Source: Flectonema sp. DT1601 (taxonomy: Eukaryota). From it: a stretch of DNA of 64,000 bases. The notes under the pieces are model-generated. The model saw nothing but the letters and a program-made list of their open reading frames with translations. It made no database searches and was not told the DNA's origin. Positions 1 through 64,000 of this stretch are shown here, piece by piece. The number at the start of each line of letters is the position of its first letter. The first letter of the stretch is position 1. Made by a program: the position numbers and the translations under genes. The stretch covers positions 620,001 through 684,000 of the forward strand of contig OZ025799.1 in NCBI GenBank assembly GCA_964019425.1. The letters run 5' to 3'.

Positions 1-1
1 A

Positions 2-793
2 CGAGCTGAGAACAGAAATATATTTGAATCAATCGCTGGTCAACAAGAACTAAACAACGAACAAAAAGACACTCAAACTCAACCTCTAACAGACACCTTA
101 GAAAAACCAACAAACAAAGAAATAGGATACGGTACACGTAAGCCATCTGAGTGGCTCGGGATGATGTCCAACGTAACGGAGGATAAGTCAAGTAATCAGG
201 ATATAGGAAATCGTTTTAATAGGCATTCGTCAAAGATTCTAAACTCACTGATGCCAAACACCAATTCAATCAAAACCAATAATAAGACTATTAATAATTT
301 AACCCAAGATAAGGTTCTCGACACACAACAGATTGTAAAGACGAAATTACCTGCTCCTGAAATTTCAAAAAGAATGAAACTATCACGTCACGTACTCGAG
401 TCAGTTTCTCAAAGAGGGATTTCAATTACTTATAAAATAAATGACAAGTCTGCAACAACACAAAAACCATCGAATGCGACACCAATCGACGACAAGCTAA
501 CTAAGTGGTTGCTGTCTGAAGAAGCTCATTCGGCTCAAAAAAGATTACTTTTAACTGAAGATCGAACATGTTCGCGAACAAGAGAATTACTAAAACATTT
601 TTGGAGAAATGTATCCGACAATCAGATCGATGAAGTCAGCCGTATTCACACCATCTTATTAAAAATATTAACAGAGTTTGATAATGCCATACCTACTGTC
701 AAGGACACCCTACTTCTTCAACACTACAACCTACTCAGAAAGATGATATCTCGAGCCCTTGCCGTTCAAGGGCAGTCAGGATGGAACCAATAG
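2..793 (+). CDS. 3' part of a hypothetical protein that begins before the window
   Basis: The frame of ORF 161..793 is open from position 2 (CGA GCT GAG AAC...) to TAG at 791-793. No recognisable domain. Confidence 0.6.
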   Translation, partial: RAENRNIFESIAGQQELNNEQKDTQTQPLTDTLEKPTNKEIGYGTRKPSEWLGMMSNVTEDKSSNQDIGNRFNRHSSKILNSLMPNTNSIKTNNKTINNLTQDKVLDTQQIVKTKLPAPEISKRMKLSRHVLESVSQRGISITYKINDKSATTQKPSNATPIDDKLTKWLLSEEAHSAQKRLLLTEDRTCSRTRELLKHFWRNVSDNQIDEVSRIHTILLKILTEFDNAIPTVKDTLLLQHYNLLRKMISRALAVQGQSGWNQ

Positions 794-1101
794 CTGTGAA
801 TGGATACTTAATTTATACCGCATCTAACTTTTACTCTGCTGTGAGTTTTGTTGGAAATGGAAACCACTAATCGTTAATTACCTGATGCAGGTGGTGTTGT
901 TCTCACATAACACGGATGATCCATTCGTGTTTTCAACTGTTGTAAAAAAAAAATATAATCTTTTTTTTTTTTGATTAATTTTAATTCACCCTTTCGCAGA
1001 GAAGTTCTTCATGAAGATAGATGATGCTAAGATCCCAATAAACTTTTTTTCTTTCTTTTATTTAATTATTACTTCCTCTTAGCCTTCCCAGGGAACGGAC
1101 G

Positions 1102-1824
1102 ATGGCTGCAAAAGAGATAGTGTCAAAGGTAGGACGATGGTCGTATAAAAGTGTTAGCGAATCGGTTGGGGATTTCGTAGCGAGATTACCGCCGTCAAGA
1201 ACAACAGTGGATACGACACCATGGATATGTGCTCATCACATGCATGAGGCTTGGGAACCTGATCCGCTTCCAGAGAAGTTGGTGTCTGAATTCGAAAGAA
1301 AAGTAACACCTGAAGTGCTTCGCAAAGATGAGGAACGATTAATCCAACAAATTGACATGGAAAGTATACTTCCTTTATTTATAAAACATAAATATTATTT
1401 AGGAAAATGGTGTTTTACTATTGAGCGTGACGACGTTGACGATGTTTGGGAACGAACTTGCAGCCTTCTATTCAACAAGGGACTTGGATGTGGTGTAGCA
1501 AAAGTCTCTCCAGCACATCCTGAATCAGACACTCACATGCTTTGCGTCTATTCACTTGACTTAACTAACACATGGGACGTTCAACGGGTAGGAGAACAGA
1601 TAAGAAGGGAACTCGACATTCAGGATACAGTCTTGAAGTACAAACCAGAAGCAGCAACTCAACTAGATTTGTATTGTGAAAACGACAAATGGGGTCCAAG
1701 ACCTACAACTGTTTACACAAACATAAAATTCAGACAAAATCTCGCGATTAAAAGAAGATTTTGGGACGAACGAAGAACATGTATCTTCGCTATGCAAGAA
1801 GCTTCAGTATTTCGTATGATGTAA
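1102..1824 (+). CDS. DUF1917 / Bles03 (C11orf68-like, eIF4E-like fold) protein
   Basis: Motifs GKWCF..DDVW, AKVSP, LCVYS.D.....DV.RV and YKPEAAT.LDLY match the DUF1917 family as recalled. Confidence 0.75.
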   Translation: MAAKEIVSKVGRWSYKSVSESVGDFVARLPPSRTTVDTTPWICAHHMHEAWEPDPLPEKLVSEFERKVTPEVLRKDEERLIQQIDMESILPLFIKHKYYLGKWCFTIERDDVDDVWERTCSLLFNKGLGCGVAKVSPAHPESDTHMLCVYSLDLTNTWDVQRVGEQIRRELDIQDTVLKYKPEAATQLDLYCENDKWGPRPTTVYTNIKFRQNLAIKRRFWDERRTCIFAMQEASVFRMM

Positions 1825-2062
1825 TTCAAACAAGTAACTTAATGTTGTTTGGTATCCACATCATCAGCTCAGTCTGATCTATTACTGTATTAGGGTTTTG
1901 TGTTGAACAACTCCTATAATGTAGGCTCGTTTATTATAATAAGAATATTACTCAAAAGCTGGACCTGGGTAAAAAAAAAAAAAAGTCAGTCTTCTCGTAA
2001 TAAAAAATATTTCTAACTATTGTAGCGGGAGGGGAAATCTAAAAAAAAAAAAAAAAAAAAAA

Positions 2063-4123
2063 ATGAAACGACGCCTCCAACGAGATGGAGCGGAGAGAAT
2101 GATTGTTGTTGTCAGGGTACGAGTTTTAACCGAGAGAGAGAGACAGTTATGTAGTCTCAGATACCCACACAGAGCAAGTGTATCATACTGCTGTGTTGAT
2201 TGTGTTGGTGAAGACGTTATAGTAACTGATCCAGACTCTCCTGAAGGAAGCTGCTCTCGTCGATACACATTTGACAGAGTATTCGATTCTACATCAACAA
2301 ATGATGATGTTTACGCTGCTACAGTAAAACCACTTCTACCAGGTCTTTTAGAAGGCTACAACGCAACATGCTTCGCCTATGGAATGACAGGAGCTGGTAA
2401 AACTTTTACAATGATGGGAACAGATCGATTTAAGGGTTTGTGTACCATGGCTGTTGAAGAGTTATTTCCAAAAATTGAATCCATGACTGGAAAATGTGCA
2501 GTCCACGCATCCTACTTAGAAATATACAACGAGAAAATAAAAGATCTACTATCACGTAATGATGCTCGCAGACACGATATTATTGAAGACCCGGAAAGGG
2601 GTGTCGTGGTGACTGATCTAGCTGAGTACTTGGTTACTAATTTACAAGACTTACATACTTTAATGTCACTCGGTTGTGAAAAACGAACACGTGCCTCAAC
2701 GTCAAGTAACGTCGTGTCTTCGAGATCTCATGCTATTCTACTCATTACTGTGAAACATCAATCTAATGATAAAATGGCATCAATTGGGAAATTAGCTCTA
2801 ATCGACTTGGCTGGATCAGAGAGAGCATGTCCTGGTGAAACCAGACAATCAAAACGAGTTCAAGAAGGCGCCAACATAAACAGATCACTCCTCGCATTAG
2901 GTAACTGCATCACCATATTAGGAGATGGAAAGGAACGAAGACACGTTCCGTATAGAGACTCAAAACTGACCAGATTGCTTAAAGATTCTCTTGGTGGGAA
3001 CACTCGCACTGTGATGATAGGAAATACGAGTCCATCTTCGACATGTTATGAAGAATTAGTAAGCACCCTGAAGTATGCTTCACGTGCTAGAAACATCTCT
3101 CGTCATGTAACTAGAAATGCGGTAGCGGTATCACCAGAAACACCAAAGCAAAATGAACATCTTTTGACTGACGTGAGACAGTTACAAGATCAATTGAGCT
3201 CAAGATCACCTCCACTTGAAGTTATTGAACGACCGATTATATCAAAACCCTTCATTGCCATCCCAATTGATGATTGCGTATCGACTCATTGCATAGATGA
3301 TCAAGCTTTATTACCAATAAAGAAAGCTATCTCGTCATGCTTTTATTTAAAATCATCATTTGATGCAACGCTTCCGACCATCTCTGAATCTTCAATCGCA
3401 GACTGTAATGTTGATAACCACCATACAACTGATCCATTTACAATTTCACATTACTCATCAGCTGACCTAACTAGTGATGATATTGATGTTAATAAGGTAT
3501 CGATGTTAAGTTCTGATGAGTGGAGTTTAATTGAAAATCTAATTAATCAAAATAAACCAAAAGACACGATCTCGAAGCCTTCTGAACAACATGAAGAAGA
3601 AGAAGGTGTTAGTGTTAGTCTAATCAGTGAAATCCAACCTGAATTTAATAAAAGATTAGATGATCAATCGCAGTTCGATCTCGTTCATCTCGTCAACGAT
3701 AAACACCTCCCCGTAGATGATATTGATTGTGATGAGACGACTGTTGGGGTTCATAAAAATGAAGAAAAAGTTATAGAAGAGGTCCAACAACATAACAACA
3801 ATTCCATATTAGAAAAGGGTAACTCGATATTAATGGAAGAGATCGTCTCTAAGAAATCAACTAAATCTCGTCCACCTCGAGAACGACGAACAGCTGTTGA
3901 TCACTCAGCTGTCACCGGAACCACTTCTAGTAAATGGAGAGAGACACGTGTTCCTGATTGGAGGACAAAACGTTCCGATCTGCGTGTCGTCGAGTCCATT
4001 GCTTCTCTTGTTTCTCCTCATAAATCAGGAATCCCATCATCAGCTCCTTCTCCAACTCTTCCCTGCAGTAGCACAAAGTCTTCAGAACTAAACAATCGAG
4101 AAGCACTCGTTCTATTTCCTTAA
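2063..4123 (+). CDS. N-terminal-motor kinesin, kinesin-8 (KIF18/KIF19)-like
   Basis: P-loop GMTGAGKT, switch I SSRSH, switch II DLAGSE and HVPYRDSKLTRLLKDSLGGN, followed by a low-complexity tail. The subfamily call is inference. Confidence 0.9.
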   Translation: MKRRLQRDGAERMIVVVRVRVLTERERQLCSLRYPHRASVSYCCVDCVGEDVIVTDPDSPEGSCSRRYTFDRVFDSTSTNDDVYAATVKPLLPGLLEGYNATCFAYGMTGAGKTFTMMGTDRFKGLCTMAVEELFPKIESMTGKCAVHASYLEIYNEKIKDLLSRNDARRHDIIEDPERGVVVTDLAEYLVTNLQDLHTLMSLGCEKRTRASTSSNVVSSRSHAILLITVKHQSNDKMASIGKLALIDLAGSERACPGETRQSKRVQEGANINRSLLALGNCITILGDGKERRHVPYRDSKLTRLLKDSLGGNTRTVMIGNTSPSSTCYEELVSTLKYASRARNISRHVTRNAVAVSPETPKQNEHLLTDVRQLQDQLSSRSPPLEVIERPIISKPFIAIPIDDCVSTHCIDDQALLPIKKAISSCFYLKSSFDATLPTISESSIADCNVDNHHTTDPFTISHYSSADLTSDDIDVNKVSMLSSDEWSLIENLINQNKPKDTISKPSEQHEEEEGVSVSLISEIQPEFNKRLDDQSQFDLVHLVNDKHLPVDDIDCDETTVGVHKNEEKVIEEVQQHNNNSILEKGNSILMEEIVSKKSTKSRPPRERRTAVDHSAVTGTTSSKWRETRVPDWRTKRSDLRVVESIASLVSPHKSGIPSSAPSPTLPCSSTKSSELNNREALVLFP

Positions 4124-4456
4124 TTACAGACAACTTACAGTATTTGTTACGACTGTTTAGTCCTGAGTAAGATAAACTGCCTTTTGGACTCTCCCTCTCT
4201 CTGCGATATTTATATCTGCGATTACGTTATGGAAAAAAAATATTTATTTAAGAGCTGCAATCTAACTATGATTAATTATCCTTAACTGATGTTTGGTTGT
4301 TGCTCGGTTGTCCTTTTTTTTTTTGTTATTTGGATTTTTTTCCACTAGATAAGTCATCGTTAAAATTAGAAATTATTTTTTGTATTGGATGTGTTTGTTG
4401 TTTGAGTTTTTTTAATGTACTATTTTTTTTAAATAGAACGAATCAATAGCAAAACT

Positions 4457-6472
4457 ATGTGGTATCAGCAACCTGATTTTACACCATCTCCGGGGGTTCC
4501 TCCTGTGATACCTGTCCCAGCAACTTATTCTAAAAATGATGAAATGGTCACCTTATTTGAAGGAAGTATACCCGTAGTAATTCAACGAGGTAAGGAACCT
4601 TCAACAGAAGTATTCGTTGTTGGAGTAATGACTAGTGGATCGTTTCCTTGTGAGCAACAAAATTCATCTCCTCCACAAAAACTTAATCAACAAGCTAATA
4701 CTAAAAGAGCTGTACATCTTCGCATCACTAGTCCTTCGGATCCATTTTTATTATACACCTCAACAGTTTCTGAAGAAGAGTATCCCAGTTTTAAGGAACA
4801 GCAGAGTGGGTTTTCCCTCCTTTTCGATTTTGTAAAATTCCCAAGCGTCCTGGTGGAGCTCTTAGAAGAAAGACAAGTTATTACTAAAGAGAATGGAGTG
4901 ACAGTTGCGAGAGGACAGATTTCAGATGGAGGACTTGGAGGTGAAATATCCAGGTCAGCCCGACTCTCAATCGACAGCGCTGATGGCCGCTTCAGTTTCA
5001 CGTCCACAACAATATACAGAAATAGTGAAATCCTCGGTCTTCAGGTAATTCAGGAAGACGATGCGGGTCAAAAACGTTATTTGGCCTCCAAGGCAGGTTC
5101 TCTTCAAACGAAATACCTTTCAAGTAGAAAAGAGTGCGAGCAATTAAAGTGTAGACTTGCTGAACTAATGAAGACAAGTGAAGGACACATTGAATCACTT
5201 AGAACTGACAACGACTCGTTGCAAACTCAAATAGCAATTGTGAAATCTGAACTCTCTCTTCAACACGAACAGAGAGAACGGGACATCGAAACTCGTTATT
5301 CTGAAGAGAAAAATGCATCTGACAACTTACATAGTGTTCAAATGCAAGCGACAATGACTAAATACGAACAATTATCAACTAGCTTACAACATGAATTGAA
5401 GTCTAAGTCTGAAAAGAACGAATTCTTACAGGAGAACATCCATACTTTGGAAAGTAAAAATAAAGACCTGTTGAGTTCTGTGGAATCTTCCACAGCAGAA
5501 ATCTCAACATTGAGACAACGATTGATTAAATTAGAAGCAAAGGAAGAAGGAACAGGAAGTACTATTTTAGACCAAAAACGACTACTCGACTCGAATCAGT
5601 TGAGACTCATTGAATTCGAAGAGAAGATCAAACACTATTCAGAAATGCTTACAACTGAAAAAACTCGCAACGAATCTTTATACAAAGAAACCCAATCCTC
5701 ACGCAATGAGATCGACGAGTGGAAAAAACAAGCAGGAGCGTCACTTCAGACAAAAGAAGAACGTGACGGTGAACTTTCTAAAGCTCACCATGTAATCAGA
5801 ACTTTACATGGAAAATTACAAGACAGCAAATTAAAAAGAAAAAGTCTCATGGTTGGCGCTGTTAAACAAGAACAAGAACTTACTGAACTTCGAGATGTCA
5901 AAATGGATCACGAAGACCGTAATAGAAAATTACAAATTGAAACTGAGGCACAGAATAAGGAATTGTCAGTTTTGAAAAATGATATTGAGAAGCTCACAGT
6001 TCAGCTAGGAGAAGCTAACAGCTGTATTGAATATCATCACAGAACTGGACAGTCTTCTTACAGTCGTCCGTACTCAGCTACGAAATACGGATCACCGATG
6101 GCATATAGGGGAACATCACAACAACCGACTGTTTCAACACCTTTGAAAGATCAGCCTATCACCGTTACCACCACTAGTAATGATACTATTGGTGATAGGA
6201 TAGGTACTGCTGCCCATCCTCATCTGGAACATTCTTTAGCAACTCTCAGTCATCACAATTACAGTACTATCGCTAATGATTCTGCTCCAGCTACAACATC
6301 TGCTTCTTCTGTTTCTCTTTTAAAATCATTCAAACCTTCAATTTTAACATCTTCACCAACTAGGACACCAAATCTCGTGATGTCGTTGGCGAAGTCTCAA
6401 ACACCTCATCAATCGATACCCAGCAACTTCTTCGTAAGTGAAGTAACAGGTCCAATTGGTACAACTGCGTAG
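4457..6472 (+). CDS. SAS6: Spindle assembly abnormal protein 6 (centriole/basal body cartwheel)
   Basis: SAS-6 head motif LRITSPSDPFLLYT..VSEEEY..FKEQQ..LLFDF.KFP..L.ELL, then a long coiled coil and an S/T/P-rich tail. Confidence 0.85.
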   Translation: MWYQQPDFTPSPGVPPVIPVPATYSKNDEMVTLFEGSIPVVIQRGKEPSTEVFVVGVMTSGSFPCEQQNSSPPQKLNQQANTKRAVHLRITSPSDPFLLYTSTVSEEEYPSFKEQQSGFSLLFDFVKFPSVLVELLEERQVITKENGVTVARGQISDGGLGGEISRSARLSIDSADGRFSFTSTTIYRNSEILGLQVIQEDDAGQKRYLASKAGSLQTKYLSSRKECEQLKCRLAELMKTSEGHIESLRTDNDSLQTQIAIVKSELSLQHEQRERDIETRYSEEKNASDNLHSVQMQATMTKYEQLSTSLQHELKSKSEKNEFLQENIHTLESKNKDLLSSVESSTAEISTLRQRLIKLEAKEEGTGSTILDQKRLLDSNQLRLIEFEEKIKHYSEMLTTEKTRNESLYKETQSSRNEIDEWKKQAGASLQTKEERDGELSKAHHVIRTLHGKLQDSKLKRKSLMVGAVKQEQELTELRDVKMDHEDRNRKLQIETEAQNKELSVLKNDIEKLTVQLGEANSCIEYHHRTGQSSYSRPYSATKYGSPMAYRGTSQQPTVSTPLKDQPITVTTTSNDTIGDRIGTAAHPHLEHSLATLSHHNYSTIANDSAPATTSASSVSLLKSFKPSILTSSPTRTPNLVMSLAKSQTPHQSIPSNFFVSEVTGPIGTTA

Positions 6473-7251
6473 TTATTGTATCGAGTTGTTTGTAGTTGTT
6501 TGTTTTCTTTTGTTATTTTCTTGCAAAATAGATTTCTGTTTCCCCTTTTAATTTTATTTTTCCTTTTCACCCTACCTTCGGTCGATTTTCGGTGTAATGT
6601 CGTTGCGTATTTGTGATACGCTTCCATCATCACTATCTGTTCGCTTCCCATAGATCTTTTTTTTTGTTTTTGTTTTTTGTTTTTTGCTTCTGCGATTTTT
6701 TCGCAAAAAGCAATCTGAGAGGGGTTTTCTTTAGACTGAAATGAAGCCCTCTAATGTTGTTGGTAGTTTCGTTCCACCCATTGTTGTTCAGACAACTTTA
6801 GTTGTTAGGTAGAGAAGTTTATAAATAGCGAAACGAGTTTGTTTGGCATCCTTGTCTGAAAAAATGCGCATTTTGCATTATTTTTTTTTTTTTAATACCT
6901 GCGCTCTAGAATTTACCGTTCTCTTTATTAGTTCTTGAAAAAAAAAAAAAGAAGAAAAAAAAAATAGTAGTTGTGTTCCCCATCCCCAATCTTTCTTGCA
7001 GAATCTGAGTCTCTAGGCTTTATTCTTTTATGGTTGCCCCGCTCCTAGATAGTTATAATGAGTTTTGTGTAGTTTTTTTTCTTCGTACGTAGCTGTTCCT
7101 TCGCTCTATGCAGGTAGGGTACCCAAACTACATTACGTCACTTGCTGCTCGGAGTTGTGTTTGTTGACTTTTTTTTTTTGACATAGCCTTTCGTTGAACA
7201 TTATTCACTTTTTGACAAGAAGAAACCAAATCAAAAAAAAAAAAAATCAAC

Positions 7252-7279
<28 letters not shown>

Positions 7280-7282
<3 letters not shown>

Positions 7283-10245
7283 AAAATTCTACACTCGCTA
7301 ATATCATTAGCGACTGTGTCTTTGGTATCGTCGTCGTCGAACTTTGCCGTCATCGGAGAGGATGTCACAATTGGAGTAACACCATTCCCAACTCAAGATC
7401 CAAAGAATTGGGTTGCTTTCAATAATGTAATGAAAGATGTATGGTTTAATCTCAAACCTGCAACAACAATCAGATGTGGTGCATTTCAAATTCAAGATTT
7501 AACATCTGATCAGTTTGTCGGTGACAAGAACGTGACAATTGCTTTAATTTGGAACGAACTTTCATTCAAATGTGAGACCGACACCAAGAGTAGCTTAGCA
7601 GTTTCAGTGAACATGACCATGGTATGGGATACCGTAGCGTTTCCCCGTATCGGTGCTACCGATTTGGTGACTTGCAACTCAACTATTATATCTCAAAAGG
7701 CTGAGGGGATCTTTAAGAATGATATCATAAAGGATCTTGAAAAGAAGATTATTCCATTAGTTTGTACAAAACTCGCTAACGTAACAAACGCAATCAGCAA
7801 TAAAATTAAAAAACTTCCTCTACCAATCACCCCAAACAAACCAATTCCGAGACCAGCTGCATCTATTGCTGAAAAACCATTTGCACCATACTACAATAAG
7901 TTAGTAAAATTTGACGTTGGAGCAGCACAGTTCGCTACTCGTTTCTTAACTTTATTGCTAAACGTCGAGCGTAAGGGAATGCCTTTGATTGATGATATAT
8001 TATCTAAGGAGAATATCACTAAGGCGCTTATTCCAATTGGTACTAAGATTCCGTTATCTAATATTCCATACTTAGACGACATCGTTAATATGAACCTCAC
8101 TATAAAATCATTTGAGATTAACGGTTTGAACAAGATTGCTTCGATCAACTTAGTCGATGTGATTGGAGACTACACAATCCGTAATAGCATTAATATGAGT
8201 AGTATTTCATTCGATATTAGTGTAGAGGTTGATATCAGTTCTGGTTCTCTGGTCACACCTAACGGTCACATCGGCTCAGACGTTGTAAACATGACAGTAG
8301 CCATGACTGATGCTTTCTTAATATTTGATCTACTCCTCGCATTCGACAAGGAATCAATGATGAACACTGGCATTGGAGGATTCAACAAACGTCCATTAGG
8401 ATGCCTTCTCTCAATGCTATCAGGAAATACAAAAGTAACTGGAATCCCTGTTGGGTTTGATCTAACATTCTTAGATATTCAAATGAGCAGTTTTGCAATA
8501 ACTCAGATGAGTAGCAATCCTGGATTTGATGAAGTTTTCAACACAATTCTTAAGGGAATTGGTGCTATTTGGTATCTTCCTGTTAGTAGGTTGATTAGAG
8601 ACATGTTACAGTCAGTTGTAAGACCTCTTCTTTCAAAGGGACTTGTTGACTTTATAACCATCAGTCAGCAATCAGACAACTGTCCTTCTTCGACTGCGCC
8701 AAGCGCTGTCAGTGATACTCCGTCATCGTTGATGAGTTTGTTTGAGGAACTAAAAGTTAAAGAAAAAGATTTAACAGTTGTAAGAGAGAGTGACGTATCT
8801 AATCTGGGTAACCCTCCTCTTATTTACAACATCACATTATTTGGTTCTCCTGTTAATGTTACTCTGAAGGAATTCGAATCAAAACTATTTGACGAACCAA
8901 AGAACGCGACAGTGACGTTAGATGTTGGAGTGCAAGTGAGCGTTTCGGATATTCCTGTTCATGTTGAACTTTCATTTTTAAGAAATGGGATTGACAGGCT
9001 ACCAAAGAAGGTTACTACTCAAGGAGATACTGCTGCTGGGGCTTCAATAACATCTAAGATTGCTCCTCACGTTGGTCAAATTTCTGATGTTCTTAATGGA
9101 CTTCGTGAGGAAATGGGATTGTTCTTACAAACACCAGTAACAAGTGATGTTGCTGTTCAAGAAGCAACTTTCTTACGAGGAATCTCAAAAATGAGTTCTC
9201 AAATATCGTCGCTTCACGACTTGGTTAAATATTTGGAATTCGCGGGAGTGATGTCTATTAATGAAGTTGTTTCATACTTCCTTATTCATGGCTTCCCAAA
9301 GATCCCATCCATCGTTGAAAGGTACTCGTCAACGGGACTTCCTATTTCAATTAAGGACGGAACCATCGCTATCACTTTAAATAAAAAAATAAAAATTCCA
9401 CTTCCTGCGATCGCTGAAAAGTTTTTCGTCAACATGACGCTTACTGTAAAGACATTATACTTTGCTCTTCCTTCAAAGAAGGACTTAGCGATACCAAAGA
9501 CTGAGATGAAGGGTAGGTTTACTTTAAATAGTATCTTTAAAAAGGTTAATACCAACTTTACTGTTGATGTAGATCTCGAGGTTTCTCCTGGACCAAAAAC
9601 CTTTGGCATGTACAACAACACTGTCTGGAGTGACACTTTATCAGTCGGTTTGGATAATGCGACTTTGGAAGTTGATACTCGCATGGCATTTGATGCAGCT
9701 CTGTTTGATAGACTTTCACTGTACTCGTTGTTATTCACACCAATGCCTTGTATCTTTTCTCCAATGGTTTTGGATGTTAACATTACTAAGGCTAGCAAGT
9801 CTGGAAAGGTTCCGTTCAGAATAAACGATATCGCTTCAGGACTTTCTATTACATCTATTCAACGCACTGCTGGAAACGTTTTTATTAAGTCTGTCACTGG
9901 ACAGCCTATTTTTGGTAACTTAACTGACACTATTGCTAACATTGCAACAGCTGCTTTGGGTATGACTGTTGTTGAGACTTTCGCTAACGTTGGAATGTTT
10001 GCTCTGGTTGCTGCGGCTTTTGCTGATAACGTATGTGTTAAATTCTGTGGTGAAATATTTCTGAAAAAAAAAATAAAAAAATAACAACAACAAAACAGCT
10101 TCTATGGGATCCATGTTTGGTTCCAGCTGCCATCCCTCCAACAGCAAGACCAACGTACATTCCGGCACCACCTGCAGATTCTGCAACGATGGGGCTACCA
10201 TCAGCTGTTATGTTGTTGTTTGTTATTGTTGCCTTTATGTTCTAA
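7280..10245 (+). CDS. Secreted, probably GPI-anchored surface glycoprotein with duplicated BPI/TULIP-like domains; join(7280..10030,10099..10245)
   Basis: N-terminal signal peptide MKILHSLISLATVSLVSS, many N-x-S/T sites and an internal duplication. Splicing the 68-nt intron gives a P-rich linker and hydrophobic C-terminal tail (..PPADSATMGLPSAVMLLFVIVAFMF*). The BPI/TULIP fold is inference. Confidence 0.7.
10031..10098 (+). other. Spliceosomal intron, 68 nt, phase 0
   Basis: GTATGT donor and ...AACAACAACAAAACAG acceptor. Removal replaces a poly-Lys artefact end with an in-frame GPI-signal-like exon. Confidence 0.8.
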
Positions 10246-11576
10246 GATGTGGTATAACGTCAAATTGATTTTAAATAATTTGTCCGCACTTCTCTACTGA
10301 GAGTTAGTTGGGGCAACTTGATAAATGGAGTCTTGAAAGAAATCAAGTCAAATACTATTTATTTACTATGCTCTAATATAGGGGTTTCATTTCTTCAAGG
10401 ATGTTTTCCCGCCTTTTTTTGTGTTTTTCTGTTATGTCGCTTTTTTTGCTTTGCTATTTTGTAAGTAAAATTCTACTACAAAGTCTTTTGGCGGGGGAAA
10501 AGAAAAAAAAAGAAGTTTTTTTTTCCCTGAGGAAACCTTTCGATTTGGAAGAGATAGGTTGCTATCTCTCTTTTGGTGTTGTGGTCTCGTTCGTTGTTGA
10601 AAACTCTTCCAGTTCGAGAAGAGCATGCGAACAACTGTTAGTGTTGCTCATCCTGCTGGTGTGTTTTTTTTCTTGGTTTCAGTTTGTTCTTTCCGTTGTG
10701 TCGTATTAAAAAATCGTTTTCATTCGCGCTAGTTCTTCTCTTCCTTCTCTCTCTCTCCCCTTTTATTATTTTTATATTATTATGATGCGTTGTGTGACTT
10801 ACAGCACCACCCTCTCCATCTTACGTTTGGAAAGGACTAATTACAGGCTGGCGACAAGACGAGTGATCAAGTTATCCATCAGACTCGACTGGTTTATTAA
10901 TAACTCGTTTGACTTGCGCTGATCAGCAAGACTACCACCAAAGTTACTTGCGAATCAGAGCTTGTCTTTGCAACCTTTTCTCTGTTTTTCTTTTCCCCTT
11001 CCTAATCACCAGGATTCAAAGCTGATAATGTATCCAAATGTTTGTTAGATACCGACCGGTAGCAGTTAACAGAAAAAAAAAAAAAAAAAAAACTAACAAT
11101 TGTTGCTGGTTTGACGACATCCCTTCAGAAGTACATAATTGTTTGGAATAATAAAAAAAAGTGCTTTGTGTGTACTTTGTGTGTGCGTGTGTTATGATGG
11201 GCTCGGAAGGGAAAAAGAAAAACAACAACAAGAACAAACAAACGCCATGTTCATAAACAAAACAAACATATTGGATTGTGTAGTCGGCCTATGTGATGTG
11301 AAAGAAAATCTTGTGAGCCCGATCCCTTTTTAAAGCTCCCACCGAACACTTCTTTCCACATGCATGAAACAGAATTTATCAGCGGCTTGCTGCAAAGTGG
11401 TATTGTAGTATATTACAGTGGATTAGAGTTGTGTTGTTTAATCTGGTGGTATCTTCTCTTCAGGTTCGATAAATAAATAAAATAAAAAAACAATCAGACG
11501 AATTAATTAAAAATATTCATTTGATTCTCATCCTTCGATAGTCATAATAAAATCTTTTACTAAACAGGAATTAAAA

Positions 11577-14500
11577 ATGGCATTCTTGTCATCTGTTACA
11601 GATGTGCAGGTCATGCGCACAGCGCACCTATCTCCGCCGCCATTCGCGGCGAAGAAGAAGACAAATGGATTAAAGGAAGCTGATGAGTGTGGTATCGTCA
11701 ACCAGGGACAGTTCGAATCAAAAATCCGATGCCTTCAGATGTTTGACGGAAGACTCCCACTCGACAGATTAAGAGTTTGGACTGCCGAACAAGACGGAAG
11801 TCTCACAATTAGAAAAGCAACTACCGGAAGCACCACTTGCACTATTGAGAAGAAAAGGGGAGTGTTCATCTCTGCTTTATTATATCATGATAACTTAATG
11901 TACGCTGGTATGGAAGATGGTTATATCAGAGTGTACCGTGAAACACCAAATCAAGTGATTAGTATCCCTGCTGGATGTCAGTCAGGAATCACTATGGATG
12001 GTAATCGTGTTATTTCAAAGATTAAGCTCAACTCTGTTGCAGACAGAACGAATCTTTCTGAAGGAATGCAAATCACACACGTCGGAGGAGTTGAAATGAA
12101 GTCATCCGATGAGATCAAATCAGCAATCGCTTCAGCAGGTGGATCCCCAGGAAGAAGACTTCCTGGACAGGAAGAGCAAATGGTCGATGTTTCCGTCAGA
12201 TCTGTTAACAGAATTGGAGAACCAGATTTCGAACTTTGCTCAGAAGTTCGCAAGCACACCGGAGCAGTTACCTGTTTAGCTGCAGTCACTAACCGTAAGG
12301 CTGGTTACCTGATCTTCTCTGGATCTCGTGATTGGCAAATCTACCTCTGGAGGTGGGAAGGAACTGTTCTCCGTGCGATGGACAGTTTCCCAGGACATCA
12401 GAACGCTGTTAGATGTTTAACTTACCACCCTGTTGATGAGTACGGTGGATTTGGTGGATTCCTTTACTCTGGTGGTGATGATTTCACTATTCGTTGTCTT
12501 GACATCCACAAGGGTAAGGAACGCGCTACAAAGAGTGGATTCCCTTTGACTATGAAGGGATCAGTTAGAGCATTAGCTGCTTACAAGAAGAATTTGTTCT
12601 CCGCTACTGCTGATGGTCTTGTTCAAGTTTGGTGTTCAAGTGAAGGAACAGCAAAGGCTACTCTTTACGGTCCATATGGAGGTATTCCTCAGGCCCAGCT
12701 TTGTTTGATTGTTGTAAACAACACCGTCTGGTCTGGTGGTGTCGATGGTGTCATCAGAGTTTGGAGAGCTGACGCCGACGAACATGACAACGACTGGCAG
12801 AGCTGTGAACTTGGTGAACACAAGGGAGCCTTTGTTAACAACATGTCCGCAGTTCAGGGAGCAGCAGATGGTAACGTCTCTTGGTTATTAAGTGATAATG
12901 CTATTAAGTTATTCTACACCGAATCTGACAGTGCCAGTGGTGAAAAAGAATGGAACCACGACGAGGGATTCACCCAGCGTGAACAGGACTTAATTTCAAG
13001 AATTGAAGAGATGAGAGCTAAGATGCTTGAAAACAGTATCGCCCTCCACGAGTCGGAGAAATTATGTGCCAAGTTGGCCAAGATGGACAAAGACAGAAAG
13101 GCAAAACTTGCTCTAGCACTCGGTGACTCACTCGGATTCAACATCAAACAGAAATACTACAAAAAGATCTTTGAGTGGCTTCTTCTGTTCACAAAGCAGC
13201 AGCGTGCACGCACTCTTGCTGAGACAATGGCTTTGGGAACCTCAAATGGAATGCGTCACATTTACTTCTCCAAGTTGACGAGATTTGCTGCCCTCACTCA
13301 GGACAGAAGAAAGAAGATGAAGTTCTGTGAATTAATTATGAAATCAACACAAGATGGTATGAAGGTTGTATACTACAGAAAACTTGTTGAGTACACTCGC
13401 AAGAAGGAGAGAGAGTCCAAGAGAAGCTTCGTCTCCACGATGCTGATGTCCAGCACCACAAGTGGACTTCGTAGAGTGTACCACGCGAAGTGTATCAGAT
13501 GGTTCTTCCAGGTAGCACAAAACAAGAAGAGAGACGACATTGCTGCTTCCCTCATGAAGACCAGCAGAAAGGGAATGATGACTGTTTACTACTACAAACT
13601 TATCAACTTCTACCGTAACGAGAAGGCTGCTGCTAAGCGTCAATCCATCGCTAATGCGATGCTGGCGACTACCAACAGAGGACTTCAATTGATTTACCTC
13701 CAAAAGTGTCTCCGTTGGGCATCACGCCGTAAGGACCACAAGAAGAAAAGGGCTCTCGCAGCCATTATGATGTCGACTACTAATGATGGACTTAAGAGAT
13801 TATACAAAAAGAAGTGCATCGACTGGTTGGCAGCAGAGATCAGAAAGTCTCTTGATGAGAAGATTGCTGACCTCGATGCGAAGATTAAGCAGATTGAATC
13901 TCTGTTAGCGGACAGCAGATCGATGAGTGACGAGGAGATTGAGAATGAAACCAAATCTCTAAACAATGAAATGAGTGCCCTCGATACCGAAATCACTGAC
14001 CTTGAGAACTCCCTCAAAGACATCTCCACTGAAGGCGCTCGTCTTAAGAGAGAATTACAATCATCATTCTCTGTTGATACCAAGCTGACTCACGAAGAAC
14101 AATTACGTTCGTTAATTGTCCACTTGAAGGCTCATGGATGCAACTGCAAGGATGACTACGACACCATCAACCAGTGCAAGGAAATCGGAAAGAAATACGG
14201 CGAACAGGTGAAAACAATGAAGCCAAAGGACAAGTTGAAGAAAGAAGACCTTTACTACTCACCACAGAAGCTATTCTTCAATGGTCTTGCGAAGGTTCGT
14301 TCCGCTATTTCTGAAACACTTCAGAAGGCTGGAGATGACTCAGTACTTCCTCAAGAAGGTAAGTCATGGTTAGTAAGAAGTGATGTTATTGATATGATGG
14401 AATTCAAATTGTTTTCTCGCCAAGCTCACATTGGTCTAAAGCACATGGTCATCGCTTATGATCAAATGGAAAGCAGTGGTGAGGTCTTCACTGGAACTGG

Positions 14501-14780
14501 AGAAGCCATTCTCAACCAGGACTTCCTCGTAAACATCGTCGTCAGATGTGTTGAGCGCCGTCAGGGACTTCAGCAGGGAGACGCTGACTTGGCTGCATCT
14601 CTAACAAGAGGAAATGGAGATAGCGGTAAGACTGGTTCAATGCGCAAGGGAGGATCTGCTGCGAAGATCCAGGCAGGAACTGTCAGAAGTGCAATGTCAC
14701 CTTCACAGGCACAAATCGCTTCACGTGCTGTTCGTAAACCTACCGCAAAGAAGGCTGCTGCTAAGAGAGCTGTTCGCTAA
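11577..14780 (+). CDS. WD40 propeller protein with inserted PDZ-like domain, seven 36-aa helical repeats and coiled coil (likely cytoskeletal/flagellar)
   Basis: WD repeats (KHTGAVTCL..FSGSRDWQIYLW; GHQNAVRCL..YSGGDDFTIR; WSGGVDGVIRVW), a PDZ-like segment GITMDGNRVISKIKLNSVADRTNLSEGMQITHVGG, and repeats at 13107-13838. Confidence 0.8.
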   Translation: MAFLSSVTDVQVMRTAHLSPPPFAAKKKTNGLKEADECGIVNQGQFESKIRCLQMFDGRLPLDRLRVWTAEQDGSLTIRKATTGSTTCTIEKKRGVFISALLYHDNLMYAGMEDGYIRVYRETPNQVISIPAGCQSGITMDGNRVISKIKLNSVADRTNLSEGMQITHVGGVEMKSSDEIKSAIASAGGSPGRRLPGQEEQMVDVSVRSVNRIGEPDFELCSEVRKHTGAVTCLAAVTNRKAGYLIFSGSRDWQIYLWRWEGTVLRAMDSFPGHQNAVRCLTYHPVDEYGGFGGFLYSGGDDFTIRCLDIHKGKERATKSGFPLTMKGSVRALAAYKKNLFSATADGLVQVWCSSEGTAKATLYGPYGGIPQAQLCLIVVNNTVWSGGVDGVIRVWRADADEHDNDWQSCELGEHKGAFVNNMSAVQGAADGNVSWLLSDNAIKLFYTESDSASGEKEWNHDEGFTQREQDLISRIEEMRAKMLENSIALHESEKLCAKLAKMDKDRKAKLALALGDSLGFNIKQKYYKKIFEWLLLFTKQQRARTLAETMALGTSNGMRHIYFSKLTRFAALTQDRRKKMKFCELIMKSTQDGMKVVYYRKLVEYTRKKERESKRSFVSTMLMSSTTSGLRRVYHAKCIRWFFQVAQNKKRDDIAASLMKTSRKGMMTVYYYKLINFYRNEKAAAKRQSIANAMLATTNRGLQLIYLQKCLRWASRRKDHKKKRALAAIMMSTTNDGLKRLYKKKCIDWLAAEIRKSLDEKIADLDAKIKQIESLLADSRSMSDEEIENETKSLNNEMSALDTEITDLENSLKDISTEGARLKRELQSSFSVDTKLTHEEQLRSLIVHLKAHGCNCKDDYDTINQCKEIGKKYGEQVKTMKPKDKLKKEDLYYSPQKLFFNGLAKVRSAISETLQKAGDDSVLPQEGKSWLVRSDVIDMMEFKLFSRQAHIGLKHMVIAYDQMESSGEVFTGTGEAILNQDFLVNIVVRCVERRQGLQQGDADLAASLTRGNGDSGKTGSMRKGGSAAKIQAGTVRSAMSPSQAQIASRAVRKPTAKKAAAKRAVR

Positions 14781-16065
14781 GTGAAATCTCTTTTGCTCCC
14801 TCTCTCTGCACACCTTCCCTCTCCCTTTGATAGCCAGTGCTGCGTAGTTTCCAATTATTAAATTAAACCTTTGGGAGATCTGATAATGGGCTTGCAACGA
14901 GCAAAGCGAAGTGAGGAGTTCCTCTCTTTAAAAACAAAAAAAAACAAAAAAAAATGAAAAAAAAAAAACGAACGAAAAAAACAAAATAAACAAACAGTAT
15001 CGTAAGTTCAGAGGAACGAAGAAAAGAGAAAAAAAAATAACAAAAAAAAAAAAAAAAAAAAAAAACAATAATTAGTAAAAGCTAACTGTATTGTACAAAG
15101 TGCTAGTGATGTATGAGAAAATGTCAATTCTCATCTTTGGCTGGTATGGCAGTAAAAAGAATAAAAGGGAAAAAGAAAATAAAAAAACAATATCCCCTCT
15201 TCTCCGTTTTTGAAACCCTTTTCGTTAACGATCGTTCTTTGTAGAAAGTGTGAGCTTTCATATAATGGGTCGTAGGTACCTGGTTCATTTTCTTTCGGGC
15301 TTTTCTTTTTTCTTTTCGCTTTCTATTTTCCTGTTCCGTTTTTCTTTTTTTCGGAGTAATTCCCATTCCTCTCGTCGTCTTCTTGTTTTTTTGTTTTCCT
15401 ACTCAACTCGGTCACTAATATACCCCCCAACAGAATAACAACTACAAATATTTTTTTCAGCCAAGTACTTGATTTTAATTTTGTTTTTAATACTTAAAGT
15501 TGTTACTGTTGTTATCATTGTCAAAGTTTCACCCCCAACAGATTGTTTATTTCTTGACGAGACTATAGGCGAAACCTACACTCTGCCGTATTACATTATA
15601 CCCTGGTTTTGGTTTCCCAGGGCTCACGATTAATTCAAAATTGAATAACTCGATTCCGTACTGCACTGAATGACAACACGGAAAAAGAGATGTGTATGCA
15701 GATAAGTTGGAAACATTTATTATAATGTAGAGCAAGTACGTCAATTACAGAGTGTTAGCCTGTATTAACATTTTAGTCACTGTGTTATGGGTTTTTTAAG
15801 TTTTATTATTGAGTTCTGATACAATACAGAGATTTATATTCGTATGAACCTAATCAAACAGTTTCCCCCCCCAATCTTTATGTTTTTATGATACAACACA
15901 GTTGTAATTTTTACAAAATCGAACATACATCCCCCCAACAGAATCAATGAAATGAAAATGTTAGTAGTACACAGCAGAGAGATCTCCTCTGTGACTATTG
16001 TCAACAGGGACTCTCTTTTTTTCTTCTTCTTTTCTTAAATTATATTTATACAGCGCTAAACCAAT

Positions 16066-17241
16066 ATGACAGACACTCCTGTATCTATTCCTGCAGGCAG
16101 CTGCTATGAATTTGTAGTTGCTGAGCCTCAGAAGAGAGAGAAAGCTGGTGCTCTGGATCTTTCTTACTGGACTTATCAAATCAATACGAAAACTAATTTG
16201 GAAATATTTAAAGCTCCTACGATGAAAGCCGTCAGGAGGTATAATGATTTTGTCTGGTTGAGAGAAGCACTGGTAGAAGAAAATCCGGGTGTGATCGTGC
16301 CACCTATCCCAGAAAAGAGTTTGAAAGGAACCCTTGAAAAAGTCTCTGGAGGCAATAACTCATCATCTCCTCTTCGATCATATCGTCAACGTGCTATGCG
16401 TAAGTTCTTAGTACGTGTCGGTGCACATGCGACACTGAGAGAAGCAAAACCATTCATCTCTTTCTTAGAATTAGAAGAGGAAGCTGAGTTTACAAAAGTT
16501 ACAAAGATGCCTAAGAATAAAGTAGAAGTAGAGCTCTCAATGACTCAAATGATGAAAATGTTTAGCAAACCAAAGAGTTCAGATGATGGTACCTGGGAAG
16601 AAACAAGACAATACGTCGCACAACTAGAGAGCAGTCTAACTATGTTGAAAGACAGAGTTGAACTGTTAGTCAGAAGAAGAAGAGAGACAGGAGGATCACT
16701 AAAGGAATTTGGAAAAGCATTTGCGAAGGTTGGAGACATTGAAAGATCGTACGAAGACGGACCACTGAGCACTGCACTAGTTGACGTAGGCCATCACTCT
16801 GAACACTTAGCCTATGTATATGGTGAACAAGCTGATGTTGAGACTACACAAGTCGCGGAAACTATCGGCTACTACATCGGCATGTGTGGAGCCATAAAAG
16901 AAATAATTAAAAGACTTCAGAAAATGTCACAAACCAGAGACACTCTTGAACATGTTTTAAACAACCTGAATGCTGACAAGGCCAACGCCAAGGACGCTAA
17001 AGTCGCTCAAATCGAAGGAGAAATCGCAACTATTTCAGCGAAATTTGAAGACGCTAAAAAACTAGCAGAAGACTCTGCTGCCACCTTTAAGGATGAGTTG
17101 CAACGTTTTCACAGAGAGAAACAATATGATATTAAACAGATGTTGAAATCTTTTGTTGAGCTACAATTGGAGTACGCAAACAAAATGAAGAAGTCATGGG
17201 AGACTCTCCTCCCTTCTGTTGATTCCATTAAATTGGAATAA
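16066..17241 (+). CDS. PX-BAR sorting nexin (SNX1/2, Vps5-like)
   Basis: PX domain (YQINTKT, VRRYNDFVWLR, VPPIPEK, RQRAMRKFL) followed by a helical BAR/Vps5-C domain ending ELQRFHREK..W. Confidence 0.9.
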   Translation: MTDTPVSIPAGSCYEFVVAEPQKREKAGALDLSYWTYQINTKTNLEIFKAPTMKAVRRYNDFVWLREALVEENPGVIVPPIPEKSLKGTLEKVSGGNNSSSPLRSYRQRAMRKFLVRVGAHATLREAKPFISFLELEEEAEFTKVTKMPKNKVEVELSMTQMMKMFSKPKSSDDGTWEETRQYVAQLESSLTMLKDRVELLVRRRRETGGSLKEFGKAFAKVGDIERSYEDGPLSTALVDVGHHSEHLAYVYGEQADVETTQVAETIGYYIGMCGAIKEIIKRLQKMSQTRDTLEHVLNNLNADKANAKDAKVAQIEGEIATISAKFEDAKKLAEDSAATFKDELQRFHREKQYDIKQMLKSFVELQLEYANKMKKSWETLLPSVDSIKLE

Positions 17242-17947
17242 AATTAATATTATTTGTGTTCTTATTTTATAGAAAATACGTCTTTCTTCAGGGGGATAAG
17301 TAACCGACAAGTTAAGAAAAAAAAAAAAAAAAAAAAAAAGTAGTCGCCATCTCCTAACTGAAGAGGGACTGACGTAGGTATACTTTCCTAAACAATAATG
17401 TGCGTATGTATGTTGTGTGTTTATATATTCTGTTACGTCTTCGTGTGGTAACCGGCCAGTGTCTCAGTACCAGTTAGTGTACACGAGTTCTTCACTACTG
17501 TACTATTCTAGTAGCACAACCATTCATGTGGGAACACTGACTTACAGTGTTGTATTATGCGTAGGTAAATGTGTCTTTTGTTTAATTTTTTTTTTATTTT
17601 TTTTAAAAATAGCTTTTGTTCTCTACCTTGCCCAGAATGTTCCAAAGTTGTCCTGGAGGGAAGGAAAAAAAATAAATAAATAAAACAAAGAAAAAGAGAA
17701 AGAAAGAATGAAAAAAAACTGATTCTTTTCAATTATCCAAAAGGGTGGGAATAAGAAAAAAAAAGAGAGAATAAAAGAGTAATCCATTTTAAAAAAAAAT
17801 TAAGCGAGAGTAGCGAGTCTTGAGTGCTAGAAAGTTGTACTGAAAATTTGAAAAAAAAATTTAAACATTAAAATTATTCTTAACCTCACCTCAGGCAAGC
17901 AAGTATTGTAAGAGCTAAATGTGAGTCGAGTATCACTTAAGGACTGA

Positions 17948-20470
17948 ATGACGAAGAGGTTAGTAAAGTTCCCCGGCCACGTTGCTTTTGTGCGACTCCA
18001 ATGTCCTACAGACGGTTATGAGTCACTTATGGAATCTGTTGAGAACCATCGATATGCCAAGGGTGAAGTAATCAGTTCTCTTTATTATCAACATAAGCTA
18101 ACAGGTGGAGATGAGGTTCCTGTTGAAATAGATAACCACACGATTGATGAAATAACAACAAATGATGTCATTCATGTTGAATTCTCATTCAACAGATCAC
18201 CACGAGAATCGACAGCTTCATCAACACCACATACATTGCGACCACAACATGCGAATAAGCAACCACCTCTAGTACCAAAACTTCATTTTGACTTGACGGA
18301 ATTACGTCATTTCACACATCCTGGATCTGGAAGTAGCACTCGACAAAAAGAAATATTAAATACACCGATTCAAACAGTCGATCAGGCTATGAAATATCTC
18401 CAACACAGCACTGGGAGAATGGAAGCCGTAAAGGTACCTCGATTCTTTAGATCGATCAACTGTCCTTTTAGTATGGAAGACTTGTGGCAGCAATTGAGAT
18501 CTCGTATGGGTAGGGATGGGTTTATTGATCATCAAATACTATTGAAAATGATAACTCAACAATCAGATCCACCGATTGCGATTCAAACCCCGAGAACGTG
18601 TATTAGTGGTAGGGATGTTCTTCCGTTGGGGGCGTCGGCAGTGTCTCCACTCCCTGCTGGGAAGTCGATTAATGACATACTTCAGCAATATGAGTCTGAT
18701 AGATCTCGATCAAATTCACGAGACAGAAAACCAAATAACACCTCTCATGGCAGTCACAAGATCGCAAACACTTATGCAATGAACGGATGTAAAAATTCAT
18801 ATTCATCGAGACGACTTAATGGATTCACAACAACAACTCAATCAGAAAACTTTCCTCCAGTTAACAGCAGTAAGATTCTTTGGGAAGCCTATGAATTGTT
18901 AACAAGTGATAGTAGTGGTTTAAATAAGTCTTCTTGTGCAAAGTTACAACCGAGTCACTTAGACATCGTATTGGCTGGTGTCGGTATCGAAGAATCTCCT
19001 GAGAAGATAGCATGGGTTATGAACACTCTAAGGATTACTGAAGGAAGGTATTTATCAAAAAAAGACGTCGTCTTAATAATGTCTGAACTCCAAGGAATTC
19101 CACCTGAAAAAGCTCATCCGAGAGCTGTTAGTAAATTATCGATTTTAGTGAACACTCAACCGACAGATAATAGCTTAAGGATACCACAGTGTATGAATTA
19201 TTCTCCTTTTGGAATAGGAAGTGGCAGGGGGGGTGGTAGTGGTGGTGGTGGAGGGAAACCCGTTCCTGAAACTTCTGTTCAGCGTCGCTCAATAAGAAGA
19301 GATAGAACTCGAACTGGACGACAGCATACTCAAAGTCTATCCAACAGTTTACTCCCTCGTAGATCAACAGACGCGTCAGATTATCGACAGCTGCCTTTAA
19401 AATGCGCATTCTGCTGTACAGAATTAGACGTATTGCAAACAGTTATTTGCGGTTCCTGTCGACTTGCATCATACTGCTCTGAAAAGTGTTTATCTGAAGA
19501 TTGGCCTCTCCACGAACCAATTTGTAGAATTATTTCACGTCACTCAAATCGACAAAAAATGTCGATATTATGCGGTGATGATGGGGCAAAATTTCATGTT
19601 CGAACCTGCCCTACGGACGGATCTGACGGTTTAAACTCGGATGAAGAACCTTCAGGAGATTCATATTTATTTATTGTTAGTCAGAGAGTTCCTCACGTAG
19701 CAAAAGTATTTGTTGTGTTCGTGTCAGCTGATGGCAACTGTGATTACACCCACCCAGGAGGATGTGATAGTGCTGAGGCGACAATTCACGATATTCTTAG
19801 ACAGATTTTCGAGCAAGTCTTTGCTGAGGCAATTCATCAACGTATTTGGACCCTAGCAGCTTGTTGTCTCCTTCCATTAAGAGCATTCTACTGTAAGTCT
19901 GAGTCGTTTAGCTCCTTAGTAAGAGATTATTTATTATATTTCACAACATTCATTGCTGAATCTTTATCTACTAAAGTATGCCATTCGAATCTCGGATATA
20001 ATTTGATAGTTCCTCCTCTAGAGACACTTTGCGAGGCATTCGAAAGCCGAGCTCTTCAAGTATCGAGTGAAAACAACACTAATGATGTTTTCTTAAGTTC
20101 AGTTACTAATGCTAAGGATTATTATTTGTTGTTGTTGTCGTTCTTGCAAGACACGACATTTACTGCTGATGTTCAGAATAGGGCTGTGGTTGATAGACGT
20201 CGGATAATGAGAAAGATTTCAATTGTGTATCAACACTTGGCCGCGAGAGATAAGGAAGGACGAGTTATGTCATATTTAAAACGTTCTGAAACTGTTCTAC
20301 TTCGACTGATTGATGAAATTCCAACGTCAAGCTCTTACAACCAGCTAGCGTTATTATATGATTGCCTTCCTCATGATCAAATGTTTCAAGAAAAAGCTGC
20401 AGAGGCTCGTAAAAAAGCTCGAGATGCTATTCCAGGTCCTGTAAATGGAGATGTCGAACAAAGCGGGTAG
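17948..20470 (+). CDS. MYND zinc-finger protein
   Basis: CAFC-x11-CGSC-x4-YCSEKC-x4-WPLHEPIC MYND signature; the rest is uncharacterised. Confidence 0.8.
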   Translation: MTKRLVKFPGHVAFVRLQCPTDGYESLMESVENHRYAKGEVISSLYYQHKLTGGDEVPVEIDNHTIDEITTNDVIHVEFSFNRSPRESTASSTPHTLRPQHANKQPPLVPKLHFDLTELRHFTHPGSGSSTRQKEILNTPIQTVDQAMKYLQHSTGRMEAVKVPRFFRSINCPFSMEDLWQQLRSRMGRDGFIDHQILLKMITQQSDPPIAIQTPRTCISGRDVLPLGASAVSPLPAGKSINDILQQYESDRSRSNSRDRKPNNTSHGSHKIANTYAMNGCKNSYSSRRLNGFTTTTQSENFPPVNSSKILWEAYELLTSDSSGLNKSSCAKLQPSHLDIVLAGVGIEESPEKIAWVMNTLRITEGRYLSKKDVVLIMSELQGIPPEKAHPRAVSKLSILVNTQPTDNSLRIPQCMNYSPFGIGSGRGGGSGGGGGKPVPETSVQRRSIRRDRTRTGRQHTQSLSNSLLPRRSTDASDYRQLPLKCAFCCTELDVLQTVICGSCRLASYCSEKCLSEDWPLHEPICRIISRHSNRQKMSILCGDDGAKFHVRTCPTDGSDGLNSDEEPSGDSYLFIVSQRVPHVAKVFVVFVSADGNCDYTHPGGCDSAEATIHDILRQIFEQVFAEAIHQRIWTLAACCLLPLRAFYCKSESFSSLVRDYLLYFTTFIAESLSTKVCHSNLGYNLIVPPLETLCEAFESRALQVSSENNTNDVFLSSVTNAKDYYLLLLSFLQDTTFTADVQNRAVVDRRRIMRKISIVYQHLAARDKEGRVMSYLKRSETVLLRLIDEIPTSSSYNQLALLYDCLPHDQMFQEKAAEARKKARDAIPGPVNGDVEQSG

Positions 20471-22570
20471 TTTTTTACTTTAAGAAATTCGTTGCTAAAA
20501 AGCTTCTTTTAAATTTTTTTTTTTTTCCATATTATTTTTCTACTAACGACCATCGCATGCAGCTACAAGCTGAGATGTGTTTTTAACAAGAGCTGCCTAC
20601 CGAGACGGGTTTTTTGACTATATTATTATGATAACGCAATTAACAATACAGTGAACTGTAGTGATCTCGTAAAATTTTTAAGGGAAATAGACGAAGTTTG
20701 ATCACTGAGTATTTTGAATATAATAATCAACTCTCCTCTCTGTTTTTTATTAACAATTTTTGTGTCTTTTTGCATTACTGAATTACAACGTCAGTCGTAC
20801 CCCCCTTTCGGTCCAATTCATAAATTCTGTCAATAGTTTTTTTTTTTTTTTTTTTTTTTTACATATTTTTTCCCCTTAAAAAAAACAACAACACTTTTTT
20901 TTTTTCGTTCGTTACGTTACTTACAATATTATATCTTTTTTTTTCTCCCCTTTTTTCCATTTTCGAACGAATATTATAAGAAAAAATTAGCGGGAAAGAG
21001 GGGAAACAAAAAAAAAAGAGGTAATCGTGGGACCTGTAAAACCAGCTTAAGACTGTTGATGTGATTTATATTTTTAGCACGCATAAGGATCGCTGGTTCC
21101 GAGGGTTTGCTCTCCCACTTATCTGCCTCTCTATCCCTCAATAGAAAAAAAAAAAAAAAAAAAGGAAAGAAACTGACTCGGTCAATCTCTTTGAGTGTTT
21201 TGCTGCTGTCAGAAAATCCGTTTTTAAAGATTTTTGTTTAGTGTTAATGCTTTATTTGTATATAAGATGGTTTTTAGTTAAATGCAAAGCAGCTTTGCTG
21301 CTGAAGTCAGCGCGGTATTGATAAGTCTTATATTTTTGTATAATTTTTTTTTTTTTTTTTTTTTTTTTGAGGTTGTCAAAAAAGTAGAGTCTCTGAGAAA
21401 CAGAAAATTGACGACGAACGGGGATATGTTACTATTATTGGTAAAGCAAACCTGCGAACTCCAATTTTTAGTTTATTTCAAAACAAAAAAAGCAAATTGA
21501 ACGTTTCGTCTGTATCTGATTTCTCTTCTGCACAACCAAAGCTGCTTCATAATCAATTGTTGATTCCAATCGGGTTGATTATAGTCATATTATGCTTCAT
21601 TTATCCCGAGTATTCTTCTCTTAAGGCGAGACACGGATTACACTACTAGCTAGCGCCTGTTACACCTTCTTTTGTACACTTGTTTTCTCCTTTTTTTTTC
21701 TTCTTTTTTTCCTATTCTTTCCCTTTCCCTTTCCCCTCAATAGTGTTTTGGGATGAGAGTTGGTTGTAAAGTAATCGGACGAGTTTTCCTTTTTTTGTAC
21801 CACTTATGCATCACTCTGGTGTTTTGTGAATTCTTTTTTTTATCTCCTCAGATTCAGTTTACTGGCTTTATGGTGTAATCCAGTAAGTAGGGAGGGGTAC
21901 CACGATGTATGGGGGAAAAAAAAAAAAAAAAGAGCAACAAAAAAAAAAAAAAAAAAAAGGGGAAATATCCCGTGAATCCTTCTGTCCGAATGGACAATAT
22001 TACAGTTCGGTAAAATAAAAAGTATACGATGTTTATATTATTGCGATTTTCGAAAAGAGAGAAAAAAAGAAAAAAAGAAAAAAAAAAATCTTCCTGACTT
22101 CATTACATCTCGTTGCATGCATTGCTATTTGGAGACTATTAATGTTACAGATTTGAAACAGAAGTTGAAATTAGCCAATGCAACAACACAAAACTCATGC
22201 TAAAAAATATATATATATTCCTTTGTTCTCTCCCTTAACAGGGAGTTACATTCGATATTTATTTATGAGTCAAGCAAGATGAATTTGAGCAGGTTGGTAA
22301 TTTGTATATCACTAACATGAAAGCGATGTTCGCTTCATTTTCTTTTTTTTTCCAAAGCCCGTCTCTATTCATTTCCCTCTTGAGAGGGAGTCTGAAAGGG
22401 TGATGTGTGTCAAGGATCTCTTTTGTTTTCTTTGTTATGTTGGATTTTCCTTATTTTACCTTTCGATAAATTTTACTGGATGTCGGCTTCTAATTTTTTT
22501 TTTTTTTTTTTTTCTTGTGTCGTTTTCATATCGATTCAAACGGTTAGATAGCATCCAAAATAAGAAGGGT

Positions 22571-22602
<32 letters not shown>

Positions 22603-22954
22603 TGTATAAATTTTTTTTTCTACAAACAATTTCCGCTTTTCACCTCCCCACTACCCTTTCCTTATTTACATTATACGAGAGGCTTTTCATCTCTTTGGGT
22701 AAGCCAACCGGACAGAACTCGTTTTTTTAAGTAACGTATTACGCTTGTTGATTGTCACTTTATTTCTTTATTATTAGGGGTTTTTCAATAAAGCAAATGG
22801 ATTTATTGAACTCGTTTGTTTTCTGTGAATGTTTCTACTAAAACAACTTTGGAAATAAAGATGGTGGATTTGGCCATTTTCTTTTTAGAGATTTTGAGAC
22901 TTTTAATACACCGTGTTATTTATAGGTATAATAATAATAAAAAAATAATTAATA

Positions 22955-23590
22955 ATGAAATTCGGTCAAAGCATTAAAGAACAACGACTTGTATTCAGTA
23001 ACAGTGTCGCGAAGTATATTATTGATTACAAATCACTCAAAAAAACTATTGGTGTCATGAAGAAAGAAGCAGATAAAGAACAGAAAGACATACTGATCAA
23101 AGATTGGGTTAAATCATTCAGCATTGAAATGAGAAAGTTTGATAAATATTTTGAAGAAGCCGTTGAAGACATCGAAGAAGAAATGTTGGAACTGGAGAAA
23201 CATTTGACTGTAAATTCACCAAAGAAACCGGATCTCAAAGAACTATATCACAGCATACAGGAACTTCGATTTTTCATGAATCTCAATAAAACTGCTGCGA
23301 GAAAAATATTGAAAAAATTAGACAAACAAATTCCTGGTGAACACGGAAAGAATTGGTCGAACACGAACTTTCAAAAACTCTATGCCTACAGAAGTGATCC
23401 ATTAGGGGATTTAGCTCAGAGAACTGCTTCGATATATGCTTCAAGTTTTTGTCAAAACAGAGCGAGGATAGCTGAAATGGAACTAGATTACCACGTCTCA
23501 TGTGTCAACCCTGACATCTTCTCATACACAATGTGTCACATGAAGATGAAACCTTCACAATGTGCACCAGATGGAAAGACATCTGACTGA
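22955..23590 (+). CDS. Stand-alone SPX domain protein (inositol pyrophosphate / phosphate sensor)
   Basis: MKFG start, IDYKSLKK (Y/K/K phosphate-binding cluster) and LNKTAARKILKKLDK (lysine surface cluster). Confidence 0.88.
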   Translation: MKFGQSIKEQRLVFSNSVAKYIIDYKSLKKTIGVMKKEADKEQKDILIKDWVKSFSIEMRKFDKYFEEAVEDIEEEMLELEKHLTVNSPKKPDLKELYHSIQELRFFMNLNKTAARKILKKLDKQIPGEHGKNWSNTNFQKLYAYRSDPLGDLAQRTASIYASSFCQNRARIAEMELDYHVSCVNPDIFSYTMCHMKMKPSQCAPDGKTSD

Positions 23591-25933
23591 AACGATTCTC
23601 CCAACAGGTGAATATTTTAGTTGCGAAAGATTGTGTTTGGTGGATATCAAATTAGGAGATGGAAATAGTTATTTTATGTTCTCTTTTTGGGATACTTTTT
23701 TTTTTTATGCTCCGTGTCTGAAGCATTATGTTGCAACCAATCCTGTCGCAATCTCTGTTAAAATTGTGTGAAATGATCCGATGCGTTGTTATTTATTTAT
23801 TCTTTTTTTTAAATATAAATCACTGAATAATTCTCATGTTTTGTGGAAGTTTTCTTCTTAGTCATTATTGTTGGGTTTATAGTGTTTTTTTTCTTCTTTT
23901 TTTTTGAATGTTAAGGTGTTTAAACCCTCTCGCTCTACCTCCTGGTAAGCGAGGTTATATACATAAGGAGATGCATAAAAAGAGTGGCCACTGTGAAGGC
24001 AAAATCTCGTATCTATTAGTGCAACCTTTTTCGTAACATCATTTTCCTTTTTTTTTTTTTTTTTTTTTTGTTGTCTTTCCGTTCCATTCCAATATCGACG
24101 TAGTACAGATCAGTAAGTTACTGCAATGAAACAGTCTCGCTTTGTCAACAATGAAGTGCTCCGAATTTTCTCTCCACTTTCATCATCTTCTTCTTCTTTT
24201 TTTTTTTTGAAGAAGACGTAGTTTTCGTCGGCCCATTCCTCCGTCATGTTAGACAGAGGGAGAGAACGGTTTCGCGAAGTATGAATGATCTTTCAAAAAA
24301 AAAAAAAAAAAAAAAACCCAAAAACAGTTTAAAAAAAAAAAAAAGAATTCCTTTTTTTTAATGTTTTTGTTTAACGCTTAGTCTTTTATAACGCATAACC
24401 TAACCTCTTTATTTATTTAAGTCGGGTATTGATCTCACATTTTGGCCCTATTCGAGGGAGTGAAATTCGCGTTAACTTTCTCTAGCAAGCAAGTCCTTCT
24501 TCACAATCACGCTAATTTAGGTCCTGCTGAGAGAGAGTAATTTTTTTTTTTTCCTTTTCCCCATACACGCGGATTGGCTCACACGAACAAGGGGTGGAAC
24601 TTGCGAGTTGCCCGTAAAAACAACAACAAAAAAAAAAACTATTAAAACTAATTCTAGCAGTTAAGAAGTCCCCATGTGCGGACGGTTTTGAAAAAAATGG
24701 TCGCTAATTGGCCCCTGTCTGGGAGGTGTAATTTTGCGCAACAAGAAGGAAAAAAAAAACTCTTTTTTTATAATTGTATTCTAACAGCTCACATAGCACT
24801 GCAATATTCTTCTTTTTACCCCTTTTTTTTTGATTAGTTCTTGGCGTTAGTAAAAGTCAGAGTACGTGGCCAACATATGGCTGTTTTATTATGAACGGGT
24901 CACATTAGTTTGCAGCCGAATTCCTTCTTTGCAAACTGACATCTCGTAGGAACTAAAACATGTTTTCAACTTTTCTGACAACGTAGGAACCAGTATCGTG
25001 AACGTTTCGCGTCAGGGTGCAACTTTTTGTTGGATTGTTTGTCTTTTTTCCCCCCCCCATCTTTTTATTTTCTATTTTCTTTTGTCCCAGTTAGTTTTCA
25101 TCTATAAAAGTGCTCTTTTTCGTATCACAAAAAATAAAAAATAAATGAAACATAATATCGTCTATGTTTTGGTTGATAGCCTTCTTCGAATTCGTATTGC
25201 AATATTGTTTCCTTACATAAGTTTTTTTTGCACCGACAAAGTCGGAAGAAACTATTCATATTAAGAGCCGTTTATTTATTATGTTAAAGGTTTATCTGAA
25301 TGGTTTTTGTGTGAATTTTTTGTTGTGTTTTCCCCCTGTTTAAGGAAAAACATGGAAAAGAGAAGCTGCGCATGAAGTTGTTTGGTATTGAGCGGCAGGT
25401 GACTCTTTTCTTCTTGTCATTGTTGCAGCTATTTTTCTTTTTTTTGTATTTTGTTCTCACAGTTTTATTGGTATTCTGATGTGACATGAGATTTATTAGT
25501 TTTTTTTTTCCCTTCTTTTTTTCCTTTTAAATTTCTTCTCTCCACTCACCACTATAGCCATCAACCATATCTCTGCTAAACTAGTGGTGGGAAAAAAAAA
25601 AAAAAAAAAAAAAAAAAGGGAATTTGTTTTTTTTGCAACAACTCTTTGACACAATGAAGTATTCCAGAAAATTTTAAATGGTTATTTTATTTTTTAAAAA
25701 TCGGCCCAAATGTTATCGGGGCTGCAGCATATGAAAAATCGTGTTGTTGTTGTTGTTTTCTTATTTTATATTAAAAAAATTGTAAAATTTATTTATTTTT
25801 TTAATTATGTCTTATTCACAAAACAGGTTCCACCAGATACGTTTCATCATTTCGTTTCGTTAACTTTCCTTATTTCTCGTATCAGTATTACTTTACAAGG
25901 TAGGGAGGTAAAGAAAACTAAATATATATAAAT

Positions 25934-27451
25934 ATGGCGCTTGCCCTCCATCAAAGGGCTGTTATATCTTTTAATTCCTCACCACTTTATCATTCTCAAC
26001 GGGTTCGATGGAATACGATGACACCGTCAGCACCACAAGTAGCTGTTCGCAAACCAACCCAAACACTAAAACCGGTCGAAGAAAATCAACAAAGTTACGC
26101 AAGCTTTATAAAATCGTTGGAAAAAGTTGTTGCTCAGAAGTCGCGTATTAATAATGTAAGTAGAATACTACAGCAAGCACCCAAATCTAAAAATCTGTAC
26201 TACGCACAAGAACTGCAACAACTACTACACGAAGTTATATTGCAAGAGAAAGCCTCTCGGTCACCACCTTCTGAAAATGACGTTATCTCGTTCGTTCGTG
26301 TGTCTACTAAATTGTTAGAGAGAATGGGAAGACCGGATTTCGCGATAAAACTGTTGAGGAATTACGAAAGATGGGAAGTAAATCATAGTAAAGCGATAAG
26401 CCAATTCCTTCAAAAATATTTGAAAGAATTTCGATTCCGTAGAAAGAGTTCCAAAGCTCACTGGGAAAGATTTACCAACCAATCAACATCAGCTACTCGT
26501 TGTTTTGATCATGTTATAGCAACAGGAAAATTTAATTATGATAATTTGAGAGATGTTTCTCCAAAGAATTTAATCGCGTTGATCAAAACAGCTTTTGAAG
26601 CAGATCCAATAAAGTACAAACCGCATGCAAAACAACTCCTGTCGTGTTTTAATAAATCAACTGAACTTTATCCGGCAATGGCTTCGATGTGGTCTTTATT
26701 ATACCCTGTGATCGCAAGTATTAATCCTTGTGATGTCCCAGAAAAGTCTTTATCATTTGGTGAAGACTGGCATCAGCCTGCTGTGTTATCACTTGAAAAC
26801 TTTCTAAAATTACACCAAAAGAAAGTAACAGTCGCTTGTTTCACTACTCCATTATCAATGCAAAGTTCCCTCACGACGTCTGTGAAGAGCAGTATTGTTA
26901 TTCCTTATAGTTGCATATTAAGGCTGAAATCTCTGCAAGGATCTGCTGTGAAAAGCGTTCAAAATTATGCTACAGCAGCGTTGCAAAATTTGCGTCAAAG
27001 TAGTGCTTTGAGAATTCTGACAGTCGTCGAGGAATTTAATTTAAGGGAATTGGGTGATCGTCTTCTGAACAATAATAATAAAAATGATAACATCAGCTAC
27101 GAACCTCTTCTCTCAATAGCAGTCGGATTACAACAATCGTGTGAAGAAGTTTGTGTTGTGTCTTCCCTGTTGACTATTCATGAAGTATTCTCTCAGAATA
27201 AACTGTTAAAACCAATAACAATATCATTCCCTGTCGAAACTGAGCAACAAGAACCAGAATGCACGCTTCCTGAACTGACTCCTGAACTTGGAATCATCGA
27301 AGAAATTTGGAATTCGTCTTCTGAACCAAATTCATCAGAAATTCAAACAAACCGAAAAAATCTATTCCCAAAGACGAAGAAGTCCGAATACAGATTCGAG
27401 AGGCATTTTAAAAATAATTTTGCTTTGGCGTGGCCGAGGGTGGTTGCCTGA
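25934..27451 (+). CDS. Hypothetical protein, possibly mitochondrial, with degenerate PIN-like C-terminal region
   Basis: 505-aa ORF with an N-terminus rich in R/S/hydrophobics and lacking acidic residues. IVIPYSCILRL...ATAALQNL...LLSIAVGL...VCVVSS loosely follows PIN topology. Function is inference only. Confidence 0.6.
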   Translation: MALALHQRAVISFNSSPLYHSQRVRWNTMTPSAPQVAVRKPTQTLKPVEENQQSYASFIKSLEKVVAQKSRINNVSRILQQAPKSKNLYYAQELQQLLHEVILQEKASRSPPSENDVISFVRVSTKLLERMGRPDFAIKLLRNYERWEVNHSKAISQFLQKYLKEFRFRRKSSKAHWERFTNQSTSATRCFDHVIATGKFNYDNLRDVSPKNLIALIKTAFEADPIKYKPHAKQLLSCFNKSTELYPAMASMWSLLYPVIASINPCDVPEKSLSFGEDWHQPAVLSLENFLKLHQKKVTVACFTTPLSMQSSLTTSVKSSIVIPYSCILRLKSLQGSAVKSVQNYATAALQNLRQSSALRILTVVEEFNLRELGDRLLNNNNKNDNISYEPLLSIAVGLQQSCEEVCVVSSLLTIHEVFSQNKLLKPITISFPVETEQQEPECTLPELTPELGIIEEIWNSSSEPNSSEIQTNRKNLFPKTKKSEYRFERHFKNNFALAWPRVVA

Positions 27452-27788
27452 TTCTAATCCTCTTTTATTGGACAAAAAACAACATCAATTACTCTCTCTC
27501 TCTCTCTCCCTCTCTCTTTTAAGAGCTTCCCATGTTATATGATGTTAATCAACCTGCTGGTGATTTGCAGCCAAATTCGATTGTGGATTTCTTTTTATAT
27601 TCCCCCTTCAATCATTTTACATTATTTTTTTCTATAACATATTTTAACGTAAATGAAGATAGCTAACAAGAGAAAACAATTAAAAAGTTTATTGACTGAT
27701 TCGGTGTAACTTCTGACATCATATTTATATCTAATGCTAACCTAATCAGTGAATTATAATCTTGTATTGTATCTTTTGAACGATAAAA

Positions 27789-28523
27789 ATGAGGAATCAA
27801 ATTTTACGCCAATCGGCTGTTTTATTTTCGAATGGCAAGCCAACTCCGTCAACAGGGTCTCGGCACACAATGGACAAAACGATTGAGATGGAATTCGTGC
27901 AGACGATATACGATAAGATATCTGACGAGTGGAATGAGACAAGAAGGTTTCCGTGGAAGAAATGTTCCAAATTCTTAGACAGCTGTGAAGAGGGAGACTT
28001 TATTGTAGAGATAGGATGTGGGAATGGAAGGAATCTTCGTCCATTGGGTAAAGGCATGTCGATATTCGGAAGTGATATCAGCCAACCGCTCTTGAAATTC
28101 GTTTCTTGTGAAGCGCAGAGATGCTGTGCAACTGACACACCATATCGATCTAATGTATTTGATAAAGTAATGAGTATTGCTTGTATTCATCATATGGCAA
28201 GTCCAGAGAGAAGATTATCTGCGCTTCAAGAACTCATTCGGATATCAAGACCAGGGGGGTCGATCCTTCTTTACGTTCGATCAAACGAACGCCAAGACCT
28301 CATTCACCAGGGAGCCTGTCCTGTTGGAGGAATGGAATCGAATGATATAACAATAGATTGGAACAGAGGTAAAGGTTCTGAAGGAGTATCTCTCCCTCGT
28401 TATCATCATCTCTTTAATGAAGATGAACTTCTCTTACTGTGTAAACAGCTTCCAGCGACTATCGAATCTTTCGAACAGGAAAAAGACAACTGGGTAGTGA
28501 TTATGACAAAGGAACTCCCGTAG
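27789..28523 (+). CDS. Trm9/ALKBH8-type tRNA wobble-uridine carboxymethyltransferase domain protein
   Basis: E.EFVQTIYDKIS..W.ETR..PW, SAM motif I VEIGCGNG, SIACIHH..SPERR..AL.EL.R..RPGG and RYHHLF..EL. The N-terminus resembles a transit peptide. Confidence 0.85.
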   Translation: MRNQILRQSAVLFSNGKPTPSTGSRHTMDKTIEMEFVQTIYDKISDEWNETRRFPWKKCSKFLDSCEEGDFIVEIGCGNGRNLRPLGKGMSIFGSDISQPLLKFVSCEAQRCCATDTPYRSNVFDKVMSIACIHHMASPERRLSALQELIRISRPGGSILLYVRSNERQDLIHQGACPVGGMESNDITIDWNRGKGSEGVSLPRYHHLFNEDELLLLCKQLPATIESFEQEKDNWVVIMTKELP

Positions 28524-28766
28524 AAAACAGAAAACAATGAGAGTTGTTCACAATTAGTGTGATGTTTAATTATCTGGAGTAGCTGTTAAGAGTTGAAGCT
28601 GCACGTCAACCGGAAAATTCGAATTTCTCCATGTCACCAAATGACTACCTGCTCTGAAAGCGGAGCATTATTTCTGTTTTAGTCAACCGAATGCATCCTT
28701 CTTGGGTAATGTATTCCTCTTTGTGAGTTAGTTATCTTATTATCTTATTACAGTTGATCATCAACA

Positions 28767-29648
28767 ATGCTTCAGCGCAATGTACGGCAGAAGGTGATGA
28801 GGCCGTCGAAATTCTTTTTACTTCCACAAGATGGGAGAGGGACTCGAACTCTGGGGGTGGTGAAATTACCGCAGTCAACGGCATCGATGAATGTTGCTAA
28901 ACGTCTGCGGGAGATTGCGAGGGTTCGAATAGCAACGGGTCTGATAGAAGAAGGAATTAGTTTGTTGTTAAAGGTTCACTCAACGTTAGAATGTTTTGAA
29001 GGAAGAGGGACATCGTTTGTTGAATCAGCTCTGGAAATATCTGCTGCCTACGGGGCACTCGATGAATACATCCTCGCCTGCAGTACCGCTGATGCGGCAT
29101 CGGATGCTGCCCGAGCTCTAATCGTTGGAGACAGTCAGAATGTATCTCCCGATTTGAAATCTTTATTCTTATTATGTACTCATAAAACAGCTCAACTACG
29201 ACTTGATTGGATGGTTCATATCAAGTCATCATACAATAGATTATTAAAAGTGACCGAAGCAATCGGTATTTACTCAAAAGCGATTCGTTGGATGGATTAT
29301 GCTAAACTAAATGACGGAGTTGAATATATTCTACTTCTTCGATACTTGGCGGAAGCACTCAAACACAGACCGATAACTGACACTCAATCCCAAGATGAGA
29401 TTGATGAAGTGTATTGTAGAATTGTTGTTGTCTCTGAGAAGTATCCTCATGAAGCTGAACTAGCTAAAAAGAGATTACGAAAACTCAGATCCCTTCGACG
29501 ATGGAACAAAGCAGCAATGAAGATACAAGCTCTTTGGAAGGGTCACAGAGTTAGATGTCTACCAAATGATCAACCAGAACATGTTTTTAATTCTGTTCCT
29601 CGTATTGGTGGTGCTGCTAAGAGTGCAGCTGTTCTTCCGGCGCCATAA
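28767..29648 (+). CDS. Helical (TPR-like) protein with C-terminal IQ calmodulin-binding motif
   Basis: AAMKIQALWKGHRVR fits IQxxxRGxxxR; the preceding region looks like alpha-helical repeats. Confidence 0.7.
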   Translation: MLQRNVRQKVMRPSKFFLLPQDGRGTRTLGVVKLPQSTASMNVAKRLREIARVRIATGLIEEGISLLLKVHSTLECFEGRGTSFVESALEISAAYGALDEYILACSTADAASDAARALIVGDSQNVSPDLKSLFLLCTHKTAQLRLDWMVHIKSSYNRLLKVTEAIGIYSKAIRWMDYAKLNDGVEYILLLRYLAEALKHRPITDTQSQDEIDEVYCRIVVVSEKYPHEAELAKKRLRKLRSLRRWNKAAMKIQALWKGHRVRCLPNDQPEHVFNSVPRIGGAAKSAAVLPAP

Positions 29649-30212
29649 TCCCCACGATGCCTAAGTAGTACCATAAACTAACTCTTTACTATTATTATAT
29701 CAATACAAGCTTTATGCGTGAGTATCTTTCCTCTCTCTCTCTCTCCTATCAGTCACTTATAATGTGGCTAATGGGGGTCGAATCGTAGTTCTGTTAATAT
29801 GCGTGTGCTAATTATGTCACTAGTGACTTGACATAAAACCCCTGCTTTCGCTTCCACAGTTTGCCGGTTTTATTGTTTTTTTTTTTTTCCACTTGATATT
29901 ATTACACCATTTTTTTATGTTATGTTTTTTTTTAATATTTTATCTCATTTATGTTCTGTCCTGAAAGGGATTGCATTTCAGATTCTGGTTCTATTTTTTT
30001 TTTTTTAAATTCTAAAAATTATATTTAGATTATTGTATTGCTTTTTTTTCTTTTTTTTTTGATGAAATCTTTAACTGGCTCAGCTGCTACTGCTTCTCTC
30101 TTAACTTGTCTTATCTAAGTGGTTACAACTGGTGGAGGTTTCGCACCTCAGAAAGGAAAACTTACACATCAGTAGATGGTTAAGTGATTTCTTTATAGTA
30201 GAAAAGAAGAAA

Positions 30213-30989
30213 ATGATTGACTGCCACACACACCTCACAGATGAAATATTCACCGATTCTATTGATGACGTAGTTCAGAAGGCAAAGGAAAGTGGTGTGA
30301 AGGGTATTGTTGTTGTTGGTGTTGATTTAAATGACTCTTTAAAAGTACTTGAATTATGCTCAAAGTATGATGGTTACCTTCATCCTTGTATTGGAATTCA
30401 TCCTGAGAGAATACCATCAAATCATGAAGAAGCAATAAAAGAAGCGTCTCAGATGATATCGCTAATCAAATCAAACTCAAACTCTCTCTGTGGTGTTGGA
30501 GAGATAGGACTCGATTTCACAGCTCACGTACCAGCTAGCAGAGAAACACAAGTTACTATTTTCGAAATGCAAATACAAACAGCTGTCGAATTAAATCTTC
30601 CCGTTAACGTCCACAGTAGGATGGCAGGTCATTATGCTATAGAGTCCCTCGTTAAGAATAATTGTTCTAATGCTCTGCTTCATGCATTTGATGGTCGTTC
30701 TGCCTACGCAAGGAAGGCAGCTACAGAACACTCGATGTTTTTTAGTATCCCACCTTCGTTTGTTCAAAATAAAGAGAGATATTCATCCCTTATAAAATCA
30801 TTGCCAACTTCTCAAATAGTTCTCGAAACAGACAGTCCTGCGCTCTCTGCTGTAAAAGGAAATCAAAACAATCCTTCAGAAATATATCATTCTCTTGAGT
30901 TGGTCGCTGACTCTCTGGGACAGTCAAAAGATGAAACCATCTCTATGACGACTTCCAATGCTGTTCGTCTGTTTCACAAGATATGTTAA
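30213..30989 (+). CDS. TatD-family metal-dependent nuclease (TATDN3-like)
   Basis: IDCHTHL, GIHP, GEIGLD, NVHSR, LLHAFDG, FFSIPPS and LETDSP. The first ATG (30213) gives the canonical MIDCH start; the ORF-track start at 30132 is a GTG. Confidence 0.92.
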   Translation: MIDCHTHLTDEIFTDSIDDVVQKAKESGVKGIVVVGVDLNDSLKVLELCSKYDGYLHPCIGIHPERIPSNHEEAIKEASQMISLIKSNSNSLCGVGEIGLDFTAHVPASRETQVTIFEMQIQTAVELNLPVNVHSRMAGHYAIESLVKNNCSNALLHAFDGRSAYARKAATEHSMFFSIPPSFVQNKERYSSLIKSLPTSQIVLETDSPALSAVKGNQNNPSEIYHSLELVADSLGQSKDETISMTTSNAVRLFHKIC

Positions 30990-31107
30990 GGAAGATGGGT
31001 GTTATTTTGTTTAGTTTTGTTGTGTTATTTGTGATTTTAATTTCATTTTTTTCACACGTCAGATAAAAACAATGTGTTGAAGATGACGAGCCATCAAGTT
31101 AGTCGGA

Positions 31108-34100
31108 ATGGGAGACCGAGACCAAGAAAGGGATCCAATTATACCAGTTCCAGTTCATCCTTCATTTAAAAAAGAGTTAAAGAGAAGTGATACATGTGAT
31201 GATGACGACTTATTCACAGTTAATATCAACATTGAGGAATTAAGAGACAAGGGTGAGTCCATTTGTTATGACAAGTTCGATTCCCTTCCAGAGTTAAATC
31301 CACAACCAGATTATCAGATAAGTTCTGAGCAACAATTTATGACATTAGAACCTGGTAGACCTCCTATTAAACCGGGTCATCCTCAGGACTTTGCTCCAAA
31401 ACTTGAATTGGGTTCAGGAGTGAGACCTGTCTTATCTCAATATCCAAAACAGTCAATGGAAGTAAATATTTGGGTCAAAGACTGGCAAGATGCTGTTAAC
31501 CTTCCAGCTGTTGATTCAAAGCAACAGAGACTACGGAAATATCGATTACGACAAGTGCTTCAAAGGTTTATTAATGAAGTTGTTCCAACAGCTGTGAGCA
31601 TTATATCAGTTCAAACCGTTGCTGGGACTGGGACTGGTGGAGTCCAGACGGACATTCTCTCATCTCCCACAACTGATGACGATCAGTTTATTAGCGAACA
31701 ACTTCCTCATTCAGCAATTATATCGGATGTAATGTATTTCTTTTCTCATAGTAAGAGTAATATTGAGAAATGCGGATCTCCGGAAAGCGCTGAAAAACTA
31801 ACTCACCACATGCAAAAAGGAACCGATGCCGTCGTTCGTTGTGCAGAACCACAAGTAGGACAATACCCTTACATTACTTTATCATACCTTGGCTATACAG
31901 TTTTCATAAGACCTGTGACTTCAACTTTAAAACAACCGCAACACAATCCTGAAGATCCAATGGCCACTTACATATCAGCGAGATGCGCTGATAAGATGAA
32001 CATAAAAGGTCATTGGACACCTTTAAACCTTCATCGTAGAGATCAACAAAATACCGATGTCAGAAAGTTCACTTACGGACCAGCAGACGTTATTGTAAAG
32101 CGAAGTACTCGTGATGGGTTGTATTATTACGAAAGTGGGAATGACAGACTGATGCCGGCTATGAGTCCGAATACAGAGTTTCACCGACAGGGATACTTAT
32201 ATCAAAGACTTAGAAGGGAAGCAGTTATTAATAATAAAAATAGAAAGGGTCTGAGGACTCCAATATCGTCGGATGTGTTTAGTAATTTTGGATCAAATCG
32301 AAGTGAAGAACATGAAACGGAAGCAGCCCTCTGCACAGATGTAATTTTAACCGGACAAGTCCCACACTTGTTGGACGACTTACTGACAGAGTGTTGGAGC
32401 GCTCGGTTGTCGGACGCTCCTCCTCCGACTGTTGCAGACTATCTGTCAACGGGTCGTCCTTCCGGAGGTAAAACTCGTCTTTCTCGTTACTTTCACTCGA
32501 GGGGTGTGAATATGAGATTTTTGGGATTAGTACTTCAGCTCACTATCGAAAGGCTTCAAAAAATAATGCTTGCTTCCCTTCAGCCATTCGAATATAAAAA
32601 GATAGTCGATGAGGTATGTCTCTCTCTTCATTGTTATTGCTTGTGGGTTAGTAAAACCTTACCTCACCACGCAGGATAAGAATATCAACGTTCCTGCATC
32701 AGTGTTCGCAGCTCACACCAGAGAAATAATCTTGACTTTGAGAACTGAAATGGTCTCTCGGGTACTAAAGAACATTATTAAAGACTCAATGAGAAGAGGA
32801 GGTCATTCTCTGATTCAAATAGTTGAGTTTGTTTTCGGAGACACAGAAGACTCAGAAGAGCAGTTGGATCAGAAAATGCAATTCTGGTTCGAGTTGGTCG
32901 TCCCGAGATTGGAATCAAAATTTGGATCTGGACAACAGGCTCAACTGCAACCTTTCACAGTTGACGACACTGACAAAACAATTCTTTTCCGTAGAGTATC
33001 TGAACTGACTGGGTTGGTATTAGGTCGATCATCGAGTGGTTCTGCCTGCTGCCTCTTAAGAAATAAACAACGCTTTACATGCGACCTATCACTCTGTAAC
33101 GTCATTCCTATCCTTACCCTTCCTGTTATACCCCCAGTTGTATATAAAGAGGGAGAGAAGGCTAATTTAACAAGAAGGGCTTTGCAGTTAGTTAGGGCAG
33201 TCGTGGAATCCGATTTGAGCTCAACAGCTGATCCCAATAAAATATTTCTTCAGATAAAGAATCGTTGTGACACAGCTTCTGAGTACTTAGAAATGACACA
33301 AGGCAATGAAATAGATAACTCTGTCGTTACTTGGAAAGCTACTCGCCAAAGTATGACACTGTGTCACTCAGATCAGCTAAACGACTCTGGAAGAGCAAAA
33401 GATGACAGCGAATACCAAACAGTCGTATATCCAAGAAATCAAGGTGGTCATGTTCAATTCGTAGTCGATGGTTCCCACCCAGATTTTAACAAATTTGGGA
33501 GAGACCTCCGTCCATACCAAGAGGTACTAATGACTACAAGAAGATATGAAAATCAACGAGCTGTTATCGTTGGTGTTCGAAAAGGTTGGTTGTGGAGACA
33601 CACGTACGGTGATGTTGGAGCTTCTCCTTTTAACGCCGTTAATGAAATAGAACTTCAAGAGAGGTACGGACTTATTGTTGAAAGAGAGAATGTTAAACTC
33701 CCTGCTGCTGGTCTCATCAACACTGTCGTAGAACGTTCTGATCCTTCGCGATCTCATGTTACTACTCGACAGTCATATGTTGGTGAAAGCGACCCATATT
33801 TCATTGATTGGTTGCAAGGAAGTGGTGGGATCACTTCATTTGATGCGAGTGAGACATCACTATTCCCAACAGGTCTTTGTCATGGAGATCTCGTATTTTC
33901 TGAGATGTCAGGAATCCTAAGTATTATTATTGGTATCCATCCCAGCTCAAAGCAAGTCTGGTCTCTAAACACCAACAGCGGACTTACATTTGAAATGGTT
34001 TCCGGACAACGAAACAACTCCGACATCGTAACAAAGTATCAATTGGTTACGGTTGGAAAACGTAAACTAGCTCCGATTCATGATACTGTTTTGATTGAAT

Positions 34101-37100
34101 TTCGGGGTGACCAATTTGACATCTCACGAAAAACATGCGGAAAATTTGGTATTTACTACCGACAAACAGTTCTCCTATGCAACGGAGAGTACTCAGGAAC
34201 TTCAGCTACAGTCCTTGGAGTGAATAGAGGTGATATGTGTCTTCTTATAACTTGTGAAGGAGATGTAAATGACGATCAAGTTATTCACTGCGCTGGATGT
34301 ATCGATGCTCATGATTTAAGCTTGGAGTACGCTCCTCATGTCATCCGATACAATCCTGAGTACCTCATTAAGCCTCAGATTATTGACAGTTATCGAACAA
34401 TGGAATTTAAAACATGGCAGGGACACACTAAGAAGTTCATTATACAATCATCGATACTGTACGAGAAGTTTAGAGTCCTTCATGGACATAAAGTACGTGT
34501 GAAATCTGGTAGGTGGTTACATCGAATATTTATTGTAGTTGGAATCAGTGCTGACCCTGTCGATGAAGTAGCTTTGTGGGCGATTCTCTCTGGAGAATTG
34601 GAATACTATGGTGGTGCTGTCCCTTTAGTTAATTGTGATATTGAAATCATGGGTCTTCATATTGGTGATCTGACTTGTGATACTCAGCAACCAACAACTG
34701 TGATTTCAGAAATCAATACTAAAAAAAACATCAAAACAAAATGGGCAAAACTACCAACATTACGAAATCCAGTAAAACGATTGTCATTTGCTGGTCTGAT
34801 GCAGACTATTGATATGAATGGAATTCATCAACCAGTTGAACATTTAACTTTCTTTGGAGAAATAATAACATTTGAAGCATCTCATAATGTGTTGTGTGCT
34901 CTCGGAGTTTATTTCAATCAAAGAGTACTATATCAGCCTCCTCATTGTGGTAATAGTTTCTTTGCTGCAATCGTAGGTTTCTGGAGAGGTGAAATTTGGA
35001 TTCGACCAGACAACAAACTTTATGCGATTCCAATAACTGGCGATAATGAAATTGATATAAGAAAACAGATCACCGTAGTTGGAATCACATCCGTCAAACA
35101 AAAACCTCTCAAAGACCTGTTGATACCTGAGGTGGATTCAACAACGGGATTGTTAATAAATTATAAACAAATAGTCAGCAAATCTATTGATCGCAGCTAC
35201 TGTAATCCTCTTATAGACAAGTCTGTAATTAGTCATTGTACGTCTTCATTTGAGTTGGTTGGTCTTTTAACAGATTTAGACAGTCTTGGAATCTACGGAA
35301 ACGGATACCAAACTGGACAACGTCTTTGCATAGCAGGAGGATATCACAATACTGCGACCAGAACTAAAGCAGCTGATGGCTGTGGTATTGACGTGTACTA
35401 CAAGTGGTTTAATACAAGTGATATAGTAACTGTTTTGGGTGTCTTGGGTACTCAACTATTCGTTCAAAAAGATGATCAATTCGGTTCTACATCTCTCGCA
35501 ATACCAACTCAAGGAGTTCAGTCACTTCAGAGTATTGTTGGATGTGGTGATCTCACAACAGTTAAAAAGAATTGTTTTCTAACTGAAACAGATCGACTGG
35601 CCCAATTGCGAAGGATCAGAGAAGTCGAAGATTCGACTGACGGACTTCCTCGAGTAGCCTCCCCAAAGGCAGACCGCTCTGAAGCAATTACAGAAATGAG
35701 TGAAGACATGTTAAAACCTTACATCAGACTTGTTACTAGAGAAGAGTTAATTGAGATTGGGAAGAAGTTTGAAATATTTCCCTGCGCTAGACTCCGAGCT
35801 ATCTTAGAGGAAGTTCTTAAAACTCACGGACTCGGTCTTCGCTACTCGGAGTCGGAAGTCGATGCTTTTAAGAAACTCTCCGTTCTCACAAAAATATTTG
35901 ATGTTTGTCTTTCAATTCCAACCATTATGAATAGTCAGATGTTTAGCAAGAACTCCTCAAAGGCAGACATTGACCACTCTTATGAAGAGGTAGTTTCAAG
36001 GAGAGAGAATATGTTGCATTCTAGAAACACTGCATTTAAAGAAGATGTAGAAGAAGATCGTCTATATAGATTAAAAATAGACAAAGAGATTAGAGACGTT
36101 TCGATTATGAGAGCTGAAGAATCGAATGATCAGGGGAGACTACGGCAACTTCGAAAACCACGAAACTCATTGAGATCCATCGCTGGTCGACTTGAATGGA
36201 TTGCGGAAGAGCAAGAGATTCAACAAAAAAAACTTCAAAAACTCGCTGCTCGGAAATCTGCTGCAGAACTCAATCTTCCCTTCTCACGAAGTCTGCTCAC
36301 AGAAACTGACACCACTCCTCAGCCACCTAATCTTGTGGACTCGGTTCTTTATTACGACACAGACTTTCAGTATCTAAGAGCTAATGCACAAGTTATATAC
36401 TTCGACACCAGAGAAGTCAGCACATCGAAGTGGAAACTACCTGCGGGATCAAGAGTAACATACGGAAGAGGAGATTTATCAGGAGTAACCGCAGTGGTAC
36501 TGGGATCTCATGAGGGGAAGTTATGGATGTATGATGAGGATGACAGTGGTGGTGCCGCCACACCTTTATCGGCATTGACAGCTCAAGAAGCCTACGATGA
36601 CCATAAATTAACAATCACTGAGAGGAATGTGAAAGTACGTAACGCTGATCCATTTATTTACACTTTGTGGGATTCTCGTGTTGTAGAAATCGATATTTCA
36701 ATTCCTGCCTGCGATGTCTTTTCAGTCTATCACGGTGAGAGATATTCCTGTGGCACTGATCCCCCACTCCTGGGAGACGTTCCCCGATGGTGGACTGGAT
36801 CTCGTCCCTTTGTTATTACAATCATTGGTGTCTTTAAGAAACAACTTTATTATTCTTTCAACGACCAGTCTGGTGCCGTTGCTTTCACTGGCACCAACAT
36901 CACTGAGGCGTTCAGACTGGAGTTGCTGTACACTGCACCTGTTATTCAAAAGGGAAGAGATGAGCTTACTAGTAAGGATATCGTGAAATACATTGGGAAA
37001 TACACAGCTGATAATAGACTGCCAATGTTCACGGGAATGCTGGCAGCTTCAACTGCGCAAAGATTGGCTAGGAGGTTTGTTGGGAAAGTAGTGACGAAGA

Positions 37101-37702
37101 CAAAACCACCTGAACAACAAGTTCAAATAAACAGATCAGTGAAATGGATTCCAATGATGTTTGATATCAGTTCTGAAGTGTTTGAAAGACTTGATATTAA
37201 GTACCGTCACGGAGACAGAATTGTATTCCCAACTCAACAAGTTTGTGATCACCGAGCAGGAACAGTAATTGGAATTGCAAGACTTCAACTTTGGGTACAT
37301 ATTGATGGTGATGGTGGTGCTACTCCTTGGTCAGTACCAGATCTAAATGTTTGTTCGATTGTTGATAAGGCAACTGTCTTAGTGATGGTGAAAGAACGGT
37401 CTTCTCTCAAACAAAATCTACTCCGATATCCAACAACTGCCTGTAACATTGCGCTGTTTGATTCATCTTCCAAAGGGTCTGCGAAGTTCAACTTACTTCC
37501 GAATGACATAATTACATTCCTCTCTGGACAAACTAATCATACTGCAGTAGTAATTGGAGTCAGAAGTGGAATCCTTTGGAGACATGTAAATGGCGAGAAA
37601 GGAGCATCTCCTTTTCTCGGAGTTTCATCAGCAAGTGATTTAGAACAATTTGGTGTTGTTGTTATTGGAAAGAAAACTCATTCTGGAGACGTCTTTTTTT
37701 AA
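31108..37702 (+). CDS. About 2177-aa CLU-domain protein with about 10 copies of a KOW/SH3-like repeat; join(31108..32613,32675..37702)
   Basis: Two overlapping ORFs are joined in frame by a 61-nt GT-AG intron. CLU-central-like motifs FHSRGVNMRFLGLV and EMVSRVLKNII flank the intron. Repeated module FD.S....FG...G..V....G...A.V.GV..G.LW....G..GA.PF. Confidence 0.75.
32614..32674 (+). other. Spliceosomal intron, 61 nt, phase 0
   Basis: GAG|GTATGT donor and CACCACGCAG|GAT acceptor. Joins ORF 31108.. to ORF ..37702 in frame (..IVDE/DKNINV..). Confidence 0.85.
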
Positions 37703-37938
37703 AACATGAATTCTGATTCGATTTTATTCATTACCTTCTATCGTACTATAGTACCCCTCCTTGACAGGAATTACGTTACATATTATAATTCTGTTTTCTG
37801 CAAGTGTATTCTTGTGATTTATTTCGTTCATTCTGACAGTTCTCATAAAATCGATTGACATTGTTTTCGTAGTCCATCCTAGCTAATAATTTAAAACTTT
37901 TTTTTTTCTCAGAATGAGGATTATTTACTTTACACACA

Positions 37939-39765
37939 ATGATACCGATATGCGTTCTTCTAGAAGTCCCTTTATATATTGAAATCAGTATTTCAAACTC
38001 TTTGAATGATTTGAAGCAAATACTTTTTAACGAAGAAGGACTGCGACCAGACAGCTTCGACATCCTATATGAAGGAGAGAAACTATGCGATAATAGAAGT
38101 ATTGCAGAGCAAGGTGTGGCAGCAGAAGCAGAATTGGAGATTAAAACAAAGAGAAAGTGGAGAGCGCAAGCCAGACTGCGATCAGCTGGGATGAGTTTTG
38201 GAGAAGTCGATTTCAGTAATATAATAAAAAGCAGCGATTCTGATGAATTATTAGTACATGATTTTGTTGAAATCTGGTCACGTGAACATGACTTCCATGT
38301 CATCAATAAGATGCTTCTGCTTTCAACAATCAACTCGGACGGTTTAAAATATTTCTTATCTCATAAATCGATTCGTTTATACATTGAAAGGGAAGATAGC
38401 ATAAGGGAAAAGATACTCATCGAAGCAGTGAGACACAATAATCTACAGGCGATTATTTCATTGGTGGAATCGAAAATTATGAAGAGGTCGGATTTCAACG
38501 CAAAGTCAAATGGAATTCCAATCCTCATGCTGACGAGTGTTCCTCAAATCACAAAAATCATATTAGAAAACGGAGCCTCAGTCGACTGCACAGACAGACT
38601 GTCAAGAACACCTTTGATATCATCGTGTAAGAAGGGAGAGTTGGATGTTGTTAAGGAACTGTTGTTTTATAAACCGAACTTATCAATAAAGGATTCAACA
38701 TCAAGAACTGCTGTCATGGAAGCATGTTCCAGCATATCTGACGACAACATAAACATCTTATTGTTATTACTTGAATACCTTCTTCAGACTTCATCTGATT
38801 CAAAACCAGATCCTGCTTATGTTCGATCAATCATTAATACCAAGTCATCTAACGGGACTACTCCCTTAATGGAAGCTTGCAAGAATGAAAGTGGTTGTCA
38901 CATCGATATTGTTAGACTGTTGTTTTGTAGTAACACTTATGTAAGTGAATCTGTTCATAAACACGACAAGTATGGAAGGACTTCATTGATGCATGCTTGT
39001 CGTAATACCAGTGAAGGTTCTTATGGTGTGGTTCAGATTCTACTTGCAAACAACGCATCGCTTTCATTAGATTTTAAGGACATTGATGGAAGGAATTCAC
39101 TTATCCATTGCTGTATTAATATCAATGAAGATAATAGTGGATGTGGTTCTGTGGCTGAGGAAATATTAAAACACACGAGTGATGTCAGTGTCCATGATAA
39201 CTTTCAAAGAACTGCTTTACATTATGCTGTTCGCTCAACGTCATCAGCGGCAGTGGCTCTGACTAAGGAATTAATTTCAAGGTTTAACAACCTGAACAAC
39301 TCCGATAACTTTAGTCGTACTCCTCTATTAGATGCCTGTGATAATCGTGGGCAGTACAGTACTAACCTTATTGAAGTATTGATATCAAAGTGTGTGTCTC
39401 AAGATGTTAATTTTATATCCAACAATGGAAGGAGTCCTTTGATGGAGATTTGTAGGAATCCGGTCTTCCCTCAGAATGTCGATAACTTAAAAATATTACT
39501 TCCTCATGTTCCAAACGTCTCTCTGGTTGATAGTTCTTTTCAAACGGCAATCCAATACGCAGCTGAGAACGTCAGAGACGGCGGTGAGTTACTCGCGCAA
39601 CTGGAACTCGTCTGCCCACAAGAAATAATCAAATCAAAGTTAACAAAGAGTAAAGTTAAAATCCTTCCTATTGAAGATGTCAGAGTTAGGAGTTGGGTTA
39701 GAAAGTCCAGCAAGTGGTGGGCGCGTGCAAAGAAACCCCGAGCACAAGCTACGACAGATTACTGA
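37939..39765 (+). CDS. Ubiquitin-like N-terminal domain plus ankyrin-repeat protein
   Basis: N-terminal UBL pattern (LKQILFNEEGLRPDSFDILYEGEKLCDNRSIAEQGV), then about 10 ankyrin repeats (RTPLISSC, GTTPLMEAC, GRTSLMHAC, RTALHYAV, RTPLLDAC). Confidence 0.85.
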   Translation: MIPICVLLEVPLYIEISISNSLNDLKQILFNEEGLRPDSFDILYEGEKLCDNRSIAEQGVAAEAELEIKTKRKWRAQARLRSAGMSFGEVDFSNIIKSSDSDELLVHDFVEIWSREHDFHVINKMLLLSTINSDGLKYFLSHKSIRLYIEREDSIREKILIEAVRHNNLQAIISLVESKIMKRSDFNAKSNGIPILMLTSVPQITKIILENGASVDCTDRLSRTPLISSCKKGELDVVKELLFYKPNLSIKDSTSRTAVMEACSSISDDNINILLLLLEYLLQTSSDSKPDPAYVRSIINTKSSNGTTPLMEACKNESGCHIDIVRLLFCSNTYVSESVHKHDKYGRTSLMHACRNTSEGSYGVVQILLANNASLSLDFKDIDGRNSLIHCCININEDNSGCGSVAEEILKHTSDVSVHDNFQRTALHYAVRSTSSAAVALTKELISRFNNLNNSDNFSRTPLLDACDNRGQYSTNLIEVLISKCVSQDVNFISNNGRSPLMEICRNPVFPQNVDNLKILLPHVPNVSLVDSSFQTAIQYAAENVRDGGELLAQLELVCPQEIIKSKLTKSKVKILPIEDVRVRSWVRKSSKWWARAKKPRAQATTDY

Positions 39766-41771
39766 CGTCAACTACTCCTTCTGCGTTTTGCCTTTCCTCC
39801 TCTCTTATTGTTTGCCGTTCTTATGTTACGGATTAGCCTTAATTATAGCTGCATATGTCGCAAATTGGCCTTACCTCCGTCAACCAAACCAACAAAAAAA
39901 ATTAGAATAGGGAAAAAAAAGAAAATTTCTTGGAACCCGAATTACACCTTTCTGGAACACGTTGCTTTCTTTCGACGCAAAGGTGGGATCAGTTCTTCTT
40001 ACTTCTTTACAGTTTCGACCTGTGTGCAGTTATAAAAAATAATATTTAATGTTACGCTCTCATAGAGCGTAGGCTGAAATGTTATTTTCTTTTTTGCATT
40101 TAACAAGTATTGTAAGAACGAAAAAGAATGTTGGCAGCACACGTAAACCTCCTTTAGCTTTATCAGTTTAAGTCGGTTCACGGTTTCGTGCACAAACAAA
40201 AAACCACAGTGTTATATCATTATTTTCAGTTAAAGCCAATTCTTTTTTGAATTCCAGTGAACTCCTCATTTTTATGCGAAACAATCATCAGAGTGACGCC
40301 AACTACGTAAGAGAGCGGAATCCATCTGTCAATTGTTTTGTTTTTGTTTCAATTTTTGTAATAAATATGACAACGTTATATATCTCAGACCGAAAATCTG
40401 TTTTTTCGTGATCCTGTTGATTCTTTATTTGGTATTTCTTTTTTCCAAAACGATTCTGTACACTAGTACAGTAATCGTGGTAAGTTTATCACTGCTTGGT
40501 GTTGTTTATTTCGATACTCACATCCTTTGGGACCGCCTATCGCTGATAATCGTCTTTTGGTAATATACCGCAGTGTTAATTCTGGATAGCTTTCCTGAGG
40601 CTCCTTAGAGTTTGGTTTAATCTGTGGTTTTAAAAACCCTTTTACCGAGGTGCTGATAACAGCATGAATTAAGTTGATTTTAGTATTTTTTTTTTTTTTT
40701 TTTGAAATTTTCTTTTTTTGGTTGCCCCATTCCGGAACAGAAAAAGAAAGAAGGGCAACAGAACTCAGGTCATGTTTCGGCGGTAATCTTGTCACATCGA
40801 CGAAGTACATTATACTCGTCAAAAGATAACTATGCCATTGTACTGTTGAACTACCTACCTACCCCTCTCTTATTTGTATCTTCTGAGTTTCCCATTAGTT
40901 ATTTGTCCATCCTCTTTTGCAAAGAGTTTGTTACCACTGGCTTCTTGGTACCAACAGTGGAAAAAAAACAAAAAAAAAAAAACAACGTTTTTTCTGGATT
41001 TTGGAAATTCAGTTTGATTTCTTTCCCCTCGCCGCGCAATCATATTTCTAAACATAATTGGTATATTTGTTTTAATTAGAAAGAAAAAATGTTGAAAATC
41101 GTCAAGTTGGGGAGGAAAAAAAAGATGAACTAGCGAAATCAACGTTCAGTTCTGATTAAATTCCCCCGTATTGAGTCCATCCGTGGTCATTCTATCATTT
41201 TTTTTTAAGTTTCAGCCTTGCAAATGTACTCCCCTGAAACCGTAATCTTTGATTTCTCGTTTCAGGGGTTAGTGCCGTGAGAGCCAAAAGTACAAGGTGG
41301 AGGCTGGAAGTCGATCACTTCCAGCCAATACTATGAAACTACAATCTTCGCGATTGCGTAGTCATCAGTTTGTATTTTGCTAACTAAACTAAACTAAACT
41401 AAACTACATCTCTCGATCCTGAGACGGCATCGTTTACAGTAGTGGACTACGACGGTATCTGATCATCTTCGATCCCCACGTTCGTCAAAATACCAACAAT
41501 ATAAAAAGAACAGGAAAAAAAAAAAAAAAACCGATAACGACAACAATCTTCCTCTGCCATTTCTTTTGGTTCTGCCAGCGTGGTGGGTAATCACCATGTT
41601 AGTATTGCGAACTATTATTATTATTATTATTATTATTGTTGTTTTTTTTTTTTTTTTCCCTTTCCCTTCTCCCTCTCTCTCTCTCTCTCTCTTGCTATTA
41701 CGAATTGCTTTTGCAAGCTCACCGAACTTAACAATTCGTTTTAATCTAATTATCACTTTCTTTTTAATTAA

Positions 41772-43509
41772 CCCATTAAGGACGGGGGGTCCACTACAGT
41801 GGTTATTTTGAAATTTTATTTTCGCTAAGGGGAAAACCCGGCTAACGCTACCCAGGGGGGGTGTAATCGAGGCCGTTTCGCGACGAATCTTGGGTGGGAT
41901 GGCGTGGTTCGCTGTGTTTTCATTCATGAAATTCAAAACTAATAATCGAAATTTTACCACCTAACAAGAAGTTTCGTGTGCCTGTTGAAATTGATACAAG
42001 TTCGGCGTCCTATGAAAGTCTGATGATGATGGATTCTGTATCGGAGTCGTCATCTGACAGCAACACAGCAAAGGTATCAAAGTGGGGGGGCAAAACCAAG
42101 AGAATCTCCAGGGAAAAACGGAAAGGACCTACCCAGAGTGTGAGCGACTTTAATGAAATGAGCGAATTGAAGGCATCCAACTCATTTTCACTGATCATGT
42201 GCTTAAAATGATATTTCGACACACTCTTGCCTACCCGATTGACAAAGAGACGTCCATGAAGTCACTAGAAGTTGGTGAACTGAAATGCTTTCTCCGTAAT
42301 TTCCACACTGCTAACAAACACATTCCTGCTTCTTATGTTCATAGTCTTGTTAAACCCCATAATAATAAAGGGCATTGGGTGACGTTTGACAATTTCAATT
42401 CGTCATACGCATTTCTTGTTTTGATGTTAGCGAAAGGGTTCCACTGTGTTGGAACAGCCTGATGGAACGGAAAGGGAGTTCTGTTGATGTTACAAAACCG
42501 AAGGCTACCCCTGGACCGGGACGACTAAGCAAATCGGAAGTGAAAGAAAGACCGAAGAATCTTTCTGCTTCTTACCTTCAGTCAAGCACGGCATCCACCA
42601 TATAAAGTGGAGAGACTCAAAGGATGTGCATCTTTTCAGTACTCTTCCCTTACGTGAGCACTGTGTCGATGTATATCGCTGGATTAGGAAGAGAAATAAA
42701 AAAGAAAAAGTGCCGATCAAACTACCGTGCAAGTAGACAGGTACACCAAAACGATGGGAGGTGTTAACCTGATGGATAGCGTGAAGGGAAGGGCGAACAG
42801 AAACCTTCAAACTAAACGATGGCATCTAAAGGTTTTCGACTACTTGCTGAAAGTTTCAATGTTCAACACGTTTACCCTTCAAAAGAAATGCGGTAAGGAT
42901 ACTGGTACCTACATACGGTATGTAGAGGAGCTCGCTATGCAACTCGTCAGTGACGGGACGTCGAGAGACAAGACAACCAATACTACATCTACTATTGACT
43001 CGGGTTCGCACTTTTCACACATGTTCAGCACCACTGAGCACTATCCATCAATATTTGGCGCTGCTAAACAATGTAAGTATCACAATACTCGAGTGAGGAC
43101 TACTTATGGATGCCAGGGGTGTAAGGTTTTTATGTGTCCTGCACCCTGTTTTGGCAAATACCACTTAAATCTTACAAAGGGGTGAACATTTGCGTCCCAT
43201 ACCACCACCTCTGTGTCGGGAGGTGCTATCCGGGAAGAATGTACGAAGGGGAAGACCCCTGCACTCACAACAACATCAAAATTGAAGAGGCGCAGGGAGT
43301 CATAAGAACTGAGCTTATTTTTGTCTTTGGTGGTGTTTTCATTTGTTCTGTTCACCCTTTAGGTGGTGAATGTGTGTGTATTTTTAACGGGCAGGCAATG
43401 GCGGTTCACTTTGTCACATCACCTTTCCGAGCCCCCCTACCCCTTTTCCCCGTTAGCTCTTTTTTCAAAAAAAGTCAAAAAACCGGGTTTTACCCCCGTC
43501 CGTAATGGG
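41772..43509 (+). mobile_element. piggyBac DNA transposon, degenerate and internally deleted (1738 bp)
   Basis: TTAA at 41768-41771 and 43510-43513. 17-bp TIRs CCCATTAAGGACGGGGG (41772-41788) and CCCCCGTCCGTAATGGG (43493-43509) differ by one mismatch. Fragmented transposase inside. Confidence 0.92.
41978..43185 (+). pseudogene. piggyBac transposase pseudogene
   Basis: Fragments in several frames: HWVTFDNFNSS..GFHCVGT*, WRDSKDVHLFST, Y..TMGGVNLMD (normally MGGVD..D), KRWHLKVF, and a C-terminal Cys-rich domain CKYH..RTTYGCQGCKVFMCPAPCFGKYH. Confidence 0.88.
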
Positions 43510-43614
43510 TTAACAAATTAGGTGAAACATATTATAAGTTTAGCAAATAGCAGAGTTTCAGTTGTATATTTTTAATAACAATCAATTTCTAAGTGAATAA
43601 AAAAAAGGGAAAAG

Positions 43615-45124
43615 ATGCCGCCAAAAGAAGAAACTGACCTATCAGAGGAAAGCGAGGAGGAAGAATCTGAAGAAGAAGAAGAGGACGAAGAAGAAGAGGA
43701 TGAGGAGGAAGAGGAAGAAGAGGATGAAGAAGATGAAGAGTTGGCTAAGAAAGAAGCAATTGCTAAGCAGCAAGCCATGTTTGAAGCTGAACAAGAGCAG
43801 ATAGCAAAGCAAGAAGCGATGCTGGAACAGGAGGCTAAACGACAGGCTATGGAGATGGAAGAAAAGAAACAACTTGTGAACGACACTCACGACGAAGCAA
43901 TTGAAGTTACTGGAGCTGAAGAGATTGTAACACCTCCTCAAAGTACAAAGAAAGACCATGAGATGGCAAACTTAAAAGACGAAGTTCACGATGCTGCACT
44001 TGTAGTAGACGACAGTCAACATATTATTACTCCGAGAATGAAACCTGTCGGACTCGATGTTGAAGTTCTTAAAGACCAGGCACATGATGAAGAGTTCGGA
44101 ATCTCTCCAAGTGACGCTCGACACATAAAAACACCTCCACTCCAACCTATCGTAGGGAGTAGCAGAGGTCAACAACTTAAAGATGAAGCTCATGATGTCG
44201 CATTTAAAGTCGACGACGCAGCTTCCATCGCCTCAGGTGATCACCAACCTCCCATCGCTGCCCTTAAAAAACCATTATCTGGAAACACTGGTAACATGGA
44301 TGCTGGGGATGTTTGTTATTTCATCTTTTTTTAAAAATTACTTCATCCCCCCTTTTTTTGCACAAAATAAATAAAAAACACAACAGGAATCCTCCTCTTC
44401 TGATGACGATGTTACAGACGCAAATCAAACTCCGAGTAAGGTGGAAGACAAGGGATTATACGATCCTTCAGAATATGATTATTTAAAAGTTTCAAAAGAA
44501 GTACAAGATCTGTTTCAGTTTATTACTGTTTATAAAGCACACGAAGCTGAAGTAGAACCGAAATTGCATCCCTTCATTCCTGAGTACATACCAGCTATAG
44601 GTGATATTGATGGATTTATAAAGGTACCAAGGCCTGATGGAAAACCTGATAATCTGGGCTTACACATACTAGACGAACCTGGTGCAAGTCAAAGCAATGC
44701 ATCGGTAGTAGCCTTGGGTATCCAGTACACAACAAAGAGAAAGGTAGTTGAGCAAAACGTTACCAGAGTTGGACAAGCTAGTACTAGAGGTAAAGTAATT
44801 GATAAATGGGTTACTGATATGAAAGAGTTAAATCAAGCTAAACCCAGACCACAAGTAAGCTACTCTAAAGTGATGCCAGACTTAGAAACTCTCCTTCAGG
44901 TGTGGCCGGCTGATTTTGAGGATTTGCTCTCAAAAGATTTGACTCTTCCTCCGGCTGCTATCGAACTCGATCTCATTCAATATGTCCGCGTTGTGTGTGC
45001 ATTGTTAGATATTCCTTGTTACTCTAATCTTGTAGAATCAGTTCACGTCTTATTATCGTTGTACGCAGAGTTTAAGGCAAATCCTCACTTTCAGGGAGGA
45101 GCGTTTTCGAACCTTCCTCTTTGA
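43615..45124 (+). CDS. IFT46: Intraflagellar transport protein 46; join(43615..44310,44387..45124)
   Basis: IFT46 C-domain: YDPSEYDYLKVSKEVQDLFQFI, LHPFIPEYIPAIGDIDGFIKVPRPDG, LGLHILDEP, MPDLETLLQVWP, LLDIP, ESVHVLLSLY.EFK.NPHF. The acidic N-terminal exon joins in frame across a 76-nt intron. Confidence 0.93.
44311..44386 (+). other. Spliceosomal intron, 76 nt, phase 0
   Basis: GAT|GTTTGT donor and AAAAACACAACAG|GAA acceptor restore a continuous IFT46 frame. Confidence 0.85.
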
Positions 45125-46136
45125 AAAAGTTTCATCTATATATACCAGATGATCTTAATGTATCTTATGTGATTGATTTATTGCTAGACACGTAGCAAAT
45201 CAAGACATTCCCTTACCTTATTAAGAGGATAAGTGGCTTTTCGTTATTCCTCACTGGAGGCGCAGCAGCCGTTGGATCAGCTGCTGCTGTTTGTAAGAAC
45301 AGCAGGTGGCTGGTCTCCCTTTGGATGTGATAGAGATATCACATGTTTGGATTCTTTTTTAGAAAAAAAGAAAAAAAAAAAAAAAAAAAAAAAAAAAATA
45401 GATTTTACAATTTTTCATTTTAAAAAAAACCGATTTGTGAGTTTAGAACAACAAGAACAGAATTTTTTTCATTTTTTTTTTCTTTTCTTTTCTTCTTCTT
45501 CTTTTTTTTAAACAGTTCTTTAACACAAAAATAAATGAACGTGCAAACGTTCGCTTTGCCTTTACAGACCGCTGCGGTATATATTTTTCACCCACCTCTT
45601 TCTTTCATCCTTTTATGTTATTGTGAGGTAGACTAAATGTTAACGACGTACAGCTCTCTGGTCAGACTGTATTAAGACTTTTGCTGATCTTCTTTCTGCA
45701 ATTTTTTGAGATTGGCTAGAGGTTTTCTTTTTATTCTCTGAGATTGAGAACAAAAAAAAAAAAAAAAAATTAAAAAAAAAAAAATAGACTTTTTATTTGG
45801 CTCTTTCGAGTGTTCAAAAAATCGTTGGGGGGTGAAAAGCTGCTGCCTTTTCACACAAGCGGGTCTGTTGCAAAATGGCTCTTGAAGGAGTTCTTTCTTT
45901 TTTTCCGTTAGCGTTACCATTTTCTTTTCCTTTCTCTGATTCCAATTTCCTACTAAGTACTCTCAGTTATGTTGAATCTGTAATGTTGCCTATCTTATTA
46001 GATGTCCCTCCCACAAAACAGATACGACAAACAAATCGAGGGACGGTCTTTACAGTAAAGTTTAAGTGAGTAATCTTATTCTGTTCGAATTATTTATTAT
46101 ATTACTTCAAGTCAGCCGGCACATCAGCCGTACAAA

Positions 46137-48299
46137 ATGAATCAGTTAGAGTCCAACAGGCAGTTGTATCAGCTCCTCGGATTGGAAGAGGGAGCTACAA
46201 TTGATGAAGTACGTAAGGCGTATCGTCTCAAAGCAGTGAAGTACCATCCGGATAAAAATCCAGATGATGAGAAGGCTGCAGAGATGTTCAAATCGATTAA
46301 TCACTCTCACCAAGTACTAACTGATCCAGTCAAGAAGAAGAAGTACGATGACAGAGGCAGAAGTGATGCTGTTCAGTTCGCCAGCAAAGCTTATAATTCA
46401 ACTAGTTATAGAGAAACAGAAAACCAGAGGAAAGCGAGAGAACAGGAGCTCTACAGAAAACGTGCTGCCAGAGACCCAGTCAAACAAGGTGAAGCTCGCC
46501 GAAGTGGATCAACGACCCAGACAGACACTCAGCGGGATTACTGGCGTACAAAAGATCACGGTAGAAATAAGGAGCTGGCTTCAAAATTAGCGCGCGAGAA
46601 AGAGCAGACCTTCGAAAAGGAAGTTGAAAGACAGCGCAATCTCGAGGCGTCTCGTGTACGGGCTGAAGAGGGACGTCGGAGAGAAGCAGATAGAGTGATG
46701 ACAAAACAGCGGGAAAAAGATGCCGAACGGCAAAAGCAACTCCATGCGGAGCTTCAGAAGCGCGAACGGGTAGAAGGCGAAAGAATAAGACAAGACGATG
46801 CCAGAAAGAGGGAACTCTCTCGGCAGATTAAAATGAAACAGCGCCAAGCCGAAAAGTTGAAAGAGCAACGTGCCTTAGAAGCCGAACAGAAAATAGTTAA
46901 AGAGCGAGAAACAGAAGTGACAGATTTTTTTGGTGAGGAGCAGCAGGCACGCCGTGTAATTCTATTCGCTCAATCAAAAGCACGCGCACAATACCGAGAT
47001 CATTGCTTTGCCCAACAAACAGATATTGGAAACCGCGAGGAACTCATGAACATCGAGAATGACGAAGTTTCCGAACGTCTTAATCTAGATTTGGTTTTTT
47101 ACTTCGCTAATGAGTTTATTGTTGGAGATATCTACGAGTCGCAGTGCAGATGTCAAATCAGTGACCAATGGAGTGCGTTAATGCATTCAATAAAAGATAC
47201 GTTACTTCAAACAGATCTCTACTGGAATGAGGCCTACGATAAGAGGAGATTACTTGAACACCAACACCAGGTGTCTTCTGACCCTCTCCGAATGGAAGAA
47301 CGATCAGCAAGGGAAACACTTCAATTCTTTCACGAGGAATTGTGTTGCAGAAAAGACATTTCCACTATTCAGGACGGACTTGCTTTGTACCTCACAGATG
47401 TGATGTCCCGTGAAATGGAAATGGCAAAGTCTCGTACTTCATTTTACCGAGAGGAGTTTCTCCTCCGTTCATTCATAGCAGAACAGTGGAATGCTGAGCT
47501 CGCTTCTCTCGGCATTTTTAAAAAGAGTATTCAACTAATTACGAGTGAGCAACAAGAGAGAGAAGACATAATTACACAATCAGATAACGGTATTATTCAA
47601 GAGGACATCATCAGGAAACAGAAAGTGGTAGCTGAAAACGAGAGACAGAAAGACTCATTAATGGAACAACAAGCAGAGAGAATACGAGAACTTGAATCTC
47701 AGGTGTCGCAACTTAAACAAGACTCCAGTGCTCTCGTTAAAGAACTGACAGTGACAACTCAGACGCTAAGTAGTTGTCAGGAGGAAGCCCATCAGACGAA
47801 ATTACAATACGAGAAGAAGTTCGCAGCATTGTTTGATGAAAATAAACTACTCAAACAAAAGGCCGAAGCAGCAACTACCCCAGCTACGCAGCCAACTGCT
47901 GCCGCTAGAGAAGTAAAGCGATCGGGTTCCATTCCTAATCGCGTAGGCTCAGCGACGTACTCTTCTCCGTCAACACCAGTCGTTAAGAAAGTTCGTTCGT
48001 CATCTCATCGCCCATCAGTGAACACTCCAAAGATAATTAAAAAGAAAATTCTGTTTGATGGTTTTGATGAGCCAACTGAACGCCGCACCCCTTCTTCATC
48101 TGCTTCGCGTTTCTCAAACAACAAGCGGAGGTCATCCCTGCAGACAGGAAAGTCTCCAAAGGAAGCTCTCAAGAGACAAACATCTCTATTTTCAGTCAGC
48201 AATTCAGATGTAGACTCTCCTATATCGCAGTCTGAGCTTTGGCTGAGGCGTGGCACCTCCCCTCGAATCTTTGAAACACACCGACGTATGTTATTGTGA
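46137..48299 (+). CDS. DnaJ (J-domain) protein with long coiled-coil region
   Basis: LYQLLGL..AT.DEVRKAYR..AVKYHPDKNP..A.EMFK.IN..HQVLTDP.K.KKYD with an intact HPD motif. Confidence 0.9.
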   Translation: MNQLESNRQLYQLLGLEEGATIDEVRKAYRLKAVKYHPDKNPDDEKAAEMFKSINHSHQVLTDPVKKKKYDDRGRSDAVQFASKAYNSTSYRETENQRKAREQELYRKRAARDPVKQGEARRSGSTTQTDTQRDYWRTKDHGRNKELASKLAREKEQTFEKEVERQRNLEASRVRAEEGRRREADRVMTKQREKDAERQKQLHAELQKRERVEGERIRQDDARKRELSRQIKMKQRQAEKLKEQRALEAEQKIVKERETEVTDFFGEEQQARRVILFAQSKARAQYRDHCFAQQTDIGNREELMNIENDEVSERLNLDLVFYFANEFIVGDIYESQCRCQISDQWSALMHSIKDTLLQTDLYWNEAYDKRRLLEHQHQVSSDPLRMEERSARETLQFFHEELCCRKDISTIQDGLALYLTDVMSREMEMAKSRTSFYREEFLLRSFIAEQWNAELASLGIFKKSIQLITSEQQEREDIITQSDNGIIQEDIIRKQKVVAENERQKDSLMEQQAERIRELESQVSQLKQDSSALVKELTVTTQTLSSCQEEAHQTKLQYEKKFAALFDENKLLKQKAEAATTPATQPTAAAREVKRSGSIPNRVGSATYSSPSTPVVKKVRSSSHRPSVNTPKIIKKKILFDGFDEPTERRTPSSSASRFSNNKRRSSLQTGKSPKEALKRQTSLFSVSNSDVDSPISQSELWLRRGTSPRIFETHRRMLL

Positions 48300-49924
48300 T
48301 GTCTTAGTGCTACAAAGTTGTTACTGTTTTTACATCGTCACCCCTCTGCTATAAAACAACAACAAAACAGAATTCTAAGAAGTGCACCACGCTAGAGGTT
48401 ATCAACTGTGTGTCTCGTGCTGCTGTGGGTTGTTTGTAACTGTTGCGTGACTCGCAAGTCTAAAAAACCCCTAGAGGCAGCCGTAAGAGAAAAGTTTATT
48501 TCTTCGTACGTTCTCCGGAAGGAGGTACATCCATGTGTGTTCACTTTAACCCTTTGTATGATTACTTTGTGGTGTTCGTGCGTTACTTTGCCTTTACAGC
48601 TAGATAAATCAAATAGAATATCTTTATTAACCCTTCTCCCCTTTCTTAAATGATCTTTCGATTAGTTGTTAGGTTTGCGGGCAACTGTGAGTTGATTGCT
48701 CAGTAGAGCGAATCTTTTGTTTCAGTTTTGTATTGCCCTCCCAAATATCGGTTCCGTAGATTTTCACTTCTTGTACAGCCCCTTTTATTTTTAATGACGC
48801 ACTACATAGACATTTTGGTTCATCAAAAAAAAATAAAATAAAACAAAAATAAATAAGGACAGAAATAGTTTTTTTAAATTTAGAATCCAGTTTGGGTACT
48901 TTTTTTTTTTTTTTTTTTTTTTTTTGTTTGACTCGAATCAATCTTTGTGCGACTAGTCGCTACTCGGTCTATAAGTGTTAAGAGTCACAAGGTATTTAGT
49001 TATGTTGCTCCCCACCAAGTCCCCATCAAAGACCTCATTTTTTGTGTTTGTGAATGGGTCACACAGATGACCGACAATCAAGAATTGACTGATCTTTCTG
49101 CTGTTCTCAGTTTATATCGGTCAACCCTTCACCTCTTGATTGCCTACTCGACTGTGTTCTATTTCCAAAACAAAAACTACGTTATGACTTAACACAATTA
49201 ACTTGTTTCATTATGTAGTGAAGGCTATTGTATGTTTCACTTGCTTGGTATTTGTTATTTTCTTATCTAATTAGAACCGCCGTTGGTGAACGTAAGTTAC
49301 ATAATTTACATTTTACAGATTTGAAAACATGAGGTCACTTTATTCATTGATCGGCAAGAGACATAATTATTATTATTATTTACTATTTCTTTTTGGCAGG
49401 TGTGTTCTTGTTAGGGTTGGGACAAACAGATTGCCCTCCCGATTCAAGACGACACGACGACCTGTTTAATTTTAATTGGCGGTACCCTGGCCTTTGAAGG
49501 TTTGCGGGTTCGCTGATAGTGGTTTTTAATAGGTGCGCAGGGTGCGCAGTTTTGGTGGCATTTGTTAATGGTGGGGAGATCTGTTTTCATCCTCTCAATG
49601 AAAAACTTCCTGTTAAACGGCTTGTAAGTCCGGAAAAAGAAATCAGATAACTTTCAACTTTCACAAAGTTGAAGTTTGAAAAAGAATTGGCTTTAACTTC
49701 AACTATACAGAAAATAATGATATAACACTGTGGTTTTTGTTTGTGCACGAAACCGACCCCTTTCCAGTGGATTGTTCGTGGCCGTCGTGTTTAGTTTGAT
49801 ATGGTATCTATCAAAGTTGGGAGAATAACGGTCTTTTATGAGATAATAAACCGATGCGATGCGGTGTTCGTTCTTCTTGTGTATCATTTCTTAGTATGCT
49901 TCATCTTCCAGTCTAGTGTGCTTG

Positions 49925-50275
49925 TCAGCAATATTGTCCTCGCTCGCCACGTACTCGACGTGCAGAACTAGACCTGTCCAACAGTCGATGAATAGTCCGT
50001 AACATGGGTTGTACATTTTGTTGTAGAGAATAGCCACGGTGCAACGAACCGATTACTCCCTTGTTGTCTACATGTAACTCCCTGCAACTCTGCAGTTTCA
50101 ACTCTGTCACTATCAATGGGAAGCGTCCTCTCCGATAAGAGTTTCCCACTACAAATGGCCAGGCTTTTGTACTTGCATCAGATACGAAAGTTATTTCTGT
50201 TTCATATCTACGCTTATTCCACCGCACCCATTCGTTCTTCACAAGCTCCCTGAACTCGAGCCTAAGAGAGTTCAT
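49925..50275 (-). mobile_element. DIRS-type (tyrosine recombinase retrotransposon) RNase H remnant
   Basis: FVSDASTKAW (cf. TDAS..GWG) and LHVDNKGVIGSLHRGYS (cf. DN..V..I.KG.S) of DIRS1-like RNase H. The segment between them is shortened and no RT or YR domain was recognised nearby. Confidence 0.6.
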
Positions 50276-50357
50276 GTGCCTCTGAGATTTTCACTGCTGT
50301 GTTCCAGAAAACCTTAGATTTCGGGTACTTGTATCGATTCAGCGAAACAACTGGTCA

Positions 50358-51451
50358 GTGCCCCCATTCAATACTTCCTCCAGCTCCCTTTGGTCGCCCT
50401 GTTTACTCCCCGTATCTGTATGTCTTAAGGTGCCCCTCATCTTTCTGTTCCTCGTCGAGAACAGCAGATCTTCCATGCGGTCACTTGCAACATCTTCCAT
50501 GTTCCGTGCCATAGGAGTACGGGATCAGGACGGGTTTTTCTGCCTTGATACTCCCACATTCGCTGTGGATGGGTGCCTTCAGTTTAGTAACAGTGAGTGG
50601 TTCTCGGATGATGTTACGAACATCTCATTCAGCAACTCTGAACCCTCAGTCACGACCGTTTCGGATGATTTCTTATCCTCATCTCGTAAGGTTATAAAGG
50701 TCTGCCTGGTCTTCAATACGTCACATCTGTTGGTAATAATTTCCTCAGATATTGCGTTTCACTGTCATCTGTAGACTTATCAAGTCTCAGCAATGTTTCA
50801 GCTGTTGGAGACCATTTTTTATATTCTTGTCCATCCCTCACATCTGTTGACTTATCAAGTCTGAACAATATTTCAGCTGTTGGAAACTCTTTTCTTTCTT
50901 ATTGTTCATCCCTCACATCTGTTGACTTATCAAGTCTCAGCAATGTTTCAGTTGTTGGAAACAGCTTTCTTTGTGTTTCTGCATCCCTCACATCTGTTGA
51001 CTTATCAAGTCTGAAAGATGTTTCAGTTGTTGGCAACTCTTTTCTTAGAAATTGTTCATCCCTCACATCTCTGGACTTATCAAGTCTTAGCAATATTTCG
51101 GCTGTTGGAGACTATTTTTTAAGTGATTGTTCATCCCTCACATCTGTTGACTTATCAAGTCTGGAAAATGTTTCAGTTGTTGGAAACTCTTTTCTAAGAA
51201 ATTGTTCATCCCTCACATCTCTGGACTTATCAAGTCTTAGCAATGTTTCGGCTGTTGGGGACTATTTTCTAAGTGATTTTTCATCCCTCACATCTGTTGA
51301 CTTATCAAGTCTCAGCAATATTTCAGCTGTTGGAAACGGTTTTCTTTCTTATTGTTCATCCCTGGCAAACATTCTCAGCAAGTGCCGCATTTCGTGTGAC
51401 GCTGCCCCCGCCCTCTGGGATTGCTTTTCCGTTGGCTGTGCCGCAAGGTGA
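50358..51451 (+). pseudogene. BspA/TpLRR-type leucine-rich-repeat gene with a frameshift near 50700
   Basis: ORF 50358.. reads ..VTTVSDDFLSSSRKVIKV. A different frame, open 50702-51451 and absent from the ORF track, reads LPGLQYVTSVGNNFLRYCVSLSSVDLSSLSNVSAVGDHFLYSCPSLTSVDLSSL.. with a 25-aa period. Confidence 0.8.
50760..51363 (+). repeat. Tandem repeat, 75-bp unit, about 8 copies (coding LRR array)
   Basis: CATCCCT recurs at 50832, 50907, 50982, 51057, 51132, 51207, 51282 and 51357, an exact 75-bp period. Confidence 0.95.
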
Positions 51452-51599
51452 GCAGGGCATCGGCACTTGGGGTGTTTGTGCTCTTGACGGTGCTGGTGGG
51501 GCAGCAATTACAAACATCGGCGTCGCGGGCAACGGAAAAGGGACTTGACCGACGTGCTGTTGAATTTGTCAGTGATGTTGGATGCCAAGAAGAAAAAGG

Positions 51600-51974
51600 A
51601 ACCAGCCAATCCAGAATGGAGGGTTGGGATGAAGCCGGTGCACTCACAGAGGGCAGGGGAACGAATGGGTGGTTCCCTACAACGCTGGCTTGATGACGAA
51701 GTATCAAACACACATCAATGTCGAATTGACCGACTGCGTCGGTTACTTATTCAAGTGCATTGCGAAGGCAGAGCCTGGGCTGAGCTTTGCTTTGAAGCAG
51801 GGGGGCGCGAGACGAAGCGACCCAGACAGAATGCACGGGCTATGGGCGACACTGCACTGCTGGCTTGAGAGGGATGTGATACACAAGATGTCAGCGCACC
51901 CTGTGGGTGAAGAGCACTCGCATTCCCACAACGAAGGAAGAAATGGCATCTCCCTTGCACGTCTCGATCGTTAA
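51600..51974 (+). mobile_element. Helitron Rep domain fragment
   Basis: NEWVVPYNAGLMTKYQTHINVE..CVGYLFKCIAK (from 51660) matches the Helitron consensus N.WVVPYNP.L...Y..HINVE.C....KYLFKY..K. The second catalytic Tyr is replaced by Cys and the upstream frame is disrupted. Confidence 0.75.
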
Positions 51975-52528
51975 GGGACGAATGCTGCCACCTGTTTTTG
52001 AGAGGCTTGATCTGGTCGCTTACATTTTATAAGACTTTGTCCATAATGCATGTCAGCTTTTATTAACATTCCTCTCTTGCTCAGGTGCATAATCTATCGC
52101 TAAGGTTGAACAAGCGTGGTGATGGTGTCGGTATCTCGAAAAAAATCGGGCATGACACAACCACAAAGTAATCTTGTGGGGCAAGCCAACATTCTCACTT
52201 CAAAGTTGCTGACTGCTTTTGAATCAGCTGTCTTCTTCTTCAACTTCGGGTCTCTGCAGGTTACAATGCCTCAGCTCTCGCTTTCATTGGGTGTTGCTGA
52301 GGGGGGTGAGCTTGAATACCAAAACTTGGCATTCTGATCTTTCTGATACTTAGTTGCAAACGCAAATATTCTTTAACAAATACACTGAGATTCCGCAAAC
52401 AAAGAAAGGTGAGAAGGCAACAGCTGAGGCAAGTAAATCACATACTACTAAAAACAGTATCATGATGGCAATGTGATTTTGAAAAAAACAGGTTTTTAAG
52501 AGAGTAAAATTGATCATGCGGCAAGTTC

Positions 52529-55500
52529 TCAAGATTTGCAAAACGCTGTACCACTTGCAATGCCCGCCCGAAAGGCCACACGAAGGATATCAGCAGCCAG
52601 CTTGTTGTAGCAAGGGGCTTCAAGAATCTTCTGACAGGGAATCCTCAGTTGAAATTCCAGAGCCTCTTCAGGACCCGTGAGTGCAGTAGTGTTATGTCCA
52701 CCCGAGGAATCGATATTTTGGTGCCATTCCAACACTCGAACAAGACGTGCCCGCGCTCCAATTTCATCATCGCAACCAAATTCAGATGCGTAAATCCGTT
52801 TTCTAACGTAATAGATGCTACCTTTAGCTTCCTGTGTGAGCATTGGGTTAAAGGACAATTCCGCTATCGGCAGGGCTGATCCCTGTCTTGAGGAGAATTT
52901 AAATGAAATGGGGGCAGCACCACCAACCGCCGATGTAGGCATCTTTTCCTTGGCTGACTGGACTATCTGAGGGGTGACAAAGTCAAATGTCTCGAATCTA
53001 AATCGCATGTCCGGTATTATTCCACCCCCGAGGATAGTTGTCGACACCCATGAAAGTTGTCTTTCCGCTATGGAAGTAACTATCTCTTCATTCCTGGTGC
53101 TGGTGACGGTCCGAATACCAATTTCAAAACTTCTTGAAACAACTGCAGACAGTTTACCGTACAGATCCACTGAGTCAACAGCTGAACCCTTTTGGGAATC
53201 ACGGAGCTTACTCATCATGTATGCTTCCGTTTTATTCTCAATTATCGCACCATCTGCGCCCATCTGGCATCTGGCAAGAAGTCCAAATCCCGCGTCTTCC
53301 AATTTCCTTTCAATCTCTCCCTGGATAACATCCAGCTCTTGATTACCAGCCCTAGCAATGTGCCGAAACGTCGAGCGCAGTCCTCTTTTCGCCTTCTTTT
53401 TCTTTCCTTTGACTGGGGCCTGTCCGCTCGATATTTCCATCTTTTTCATTACATATTCCTTCTCTTTAGGCGCAGCTTGGAATTTCCTCCGTTCCCACGC
53501 CTTCCGATTTCTTCCCATACTTTCCATCCGTTGGTGCAGCTCCGAGATTGACAGCGACTGACTAGTGTCTGGTAGAGAATCTGAAGCCGACATAATGAGA
53601 AATGTTCCGAAGGAAACGGTGCAATCGTAAAAGGCAAATGTCGACAGCGATGGAAGCTTCGGGATCTGTCTGGCTATGCACTCGGCTAGTGCGTTTCGGA
53701 CGGTAACATCATCGCAGCCGATGTTCTTAAAAATAATTTCCTTAATTGGTTGACAGCTTGACATCTCAATTCTCTGTCTATTATTTTCTTGCTCCGCTTT
53801 TAAACGGAGTTGTAGATCATCACCTTCTGAACCCCATGCAACAATTCCAACAGAACCTTCGAGGTGGTACCGAGAGGATCGAATTCTTGACCTACACGAC
53901 CAATTTAACTCTCTAATGTGTGAGGAAATCTCTCTTTGAACCAGCATAATGCTCCTTCGGTTTCCCGTCGCAACCATGATGAGCTTAGAACCCGTCTCTT
54001 CGAGTTCTACCACTGCTCCGCTCAATCTCGACAGTCGCTCTTCATGAAAAGCTAGAGCTGATCCCACACTGCCGCTTATTCGAGATGGGAGGCATAACTT
54101 GCACACTATCTCATCGTCATCCTGACTGCTCAGCAGTTGCTCTGGACAGCCGGTTGCAAGCAAGCAGTGCTGAGCAATCCTGCTATCGTGAGCAAGAAGG
54201 TTGATAGTTTCTACCGAACAGATTGATGAGACGGTTGACGGACTGAAAAGGTAGCGGTAATTGAATGAAGTTTCAATTGCTGCAGTTCCTATTAAAAAAG
54301 AGTACTTTTTAGCCGTTGAAGAACATGATGTCGACTTGAAAAACCGCAATACCGCGGCACCAGCCATGTCAGCAGGGTCTTCGCTGGGTATCAGGTTATA
54401 AATGTGACCTTTATCCTCAGCTAATAAGGAATTAAGGATTAACACGTGCAGCTCACCAGTACTCAGAATATGCCTCCCGCCATCATTTGTAATACCTGCA
54501 TCCTGTCTAATGACTCCGATAGTCCGTGCCCAGTGCTGGATGAATAGGAATACTGAGTGCGTCCACTGATGCTGAAGAAAGTAAGTTTTCAAACAAAGAG
54601 TTTTCAAAAAACTGCTGACATCTACGGTGAGGTCGAACCACTCCTCTCCCAATCCATCAGGCGGGATGATCGAAAATCGAATAATTGGTACGTTTGCTTT
54701 GAACACTTCAATCTTCTTCACTGCAATATTTCCTAAAAGGCGAGATACAATTTCCAGAGCCCATATCTGTTTGTCACGTAGGGTAGCCATAGATTCATGT
54801 CCAGATTTAAAGAGCATGCATCCAGAAGGTATGATAGCAACAACATCAATATCAGAATAAAGTGAACAAAGATCTTGGGCCACAGAACCAAAGACCTTCA
54901 ACTGAATATGTTGCTCCGAGTCGATCAACGAGTTGATTGTATCCTCTACCAGTGAGACGTATCGCATCTTTCTCTCGCTAATGGCCTTCGTTTCTTGCAT
55001 GTGTCTTCTTCCATAAGACAAAATAGCATCTCCAAGTTGCTTGTGTGAATTCTTTTTTCCCAATGTAGTATTTATTGCTCCACTTTGTCTCAAAACACCC
55101 AACAGAATTCTTCCGTGCAGAAGCCCAAAACTCTTTGCAAATCCATCACTCTGAGAGACCTGGTACCACCACCGAGCAGCTATTTCTTGCTCAGGTGGCG
55201 TTGTGTACATAACTGCAAAACGCTGTTTGGTAAACGTCTGTAGCTGGCAAACACGGCGTCTGATGACTTCTCTAGCTTTGAAAATATTTTTAATTAATGG
55301 ATGCCATGAAATAGCAGTAGAGAGGAGACACTCTGCTTCACTACGCAAGCCATAACTGGTCATAATTTGTCGCATTCCAGAACAGTAAACTCGATAGTCG
55401 TTCAAGGCTTCAGTTTCATAGCTAAGGCAACTTTTAGTTCCCTTTAGCGCTTCCAATAATTCATTTTCAGGTTCAGACAGAGAATTCTGCTGTGGCAGCT

Positions 55501-58500
55501 TACTACCTTCTGGACACAGTGCTCTGCAAACAAGTTGTTGTCCTATCCAGTTGGGGGCTCCAGTGTATTGAAAATCGTATGACTTGGCAGTGCGGTACAG
55601 AGTACCAAGGATTTTATTAGAAACATAGCCGTCGGTTGTCTTTTCCATAAAGTCAGGATGTCCATATTTCTTGATGCGTGTAAAAGCTTCTTCAGGAACA
55701 GAAGGCGGTATGCCGGTCTTTGGGTAGTCTACTGCAAACGATTGTGCTCGAGCAACTTCAATCGCGAGTGGGTTACGCGCACCGTCAACGAACTGGTCGG
55801 AAATCGCTTGGTGCATGTTTGATATCCTCCCTAAGCTGTCGTTGGAGTATACAGAATGGACAAAGTCAGCAATCTCCCAACAGTTTCTTATTTCTTTTAT
55901 CTTGTATTGCTCCGGGCGGGGTGCATTGGCACCGAGGGTCCCATACGGAAGAGGCGTGTCCTCTAACTCTTTGGGAAGAGTAATCTCCTGATCCCAGACA
56001 ACATAAAACTGATCTCCGTCTAAGTCTCCTCCGGAGCAAGACTCAGGAATATTATACAAAGTGTTGTTGTTGCATGGGAATATCACAACATTTTTGTACT
56101 CTCTGAGAGCCGGGCAGTCCACAGCAGTAACAACACGAACATCTCCCGGATGGAGACAAGGATTGCGCCAAACTATAACTTGTTCTTGTGAGAGAATCTC
56201 CTCTTTACCCGCTGGACTATCCTCTCCAAGTTGAACAAATATTTCACCATCTAGAAGCGTACCAGTCGGGTCAGGAATCCCCAGTAGATGACAGCCTTGC
56301 TTGATAGGTATTCTGGCTTTCTTAGTGAGATCTCTCGTACAAACTCGGTAGCTGACCCTACACAGATCCAGAACCAGAGGATCAGCAAATATGTCGCCAG
56401 ATGCTTCTACTCCCGACAAATATGCCTCGTACTCAGCTGCAAAGTCGGGAGGAAGATTTGGGAAAACCGCCGCCTTCATTTCGGTAGCGTCTTCGAATAT
56501 TGTACTTAAAGTATTCAGGCACGAGATGAGATTTGATTCAAGTGCTTTGTGGGGAAAGAACTGGTCTTGTTGTGAAGTGAGTAGAGAAATAATTTCGCGA
56601 TTCAGATGACAAGGTGACCACTTTGCGTGGCGAACAATGCAAAGCGTATTGTCGACATTCTCTTCCGGCATCTGAAACTTCTTCATTGAGGGTCGAATTG
56701 CAATTTTCTTTCCCGAAAGGTCAGCGTCTGTATCCGGTACGGTTACTAAAACACCCTTCACACCCCGCCATCGTATCTGAAAGGCAGACGGCGTAATATG
56801 TAATCCCAACATCGCTGCCACGGATTTGGCTGTTGTGATTGCGATCTTACCAGCCCCATCAGTTAACACTGAGCTGCCGTTACGGCAATGCACGTCCTTG
56901 ATCATAACAGTGCAGCTATCATCGATTTTAATTGTCGGAATATCCGAAGTCATATAAAGGGCAAGCCGCGACAAATACTTAGCAATGGACGCGCTGCCAC
57001 TCGGATCCACTATTTGACCTCTGAATCGAGCAAGCCTCTCGGCTATACTTTGACCTGAGCATGCACCAGGCAAGAACTCGATGTCTACGTACACAGCCTG
57101 CTGCTCCCGTAACTGGCTGGAACTCGCAGCGAAAAAAATATATTCCTTGCCAGCGAAACATTGGGTATCAGAAATTGACTGCTTGACGTAATTGAGTGTT
57201 ACGATGGAATTCAATCGTTGTCGCTGTTCATCCCTAAATACAACAGTGACAAATGGATGTATTCCAAAACGACGGTACAACCTGGAGTCGGCTACAGCAA
57301 GAGGTGTGAGGTACACACACTGTGTCGGGGTTAGCATTGCCCGCTTTATCAAATTATCGGTGTAGTCTAATTTGACTGCAAGGTTGGCTGCCTCGTAGGC
57401 TTTCTTGAACAAATCACATATGGGTGTCCAGTATTCCAGACTGGATTGCATTTCTGTGAGAGCCTGAATAATGCTTTCCTCACATTCCATCTCAGAGATT
57501 AGTAATCGAAGCTTCAGCTCAGCTGCCCTAGTGGAACAACCTAAACGTTGGCTGTGGAGAGCCTGAATCAGCCATTCTATTAAGTGATTACTGTGCGGTG
57601 GGTAAGTCTTGACAGCCTCAAACACTACTTTTACTCGAACATTGTACACAGGGACACCGAAGCTGCTACTTAATAAGACAGTCAGTTCTGAGGGAGGAGG
57701 GCAGTTGTGCATATGAAGGCAAAGGACAGATTGAGACACACCGTTATGTTTTACAGTGCAACGAGTAATATTGCCAAGCATATCCATTCCAAAGACTGGT
57801 GGGGTGCTGTTTAAGGGGAGAAGAATATTGCATTCTTTTTCAGATTCCCATGAAACAGCTATGAATGGATGAATGACCATGGGTGCCAATTCCATCCACA
57901 GATCGCTGATACCGATATGCATACCTGTCTTTATGAAAGACACCCAGCTATCATCTGCGAGTGTTTTTTCACTTGTAAAAACACCTAATTCACTCCATTC
58001 CCCTGTCAGTACAGTTACCTTGTATGATTTAAAAATGAAAGGCATGCCTTTCTGAAACTTCTTTCGGGTCTGCATAGTTGCCCAAATCGACCCTCCCGAA
58101 GATGTCTTAAACGACCAGTTGGAGAATAAATCTCTTTCGTCAGCATGTTGCTCTGTAAATGAACTAGTCAAAGATACGAGGTGACCTGTAGCGGAACCAG
58201 CAGGTAACACTGGGAAAGTATCAACAGGCATATCAGTTATTCGAGAAACAACTAAGTGATTGAGACCAGACTGGTCGAGGCTGTCTAACAATTCCGACTC
58301 AAAATCGATCTCTTGGAAATGTCGCTCAACGGGGTAAATGTACCAAAGCATTAGTGAAAGGTGCTTATCAGCGCAGAGTTCTGCGACCCTTGCACGAGGA
58401 GCAACTCGCCCGTTTTGAATATATTGAATAGTCTGCAGTACTTCAGGTGATGTTGGATGAGTAATAGCACGCACGCTGACGATGCTTTCGAGTTCCCTCT

Positions 58501-60514
58501 CCTTGGCATCCAAGCGCTGTTGGCGAAGCTGCTGGTAATGTGTGACGTAGCAGTGAATTTGACTGTTGGCCTGCCGAGCGCGCCCTCTTGACTGAATATG
58601 AGACCTCAGAGACTTTGGGGGCTGCAATCTTATCACGAAGTCACATTGTGGTACATCAATACCTTCTTCCAGGACATTAGTAGCAACGAGAAGTTTCGTT
58701 GCGCCGGTTCGAAATCGATTTACAGAAGCTTCCTGCTCGTCGAACCACTGCATTCCATCGAAGCCGCTGTGACCAACTACCATCTCAGGATTGTATCGTT
58801 CCGTAATTGCTTGAGACGAGCGCAGTCTTTTAACAGTTTCCCTTGCTACGAGTCGACTTTCTACTAAAATCAACACCCTACAATCGCCTTTGCACTCTGT
58901 CAGTGTTCGTTCAGCCTTCACTATCCGATCTGAAACGTGATTCTCGTACTTGCTTGGAACCTTCGTAGCCAAGACATCGATCTTGGCCCAACAAAACTGA
59001 GGAAAACTGGAAAATATATCCCCAGGATCTCCACTGCGATTGACCCGCGAAGCGATGCTTATGAGGGCACGGGACGCACAATCAATTCCGATTACTTGAA
59101 CCACATCAGTTAAGCTGCAAAGATCTAATATCGTGTCGACGTACTTTGTGATAGTTCTAAGGGTTTCGGGATCTAGACAGATGCGTTGGGGGGATTTGAG
59201 GCTTCCGATACGGCTCTTGAAAATCGCAATATTTCGGGGAAGTAGAAATTGTTCAACGTCTTGCTCAACATCAGGTATCTGTTCTGTGCTCTTTGTCGAC
59301 TTCCTCACTAAGGAATCACGATAGAGCTTTATGCTAGATAGCAGGCATTTCACAAACTGTATTTGTATTTCATTCATACTAATAACAAACCAAGATTCTT
59401 TAACTACATTCTTAGGGACTGAAGGATGCAACACAAAACCGCCAAAGTTGCGTTCCAGTTCTGCAATCTGCATTGCGGGAGAAGGCGGAGAACCCACTTT
59501 GTATGCCGATAAACCTCCCGATACAGGCGAAGCAGTGAGGCCAAGAATTAAAGGTTTATCTGCTGCAGGTAAAGAATGAACTTGTTTGAGCAAAAGGTGG
59601 AAAGGGTGATCATTACGAGCATGATGACATTCGTCGATGATTACACAACAGGTGTTGTTAATAGTTAGGTTTGACTTAGACAGCTTTTCAACCAGACACC
59701 CAGCGGTAGCAACGACAACGTCAAACTTTCCATTAATTATTCCATCAACCATTCTCTGTGATGCCGTCTCGCTACAAAGTAAGCAAATCCGCAATCCAGT
59801 TTCTCTCAGAATCACTTCACCCTGTTGAAAGACTAACGGTATCTTGTCTACTAAAAATAATCCCACCCTACTTGGGTTCATTTTTTTCATTTTGCACAAG
59901 GCCATGGCGCCAACAAGAGTCTTCCCCAACCCTGTAGGTAGGGACAAGATTAGTGAACGACTATGCATCAGCTGCGCAAATGCCTGAATTTGGTAATCAC
60001 GAGGAGGAGTAACAACAAGATCATCCCAACTGTAAGTCATCAAGTCCTGTTGTGATGCACGGACAACAGGAACACGATTTGAATGTTTTGGAGGTGCTGA
60101 TGACACTGCTACTGCCAGTGTGTCGACAGATCCGAAGAAGTTCATATCATTTCTGGTAGTTATGTTGTCCCATCTGGGAGTTTTTGATTTTACGGCAACA
60201 AGTTTCTCCTTCTCTTCGAGGAGTCGCATTCCAGCTACAGACAGCTTTCTCAATGACAGCGCAATGAATGAAACACTTTCAGGGCCGTATGGAGACATTG
60301 TTCCGATCTTTGTGGAACAATGTGGGCACAGTACTGGAGTCATCTTTCTTTTTGTATTCGCTTCGTCTATTATCAGACGTTTCTGTGACCGCAGCCCCCT
60401 CACTATCTCCTGACGAACGATGAGGTGCAATTCCTTCGCACTCTTTTCATAAAAACATATTTCTGAGATGTCGAGAACTTGCTTATAGCACGCGCCACAT
60501 GTAGCGCCCGACAT
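52529..60514 (-). CDS. RIG-I/Dicer-family helicase - RNA-dependent RNA polymerase - terminal nucleotidyltransferase fusion protein (2661 aa)
   Basis: Helicase motifs RDYQ, PTGLGKT (aa 193), DECH (aa 294), LGLTASP, ATNVLEEGID and QSRGRAR (aa 641). RdRP aa about 1056-1641 with TDGAG, SAFQIRW.G.KG, RNPCLHPGD, GGDLDGD (aa 1497) and AVDYPKTG. NTase FGS-x10-DID (aa 1875-1890) plus FDL (D1961). N-terminal CxxC..CxxC domain and a KH-like segment at aa about 2138-2200. Confidence 0.95.
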   Translation of the reverse strand: MSGATCGACYKQVLDISEICFYEKSAKELHLIVRQEIVRGLRSQKRLIIDEANTKRKMTPVLCPHCSTKIGTMSPYGPESVSFIALSLRKLSVAGMRLLEEKEKLVAVKSKTPRWDNITTRNDMNFFGSVDTLAVAVSSAPPKHSNRVPVVRASQQDLMTYSWDDLVVTPPRDYQIQAFAQLMHSRSLILSLPTGLGKTLVGAMALCKMKKMNPSRVGLFLVDKIPLVFQQGEVILRETGLRICLLCSETASQRMVDGIINGKFDVVVATAGCLVEKLSKSNLTINNTCCVIIDECHHARNDHPFHLLLKQVHSLPAADKPLILGLTASPVSGGLSAYKVGSPPSPAMQIAELERNFGGFVLHPSVPKNVVKESWFVISMNEIQIQFVKCLLSSIKLYRDSLVRKSTKSTEQIPDVEQDVEQFLLPRNIAIFKSRIGSLKSPQRICLDPETLRTITKYVDTILDLCSLTDVVQVIGIDCASRALISIASRVNRSGDPGDIFSSFPQFCWAKIDVLATKVPSKYENHVSDRIVKAERTLTECKGDCRVLILVESRLVARETVKRLRSSQAITERYNPEMVVGHSGFDGMQWFDEQEASVNRFRTGATKLLVATNVLEEGIDVPQCDFVIRLQPPKSLRSHIQSRGRARQANSQIHCYVTHYQQLRQQRLDAKERELESIVSVRAITHPTSPEVLQTIQYIQNGRVAPRARVAELCADKHLSLMLWYIYPVERHFQEIDFESELLDSLDQSGLNHLVVSRITDMPVDTFPVLPAGSATGHLVSLTSSFTEQHADERDLFSNWSFKTSSGGSIWATMQTRKKFQKGMPFIFKSYKVTVLTGEWSELGVFTSEKTLADDSWVSFIKTGMHIGISDLWMELAPMVIHPFIAVSWESEKECNILLPLNSTPPVFGMDMLGNITRCTVKHNGVSQSVLCLHMHNCPPPSELTVLLSSSFGVPVYNVRVKVVFEAVKTYPPHSNHLIEWLIQALHSQRLGCSTRAAELKLRLLISEMECEESIIQALTEMQSSLEYWTPICDLFKKAYEAANLAVKLDYTDNLIKRAMLTPTQCVYLTPLAVADSRLYRRFGIHPFVTVVFRDEQRQRLNSIVTLNYVKQSISDTQCFAGKEYIFFAASSSQLREQQAVYVDIEFLPGACSGQSIAERLARFRGQIVDPSGSASIAKYLSRLALYMTSDIPTIKIDDSCTVMIKDVHCRNGSSVLTDGAGKIAITTAKSVAAMLGLHITPSAFQIRWRGVKGVLVTVPDTDADLSGKKIAIRPSMKKFQMPEENVDNTLCIVRHAKWSPCHLNREIISLLTSQQDQFFPHKALESNLISCLNTLSTIFEDATEMKAAVFPNLPPDFAAEYEAYLSGVEASGDIFADPLVLDLCRVSYRVCTRDLTKKARIPIKQGCHLLGIPDPTGTLLDGEIFVQLGEDSPAGKEEILSQEQVIVWRNPCLHPGDVRVVTAVDCPALREYKNVVIFPCNNNTLYNIPESCSGGDLDGDQFYVVWDQEITLPKELEDTPLPYGTLGANAPRPEQYKIKEIRNCWEIADFVHSVYSNDSLGRISNMHQAISDQFVDGARNPLAIEVARAQSFAVDYPKTGIPPSVPEEAFTRIKKYGHPDFMEKTTDGYVSNKILGTLYRTAKSYDFQYTGAPNWIGQQLVCRALCPEGSKLPQQNSLSEPENELLEALKGTKSCLSYETEALNDYRVYCSGMRQIMTSYGLRSEAECLLSTAISWHPLIKNIFKAREVIRRRVCQLQTFTKQRFAVMYTTPPEQEIAARWWYQVSQSDGFAKSFGLLHGRILLGVLRQSGAINTTLGKKNSHKQLGDAILSYGRRHMQETKAISERKMRYVSLVEDTINSLIDSEQHIQLKVFGSVAQDLCSLYSDIDVVAIIPSGCMLFKSGHESMATLRDKQIWALEIVSRLLGNIAVKKIEVFKANVPIIRFSIIPPDGLGEEWFDLTVDVSSFLKTLCLKTYFLQHQWTHSVFLFIQHWARTIGVIRQDAGITNDGGRHILSTGELHVLILNSLLAEDKGHIYNLIPSEDPADMAGAAVLRFFKSTSCSSTAKKYSFLIGTAAIETSFNYRYLFSPSTVSSICSVETINLLAHDSRIAQHCLLATGCPEQLLSSQDDDEIVCKLCLPSRISGSVGSALAFHEERLSRLSGAVVELEETGSKLIMVATGNRRSIMLVQREISSHIRELNWSCRSRIRSSRYHLEGSVGIVAWGSEGDDLQLRLKAEQENNRQRIEMSSCQPIKEIIFKNIGCDDVTVRNALAECIARQIPKLPSLSTFAFYDCTVSFGTFLIMSASDSLPDTSQSLSISELHQRMESMGRNRKAWERRKFQAAPKEKEYVMKKMEISSGQAPVKGKKKKAKRGLRSTFRHIARAGNQELDVIQGEIERKLEDAGFGLLARCQMGADGAIIENKTEAYMMSKLRDSQKGSAVDSVDLYGKLSAVVSRSFEIGIRTVTSTRNEEIVTSIAERQLSWVSTTILGGGIIPDMRFRFETFDFVTPQIVQSAKEKMPTSAVGGAAPISFKFSSRQGSALPIAELSFNPMLTQEAKGSIYYVRKRIYASEFGCDDEIGARARLVRVLEWHQNIDSSGGHNTTALTGPEEALEFQLRIPCQKILEAPCYNKLAADILRVAFRAGIASGTAFCKS

Positions 60515-60612
60515 GATGCTTTGTTGCTGAGGGTGTGAATTTAACTAACACGAAAGTTTCATAAGTCAAGTCGATGTTATCCCAAATAAAACTCAAGAAC
60601 TGTGTCAATAAC

Positions 60613-62130
60613 TTACAACGTATCAATTAAATACGGATCAGTGCAAGACTCTGCAGGGAATAAGCCTATACTCTTATACGTAGCTGGGTTACCCTGATGA
60701 TAGGAAGAGTTAACTCGAACAGCTGTAATATTCAACGGCAGGGCCGATATCTCACTGCGGGCAAATCGGATAATTCTTTTGTGCCCAACAGTGGTTCCGT
60801 TGAACACTGAAGCGGTCACAGATTCAAACCCGAAAGTCTTATTTCCTGAGCACGGGGAATATGAAGAGCAAGGTACTAACCAGGGAATTGCTCTCCACTC
60901 CAGGGAAACTTGTACCTCAACAGTGAAGTTGGTGATGCGCAACCCTTGTGAAATATCTTCGCGGAGCCAAATTCTATCACAAAGTGGAGGGTAATCAGGC
61001 ACAATAGGAATCTTAAATACGATCGATGGCTCGTCAGAACCATTTATTTCAGCAAATGGCTCGTGATAGCAAGTGACACGCCACTCTCCAAATTCTCTGT
61101 ATCGTGATAAATATTGATCAGGTATACTTCCAGTGTAGTTTGGGGTAATTCCAATGAGCAAATTTGCTCCAAGACCGACTGTTGAGTCGTGCTCGTTAGC
61201 GAGCTCTATAAGGGTTTTAATGGACTGGTTGGGAGCCCACCAGTTGTCAAAGTTACTGCTGAAAGGGACAAATCCCTCGTCAGGTGCCACAACACCTCCT
61301 GTAAAAACTCCTGGGCCGGTATAATGTGACGATGGGGCATTTAAATAATTTGGTTGTGAAACAGCTCCTTGTTCATTTCCGATTCCCCGCAACAGCTGCT
61401 CATTCCCAGGTCCTCTTAAGAGTACTGCTGAGGGGTTCAATGTTTTAATCTTTGATGTTATTTTACTGATGTCATCCTTTCCAAACCCAACGAAGGAATC
61501 TTTTTCGAACCAAATTTCAGTCCAAGGGTATTTCCCCCACAATTCAGTCAGTAGTGATTCCGTTACCTGAACATATTGCTCAAAAGATATTTTAGGGCAG
61601 AACTTTCCGTTATTAATGATAGTCTTATTCCACCCAAGCCAATAATTTTGGGACATTGAGAAATGCACACCGGGGGAAATGCCAGCTTTCTGAGAGAGAT
61701 TGACGAATTCAGCCACAACATCAATCGGACCTAAAGATGACTGACGGGCTGTGTAGTTGTAAGTTCCCCATTGTGGGATCTTCACATTCGTATCCCACAG
61801 TAGATGACCACAAGATCCAGAAACTGGGAGAATAGAATAGCCTGCGTTAATGTTAATAAGCGCTTGGTACCATCCATGTATATCAACACCCACTTTGAAA
61901 TCCTCTGCCGGTGGGGGTTCCCTTCCGTTACTGCATCCGTCACCTTTAGGTATCCAGGGACCTCCAGGCATCCCTATCCCGAAAAAAACGTAACCACCAA
62001 TTTCTTTATCCATCCACGTTAACTGTTCCCTAGAAGGTGTTTCTCCGTGTAATAAGTCGTGTGGTTGGTGATATGTCGGAATACCTATTCCGAAGTTAAC
62101 AACTCCCAATACAATACCGAGGCGTTGCAT
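60613..62130 (-). CDS. GH29 alpha-L-fucosidase homolog with altered active-site motifs, secreted
   Basis: PSREQLTW..EIGGYVFFG, LLWDT, DVVAEFV....K.GI.PG, LTELWGKY..EIWF, TVG.GANLLIGITP..TG.IP and LREDISQGLRI..F..TVGHKRI follow the GH29 layout. The first ATG (62130) starts a signal-like MQRLGIVLGVV; the track start at 62286 is a TTG. Confidence 0.8.
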   Translation of the reverse strand: MQRLGIVLGVVNFGIGIPTYHQPHDLLHGETPSREQLTWMDKEIGGYVFFGIGMPGGPWIPKGDGCSNGREPPPAEDFKVGVDIHGWYQALININAGYSILPVSGSCGHLLWDTNVKIPQWGTYNYTARQSSLGPIDVVAEFVNLSQKAGISPGVHFSMSQNYWLGWNKTIINNGKFCPKISFEQYVQVTESLLTELWGKYPWTEIWFEKDSFVGFGKDDISKITSKIKTLNPSAVLLRGPGNEQLLRGIGNEQGAVSQPNYLNAPSSHYTGPGVFTGGVVAPDEGFVPFSSNFDNWWAPNQSIKTLIELANEHDSTVGLGANLLIGITPNYTGSIPDQYLSRYREFGEWRVTCYHEPFAEINGSDEPSIVFKIPIVPDYPPLCDRIWLREDISQGLRITNFTVEVQVSLEWRAIPWLVPCSSYSPCSGNKTFGFESVTASVFNGTTVGHKRIIRFARSEISALPLNITAVRVNSSYHQGNPATYKSIGLFPAESCTDPYLIDTL

Positions 62131-62339
62131 GTTGTAATCGTGAAACAGCTTTGGAAATACGAATCGAATTATCTTTATAAAGATACCCCACCTGACATAT
62201 TCACTTTTAAAGACTCTCAGTATATTACGTGTCTTGAAATAGAATGGTTTTAAAAACAAAAACGCATTTTCATGCGGTTGGAACAATCGCGTCGGGTGAC
62301 CTAATCACCTTTCCTTTGACAATTCGAATGATTTTAACT

Positions 62340-62570
62340 TGATAACTTCAGGTATTTTCAATGGTGGTAACACTGCTGAACATGATAAGAACTCACGTCC
62401 ATTAGTAGTGACCAGAAAGATTAAGCGCATTGATTGAATAAAAGAATCAATTTTCCTATCGTAGTAACGCCGTTGAAGCCAGAAAGGTCAGCGATGGAGG
62501 AACCATCCAACAAGAACATATCTCCAACAGTGGTGACATTATTAAAATCAAAGAAGTCAAGTAAAGTGAT
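62340..62570 (-). pseudogene. Second, strongly decayed BspA-type LRR remnant
   Basis: The minus strand reads ..DFNNVTTVGDMFLLDGSSIADLSGFNGVTTIGK.. and further ..FSSVTTIE.., with stops and frameshifts. Confidence 0.55.
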
Positions 62571-63434
62571 TCAACGACAGCTATACATGTACCATTTTGA
62601 GTGCTGTCATTCAGGCTTGCTAGCACGGTGAGATGACGGGGCACAAAGTGATTCAACGACAACTAACATCTCTCAAATAACCGAAGCTCTTCTTCCACTT
62701 CTAGCTCAGTGTTTGGATTCACTTTTTGATCAGTTATCCAACTGGTGTAGTAGATATCCCCGCCAGTCAACAAGTCGTAAGAGACTCATGAATAACAACG
62801 TGGATTCTTAAATCTGCATACGCCACAGAAACATTACTATGACTGAAGATAAGAAAAGATAATTAATTGAGCATCGCAATACCAAAACCATTGCAACTAA
62901 AAGTAGCAGATAACCCAAACAGATTATCAGAGCCAAGATAATGCCACTTATCGATATTCCACAAAACGACGTTTCATTTGTTCAGATTCTGTTGTGAGGA
63001 TGTAGAAGTAAAAAAAAAGGAATAATTTATTCTTGTTGCTATTGACAAAGTCACAAGGACGCTGCCTAAAGAATAAGCAGAAAGAGGTTCCATTGCTGGC
63101 AGCCACTGCGTTGTTTATTTCTGATACTTTTTTTCCCGTTTTTTTTTTTCTTTCTTCTCACCTTTTACTGGATTCCTTGCTTTATTTATTCTTTTTTTCT
63201 AATTTTTTTTTTTAAAAAAAATATATTTTTCCAACAAGAGGCACTGGGGGTGGTGGTGGTGGAGGGAAAACACTGAATGAAGACATATGTCAGTCGTAAT
63301 GGTTTCTGCGGGAGCGATATTTACATAAATTGGGAAGAGGGAAGTACCACCTTTGCTTAAATCATGACTACTATTTGCACATGTCCACGTACTCCGAAAT
63401 TAAAAAGAAAAAAAAAAGTTATAAACATAGATGG

Positions 63435-63518
63435 AAGTGCCCTCCAAATTTGGAGGGCGCCTGGTGAAAATCAGCCACAAAAATTTGTAGGGCCAAAATA
63501 GGGCACTGGAGGGCACTT
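63435..63518. repeat. Nested palindrome / inverted repeat
   Basis: Perfect 20-bp palindrome GCCCTCCAAATTTGGAGGGC (63439-63458). AAGTGCCCTCCA (63435-63446) is also inverted against TGGAGGGCACTT (63507-63518). Confidence 0.85.
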
Positions 63519-64000
63519 TTTTAATTAAATTTAATATAATGCCGAGCTCATTTTGACATACCCCTGCCCTCAGCGAGGGTCGAAACGCATCTTATTTGAC
63601 TTTTCTCCGGTTTGCCCGATCAAATGCGTCTCTGGGATATCAGTTTACTTGCTACCAGTAAACTTCTTTTTTTTCTCACAAGGTACCGTGAAGACCGGCC
63701 TATTAACAGGTTAGCAGGAACGCATTCTCCCTCCTCGAATCCCTCTATATTCGACTCGGTGCATTCTGCGGGCTAATCAGCTCCTTGCAGATCTGGGATG
63801 CATCGTCCACTGAAATGAGCTTCAGCTTCAAGGATTGCAGCAGGCTCCGGAAGCTCTCAAGGAGTGGCCCATCGTTTTTGCCATTGTTGACCGCCGAACC
63901 ATGACCTGGAGATCTTGGGTTCGAACCCCGTGACACCCTTTTTTCTCTTTTTCGAAAGACTGCCAAGCATGTCAAAAAAAATTTTTTTTTGGCTTCTGCG

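What the first reader, a model, noticed from the sequence alone, without database searches (positions are those of the whole stretch)
52529..60514. Single-chain RDRC: helicase + RdRP + TUTase/poly(A)-polymerase in one 2661-aa protein
Seen: one uninterrupted ORF carries a full Dicer/RIG-I-type DECH helicase (about 58530-60005), a full cellular RdRP with DLDGD (55592-57349; motif at 56012-56026) and a Cid1-like nucleotidyltransferase with GS and three Asp (54845-54889, 54632-54634). All catalytic motifs look intact, and no PAZ or RNase III motifs were seen, so it is not a Dicer. Established: these activities work together as separate subunits in S. pombe RDRC (Rdp1 + helicase Hrr1 + Cid12), Tetrahymena RDRCs (Rdr1 + Rdn1/2 uridylyltransferases) and C. 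elegans (RRF-1/EGO-1 + DRH-3, with RDE-3/MUT-2 tailing templates). Helicase-RdRP two-part fusions are known from Dictyostelium Rrp proteins. Inference: this is a self-contained sense-tail-copy machine for small-RNA amplification or antiviral/anti-transposon defence. I do not know of a described triple fusion, but cannot exclude one.
Basis: partly seen in the sequence, partly recalled or inferred. Interest (0 to 1): 0.95.

Follow-up and report, generated by a model that had tools for sequence, protein, structure and literature searches.

The report
Six-part RNA-silencing enzyme in one chain
One intact 2,661-residue gene joins a predicted RNA-end sensor, a helicase, an RNA-copying polymerase, an RNA-tailing domain and a predicted 5'-triphosphate-binding tunnel, a layout also found in animals, algae and protists, and it likely works as a self-contained amplifier of RNA silencing.

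Summary
The ORF (52529-60514, minus, 2661 aa) and every motif coordinate given are confirmed. The fusion is not unique. Helicase + RdRP + nucleotidyltransferase occur on one chain in 33 of 67 family proteins examined, including Hydra, a sponge, dinoflagellates, chrysophytes, an oomycete, a streptophyte alga, diplonemids and Dictyostelium. A 2023 preprint legend already notes amoebozoan RdRPs with a poly(A)-polymerase domain. The barrel keeps basic residues but not the metal-binding glutamates. I found no description of these three in ten literature searches; one likely review was unavailable. Best reading (0.6): a single-chain amplifier that senses RNA ends, tails templates, copies them and holds the 5'-ppp product. 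All activities are inferred. 'RDRC' is an analogy only, since Hrr1 is an SF1 helicase. The scan reached the same reading earlier on Naegleria DNA. Expression of this gene is untested.

The parts
52529..60514 (-). Whole gene, 2661 aa, single ORF (stop codon included)
60125..60514 (-). aa 1-130: Zn-binding (C6, C9, C63, C66) domain with the RIG-I-like-receptor C-terminal-domain fold, placed N-terminal to the helicase
   Evidence: model pLDDT 84; VIA Z 8.8-10.5 to nine RLR/DRH CTDs over residues 1-128/131 versus 7.1 or less for MsrB, Mis18, cereblon over 1-95/98; Cys in 25-27 of 28 rows; Pfam RIG-I_C-RD sub-threshold in 3 of 12 and 4 of 16 relatives
58535..60022 (-). aa 165-660: Dicer/RIG-I-type SF2 DExD/H helicase, motifs intact
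57365..58417 (-). aa 700-1050: poorly conserved linker, likely the PH-like accessory region of cellular RdRPs
   Evidence: no Pfam hit in the query; PH_met_RdRP at 8.3e-9, 1.6e-3 and 3.1e-3 in relatives L007, L002, L006; not folded
55589..57334 (-). aa 1061-1642: cellular RdRP catalytic domain, DLDGD at 56012-56026
54125..55057 (-). aa 1820-2130: terminal nucleotidyltransferase (Cid1/TUTase/GLD-2 type), palm plus helical domain; G1876 S1877 D1888 D1890 D1961
   Evidence: VIA Z 20.8 TUT1, 20.7 CutA, 20.5 GLD-2; family profile to Cid1 6e-10; three Asp kept in 58, 55 and 58 of 62
53906..54112 (-). aa 2135-2203: type-I KH-like domain without the GxxG loop
   Evidence: beta-alpha-alpha-beta-beta-alpha in the model; profile hits PCBP1 and hnRNP K KH domains at E about 0.005; no conserved GxxG in 54 rows
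52532..53869 (-). aa 2216-2661: triphosphate-tunnel (TTM) barrel, likely a non-catalytic 5'-triphosphate binder
   Evidence: VIA Z 18.2 (rmsd 6.0, 304 aligned) RESC1, 17.8 (rmsd 3.2, 234) RESC2, 15.6 (rmsd 4.0, 225) Cet1, 14.1 Pct1; profile hit to RESC1 E 0.0034, 0.22 with a smaller profile; conservation counts

Best explanation
This is an intact gene for a single-chain, six-domain cellular RNA-dependent RNA polymerase that likely amplifies RNA silencing on its own. Shown: domain content, intact catalytic motifs, conservation across many eukaryotic groups. Inferred steps: (1) the RLR-type CTD caps the end of a double-stranded or 5'-triphosphate RNA while the helicase clamps and moves along it, as in RIG-I and DRH-3; (2) the TENT domain adds a short non-templated 3' tail, probably U-rich, to the captured RNA, which the KH-like domain may help hold; (3) the RdRP starts on the tailed end and makes antisense RNA bearing a 5'-triphosphate; (4) the tunnel domain, lacking its metal ligands, grips that 5'-triphosphate as RESC2 does, protecting the product and passing it to Dicer or Argonaute. 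Likely targets are RNA viruses and transposon transcripts.
For: Fold matches for CTD, TENT and tunnel; independent sequence-profile hits to Cid1, KH and RESC1. DExH and D[LV]DGD motifs in 33 of 33 proteins holding both helicase lobes, RdRP and NTase; NTase triad in 55-58 of 62, so the tailing site is under selection. Tunnel: R2504 40 of 42, R/K2571 41, R/K2485 36, K/R2506 30, but acidic residue at the first motif-A position in only 10 of 42; RESC2 binds 5'-ppp with the same loss (PMC10201420). Functional precedents: Tetrahymena Rdr1 with Rdn1/Rdn2 and Paramecium Cid1/Cid2 (PMC4066745); RDE-3 tails recruit RdRP and are antiviral (PMC12265681); Dictyostelium helicase-RdRPs act in RNAi and DIRS-1 control. 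D. papillatum is reported to have one RdRP beside Dicers and Argonautes (PMC10161547).
Against: No activity measured for any full-length member. The Dictyostelium relative P0012 has a degenerate NTase triad and no tunnel domain, so tailing is not needed in every relative. Nucleotide specificity was not determined. The order of events is not shown by structure. Residue equivalence to Cet1/RESC2 rests on motif spacing, not on a superposition I could inspect. The C-terminal model has mean pLDDT 68 from 16 sequences. The query departs from family consensus at two sites (L105 where 26 of 28 have W; S2301 where 31 of 42 have R/H). Branchiostoma RdRPs appear intact yet without RNAi activity (PMC6396948). 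The host's own Dicer and Argonaute could not be looked up.
Confidence: 0.6

Rival explanations
1. Same machine, but the TENT domain tails the RdRP products (marking siRNAs for turnover or sorting, like C. elegans CDE-1 with EGO-1) rather than the templates.
For: CDE-1 uridylates EGO-1 products (PMC7988573). TENT, KH and the tunnel sit together downstream of the RdRP, so one short product could span 5'-ppp site and 3'-tailing site; trypanosome guide RNAs are 5'-ppp and 3'-U-tailed (PMC10201420).
Against: Template tailing is the documented link in ciliate RDRCs and RDE-3. No data here separate the two.
Confidence: 0.15
2. A role outside RNAi: an RNA surveillance or quality-control enzyme that converts aberrant RNA into tailed or double-stranded RNA for decay or signalling.
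For: Intact animal RdRPs without detectable RNAi role (PMC6396948); TENT fold also matches Trf4 (Z 17.3).
Against: The characterised helicase-RdRP relatives act in RNAi; end-sensor and RdRP together fit silencing best.
Confidence: 0.1
3. The tunnel domain is an active RNA triphosphatase that removes the 5'-triphosphate from products.
For: Cet1, Pct1 and viral capping-enzyme matches; E/D2620 kept in 36 of 42, D2502 in 37 of 42.
Against: The motif-A pair of glutamates is not conserved and position 2622 is Glu in 2 of 42; RESC proteins, the top matches, are inactive.
Confidence: 0.08
4. The nucleotidyltransferase makes a second messenger (OAS/cGAS-like) when the sensor binds foreign RNA.
For: OAS1 Z 15.5, CD-NTases up to 16.4, cGLR 13.2; it is fused to an RLR-type sensor.
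Against: TENTs score 4-5 Z units higher; the sequence profile hits Cid1, Tailor, CutA, TUT4 and no OAS or cGAS among 44 matches to E 10.
Confidence: 0.05
5. Assembly chimera or chance read-through of separate genes.
For: No RNA run could be examined; another assembly splits the ORF.
Against: Same domain order in single ORFs L002, L006, L007 and in named eukaryotes; the split in the other assembly falls inside the RdRP domain at a one-base shift.
Confidence: 0.02

Closest known systems
Dictyostelium RrpA/RrpB/RrpC helicase-RdRPs (PMC3661229, PMC2175303: passages read)
   Same: Dicer-type helicase N-terminal to a cellular RdRP on one chain; P0012 from D. discoideum aligns over CTD-like, helicase, RdRP, NTase and KH-like regions.
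   Different: Papers describe two domains only. P0012 has a degenerate NTase triad and lacks the tunnel domain; it falls outside the query's core clade in RdRP trees.
Amoebozoan RdRPs with PAP nucleotidyltransferase domain (bioRxiv 10.1101/2023.10.19.562841, Extended Data Fig. 10; legend read, figure not seen)
   Same: RdRPs annotated with ResIII/DEAD and Helicase_C; two also carry a poly(A)-polymerase NTase domain.
   Different: A domain annotation only; the legend does not mention CTD-like, KH or tunnel domains, wide distribution or mechanism.
RDRC complexes: S. pombe Rdp1-Hrr1-Cid12; Tetrahymena Rdr1-Rdn1/Rdn2; Paramecium Rdr-Cid
   Same: RdRP coupled to a Cid1-family tailing enzyme.
   Different: Separate subunits; Hrr1 is an SF1 ZNFX-1 orthologue; no end-sensor or tunnel domain described.
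RIG-I-like receptors and C. elegans DRH-1/DRH-3
   Same: CTD fold plus Dicer/RLR-type helicase; DRH-3 and RRF-1 are both needed for antiviral 22G RNAs (PMC3793227).
   Different: CTD precedes the helicase instead of following it; no CARDs; helicase profile scores ancestral Dicer (288 bits) and DCL1 (243) above LGP2 (212) and RIG-I (about 180).
Trypanosome RESC1/RESC2 and Cet1-type triphosphate tunnel enzymes (PMC10201420: passages and sections 18-19)
   Same: Tunnel barrel, basic lining, loss of metal-binding glutamates as in RESC.
   Different: RESC1/2 are stand-alone mitochondrial guide-RNA binders, reported to have no sequence homologues outside kinetoplastids; here the domain ends a cytosolic-type RdRP.

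Membership tests
Cellular RdRP (PF05183) | Full catalytic domain with DxDGD | tested here: met
   (1-581/582)
Dicer | PAZ and RNase III domains | tested here: not met
   no such Pfam family at E up to 1; the unannotated ends fold as other domains
RIG-I-like receptor | Zn-binding CTD fold | tested here: met
   Z 8.8-10.5 over 101-110 aligned residues, rmsd 2.9-3.5
RIG-I-like receptor | CTD C-terminal to the helicase | tested here: not met
   CTD is aa 1-130, helicase aa 165-660
RIG-I-like receptor | dsRNA-end binding and RNA-stimulated ATPase | not testable with these tools
   needs biochemistry
S. pombe RDRC | SF1 (Hrr1/ZNFX-1) helicase | tested here: not met
   SF2 Dicer/RLR type; Hrr1 is SF1
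S. pombe / ciliate RDRC | RdRP physically coupled to a Cid1-family nucleotidyltransferase | tested here: met
   same chain
Dictyostelium Rrp-type helicase-RdRP | Dicer-type helicase fused N-terminal to RdRP | tested here: met
Dictyostelium Rrp-type helicase-RdRP | Orthology with Rrp proteins | tested here: inconclusive
   P0012 is long-branched, outside the core clade, and changes position between trees; no true outgroup
Terminal nucleotidyltransferase (Cid1/TUTase/GLD-2) | Pol-beta palm with GS and three Asp plus helical central domain | tested here: met
Terminal nucleotidyltransferase (Cid1/TUTase/GLD-2) | Nucleotide specificity (U, A or mixed) | not testable with these tools
   U-, A- and C/U-adding enzymes tie within 1 Z unit
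OAS / cGAS-like synthases | Best fold and sequence match to OAS/CD-NTase | tested here: inconclusive
   match present but lower than TENTs
Active TTM RNA triphosphatase (Cet1) | Tunnel barrel fold | tested here: met
Active TTM RNA triphosphatase (Cet1) | Three metal-binding glutamates of motifs a and c | tested here: not met
   position assignment is by motif spacing that I recall, consistent with the aligned range
RESC2-like 5'-ppp binder | Four basic residues at the gamma-phosphate site | tested here: inconclusive
   four conserved basic positions but one-to-one mapping to RESC2 K311/R359/R402/R424 not obtained (one search aligns RESC1 only, E 0.22)
Type-I KH domain | GxxG RNA-binding loop | tested here: not met

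The most novel reading that the evidence does not exclude
This six-domain protein is an ancient, probably LECA-age form of the RNAi amplifier. Its CTD-helicase unit is a permuted relative and possible source of the animal RIG-I/MDA5 sensor module; its tunnel domain is the source of kinetoplastid RESC1/RESC2, the guide-RNA 5'-triphosphate binders of RNA editing; and many stand-alone RdRPs arose from it by domain loss.
Probability: 0.3. Interest if true: 0.9.

Novelty: new variant of a known kind. Interest (0 to 1): 0.72.

Why it matters
If right, sensing, tailing, copying and 5'-end capture in RNAi amplification can be studied in one polypeptide, which makes the long-open question of how RdRPs choose templates directly testable. 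Genetically tractable hosts carry it (Hydra, Diplonema, Dictyostelium in reduced form). It puts an RLR-type end sensor in unicellular eukaryotes and gives RESC1/RESC2 their first candidate relatives outside kinetoplastids. It also suggests that the two 'known' domains of Dictyostelium Rrp proteins are half of the picture.

Tried and rejected
No RNA holder was listed for the gene, so expression is open. No whole genome is held, so host Dicer/Argonaute and paralogues are unknown. Word-index search with aa 1815-2661 found nothing although HMMER found 48 clusters. ESM Atlas gave no usable hit for the tunnel region. No relative in IMG/VR (72 pattern matches, 0 confirmed); 2 loci among 71 matches in prokaryote genomes, RdRP part only. 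Foldseek on the CTD model had no match at E 0.001 or better, though RLR CTDs led the list. Yippee/Mis18, the best Pfam label for aa 5-73 (below cut-off), was rejected on fold coverage. Alignments A5 and A6 were misaligned at their ends and not folded. RdRP trees (midpoint root, no named plant, fungal or nematode references, 18 of 87 near-identical rows dropped) cannot order events. Whether the tunnel domain dimerises like Cet1 or RESC1/2 remains untested. Burroughs et al. 2014 (WIREs RNA), which I recall surveys RdRP fusions, was not held. Additional file 1 of PMC10161547, with its RNAi section, was too large to read; the seven readable supplements had no hit for the gene or RdRP. Either may bear on novelty.

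Full report
Observation. The ORF 52529-60514 (minus) is real: 2661 codons without a stop, no N in the window, chance about 10^-64. Pfam finds DEAD/ResIII, Helicase_C, a complete RdRP domain and an MTPAP-like nucleotidyltransferase palm above cut-off, and no PAZ or RNase III. A second public assembly carries the same protein in two pieces, P0002 and P0073, differing by one base in a GGG run inside the RdRP domain; relatives read in the window's frame.

Setting. The window is eukaryotic: kinesin, SAS-6, sorting nexin, WD40, ankyrin, DnaJ genes, 17 long ORFs on the plus strand and then this gene with an alpha-L-fucosidase-like gene 98 bases upstream on the minus strand. That layout suggests a euglenozoan, perhaps a diplonemid; this is inference, and in RdRP trees the query groups with two unnamed proteins (P0004, P0009; support 1.0 and 99.9) rather than with Diplonema or Sulcionema. 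GC3 is 0.43, within the 0.29-0.46 of neighbours.

The fusion is a family. The first search returned 23 proteins; 11 besides the query's own fragment carry an RdRP, among them Hydra vulgaris, Dinobryon, Diplonema papillatum DIPPA_03987 and Dictyostelium discoideum. A search for longer proteins added Spumella, Globisporangium and Mesotaenium, 3 of 5 hits with the full layout. HMMER with the C-terminal 847 aa found 48 clusters at 50% identity, one being the query's locus. Of the other 47, 31 hold an RdRP upstream; 14 start within 222 residues of the module and look like fragments, although four that begin inside the tunnel domain could be stand-alone; 2 match by the NTase only. Named members include a second Hydra paralogue, Oopsacas minuta, Convolutriloba, Prorocentrum, Effrenium and Sulcionema (20 proteins looked up, 7 with an organism name in their cluster). 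Of 79 metagenome loci, 7 hold the NTase behind the RdRP and 72 only an RdRP match. Among 67 family proteins, 33 have both helicase lobes, RdRP and NTase; 25 of these also match the N-terminal Zn domain and 32 at least part of the C-terminal domain; all 33 keep DExH and D[LV]DGD. These profiles were built from 12 family members, so hits to those 12 are circular, and a few rows are near-duplicates.

(a) aa 1-130 folds with pLDDT 84 and matches RIG-I-like-receptor CTDs best: LGP2 Z 10.5, MDA5 10.0, RIG-I 9.8, DRH-1 9.3, DRH-3 8.8 over the whole domain, against 7.1 or less for MsrB, Mis18 and cereblon over a shorter core. Foldseek E-values were weak (0.001 or worse). In RLRs this domain follows the helicase; here it precedes it. 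The helicase profile scores ancestral and plant Dicers above RLRs. (b) aa 2135-2203 has KH topology and weak profile hits to KH domains but no GxxG. (c) aa 2216-2661 is a triphosphate-tunnel barrel: RESC1 Z 18.2, RESC2 17.8, Cet1 15.6, Pct1 14.1, with a sequence-profile hit to RESC1 at E 0.0034 (0.22 with a 10-sequence profile). In 42 proteins with a near-complete barrel, basic residues are kept (R2504 40, R/K2571 41, R/K2485 36, K/R2506 30) while the motif-A acidic pair is not. Eighteen of 60 proteins had under 330 residues of it and were left out of that count; Hydra isoforms of both lengths suggest an intron or gene-calling break. RESC2 binds 5'-triphosphate RNA without catalysis after the same loss (PMC10201420).

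The NTase is a terminal transferase by fold (TUT1 20.8, CutA 20.7, GLD-2 20.5, TUT7 20.4; canonical PAP 17.5; OAS1 15.5) and by profile (Cid1 6e-10). Its three aspartates are kept in 58, 55 and 58 of 62. The Dictyostelium protein is an exception with Asn-x-Asn and no tunnel domain.

Mechanism. I commit to a single-chain amplifier: end sensing and clamping by CTD plus helicase, 3' tailing of the captured RNA, copying by the RdRP, and capture of the product's 5'-triphosphate by a pseudo-phosphatase (0.6). Domain identity and conservation are shown; each activity and their order are inferred from RIG-I/DRH-3, Tetrahymena Rdn1/2 and Paramecium Cid1/2 (PMC4066745), RDE-3 (PMC12265681) and RESC2. 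Rivals: product tailing (0.15), non-RNAi surveillance (0.10), active triphosphatase (0.08), second-messenger synthesis (0.05), artefact (0.02).

Known versus new. Helicase-RdRP fusions are described for Dictyostelium (PMC3661229, PMC2175303; passages). The legend of Extended Data Fig. 10 in bioRxiv 10.1101/2023.10.19.562841 notes amoebozoan RdRPs with helicase domains and two with a poly(A)-polymerase NTase domain (figure not seen), so the triple combination is not wholly unreported. Ten searches showed no description of the CTD, KH or tunnel domains in such proteins; I read passages of 14 papers, none in full, and saw the rest as listings. PMC6396948, PMC10080066 and PMC10161547 count RdRPs in animals, oomycetes and Diplonema without noting this layout in the passages read. 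It works like an RDRC but is not one: Hrr1 is an SF1 helicase (PMC9276528). It is neither a Dicer nor an RLR. Earlier notes of this scan reached the same reading on Naegleria DNA and on a fungus-like parasite; I had written my reading before seeing them, and they are not independent proof.

Evolution. In two RdRP trees a core clade holding the query, diplonemids, dinoflagellates, chrysophytes and animals is separated from the rest with support 0.997 and 100; other full-layout members lie among RdRP-only loci. This fits an old origin with repeated loss, but horizontal transfer is not excluded, the root is a midpoint and some RdRP-only loci may be cut by introns or contig ends. Links to RLR and RESC origins rest on fold and weak profile similarity and were not tested by tree.

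Verdict. Real, intact, widespread, richer than reported, partly noted in print, functionally uncharacterised. New variant of a known kind; interest 0.72.

Noticed in passing
window 50690-51451 (+): Eight 75-bp repeats (50766-51363) encode BspA-type leucine-rich repeats (Pfam LRR_5 3.8e-22) in a 253-aa frame without Met: an exon, pseudogene or mobile fragment at the strand switch.
   Followed up: partly
window 60613-62130 (-): Alpha-L-fucosidase-like gene (4.6e-8) ending 98 bases before the RdRP start codon, same strand; probably an unrelated co-transcribed neighbour.
   Followed up: partly
L080:6029-9197, L081:6029-9197: Two contigs of a Deltaproteobacteria MAG carry a cellular-type RdRP split over three consecutive frames; bacterial homologue or contaminant not decided.
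   Followed up: partly
L002:1543-9927, L007:3-7910: Weak hits to DUF7752 in the helical part of the NTase and to PH_met_RdRP in the linker. I recall both from nematode RdRPs; if so, RRF-1/EGO-1 may keep a decayed NTase-like tail.
   Followed up: no
P0010, P0068 (Dinobryon, Spumella): Chrysophyte members add N-terminal double-stranded-RNA-binding motifs before the CTD-like domain.
   Followed up: partly
P0085, P0091, P0100, P0117: Proteins that begin inside the tunnel domain; fragments, or stand-alone RESC-like proteins.
   Followed up: no
window 31108-37702 (+): A 523-aa ORF with a weak eIF3_p135/CLU hit overlaps by about 70 bases a 1697-aa ORF with no Pfam match; possibly one gene with an intron or frameshift.
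   Followed up: no
window 7280-10084 (+): 934-aa protein with a signal-peptide-like start and no Pfam match.
   Followed up: no

Follow-up and report, generated by a model that had tools for sequence, protein, structure and literature searches.

The N-terminal 128 residues of a giant protein encoded in the 64,000-nucleotide stretch of Flectonema sp. DT1601 DNA that we analysed (the window) are probably a homolog of the C-terminal domain (CTD) of RIG-I-like receptors (RLRs) as well as of the DRH proteins. Judged from predicted structure and profile comparisons, this domain heads a widespread helicase–RdRP–nucleotidyltransferase family and likely binds duplex RNA, which the adjacent helicase would then clamp. 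By its sequence, the 2661-residue protein is a giant RNA-silencing enzyme, in which a helicase, an RNA-copying polymerase and a tailing domain share one chain.

The module and its reading frame

The first-pass annotation had reported an RLR-CTD-like cysteine motif at the start of this protein, and its residues are present as described. Window positions 60514..60230 (minus strand) encode residues 1–95, which include C6-G-A-C9, H30-L-I-V33, V61-L-C63-P-H-C66-S-T-K-I-G71, Y76 and A85-L-S-L-R-K-L-S-V93. The predicted zinc ligands are C6, C9, C63 and C66, two CxxC pairs that would hold one zinc. The coordinates in the annotation covered residues 1–95; the domain runs on to about residue 128 (window 60131), and the RLR-specific tail—a helix and a strand, residues 96–131—lies outside the coordinates given at that time.

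Table 1. Features of the reading frame in the window
Feature	Residues	Window positions	Strand	Basis or content
Single uninterrupted ORF	2661 aa	52529..60514	-	RLR-CTD-like Zn module + DExH helicase + RdRP + nucleotidyltransferase + C-terminal region
RLR-CTD-like beta-tent Zn module (predicted)	1-128	60131..60514	-	Predicted fold + profiles
Linker, module to Hel1	129-170	60005..60130	-	Family-conserved pattern in its second half
Dicer/RLR-type DExH helicase	171-~685	58460..60004	-	Pfam DEAD/ResIII/Helicase_C; PDB matches Dicer, LGP2, RIG-I, MDA5
Eukaryotic RdRP domain	1061-1642	55589..57334	-	PF05183 E 6e-121
Pol-beta-type nucleotidyltransferase (MTPAP/TUTase-like)	1838-1948	54671..55003	-	PF22600 E 2.4e-8
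C-terminal region	~2130-2661	52532..54127	-	Conserved in family alignment

An in-frame stop codon lies 11 codons upstream of the ORF start, and the preceding gene ends at 60613, 98 bp upstream. The module is therefore the N-terminus of the protein, barring a spliced upstream exon. The domain order can be read directly as CTD-like module–helicase–RdRP–nucleotidyltransferase, as compared to helicase–pincer–CTD in the RIG-I-like receptors. The annotation was thus right in setting the module ahead of a helicase, which is of the Dicer/RLR type and has the RdRP on the same chain. In the translation, helicase motifs Q, I (PTGLGKT), II (DECHH), III, V and VI (QSRGRAR) are all intact, the catalytic DLDGD of the RdRP occupies residues 1497–1501, and the nucleotidyltransferase domain carries a GS...DxD motif. 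The C-terminal region (residues ~2130–2661) received no assignment in Pfam, PDB or ESM Atlas searches, and Pfam (E ≤ 1) finds no CARD or death-fold domain in the 2661-residue protein, whose chain begins with the Zn module. The linker of about 45 residues behind the module contains a family-conserved P-I-x-F-P...F-x-W-like pattern in its second half, and the median distance from the module end to Walker A is 61 residues (n = 88).

The predicted fold resembles the RLR CTD

The AlphaFold (AF2) model of the module, calculated from a 35-row alignment, has a pLDDT of 93.4 and a pTM of 0.86. Folding of the single sequence was unsuccessful (pLDDT 38.8), and the model therefore depends on the alignment. 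When the model was compared with 48,161 chains by VIA-align, ranks 1–9 were all CTDs of LGP2, MDA5, RIG-I, DRH-1 and DRH-3 (Z 8.8–10.8, 102–110 residues aligned, rmsd 3.0–4.0), with the aligned range extending to model residues 124–132. The runners-up—MsrB1 (Z 6.9), Mis18 (6.8), cereblon (6.5) and YPEL5 (5.6)—aligned over residues 1–98 only, and the RLR CTDs stand roughly 2 Z units above every other beta-tent chain. The generic Zn ribbon that the annotation had named as the opposing outcome was not obtained, nor was a plain Yippee fold: Mis18, Yippee, cereblon and MsrB all scored Z ≤ 6.9, Yippee/Mis18 reaching 5.6–6.8 as against 8.8–10.8.

In Foldseek, the top match was the DRH-3 CTD with 5′-ppp RNA (E 5.5e-4, TMq 0.56), and the TMq values were 0.52–0.56 for isolated RLR/DRH CTDs, 0.40 for Mis18a and 0.34 for cereblon. 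The ESM Atlas matches listed were other beta-tent families only, at scores of 0.82–0.86 (lead level), with no RLR among them, and a comparison with viral structures yielded no match at E ≤ 0.001.

Profile matches link the module to RLR CTDs

A phmmer search of residues 1–150 against the PDB yielded no useful match, and a profile was required. With Pfam, the query scored below gathering for both Yippee-Mis18 (PF03226; E 2.3e-5, 24.9 bits vs a cut-off of 26.6) and RIG-I_C-RD (PF11648; E 0.01, 16.5 bits vs 25.6). Among 35 members, Yippee-Mis18 was preferred in 18 and RIG-I_C-RD in 10. One relative, P0151, clears the RIG-I_C-RD cut-off (28.7 vs 25.6 bits) over profile positions 2–115 of 117.

An independent HMM of 106 RLR CTDs gave the query 19.8 bits, a score reached by 0/500 full and 1/500 cysteine-fixed shuffles. 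Searched against the PDB, the family profile ranked the DRH-3 CTD first (E 2.3e-5), and it aligned chicken MDA5 over profile positions 3–98, K-W motif included. The family HMM matched 33/119 RLRs at iE < 0.01 and 0/156 other proteins, while HHalign of the family against the 106 RLR CTDs gave 94.4% (E 8.7e-8, 100 columns). The matches between the module family and the RLR CTDs are thus reciprocal at the profile level, where the resemblance exceeds chance; the identity is 13–17%. Fold and profile comparisons both favour the RLR/DRH CTDs, in line with the annotation. We therefore describe residues 1–128 as a predicted zinc beta-tent domain with the RLR-CTD fold, predicted to be homologous to the CTDs of RIG-I, MDA5, LGP2, DRH-1 and DRH-3.

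The module heads a widespread family

How common is this arrangement? Among 39 relatives, defined as sequences with both helicase and RdRP Pfam matches, 36 are headed by the module. Module-headed helicase–RdRP proteins occur in dinoflagellates, oomycetes, dictyostelids, cryptophytes, streptophytes, sponges, cnidarians (among them Hydra) and crustaceans (Artemia). The module is conserved across the family: the four Cys are kept in 78–81 of the 81 helicase-linked members, and further shared columns are G (76/81), W (78/81), K/R before W (62/81) and H (52/81). Proteins of this widespread eukaryotic helicase–RdRP family usually begin with the module, which is not a one-off permuted RLR. In several members (P0157, P0171, P0256, P0258, P0259 and P0024), dsRNA-binding (dsrm) domains directly precede the module. 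Another 33 sequences have the module alone, without a helicase, at the end of low-complexity proteins; these were considered as non-animal RLRs and ruled out, as they contain no helicase.

A full-text literature search returned no RLR-CTD on an RdRP in titles or abstracts, though the arrangement may have been mentioned earlier or annotated automatically. In the main texts of PMC4791657 and PMC3661229, “RIG-I” and “zinc” occur 0 times, and the relevant passages leave the N-terminal module unmentioned.

Putative RNA-binding residues

The basic loop ahead of the second CxxC (residues 37–62) has seven K/R in the query, as compared to medians of four in the family and five in RLRs. The net charge of the query module is +8, with medians of +3 in the family and +7 in RLR CTDs. 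HMM alignment places K57 at the K858-like column of RIG-I, a proline at the K861-like column and a serine at the K888-like column; K888 is a further lysine of the RIG-I 5′-ppp cluster. At these three columns, K/R is found in 32, 35 and 10 of 81 family members vs 85, 95 and 81 of 106 RLR CTDs. H30 is retained, and K104-L105 occupies the family/RLR K-W position, L105 standing where all but 3 of the 81 helicase-linked members have W. The passages of PMC8464030 on these proteins place RIG-I K858–K861 in the 5′-triphosphate lysine cluster, describe a KWK motif of DRH-3 that touches the RNA backbone, and report that the DRH-3 CTD favours 5′-ppp RNA and that the LGP2 and MDA5 CTDs are not strict 5′-ppp sensors.

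Because the near-invariant Trp and two of the three 5′-triphosphate-type lysines are missing, 5′-ppp specificity is doubtful for the query copy, and strict selectivity appears unlikely from its residues. A special case of our preferred explanation is a true 5′-triphosphate sensor like RIG-I and DRH-3, which would pick RNA made de novo by the RdRP or the ends of viral RNA. We regard it as improbable: the DRH-3 CTD, which prefers 5′-ppp RNA (PMC8464030), is the top Foldseek and profile match, and the basic loop, K57 and H30 agree with such a role, but the K861- and K888-like lysines are also poorly kept in the family, and the CTDs of LGP2 and MDA5, not strict sensors themselves (PMC8464030), have structural scores no lower than the others’ in VIA-align.

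The module might instead be an RLR-CTD homolog that serves as a structural or protein-binding beta-tent, as in Mis18/Yippee and cereblon CULT, bringing in Dicer, Argonaute or a cofactor and binding no RNA. The weakly conserved 5′-ppp lysine columns, the W lost in the query, the Pfam preference of more members for Yippee-Mis18 and the standalone modules fit this role. We nevertheless think it unlikely, since the structure and profile match covers the RLR-specific tail missing from other beta-tents, most members keep the K-W motif, dsrm precedes the module in several, and the spacing from the module to the dsRNA helicase is short and conserved. We infer RNA binding, and the module likely helps the enzyme to grip double-stranded RNA.

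Helicase phylogeny and the origin of RLRs

All 29 RdRP helicases fell into one group of the helicase tree (support 85). In a second tree they again formed one group (12/12, 87/71) apart from Dicer, with the query in a six-member subclade (100/95). The RLR helicases, a narrow sample made up of relatives of one match with a sponge as its one named row, formed a 100/100 clade that excludes the query. The best helicase tree joins the RdRP helicases with Dicer. This pairing appeared in 567 of 1000 bootstraps (57%), as compared to 407 (41%) for RdRP+RLR and 3 for RLR+Dicer, and the AU p values were 0.36 for RdRP+RLR and 0.066 for RLR+Dicer; a sister relation of RdRP helicases and RLRs is therefore compatible with the data. 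One bridge helix follows the helicase. The region past motif VI shows weak, near-equal likeness to RLR (15%) and Dicer (12%), and comparison with both did not demonstrate a second, RLR-type pincer helix there. In the module tree, which is unrooted and gives no direction of transfer, a long branch lies between the family modules and the RLR CTDs.

That long branch, the low identity and the preference for RdRP+Dicer would suit a shared beta-tent fold only, with separate recruitments of the module and of the RLR CTD from ancestors resembling Yippee/Mis18/MsrB. We consider this very unlikely, given the Z gap to other beta-tents, the common C-terminal elements and K-W motif, the reciprocal profile matches and the association of both domains with the same helicase subfamily.

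The annotation had proposed a permuted RLR-like sensor in a protist. An RLR-CTD-like module does precede the helicase, but a protist-specific RLR is not supported: sponges, Hydra and Artemia have members of the family too, Pfam finds no CARD, and the RLR clade does not include the helicase. A permuted RIG-I-like immune receptor, signalling once it senses RNA, would account for the CTD-like domain and the RLR/Dicer-group helicase, yet it is hardly credible with no CARD/death-fold in Pfam, a helicase in the RdRP-helicase group, RdRP and nucleotidyltransferase active-site motifs on the same chain, and Dictyostelium relatives that function in RNA silencing (PMC3661229).

A bearing of the module on RLR origin is plausible, and an RLR-type RNA-end sensor domain is likely older than animals. 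More tentatively, and with less than even confidence, the RIG-I sensor domain may have arisen before animals at the head of an ancient CTD–helicase–RdRP–nucleotidyltransferase silencing enzyme. Animal RLRs would then be its front half, circularly permuted from CTD–helicase to helicase–CTD, with the polymerase lost, and nematode DRH-3, acting with an RdRP, would echo the ancestral partnership. The relevant text of the review PMC2686710 derives RLRs from core-domain fusion in invertebrates and leaves RdRP unmentioned. The RLR CTD has been treated as an animal domain; a CTD homolog on helicase–RdRP proteins would provide a concrete pre-animal source and tie antiviral RNA silencing to RIG-I sensing.

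Proposed mechanism

RNA binding: The basic face of the module would bind a duplex, most likely the RdRP template–product duplex, or incoming viral or transposon dsRNA. The module, attached by its linker to Hel1 rather than by a pincer to Hel2, may help to close the helicase ring, as the RLR CTD does.

Copying and tailing: The dsRNA-stimulated ATPase would travel along the duplex, feeding or clearing the polymerase, and the nucleotidyltransferase may add tails to RNA ends. Such an enzyme would deliver siRNA precursors to silencing rather than a signal. It likely works as DRH-3 of C. elegans does together with the RdRP that it binds, but on one chain. The module also suggests a way by which helicase–RdRP polymerases choose their RNA, and its role is directly testable in Dictyostelium, for which rrp knockouts are available (PMC3661229).

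Comparison with known systems

The module shares with the RLR/DRH-1/DRH-3 CTD (PF11648; PDB 3eqt, 3ga3, 4a2v, 6m6r, 9t99) the predicted whole-domain fold, the C4 zinc site, the His after the first CxxC, the G after the second, the family K-W motif and a partner helicase of the same subfamily. In contrast to that CTD, it lies N-terminal to the helicase, not past a pincer, and shares its chain with an RdRP and a nucleotidyltransferase and with no CARD; it extends far beyond animals, its 5′-ppp lysines are poorly kept, and the query is without W and under the Pfam cut-off. Yippee/Mis18, cereblon CULT, MsrB and MSS4 agree with it in the core fold, and most of them in the C4 zinc site as well (Z 5.2–6.9), but they align over residues 1–98 only, without the tail and the K-W motif.

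The RDRC of S. pombe (Rdp1-Hrr1-Cid12) and Tetrahymena (Rdr1-Rdn1/2) also combine RdRP and nucleotidyltransferase, in S. pombe with a helicase as well. Unlike the query, they are built from individual subunits, Hrr1 belongs to the SF1 helicases, and to our knowledge they contain no RLR-CTD.

The query helicase groups with the helicase–RdRP fusions of the Dictyostelium Rrp and oomycete RDR type. Dictyostelium RrpA/B/C, oomycete RDR and the Hydra and Nematostella RDRs likewise have a helicase followed by an RdRP with DLDGD (PMC4791657, PMC3661229). As presented in the main texts of these papers, the fusions have helicase and RdRP domains only, unlike the query, and their RdRP is of the gamma class (PMC4791657). 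Finally, DRH-3 of C. elegans binds the RdRP RRF-1 and is required for 22G-RNA synthesis, so that a CTD, a duplex-activated ATPase and an RdRP act in concert there too (PMC8464030, PMC3590228). In that system, however, DRH-3 and RRF-1 are separate proteins, and DRH-3 is RLR-type, with the canonical helicase–CTD order.

Gene and domain organization

The module stands at the start of an uninterrupted ORF, whose translation confirmed all of the N-terminal residues quoted in the first-pass annotation (C6xxC9, H30, C63xxC66, G71, Y76 and A85-V93). An in-frame stop is located 11 codons upstream of the ORF start and the upstream gene ends 98 bp away; therefore, the module is the N-terminus, barring an exon spliced from further upstream. 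The fucosidase-like upstream neighbour is apparently unrelated to the helicase-RdRP gene.

Features of the ORF and its upstream neighbour
Feature	Position	Strand	Basis or remark
ORF, 2661 aa, uninterrupted	60514..52529	minus	module at start
Alpha-L-fucosidase-like gene, upstream neighbour	60613-62130	minus	PF01120, E 4.6e-8
DEAD/ResIII	aa 171-330	minus	Pfam
Helicase_C	aa 580-646	minus	Pfam
RdRP	aa 1061-1642	minus	Pfam, E 6e-121
MTPAP-like nucleotidyltransferase	aa 1838-1948	minus	Pfam
C-terminal region	aa ~2130-2661 (52532-54127)	minus

On reading the query sequence, the motifs of the helicase, the RdRP (DLDGD at 1497) and the nucleotidyltransferase are intact. P0002, a second public record of this gene, matches the query exactly over 1507 residues; just after DLDGD its frame changes, and the product is 1516 aa long. 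The shift is probably an assembly indel. The relatives extend beyond this point, and thus the window's reading agrees with the family. The C-terminal region is conserved across the family. By eye its start looks KH-like, and G, R, W and E columns are conserved; searches of Pfam, the PDB and the Atlas gave it no assignment.

Predicted fold and probable homology of the module

Against Pfam, the query N-terminus matches both Yippee-Mis18 and RIG-I_C-RD below threshold. AlphaFold predicted the module with a pLDDT of 93.4 from the 35-row alignment, as compared to 38.8 without an alignment. Among 48,161 representative chains, nine matched the model at Z≥8, and all are RLR or DRH CTDs, from LGP2 (10.8), MDA5 (10.2) and duck RIG-I (10.1) down to DRH-3 (8.8), with 102-110 residues aligned in each. 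The next chains (Z 6.9-5.6) are MsrB1, Mis18, cereblon, MSS4 and YPEL5, for which the alignment ends at model residue 94-98. Foldseek, applied to the model as the first-pass annotation had suggested, ranked the DRH-3 CTD first.

The profile comparisons, made from sequence, independently agree with the structure comparison. The family HMM ranked DRH-3 first and MsrB second in the PDB, and aligned MDA5 through the K-W motif near the end of the CTD. HHalign gave 94% over 100 columns between the family and 106 RLR CTDs. At iE<0.01, the HMM of those CTDs matched 56 of the 186 proteins in the family set; neither this HMM nor the family HMM matched any of 156 other proteins. The query outscored 500/500 shuffles and 499/500 cysteine-fixed shuffles. 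Two results count against the RLR-CTD reading: across the 35 members Pfam prefers Yippee-Mis18 in 18 and RIG-I_C-RD in 10, and the ESM Atlas returned other beta-tent families only, with lead-level scores. The proposed RIG-I CTD-like Zn module before the helicase is upheld. Homology to the RLR CTD is highly probable, and a likeness arising by convergence is very unlikely.

Functional residues

In DRH-3, according to excerpts of PMC8464030, the triphosphate is bound by K988, K990, K992, K993 and R1016, and the backbone by the KWK motif; RIG-I relies on K858-K861. Of the 81 helicase-linked modules, 78 keep the W, 62 have K/R just ahead of it, and 52 keep the His. K/R occupies the RIG-I K858, K861 and K888 columns in 32, 35 and 10 of these modules, versus 85, 95 and 81 of the 106 RLR CTDs. 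The family instead has its own basic columns, at R34 (69/81), K90 (47/81) and R121 (62/81). The query retains H30, K57, a loop with seven K/R and a net charge of +8, has L105 in place of the W, and carries P and S at the K861 and K888 columns; it is an atypical copy in the family. These residues make a basic RNA-binding surface plausible; a triphosphate pocket of the RIG-I type finds little support. Strict sensing of 5'-ppp, a special case of duplex binding by the module, is unlikely, and we consider a role in protein binding just as improbable.

Distribution of the module

In a search with aa 1-700, of which the best 120 of 150 matches were examined, at least 39 proteins besides P0002 have both helicase and RdRP Pfam domains, and most others are Dicers. 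Among the named members are proteins from Prorocentrum, Hydra, Artemia, the sponge Oopsacas, Aphanomyces, Bremia, Hyaloperonospora, Riccia, Naegleria, Dictyostelium, Cavenderia, Acytostelium and Rhodomonas, and a CxxC...CxxC...G...W pattern is common to their N-termini. The family HMM scored 36 of the 39 at ≥15 bits, a partly circular count because 34 of those sequences built it. Alignment A1 leaves out five relatives: the near-duplicates P0020 and P0036 (128 and 35 bits), and three below 15 bits, namely P0033 (D. discoideum; 8.5 bits, with the motif visible among long inserts) and P0032 and P0039, which start at the helicase or just before it.

Comparing a profile with 1.84 billion representatives identified 279 proteins at E≤0.001, 150 of them listed. 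Of 140 near-complete modules, 81 are followed by Walker A, 33 end helicase-free proteins, and 26, mostly fragments, are unclassified. In at least six members (P0024, P0157, P0171, P0256, P0258 and P0259), dsrm domains directly precede the module, in the order dsRBD(n)-CTD-helicase(-RdRP).

In the 33 helicase-free proteins (e.g., P0140, P0176, P0184, P0189, P0191, P0195 and P0204), the module is the sole domain and terminates a low-complexity chain; its H, its K-W and a number of basic residues are retained. Of eight such modules tested, seven form one clade (99/96) nested among RdRP-type modules. These proteins are possibly stand-alone RNA-end binders or decoys, comparable to a free CTD. In P0190 (Mallomonas annulata), the module precedes a different protein, whose end resembles, by motif, the start of ZNFX1/Hrr1-type SF1 helicases; a PDB search gave no match. 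P0190 may be a second fusion of the module, to an RdRP-associated helicase. The eukaryotic P0266 combines dsRBDs, a DExH helicase and a dsRBD; it lacks the module, an RdRP and RNase III, and its helicase is unplaced among those of Dicers, RLRs and RdRPs.

Proposed mechanism

How might these domains work together? Their order reads as a one-chain RNA-silencing amplifier. The module would bind duplex RNA, the helicase would clamp the duplex and translocate, feeding or clearing the RdRP, and the nucleotidyltransferase would tail the ends. Worm DRH-3 binds the RdRP RRF-1, and secondary siRNAs depend on DRH-3 (excerpts of PMC8464030 and PMC3590228); in Dictyostelium, small-RNA spreading depends on RrpC (excerpts of PMC3661229). 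The earlier proposal of a permuted RLR-like sensor stands in part: the module is a permuted RLR-CTD homolog at the head of a family that is known but under-annotated, and the protein is not itself an RLR. A signalling receptor is a most improbable reading. The module is of real interest for the origin of RLRs, with a putative function.

Relation to known systems

The helicase-RdRP fusion is already published. Searches of freely available main texts did not turn up the CTD-like head: PMC4791657, PMC6396948, PMC3661229 and PMC10080066 have no occurrence of "RIG-I" in their main text, PMC2686710, a review on RLR origin, has none of "RdRP", and excerpts of PMC10328071 do not mention the head.

The PDB neighbours of the query helicase are Dicer helicases, LGP2, RIG-I and MDA5. 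In trees rooted with Hef/FANCM-like proteins (FastTree, 81 rows; IQ-TREE, 38 rows), the RdRP helicases cluster together (85 FastTree; 87/71 IQ-TREE), separate from RLRs (100/100) and Dicers. Their sister is RLR in 41% of bootstraps (AU p 0.36) versus Dicer in 57%, where the RLR rows are all relatives of one match, with one named (sponge), a narrow sample that weakens this comparison; an RLR+Dicer grouping is rare (0.3%, p 0.066). The separate group agrees with PMC4791657, excerpts of which describe the RDR helicases as a single ancient clade distinct from Dicer.
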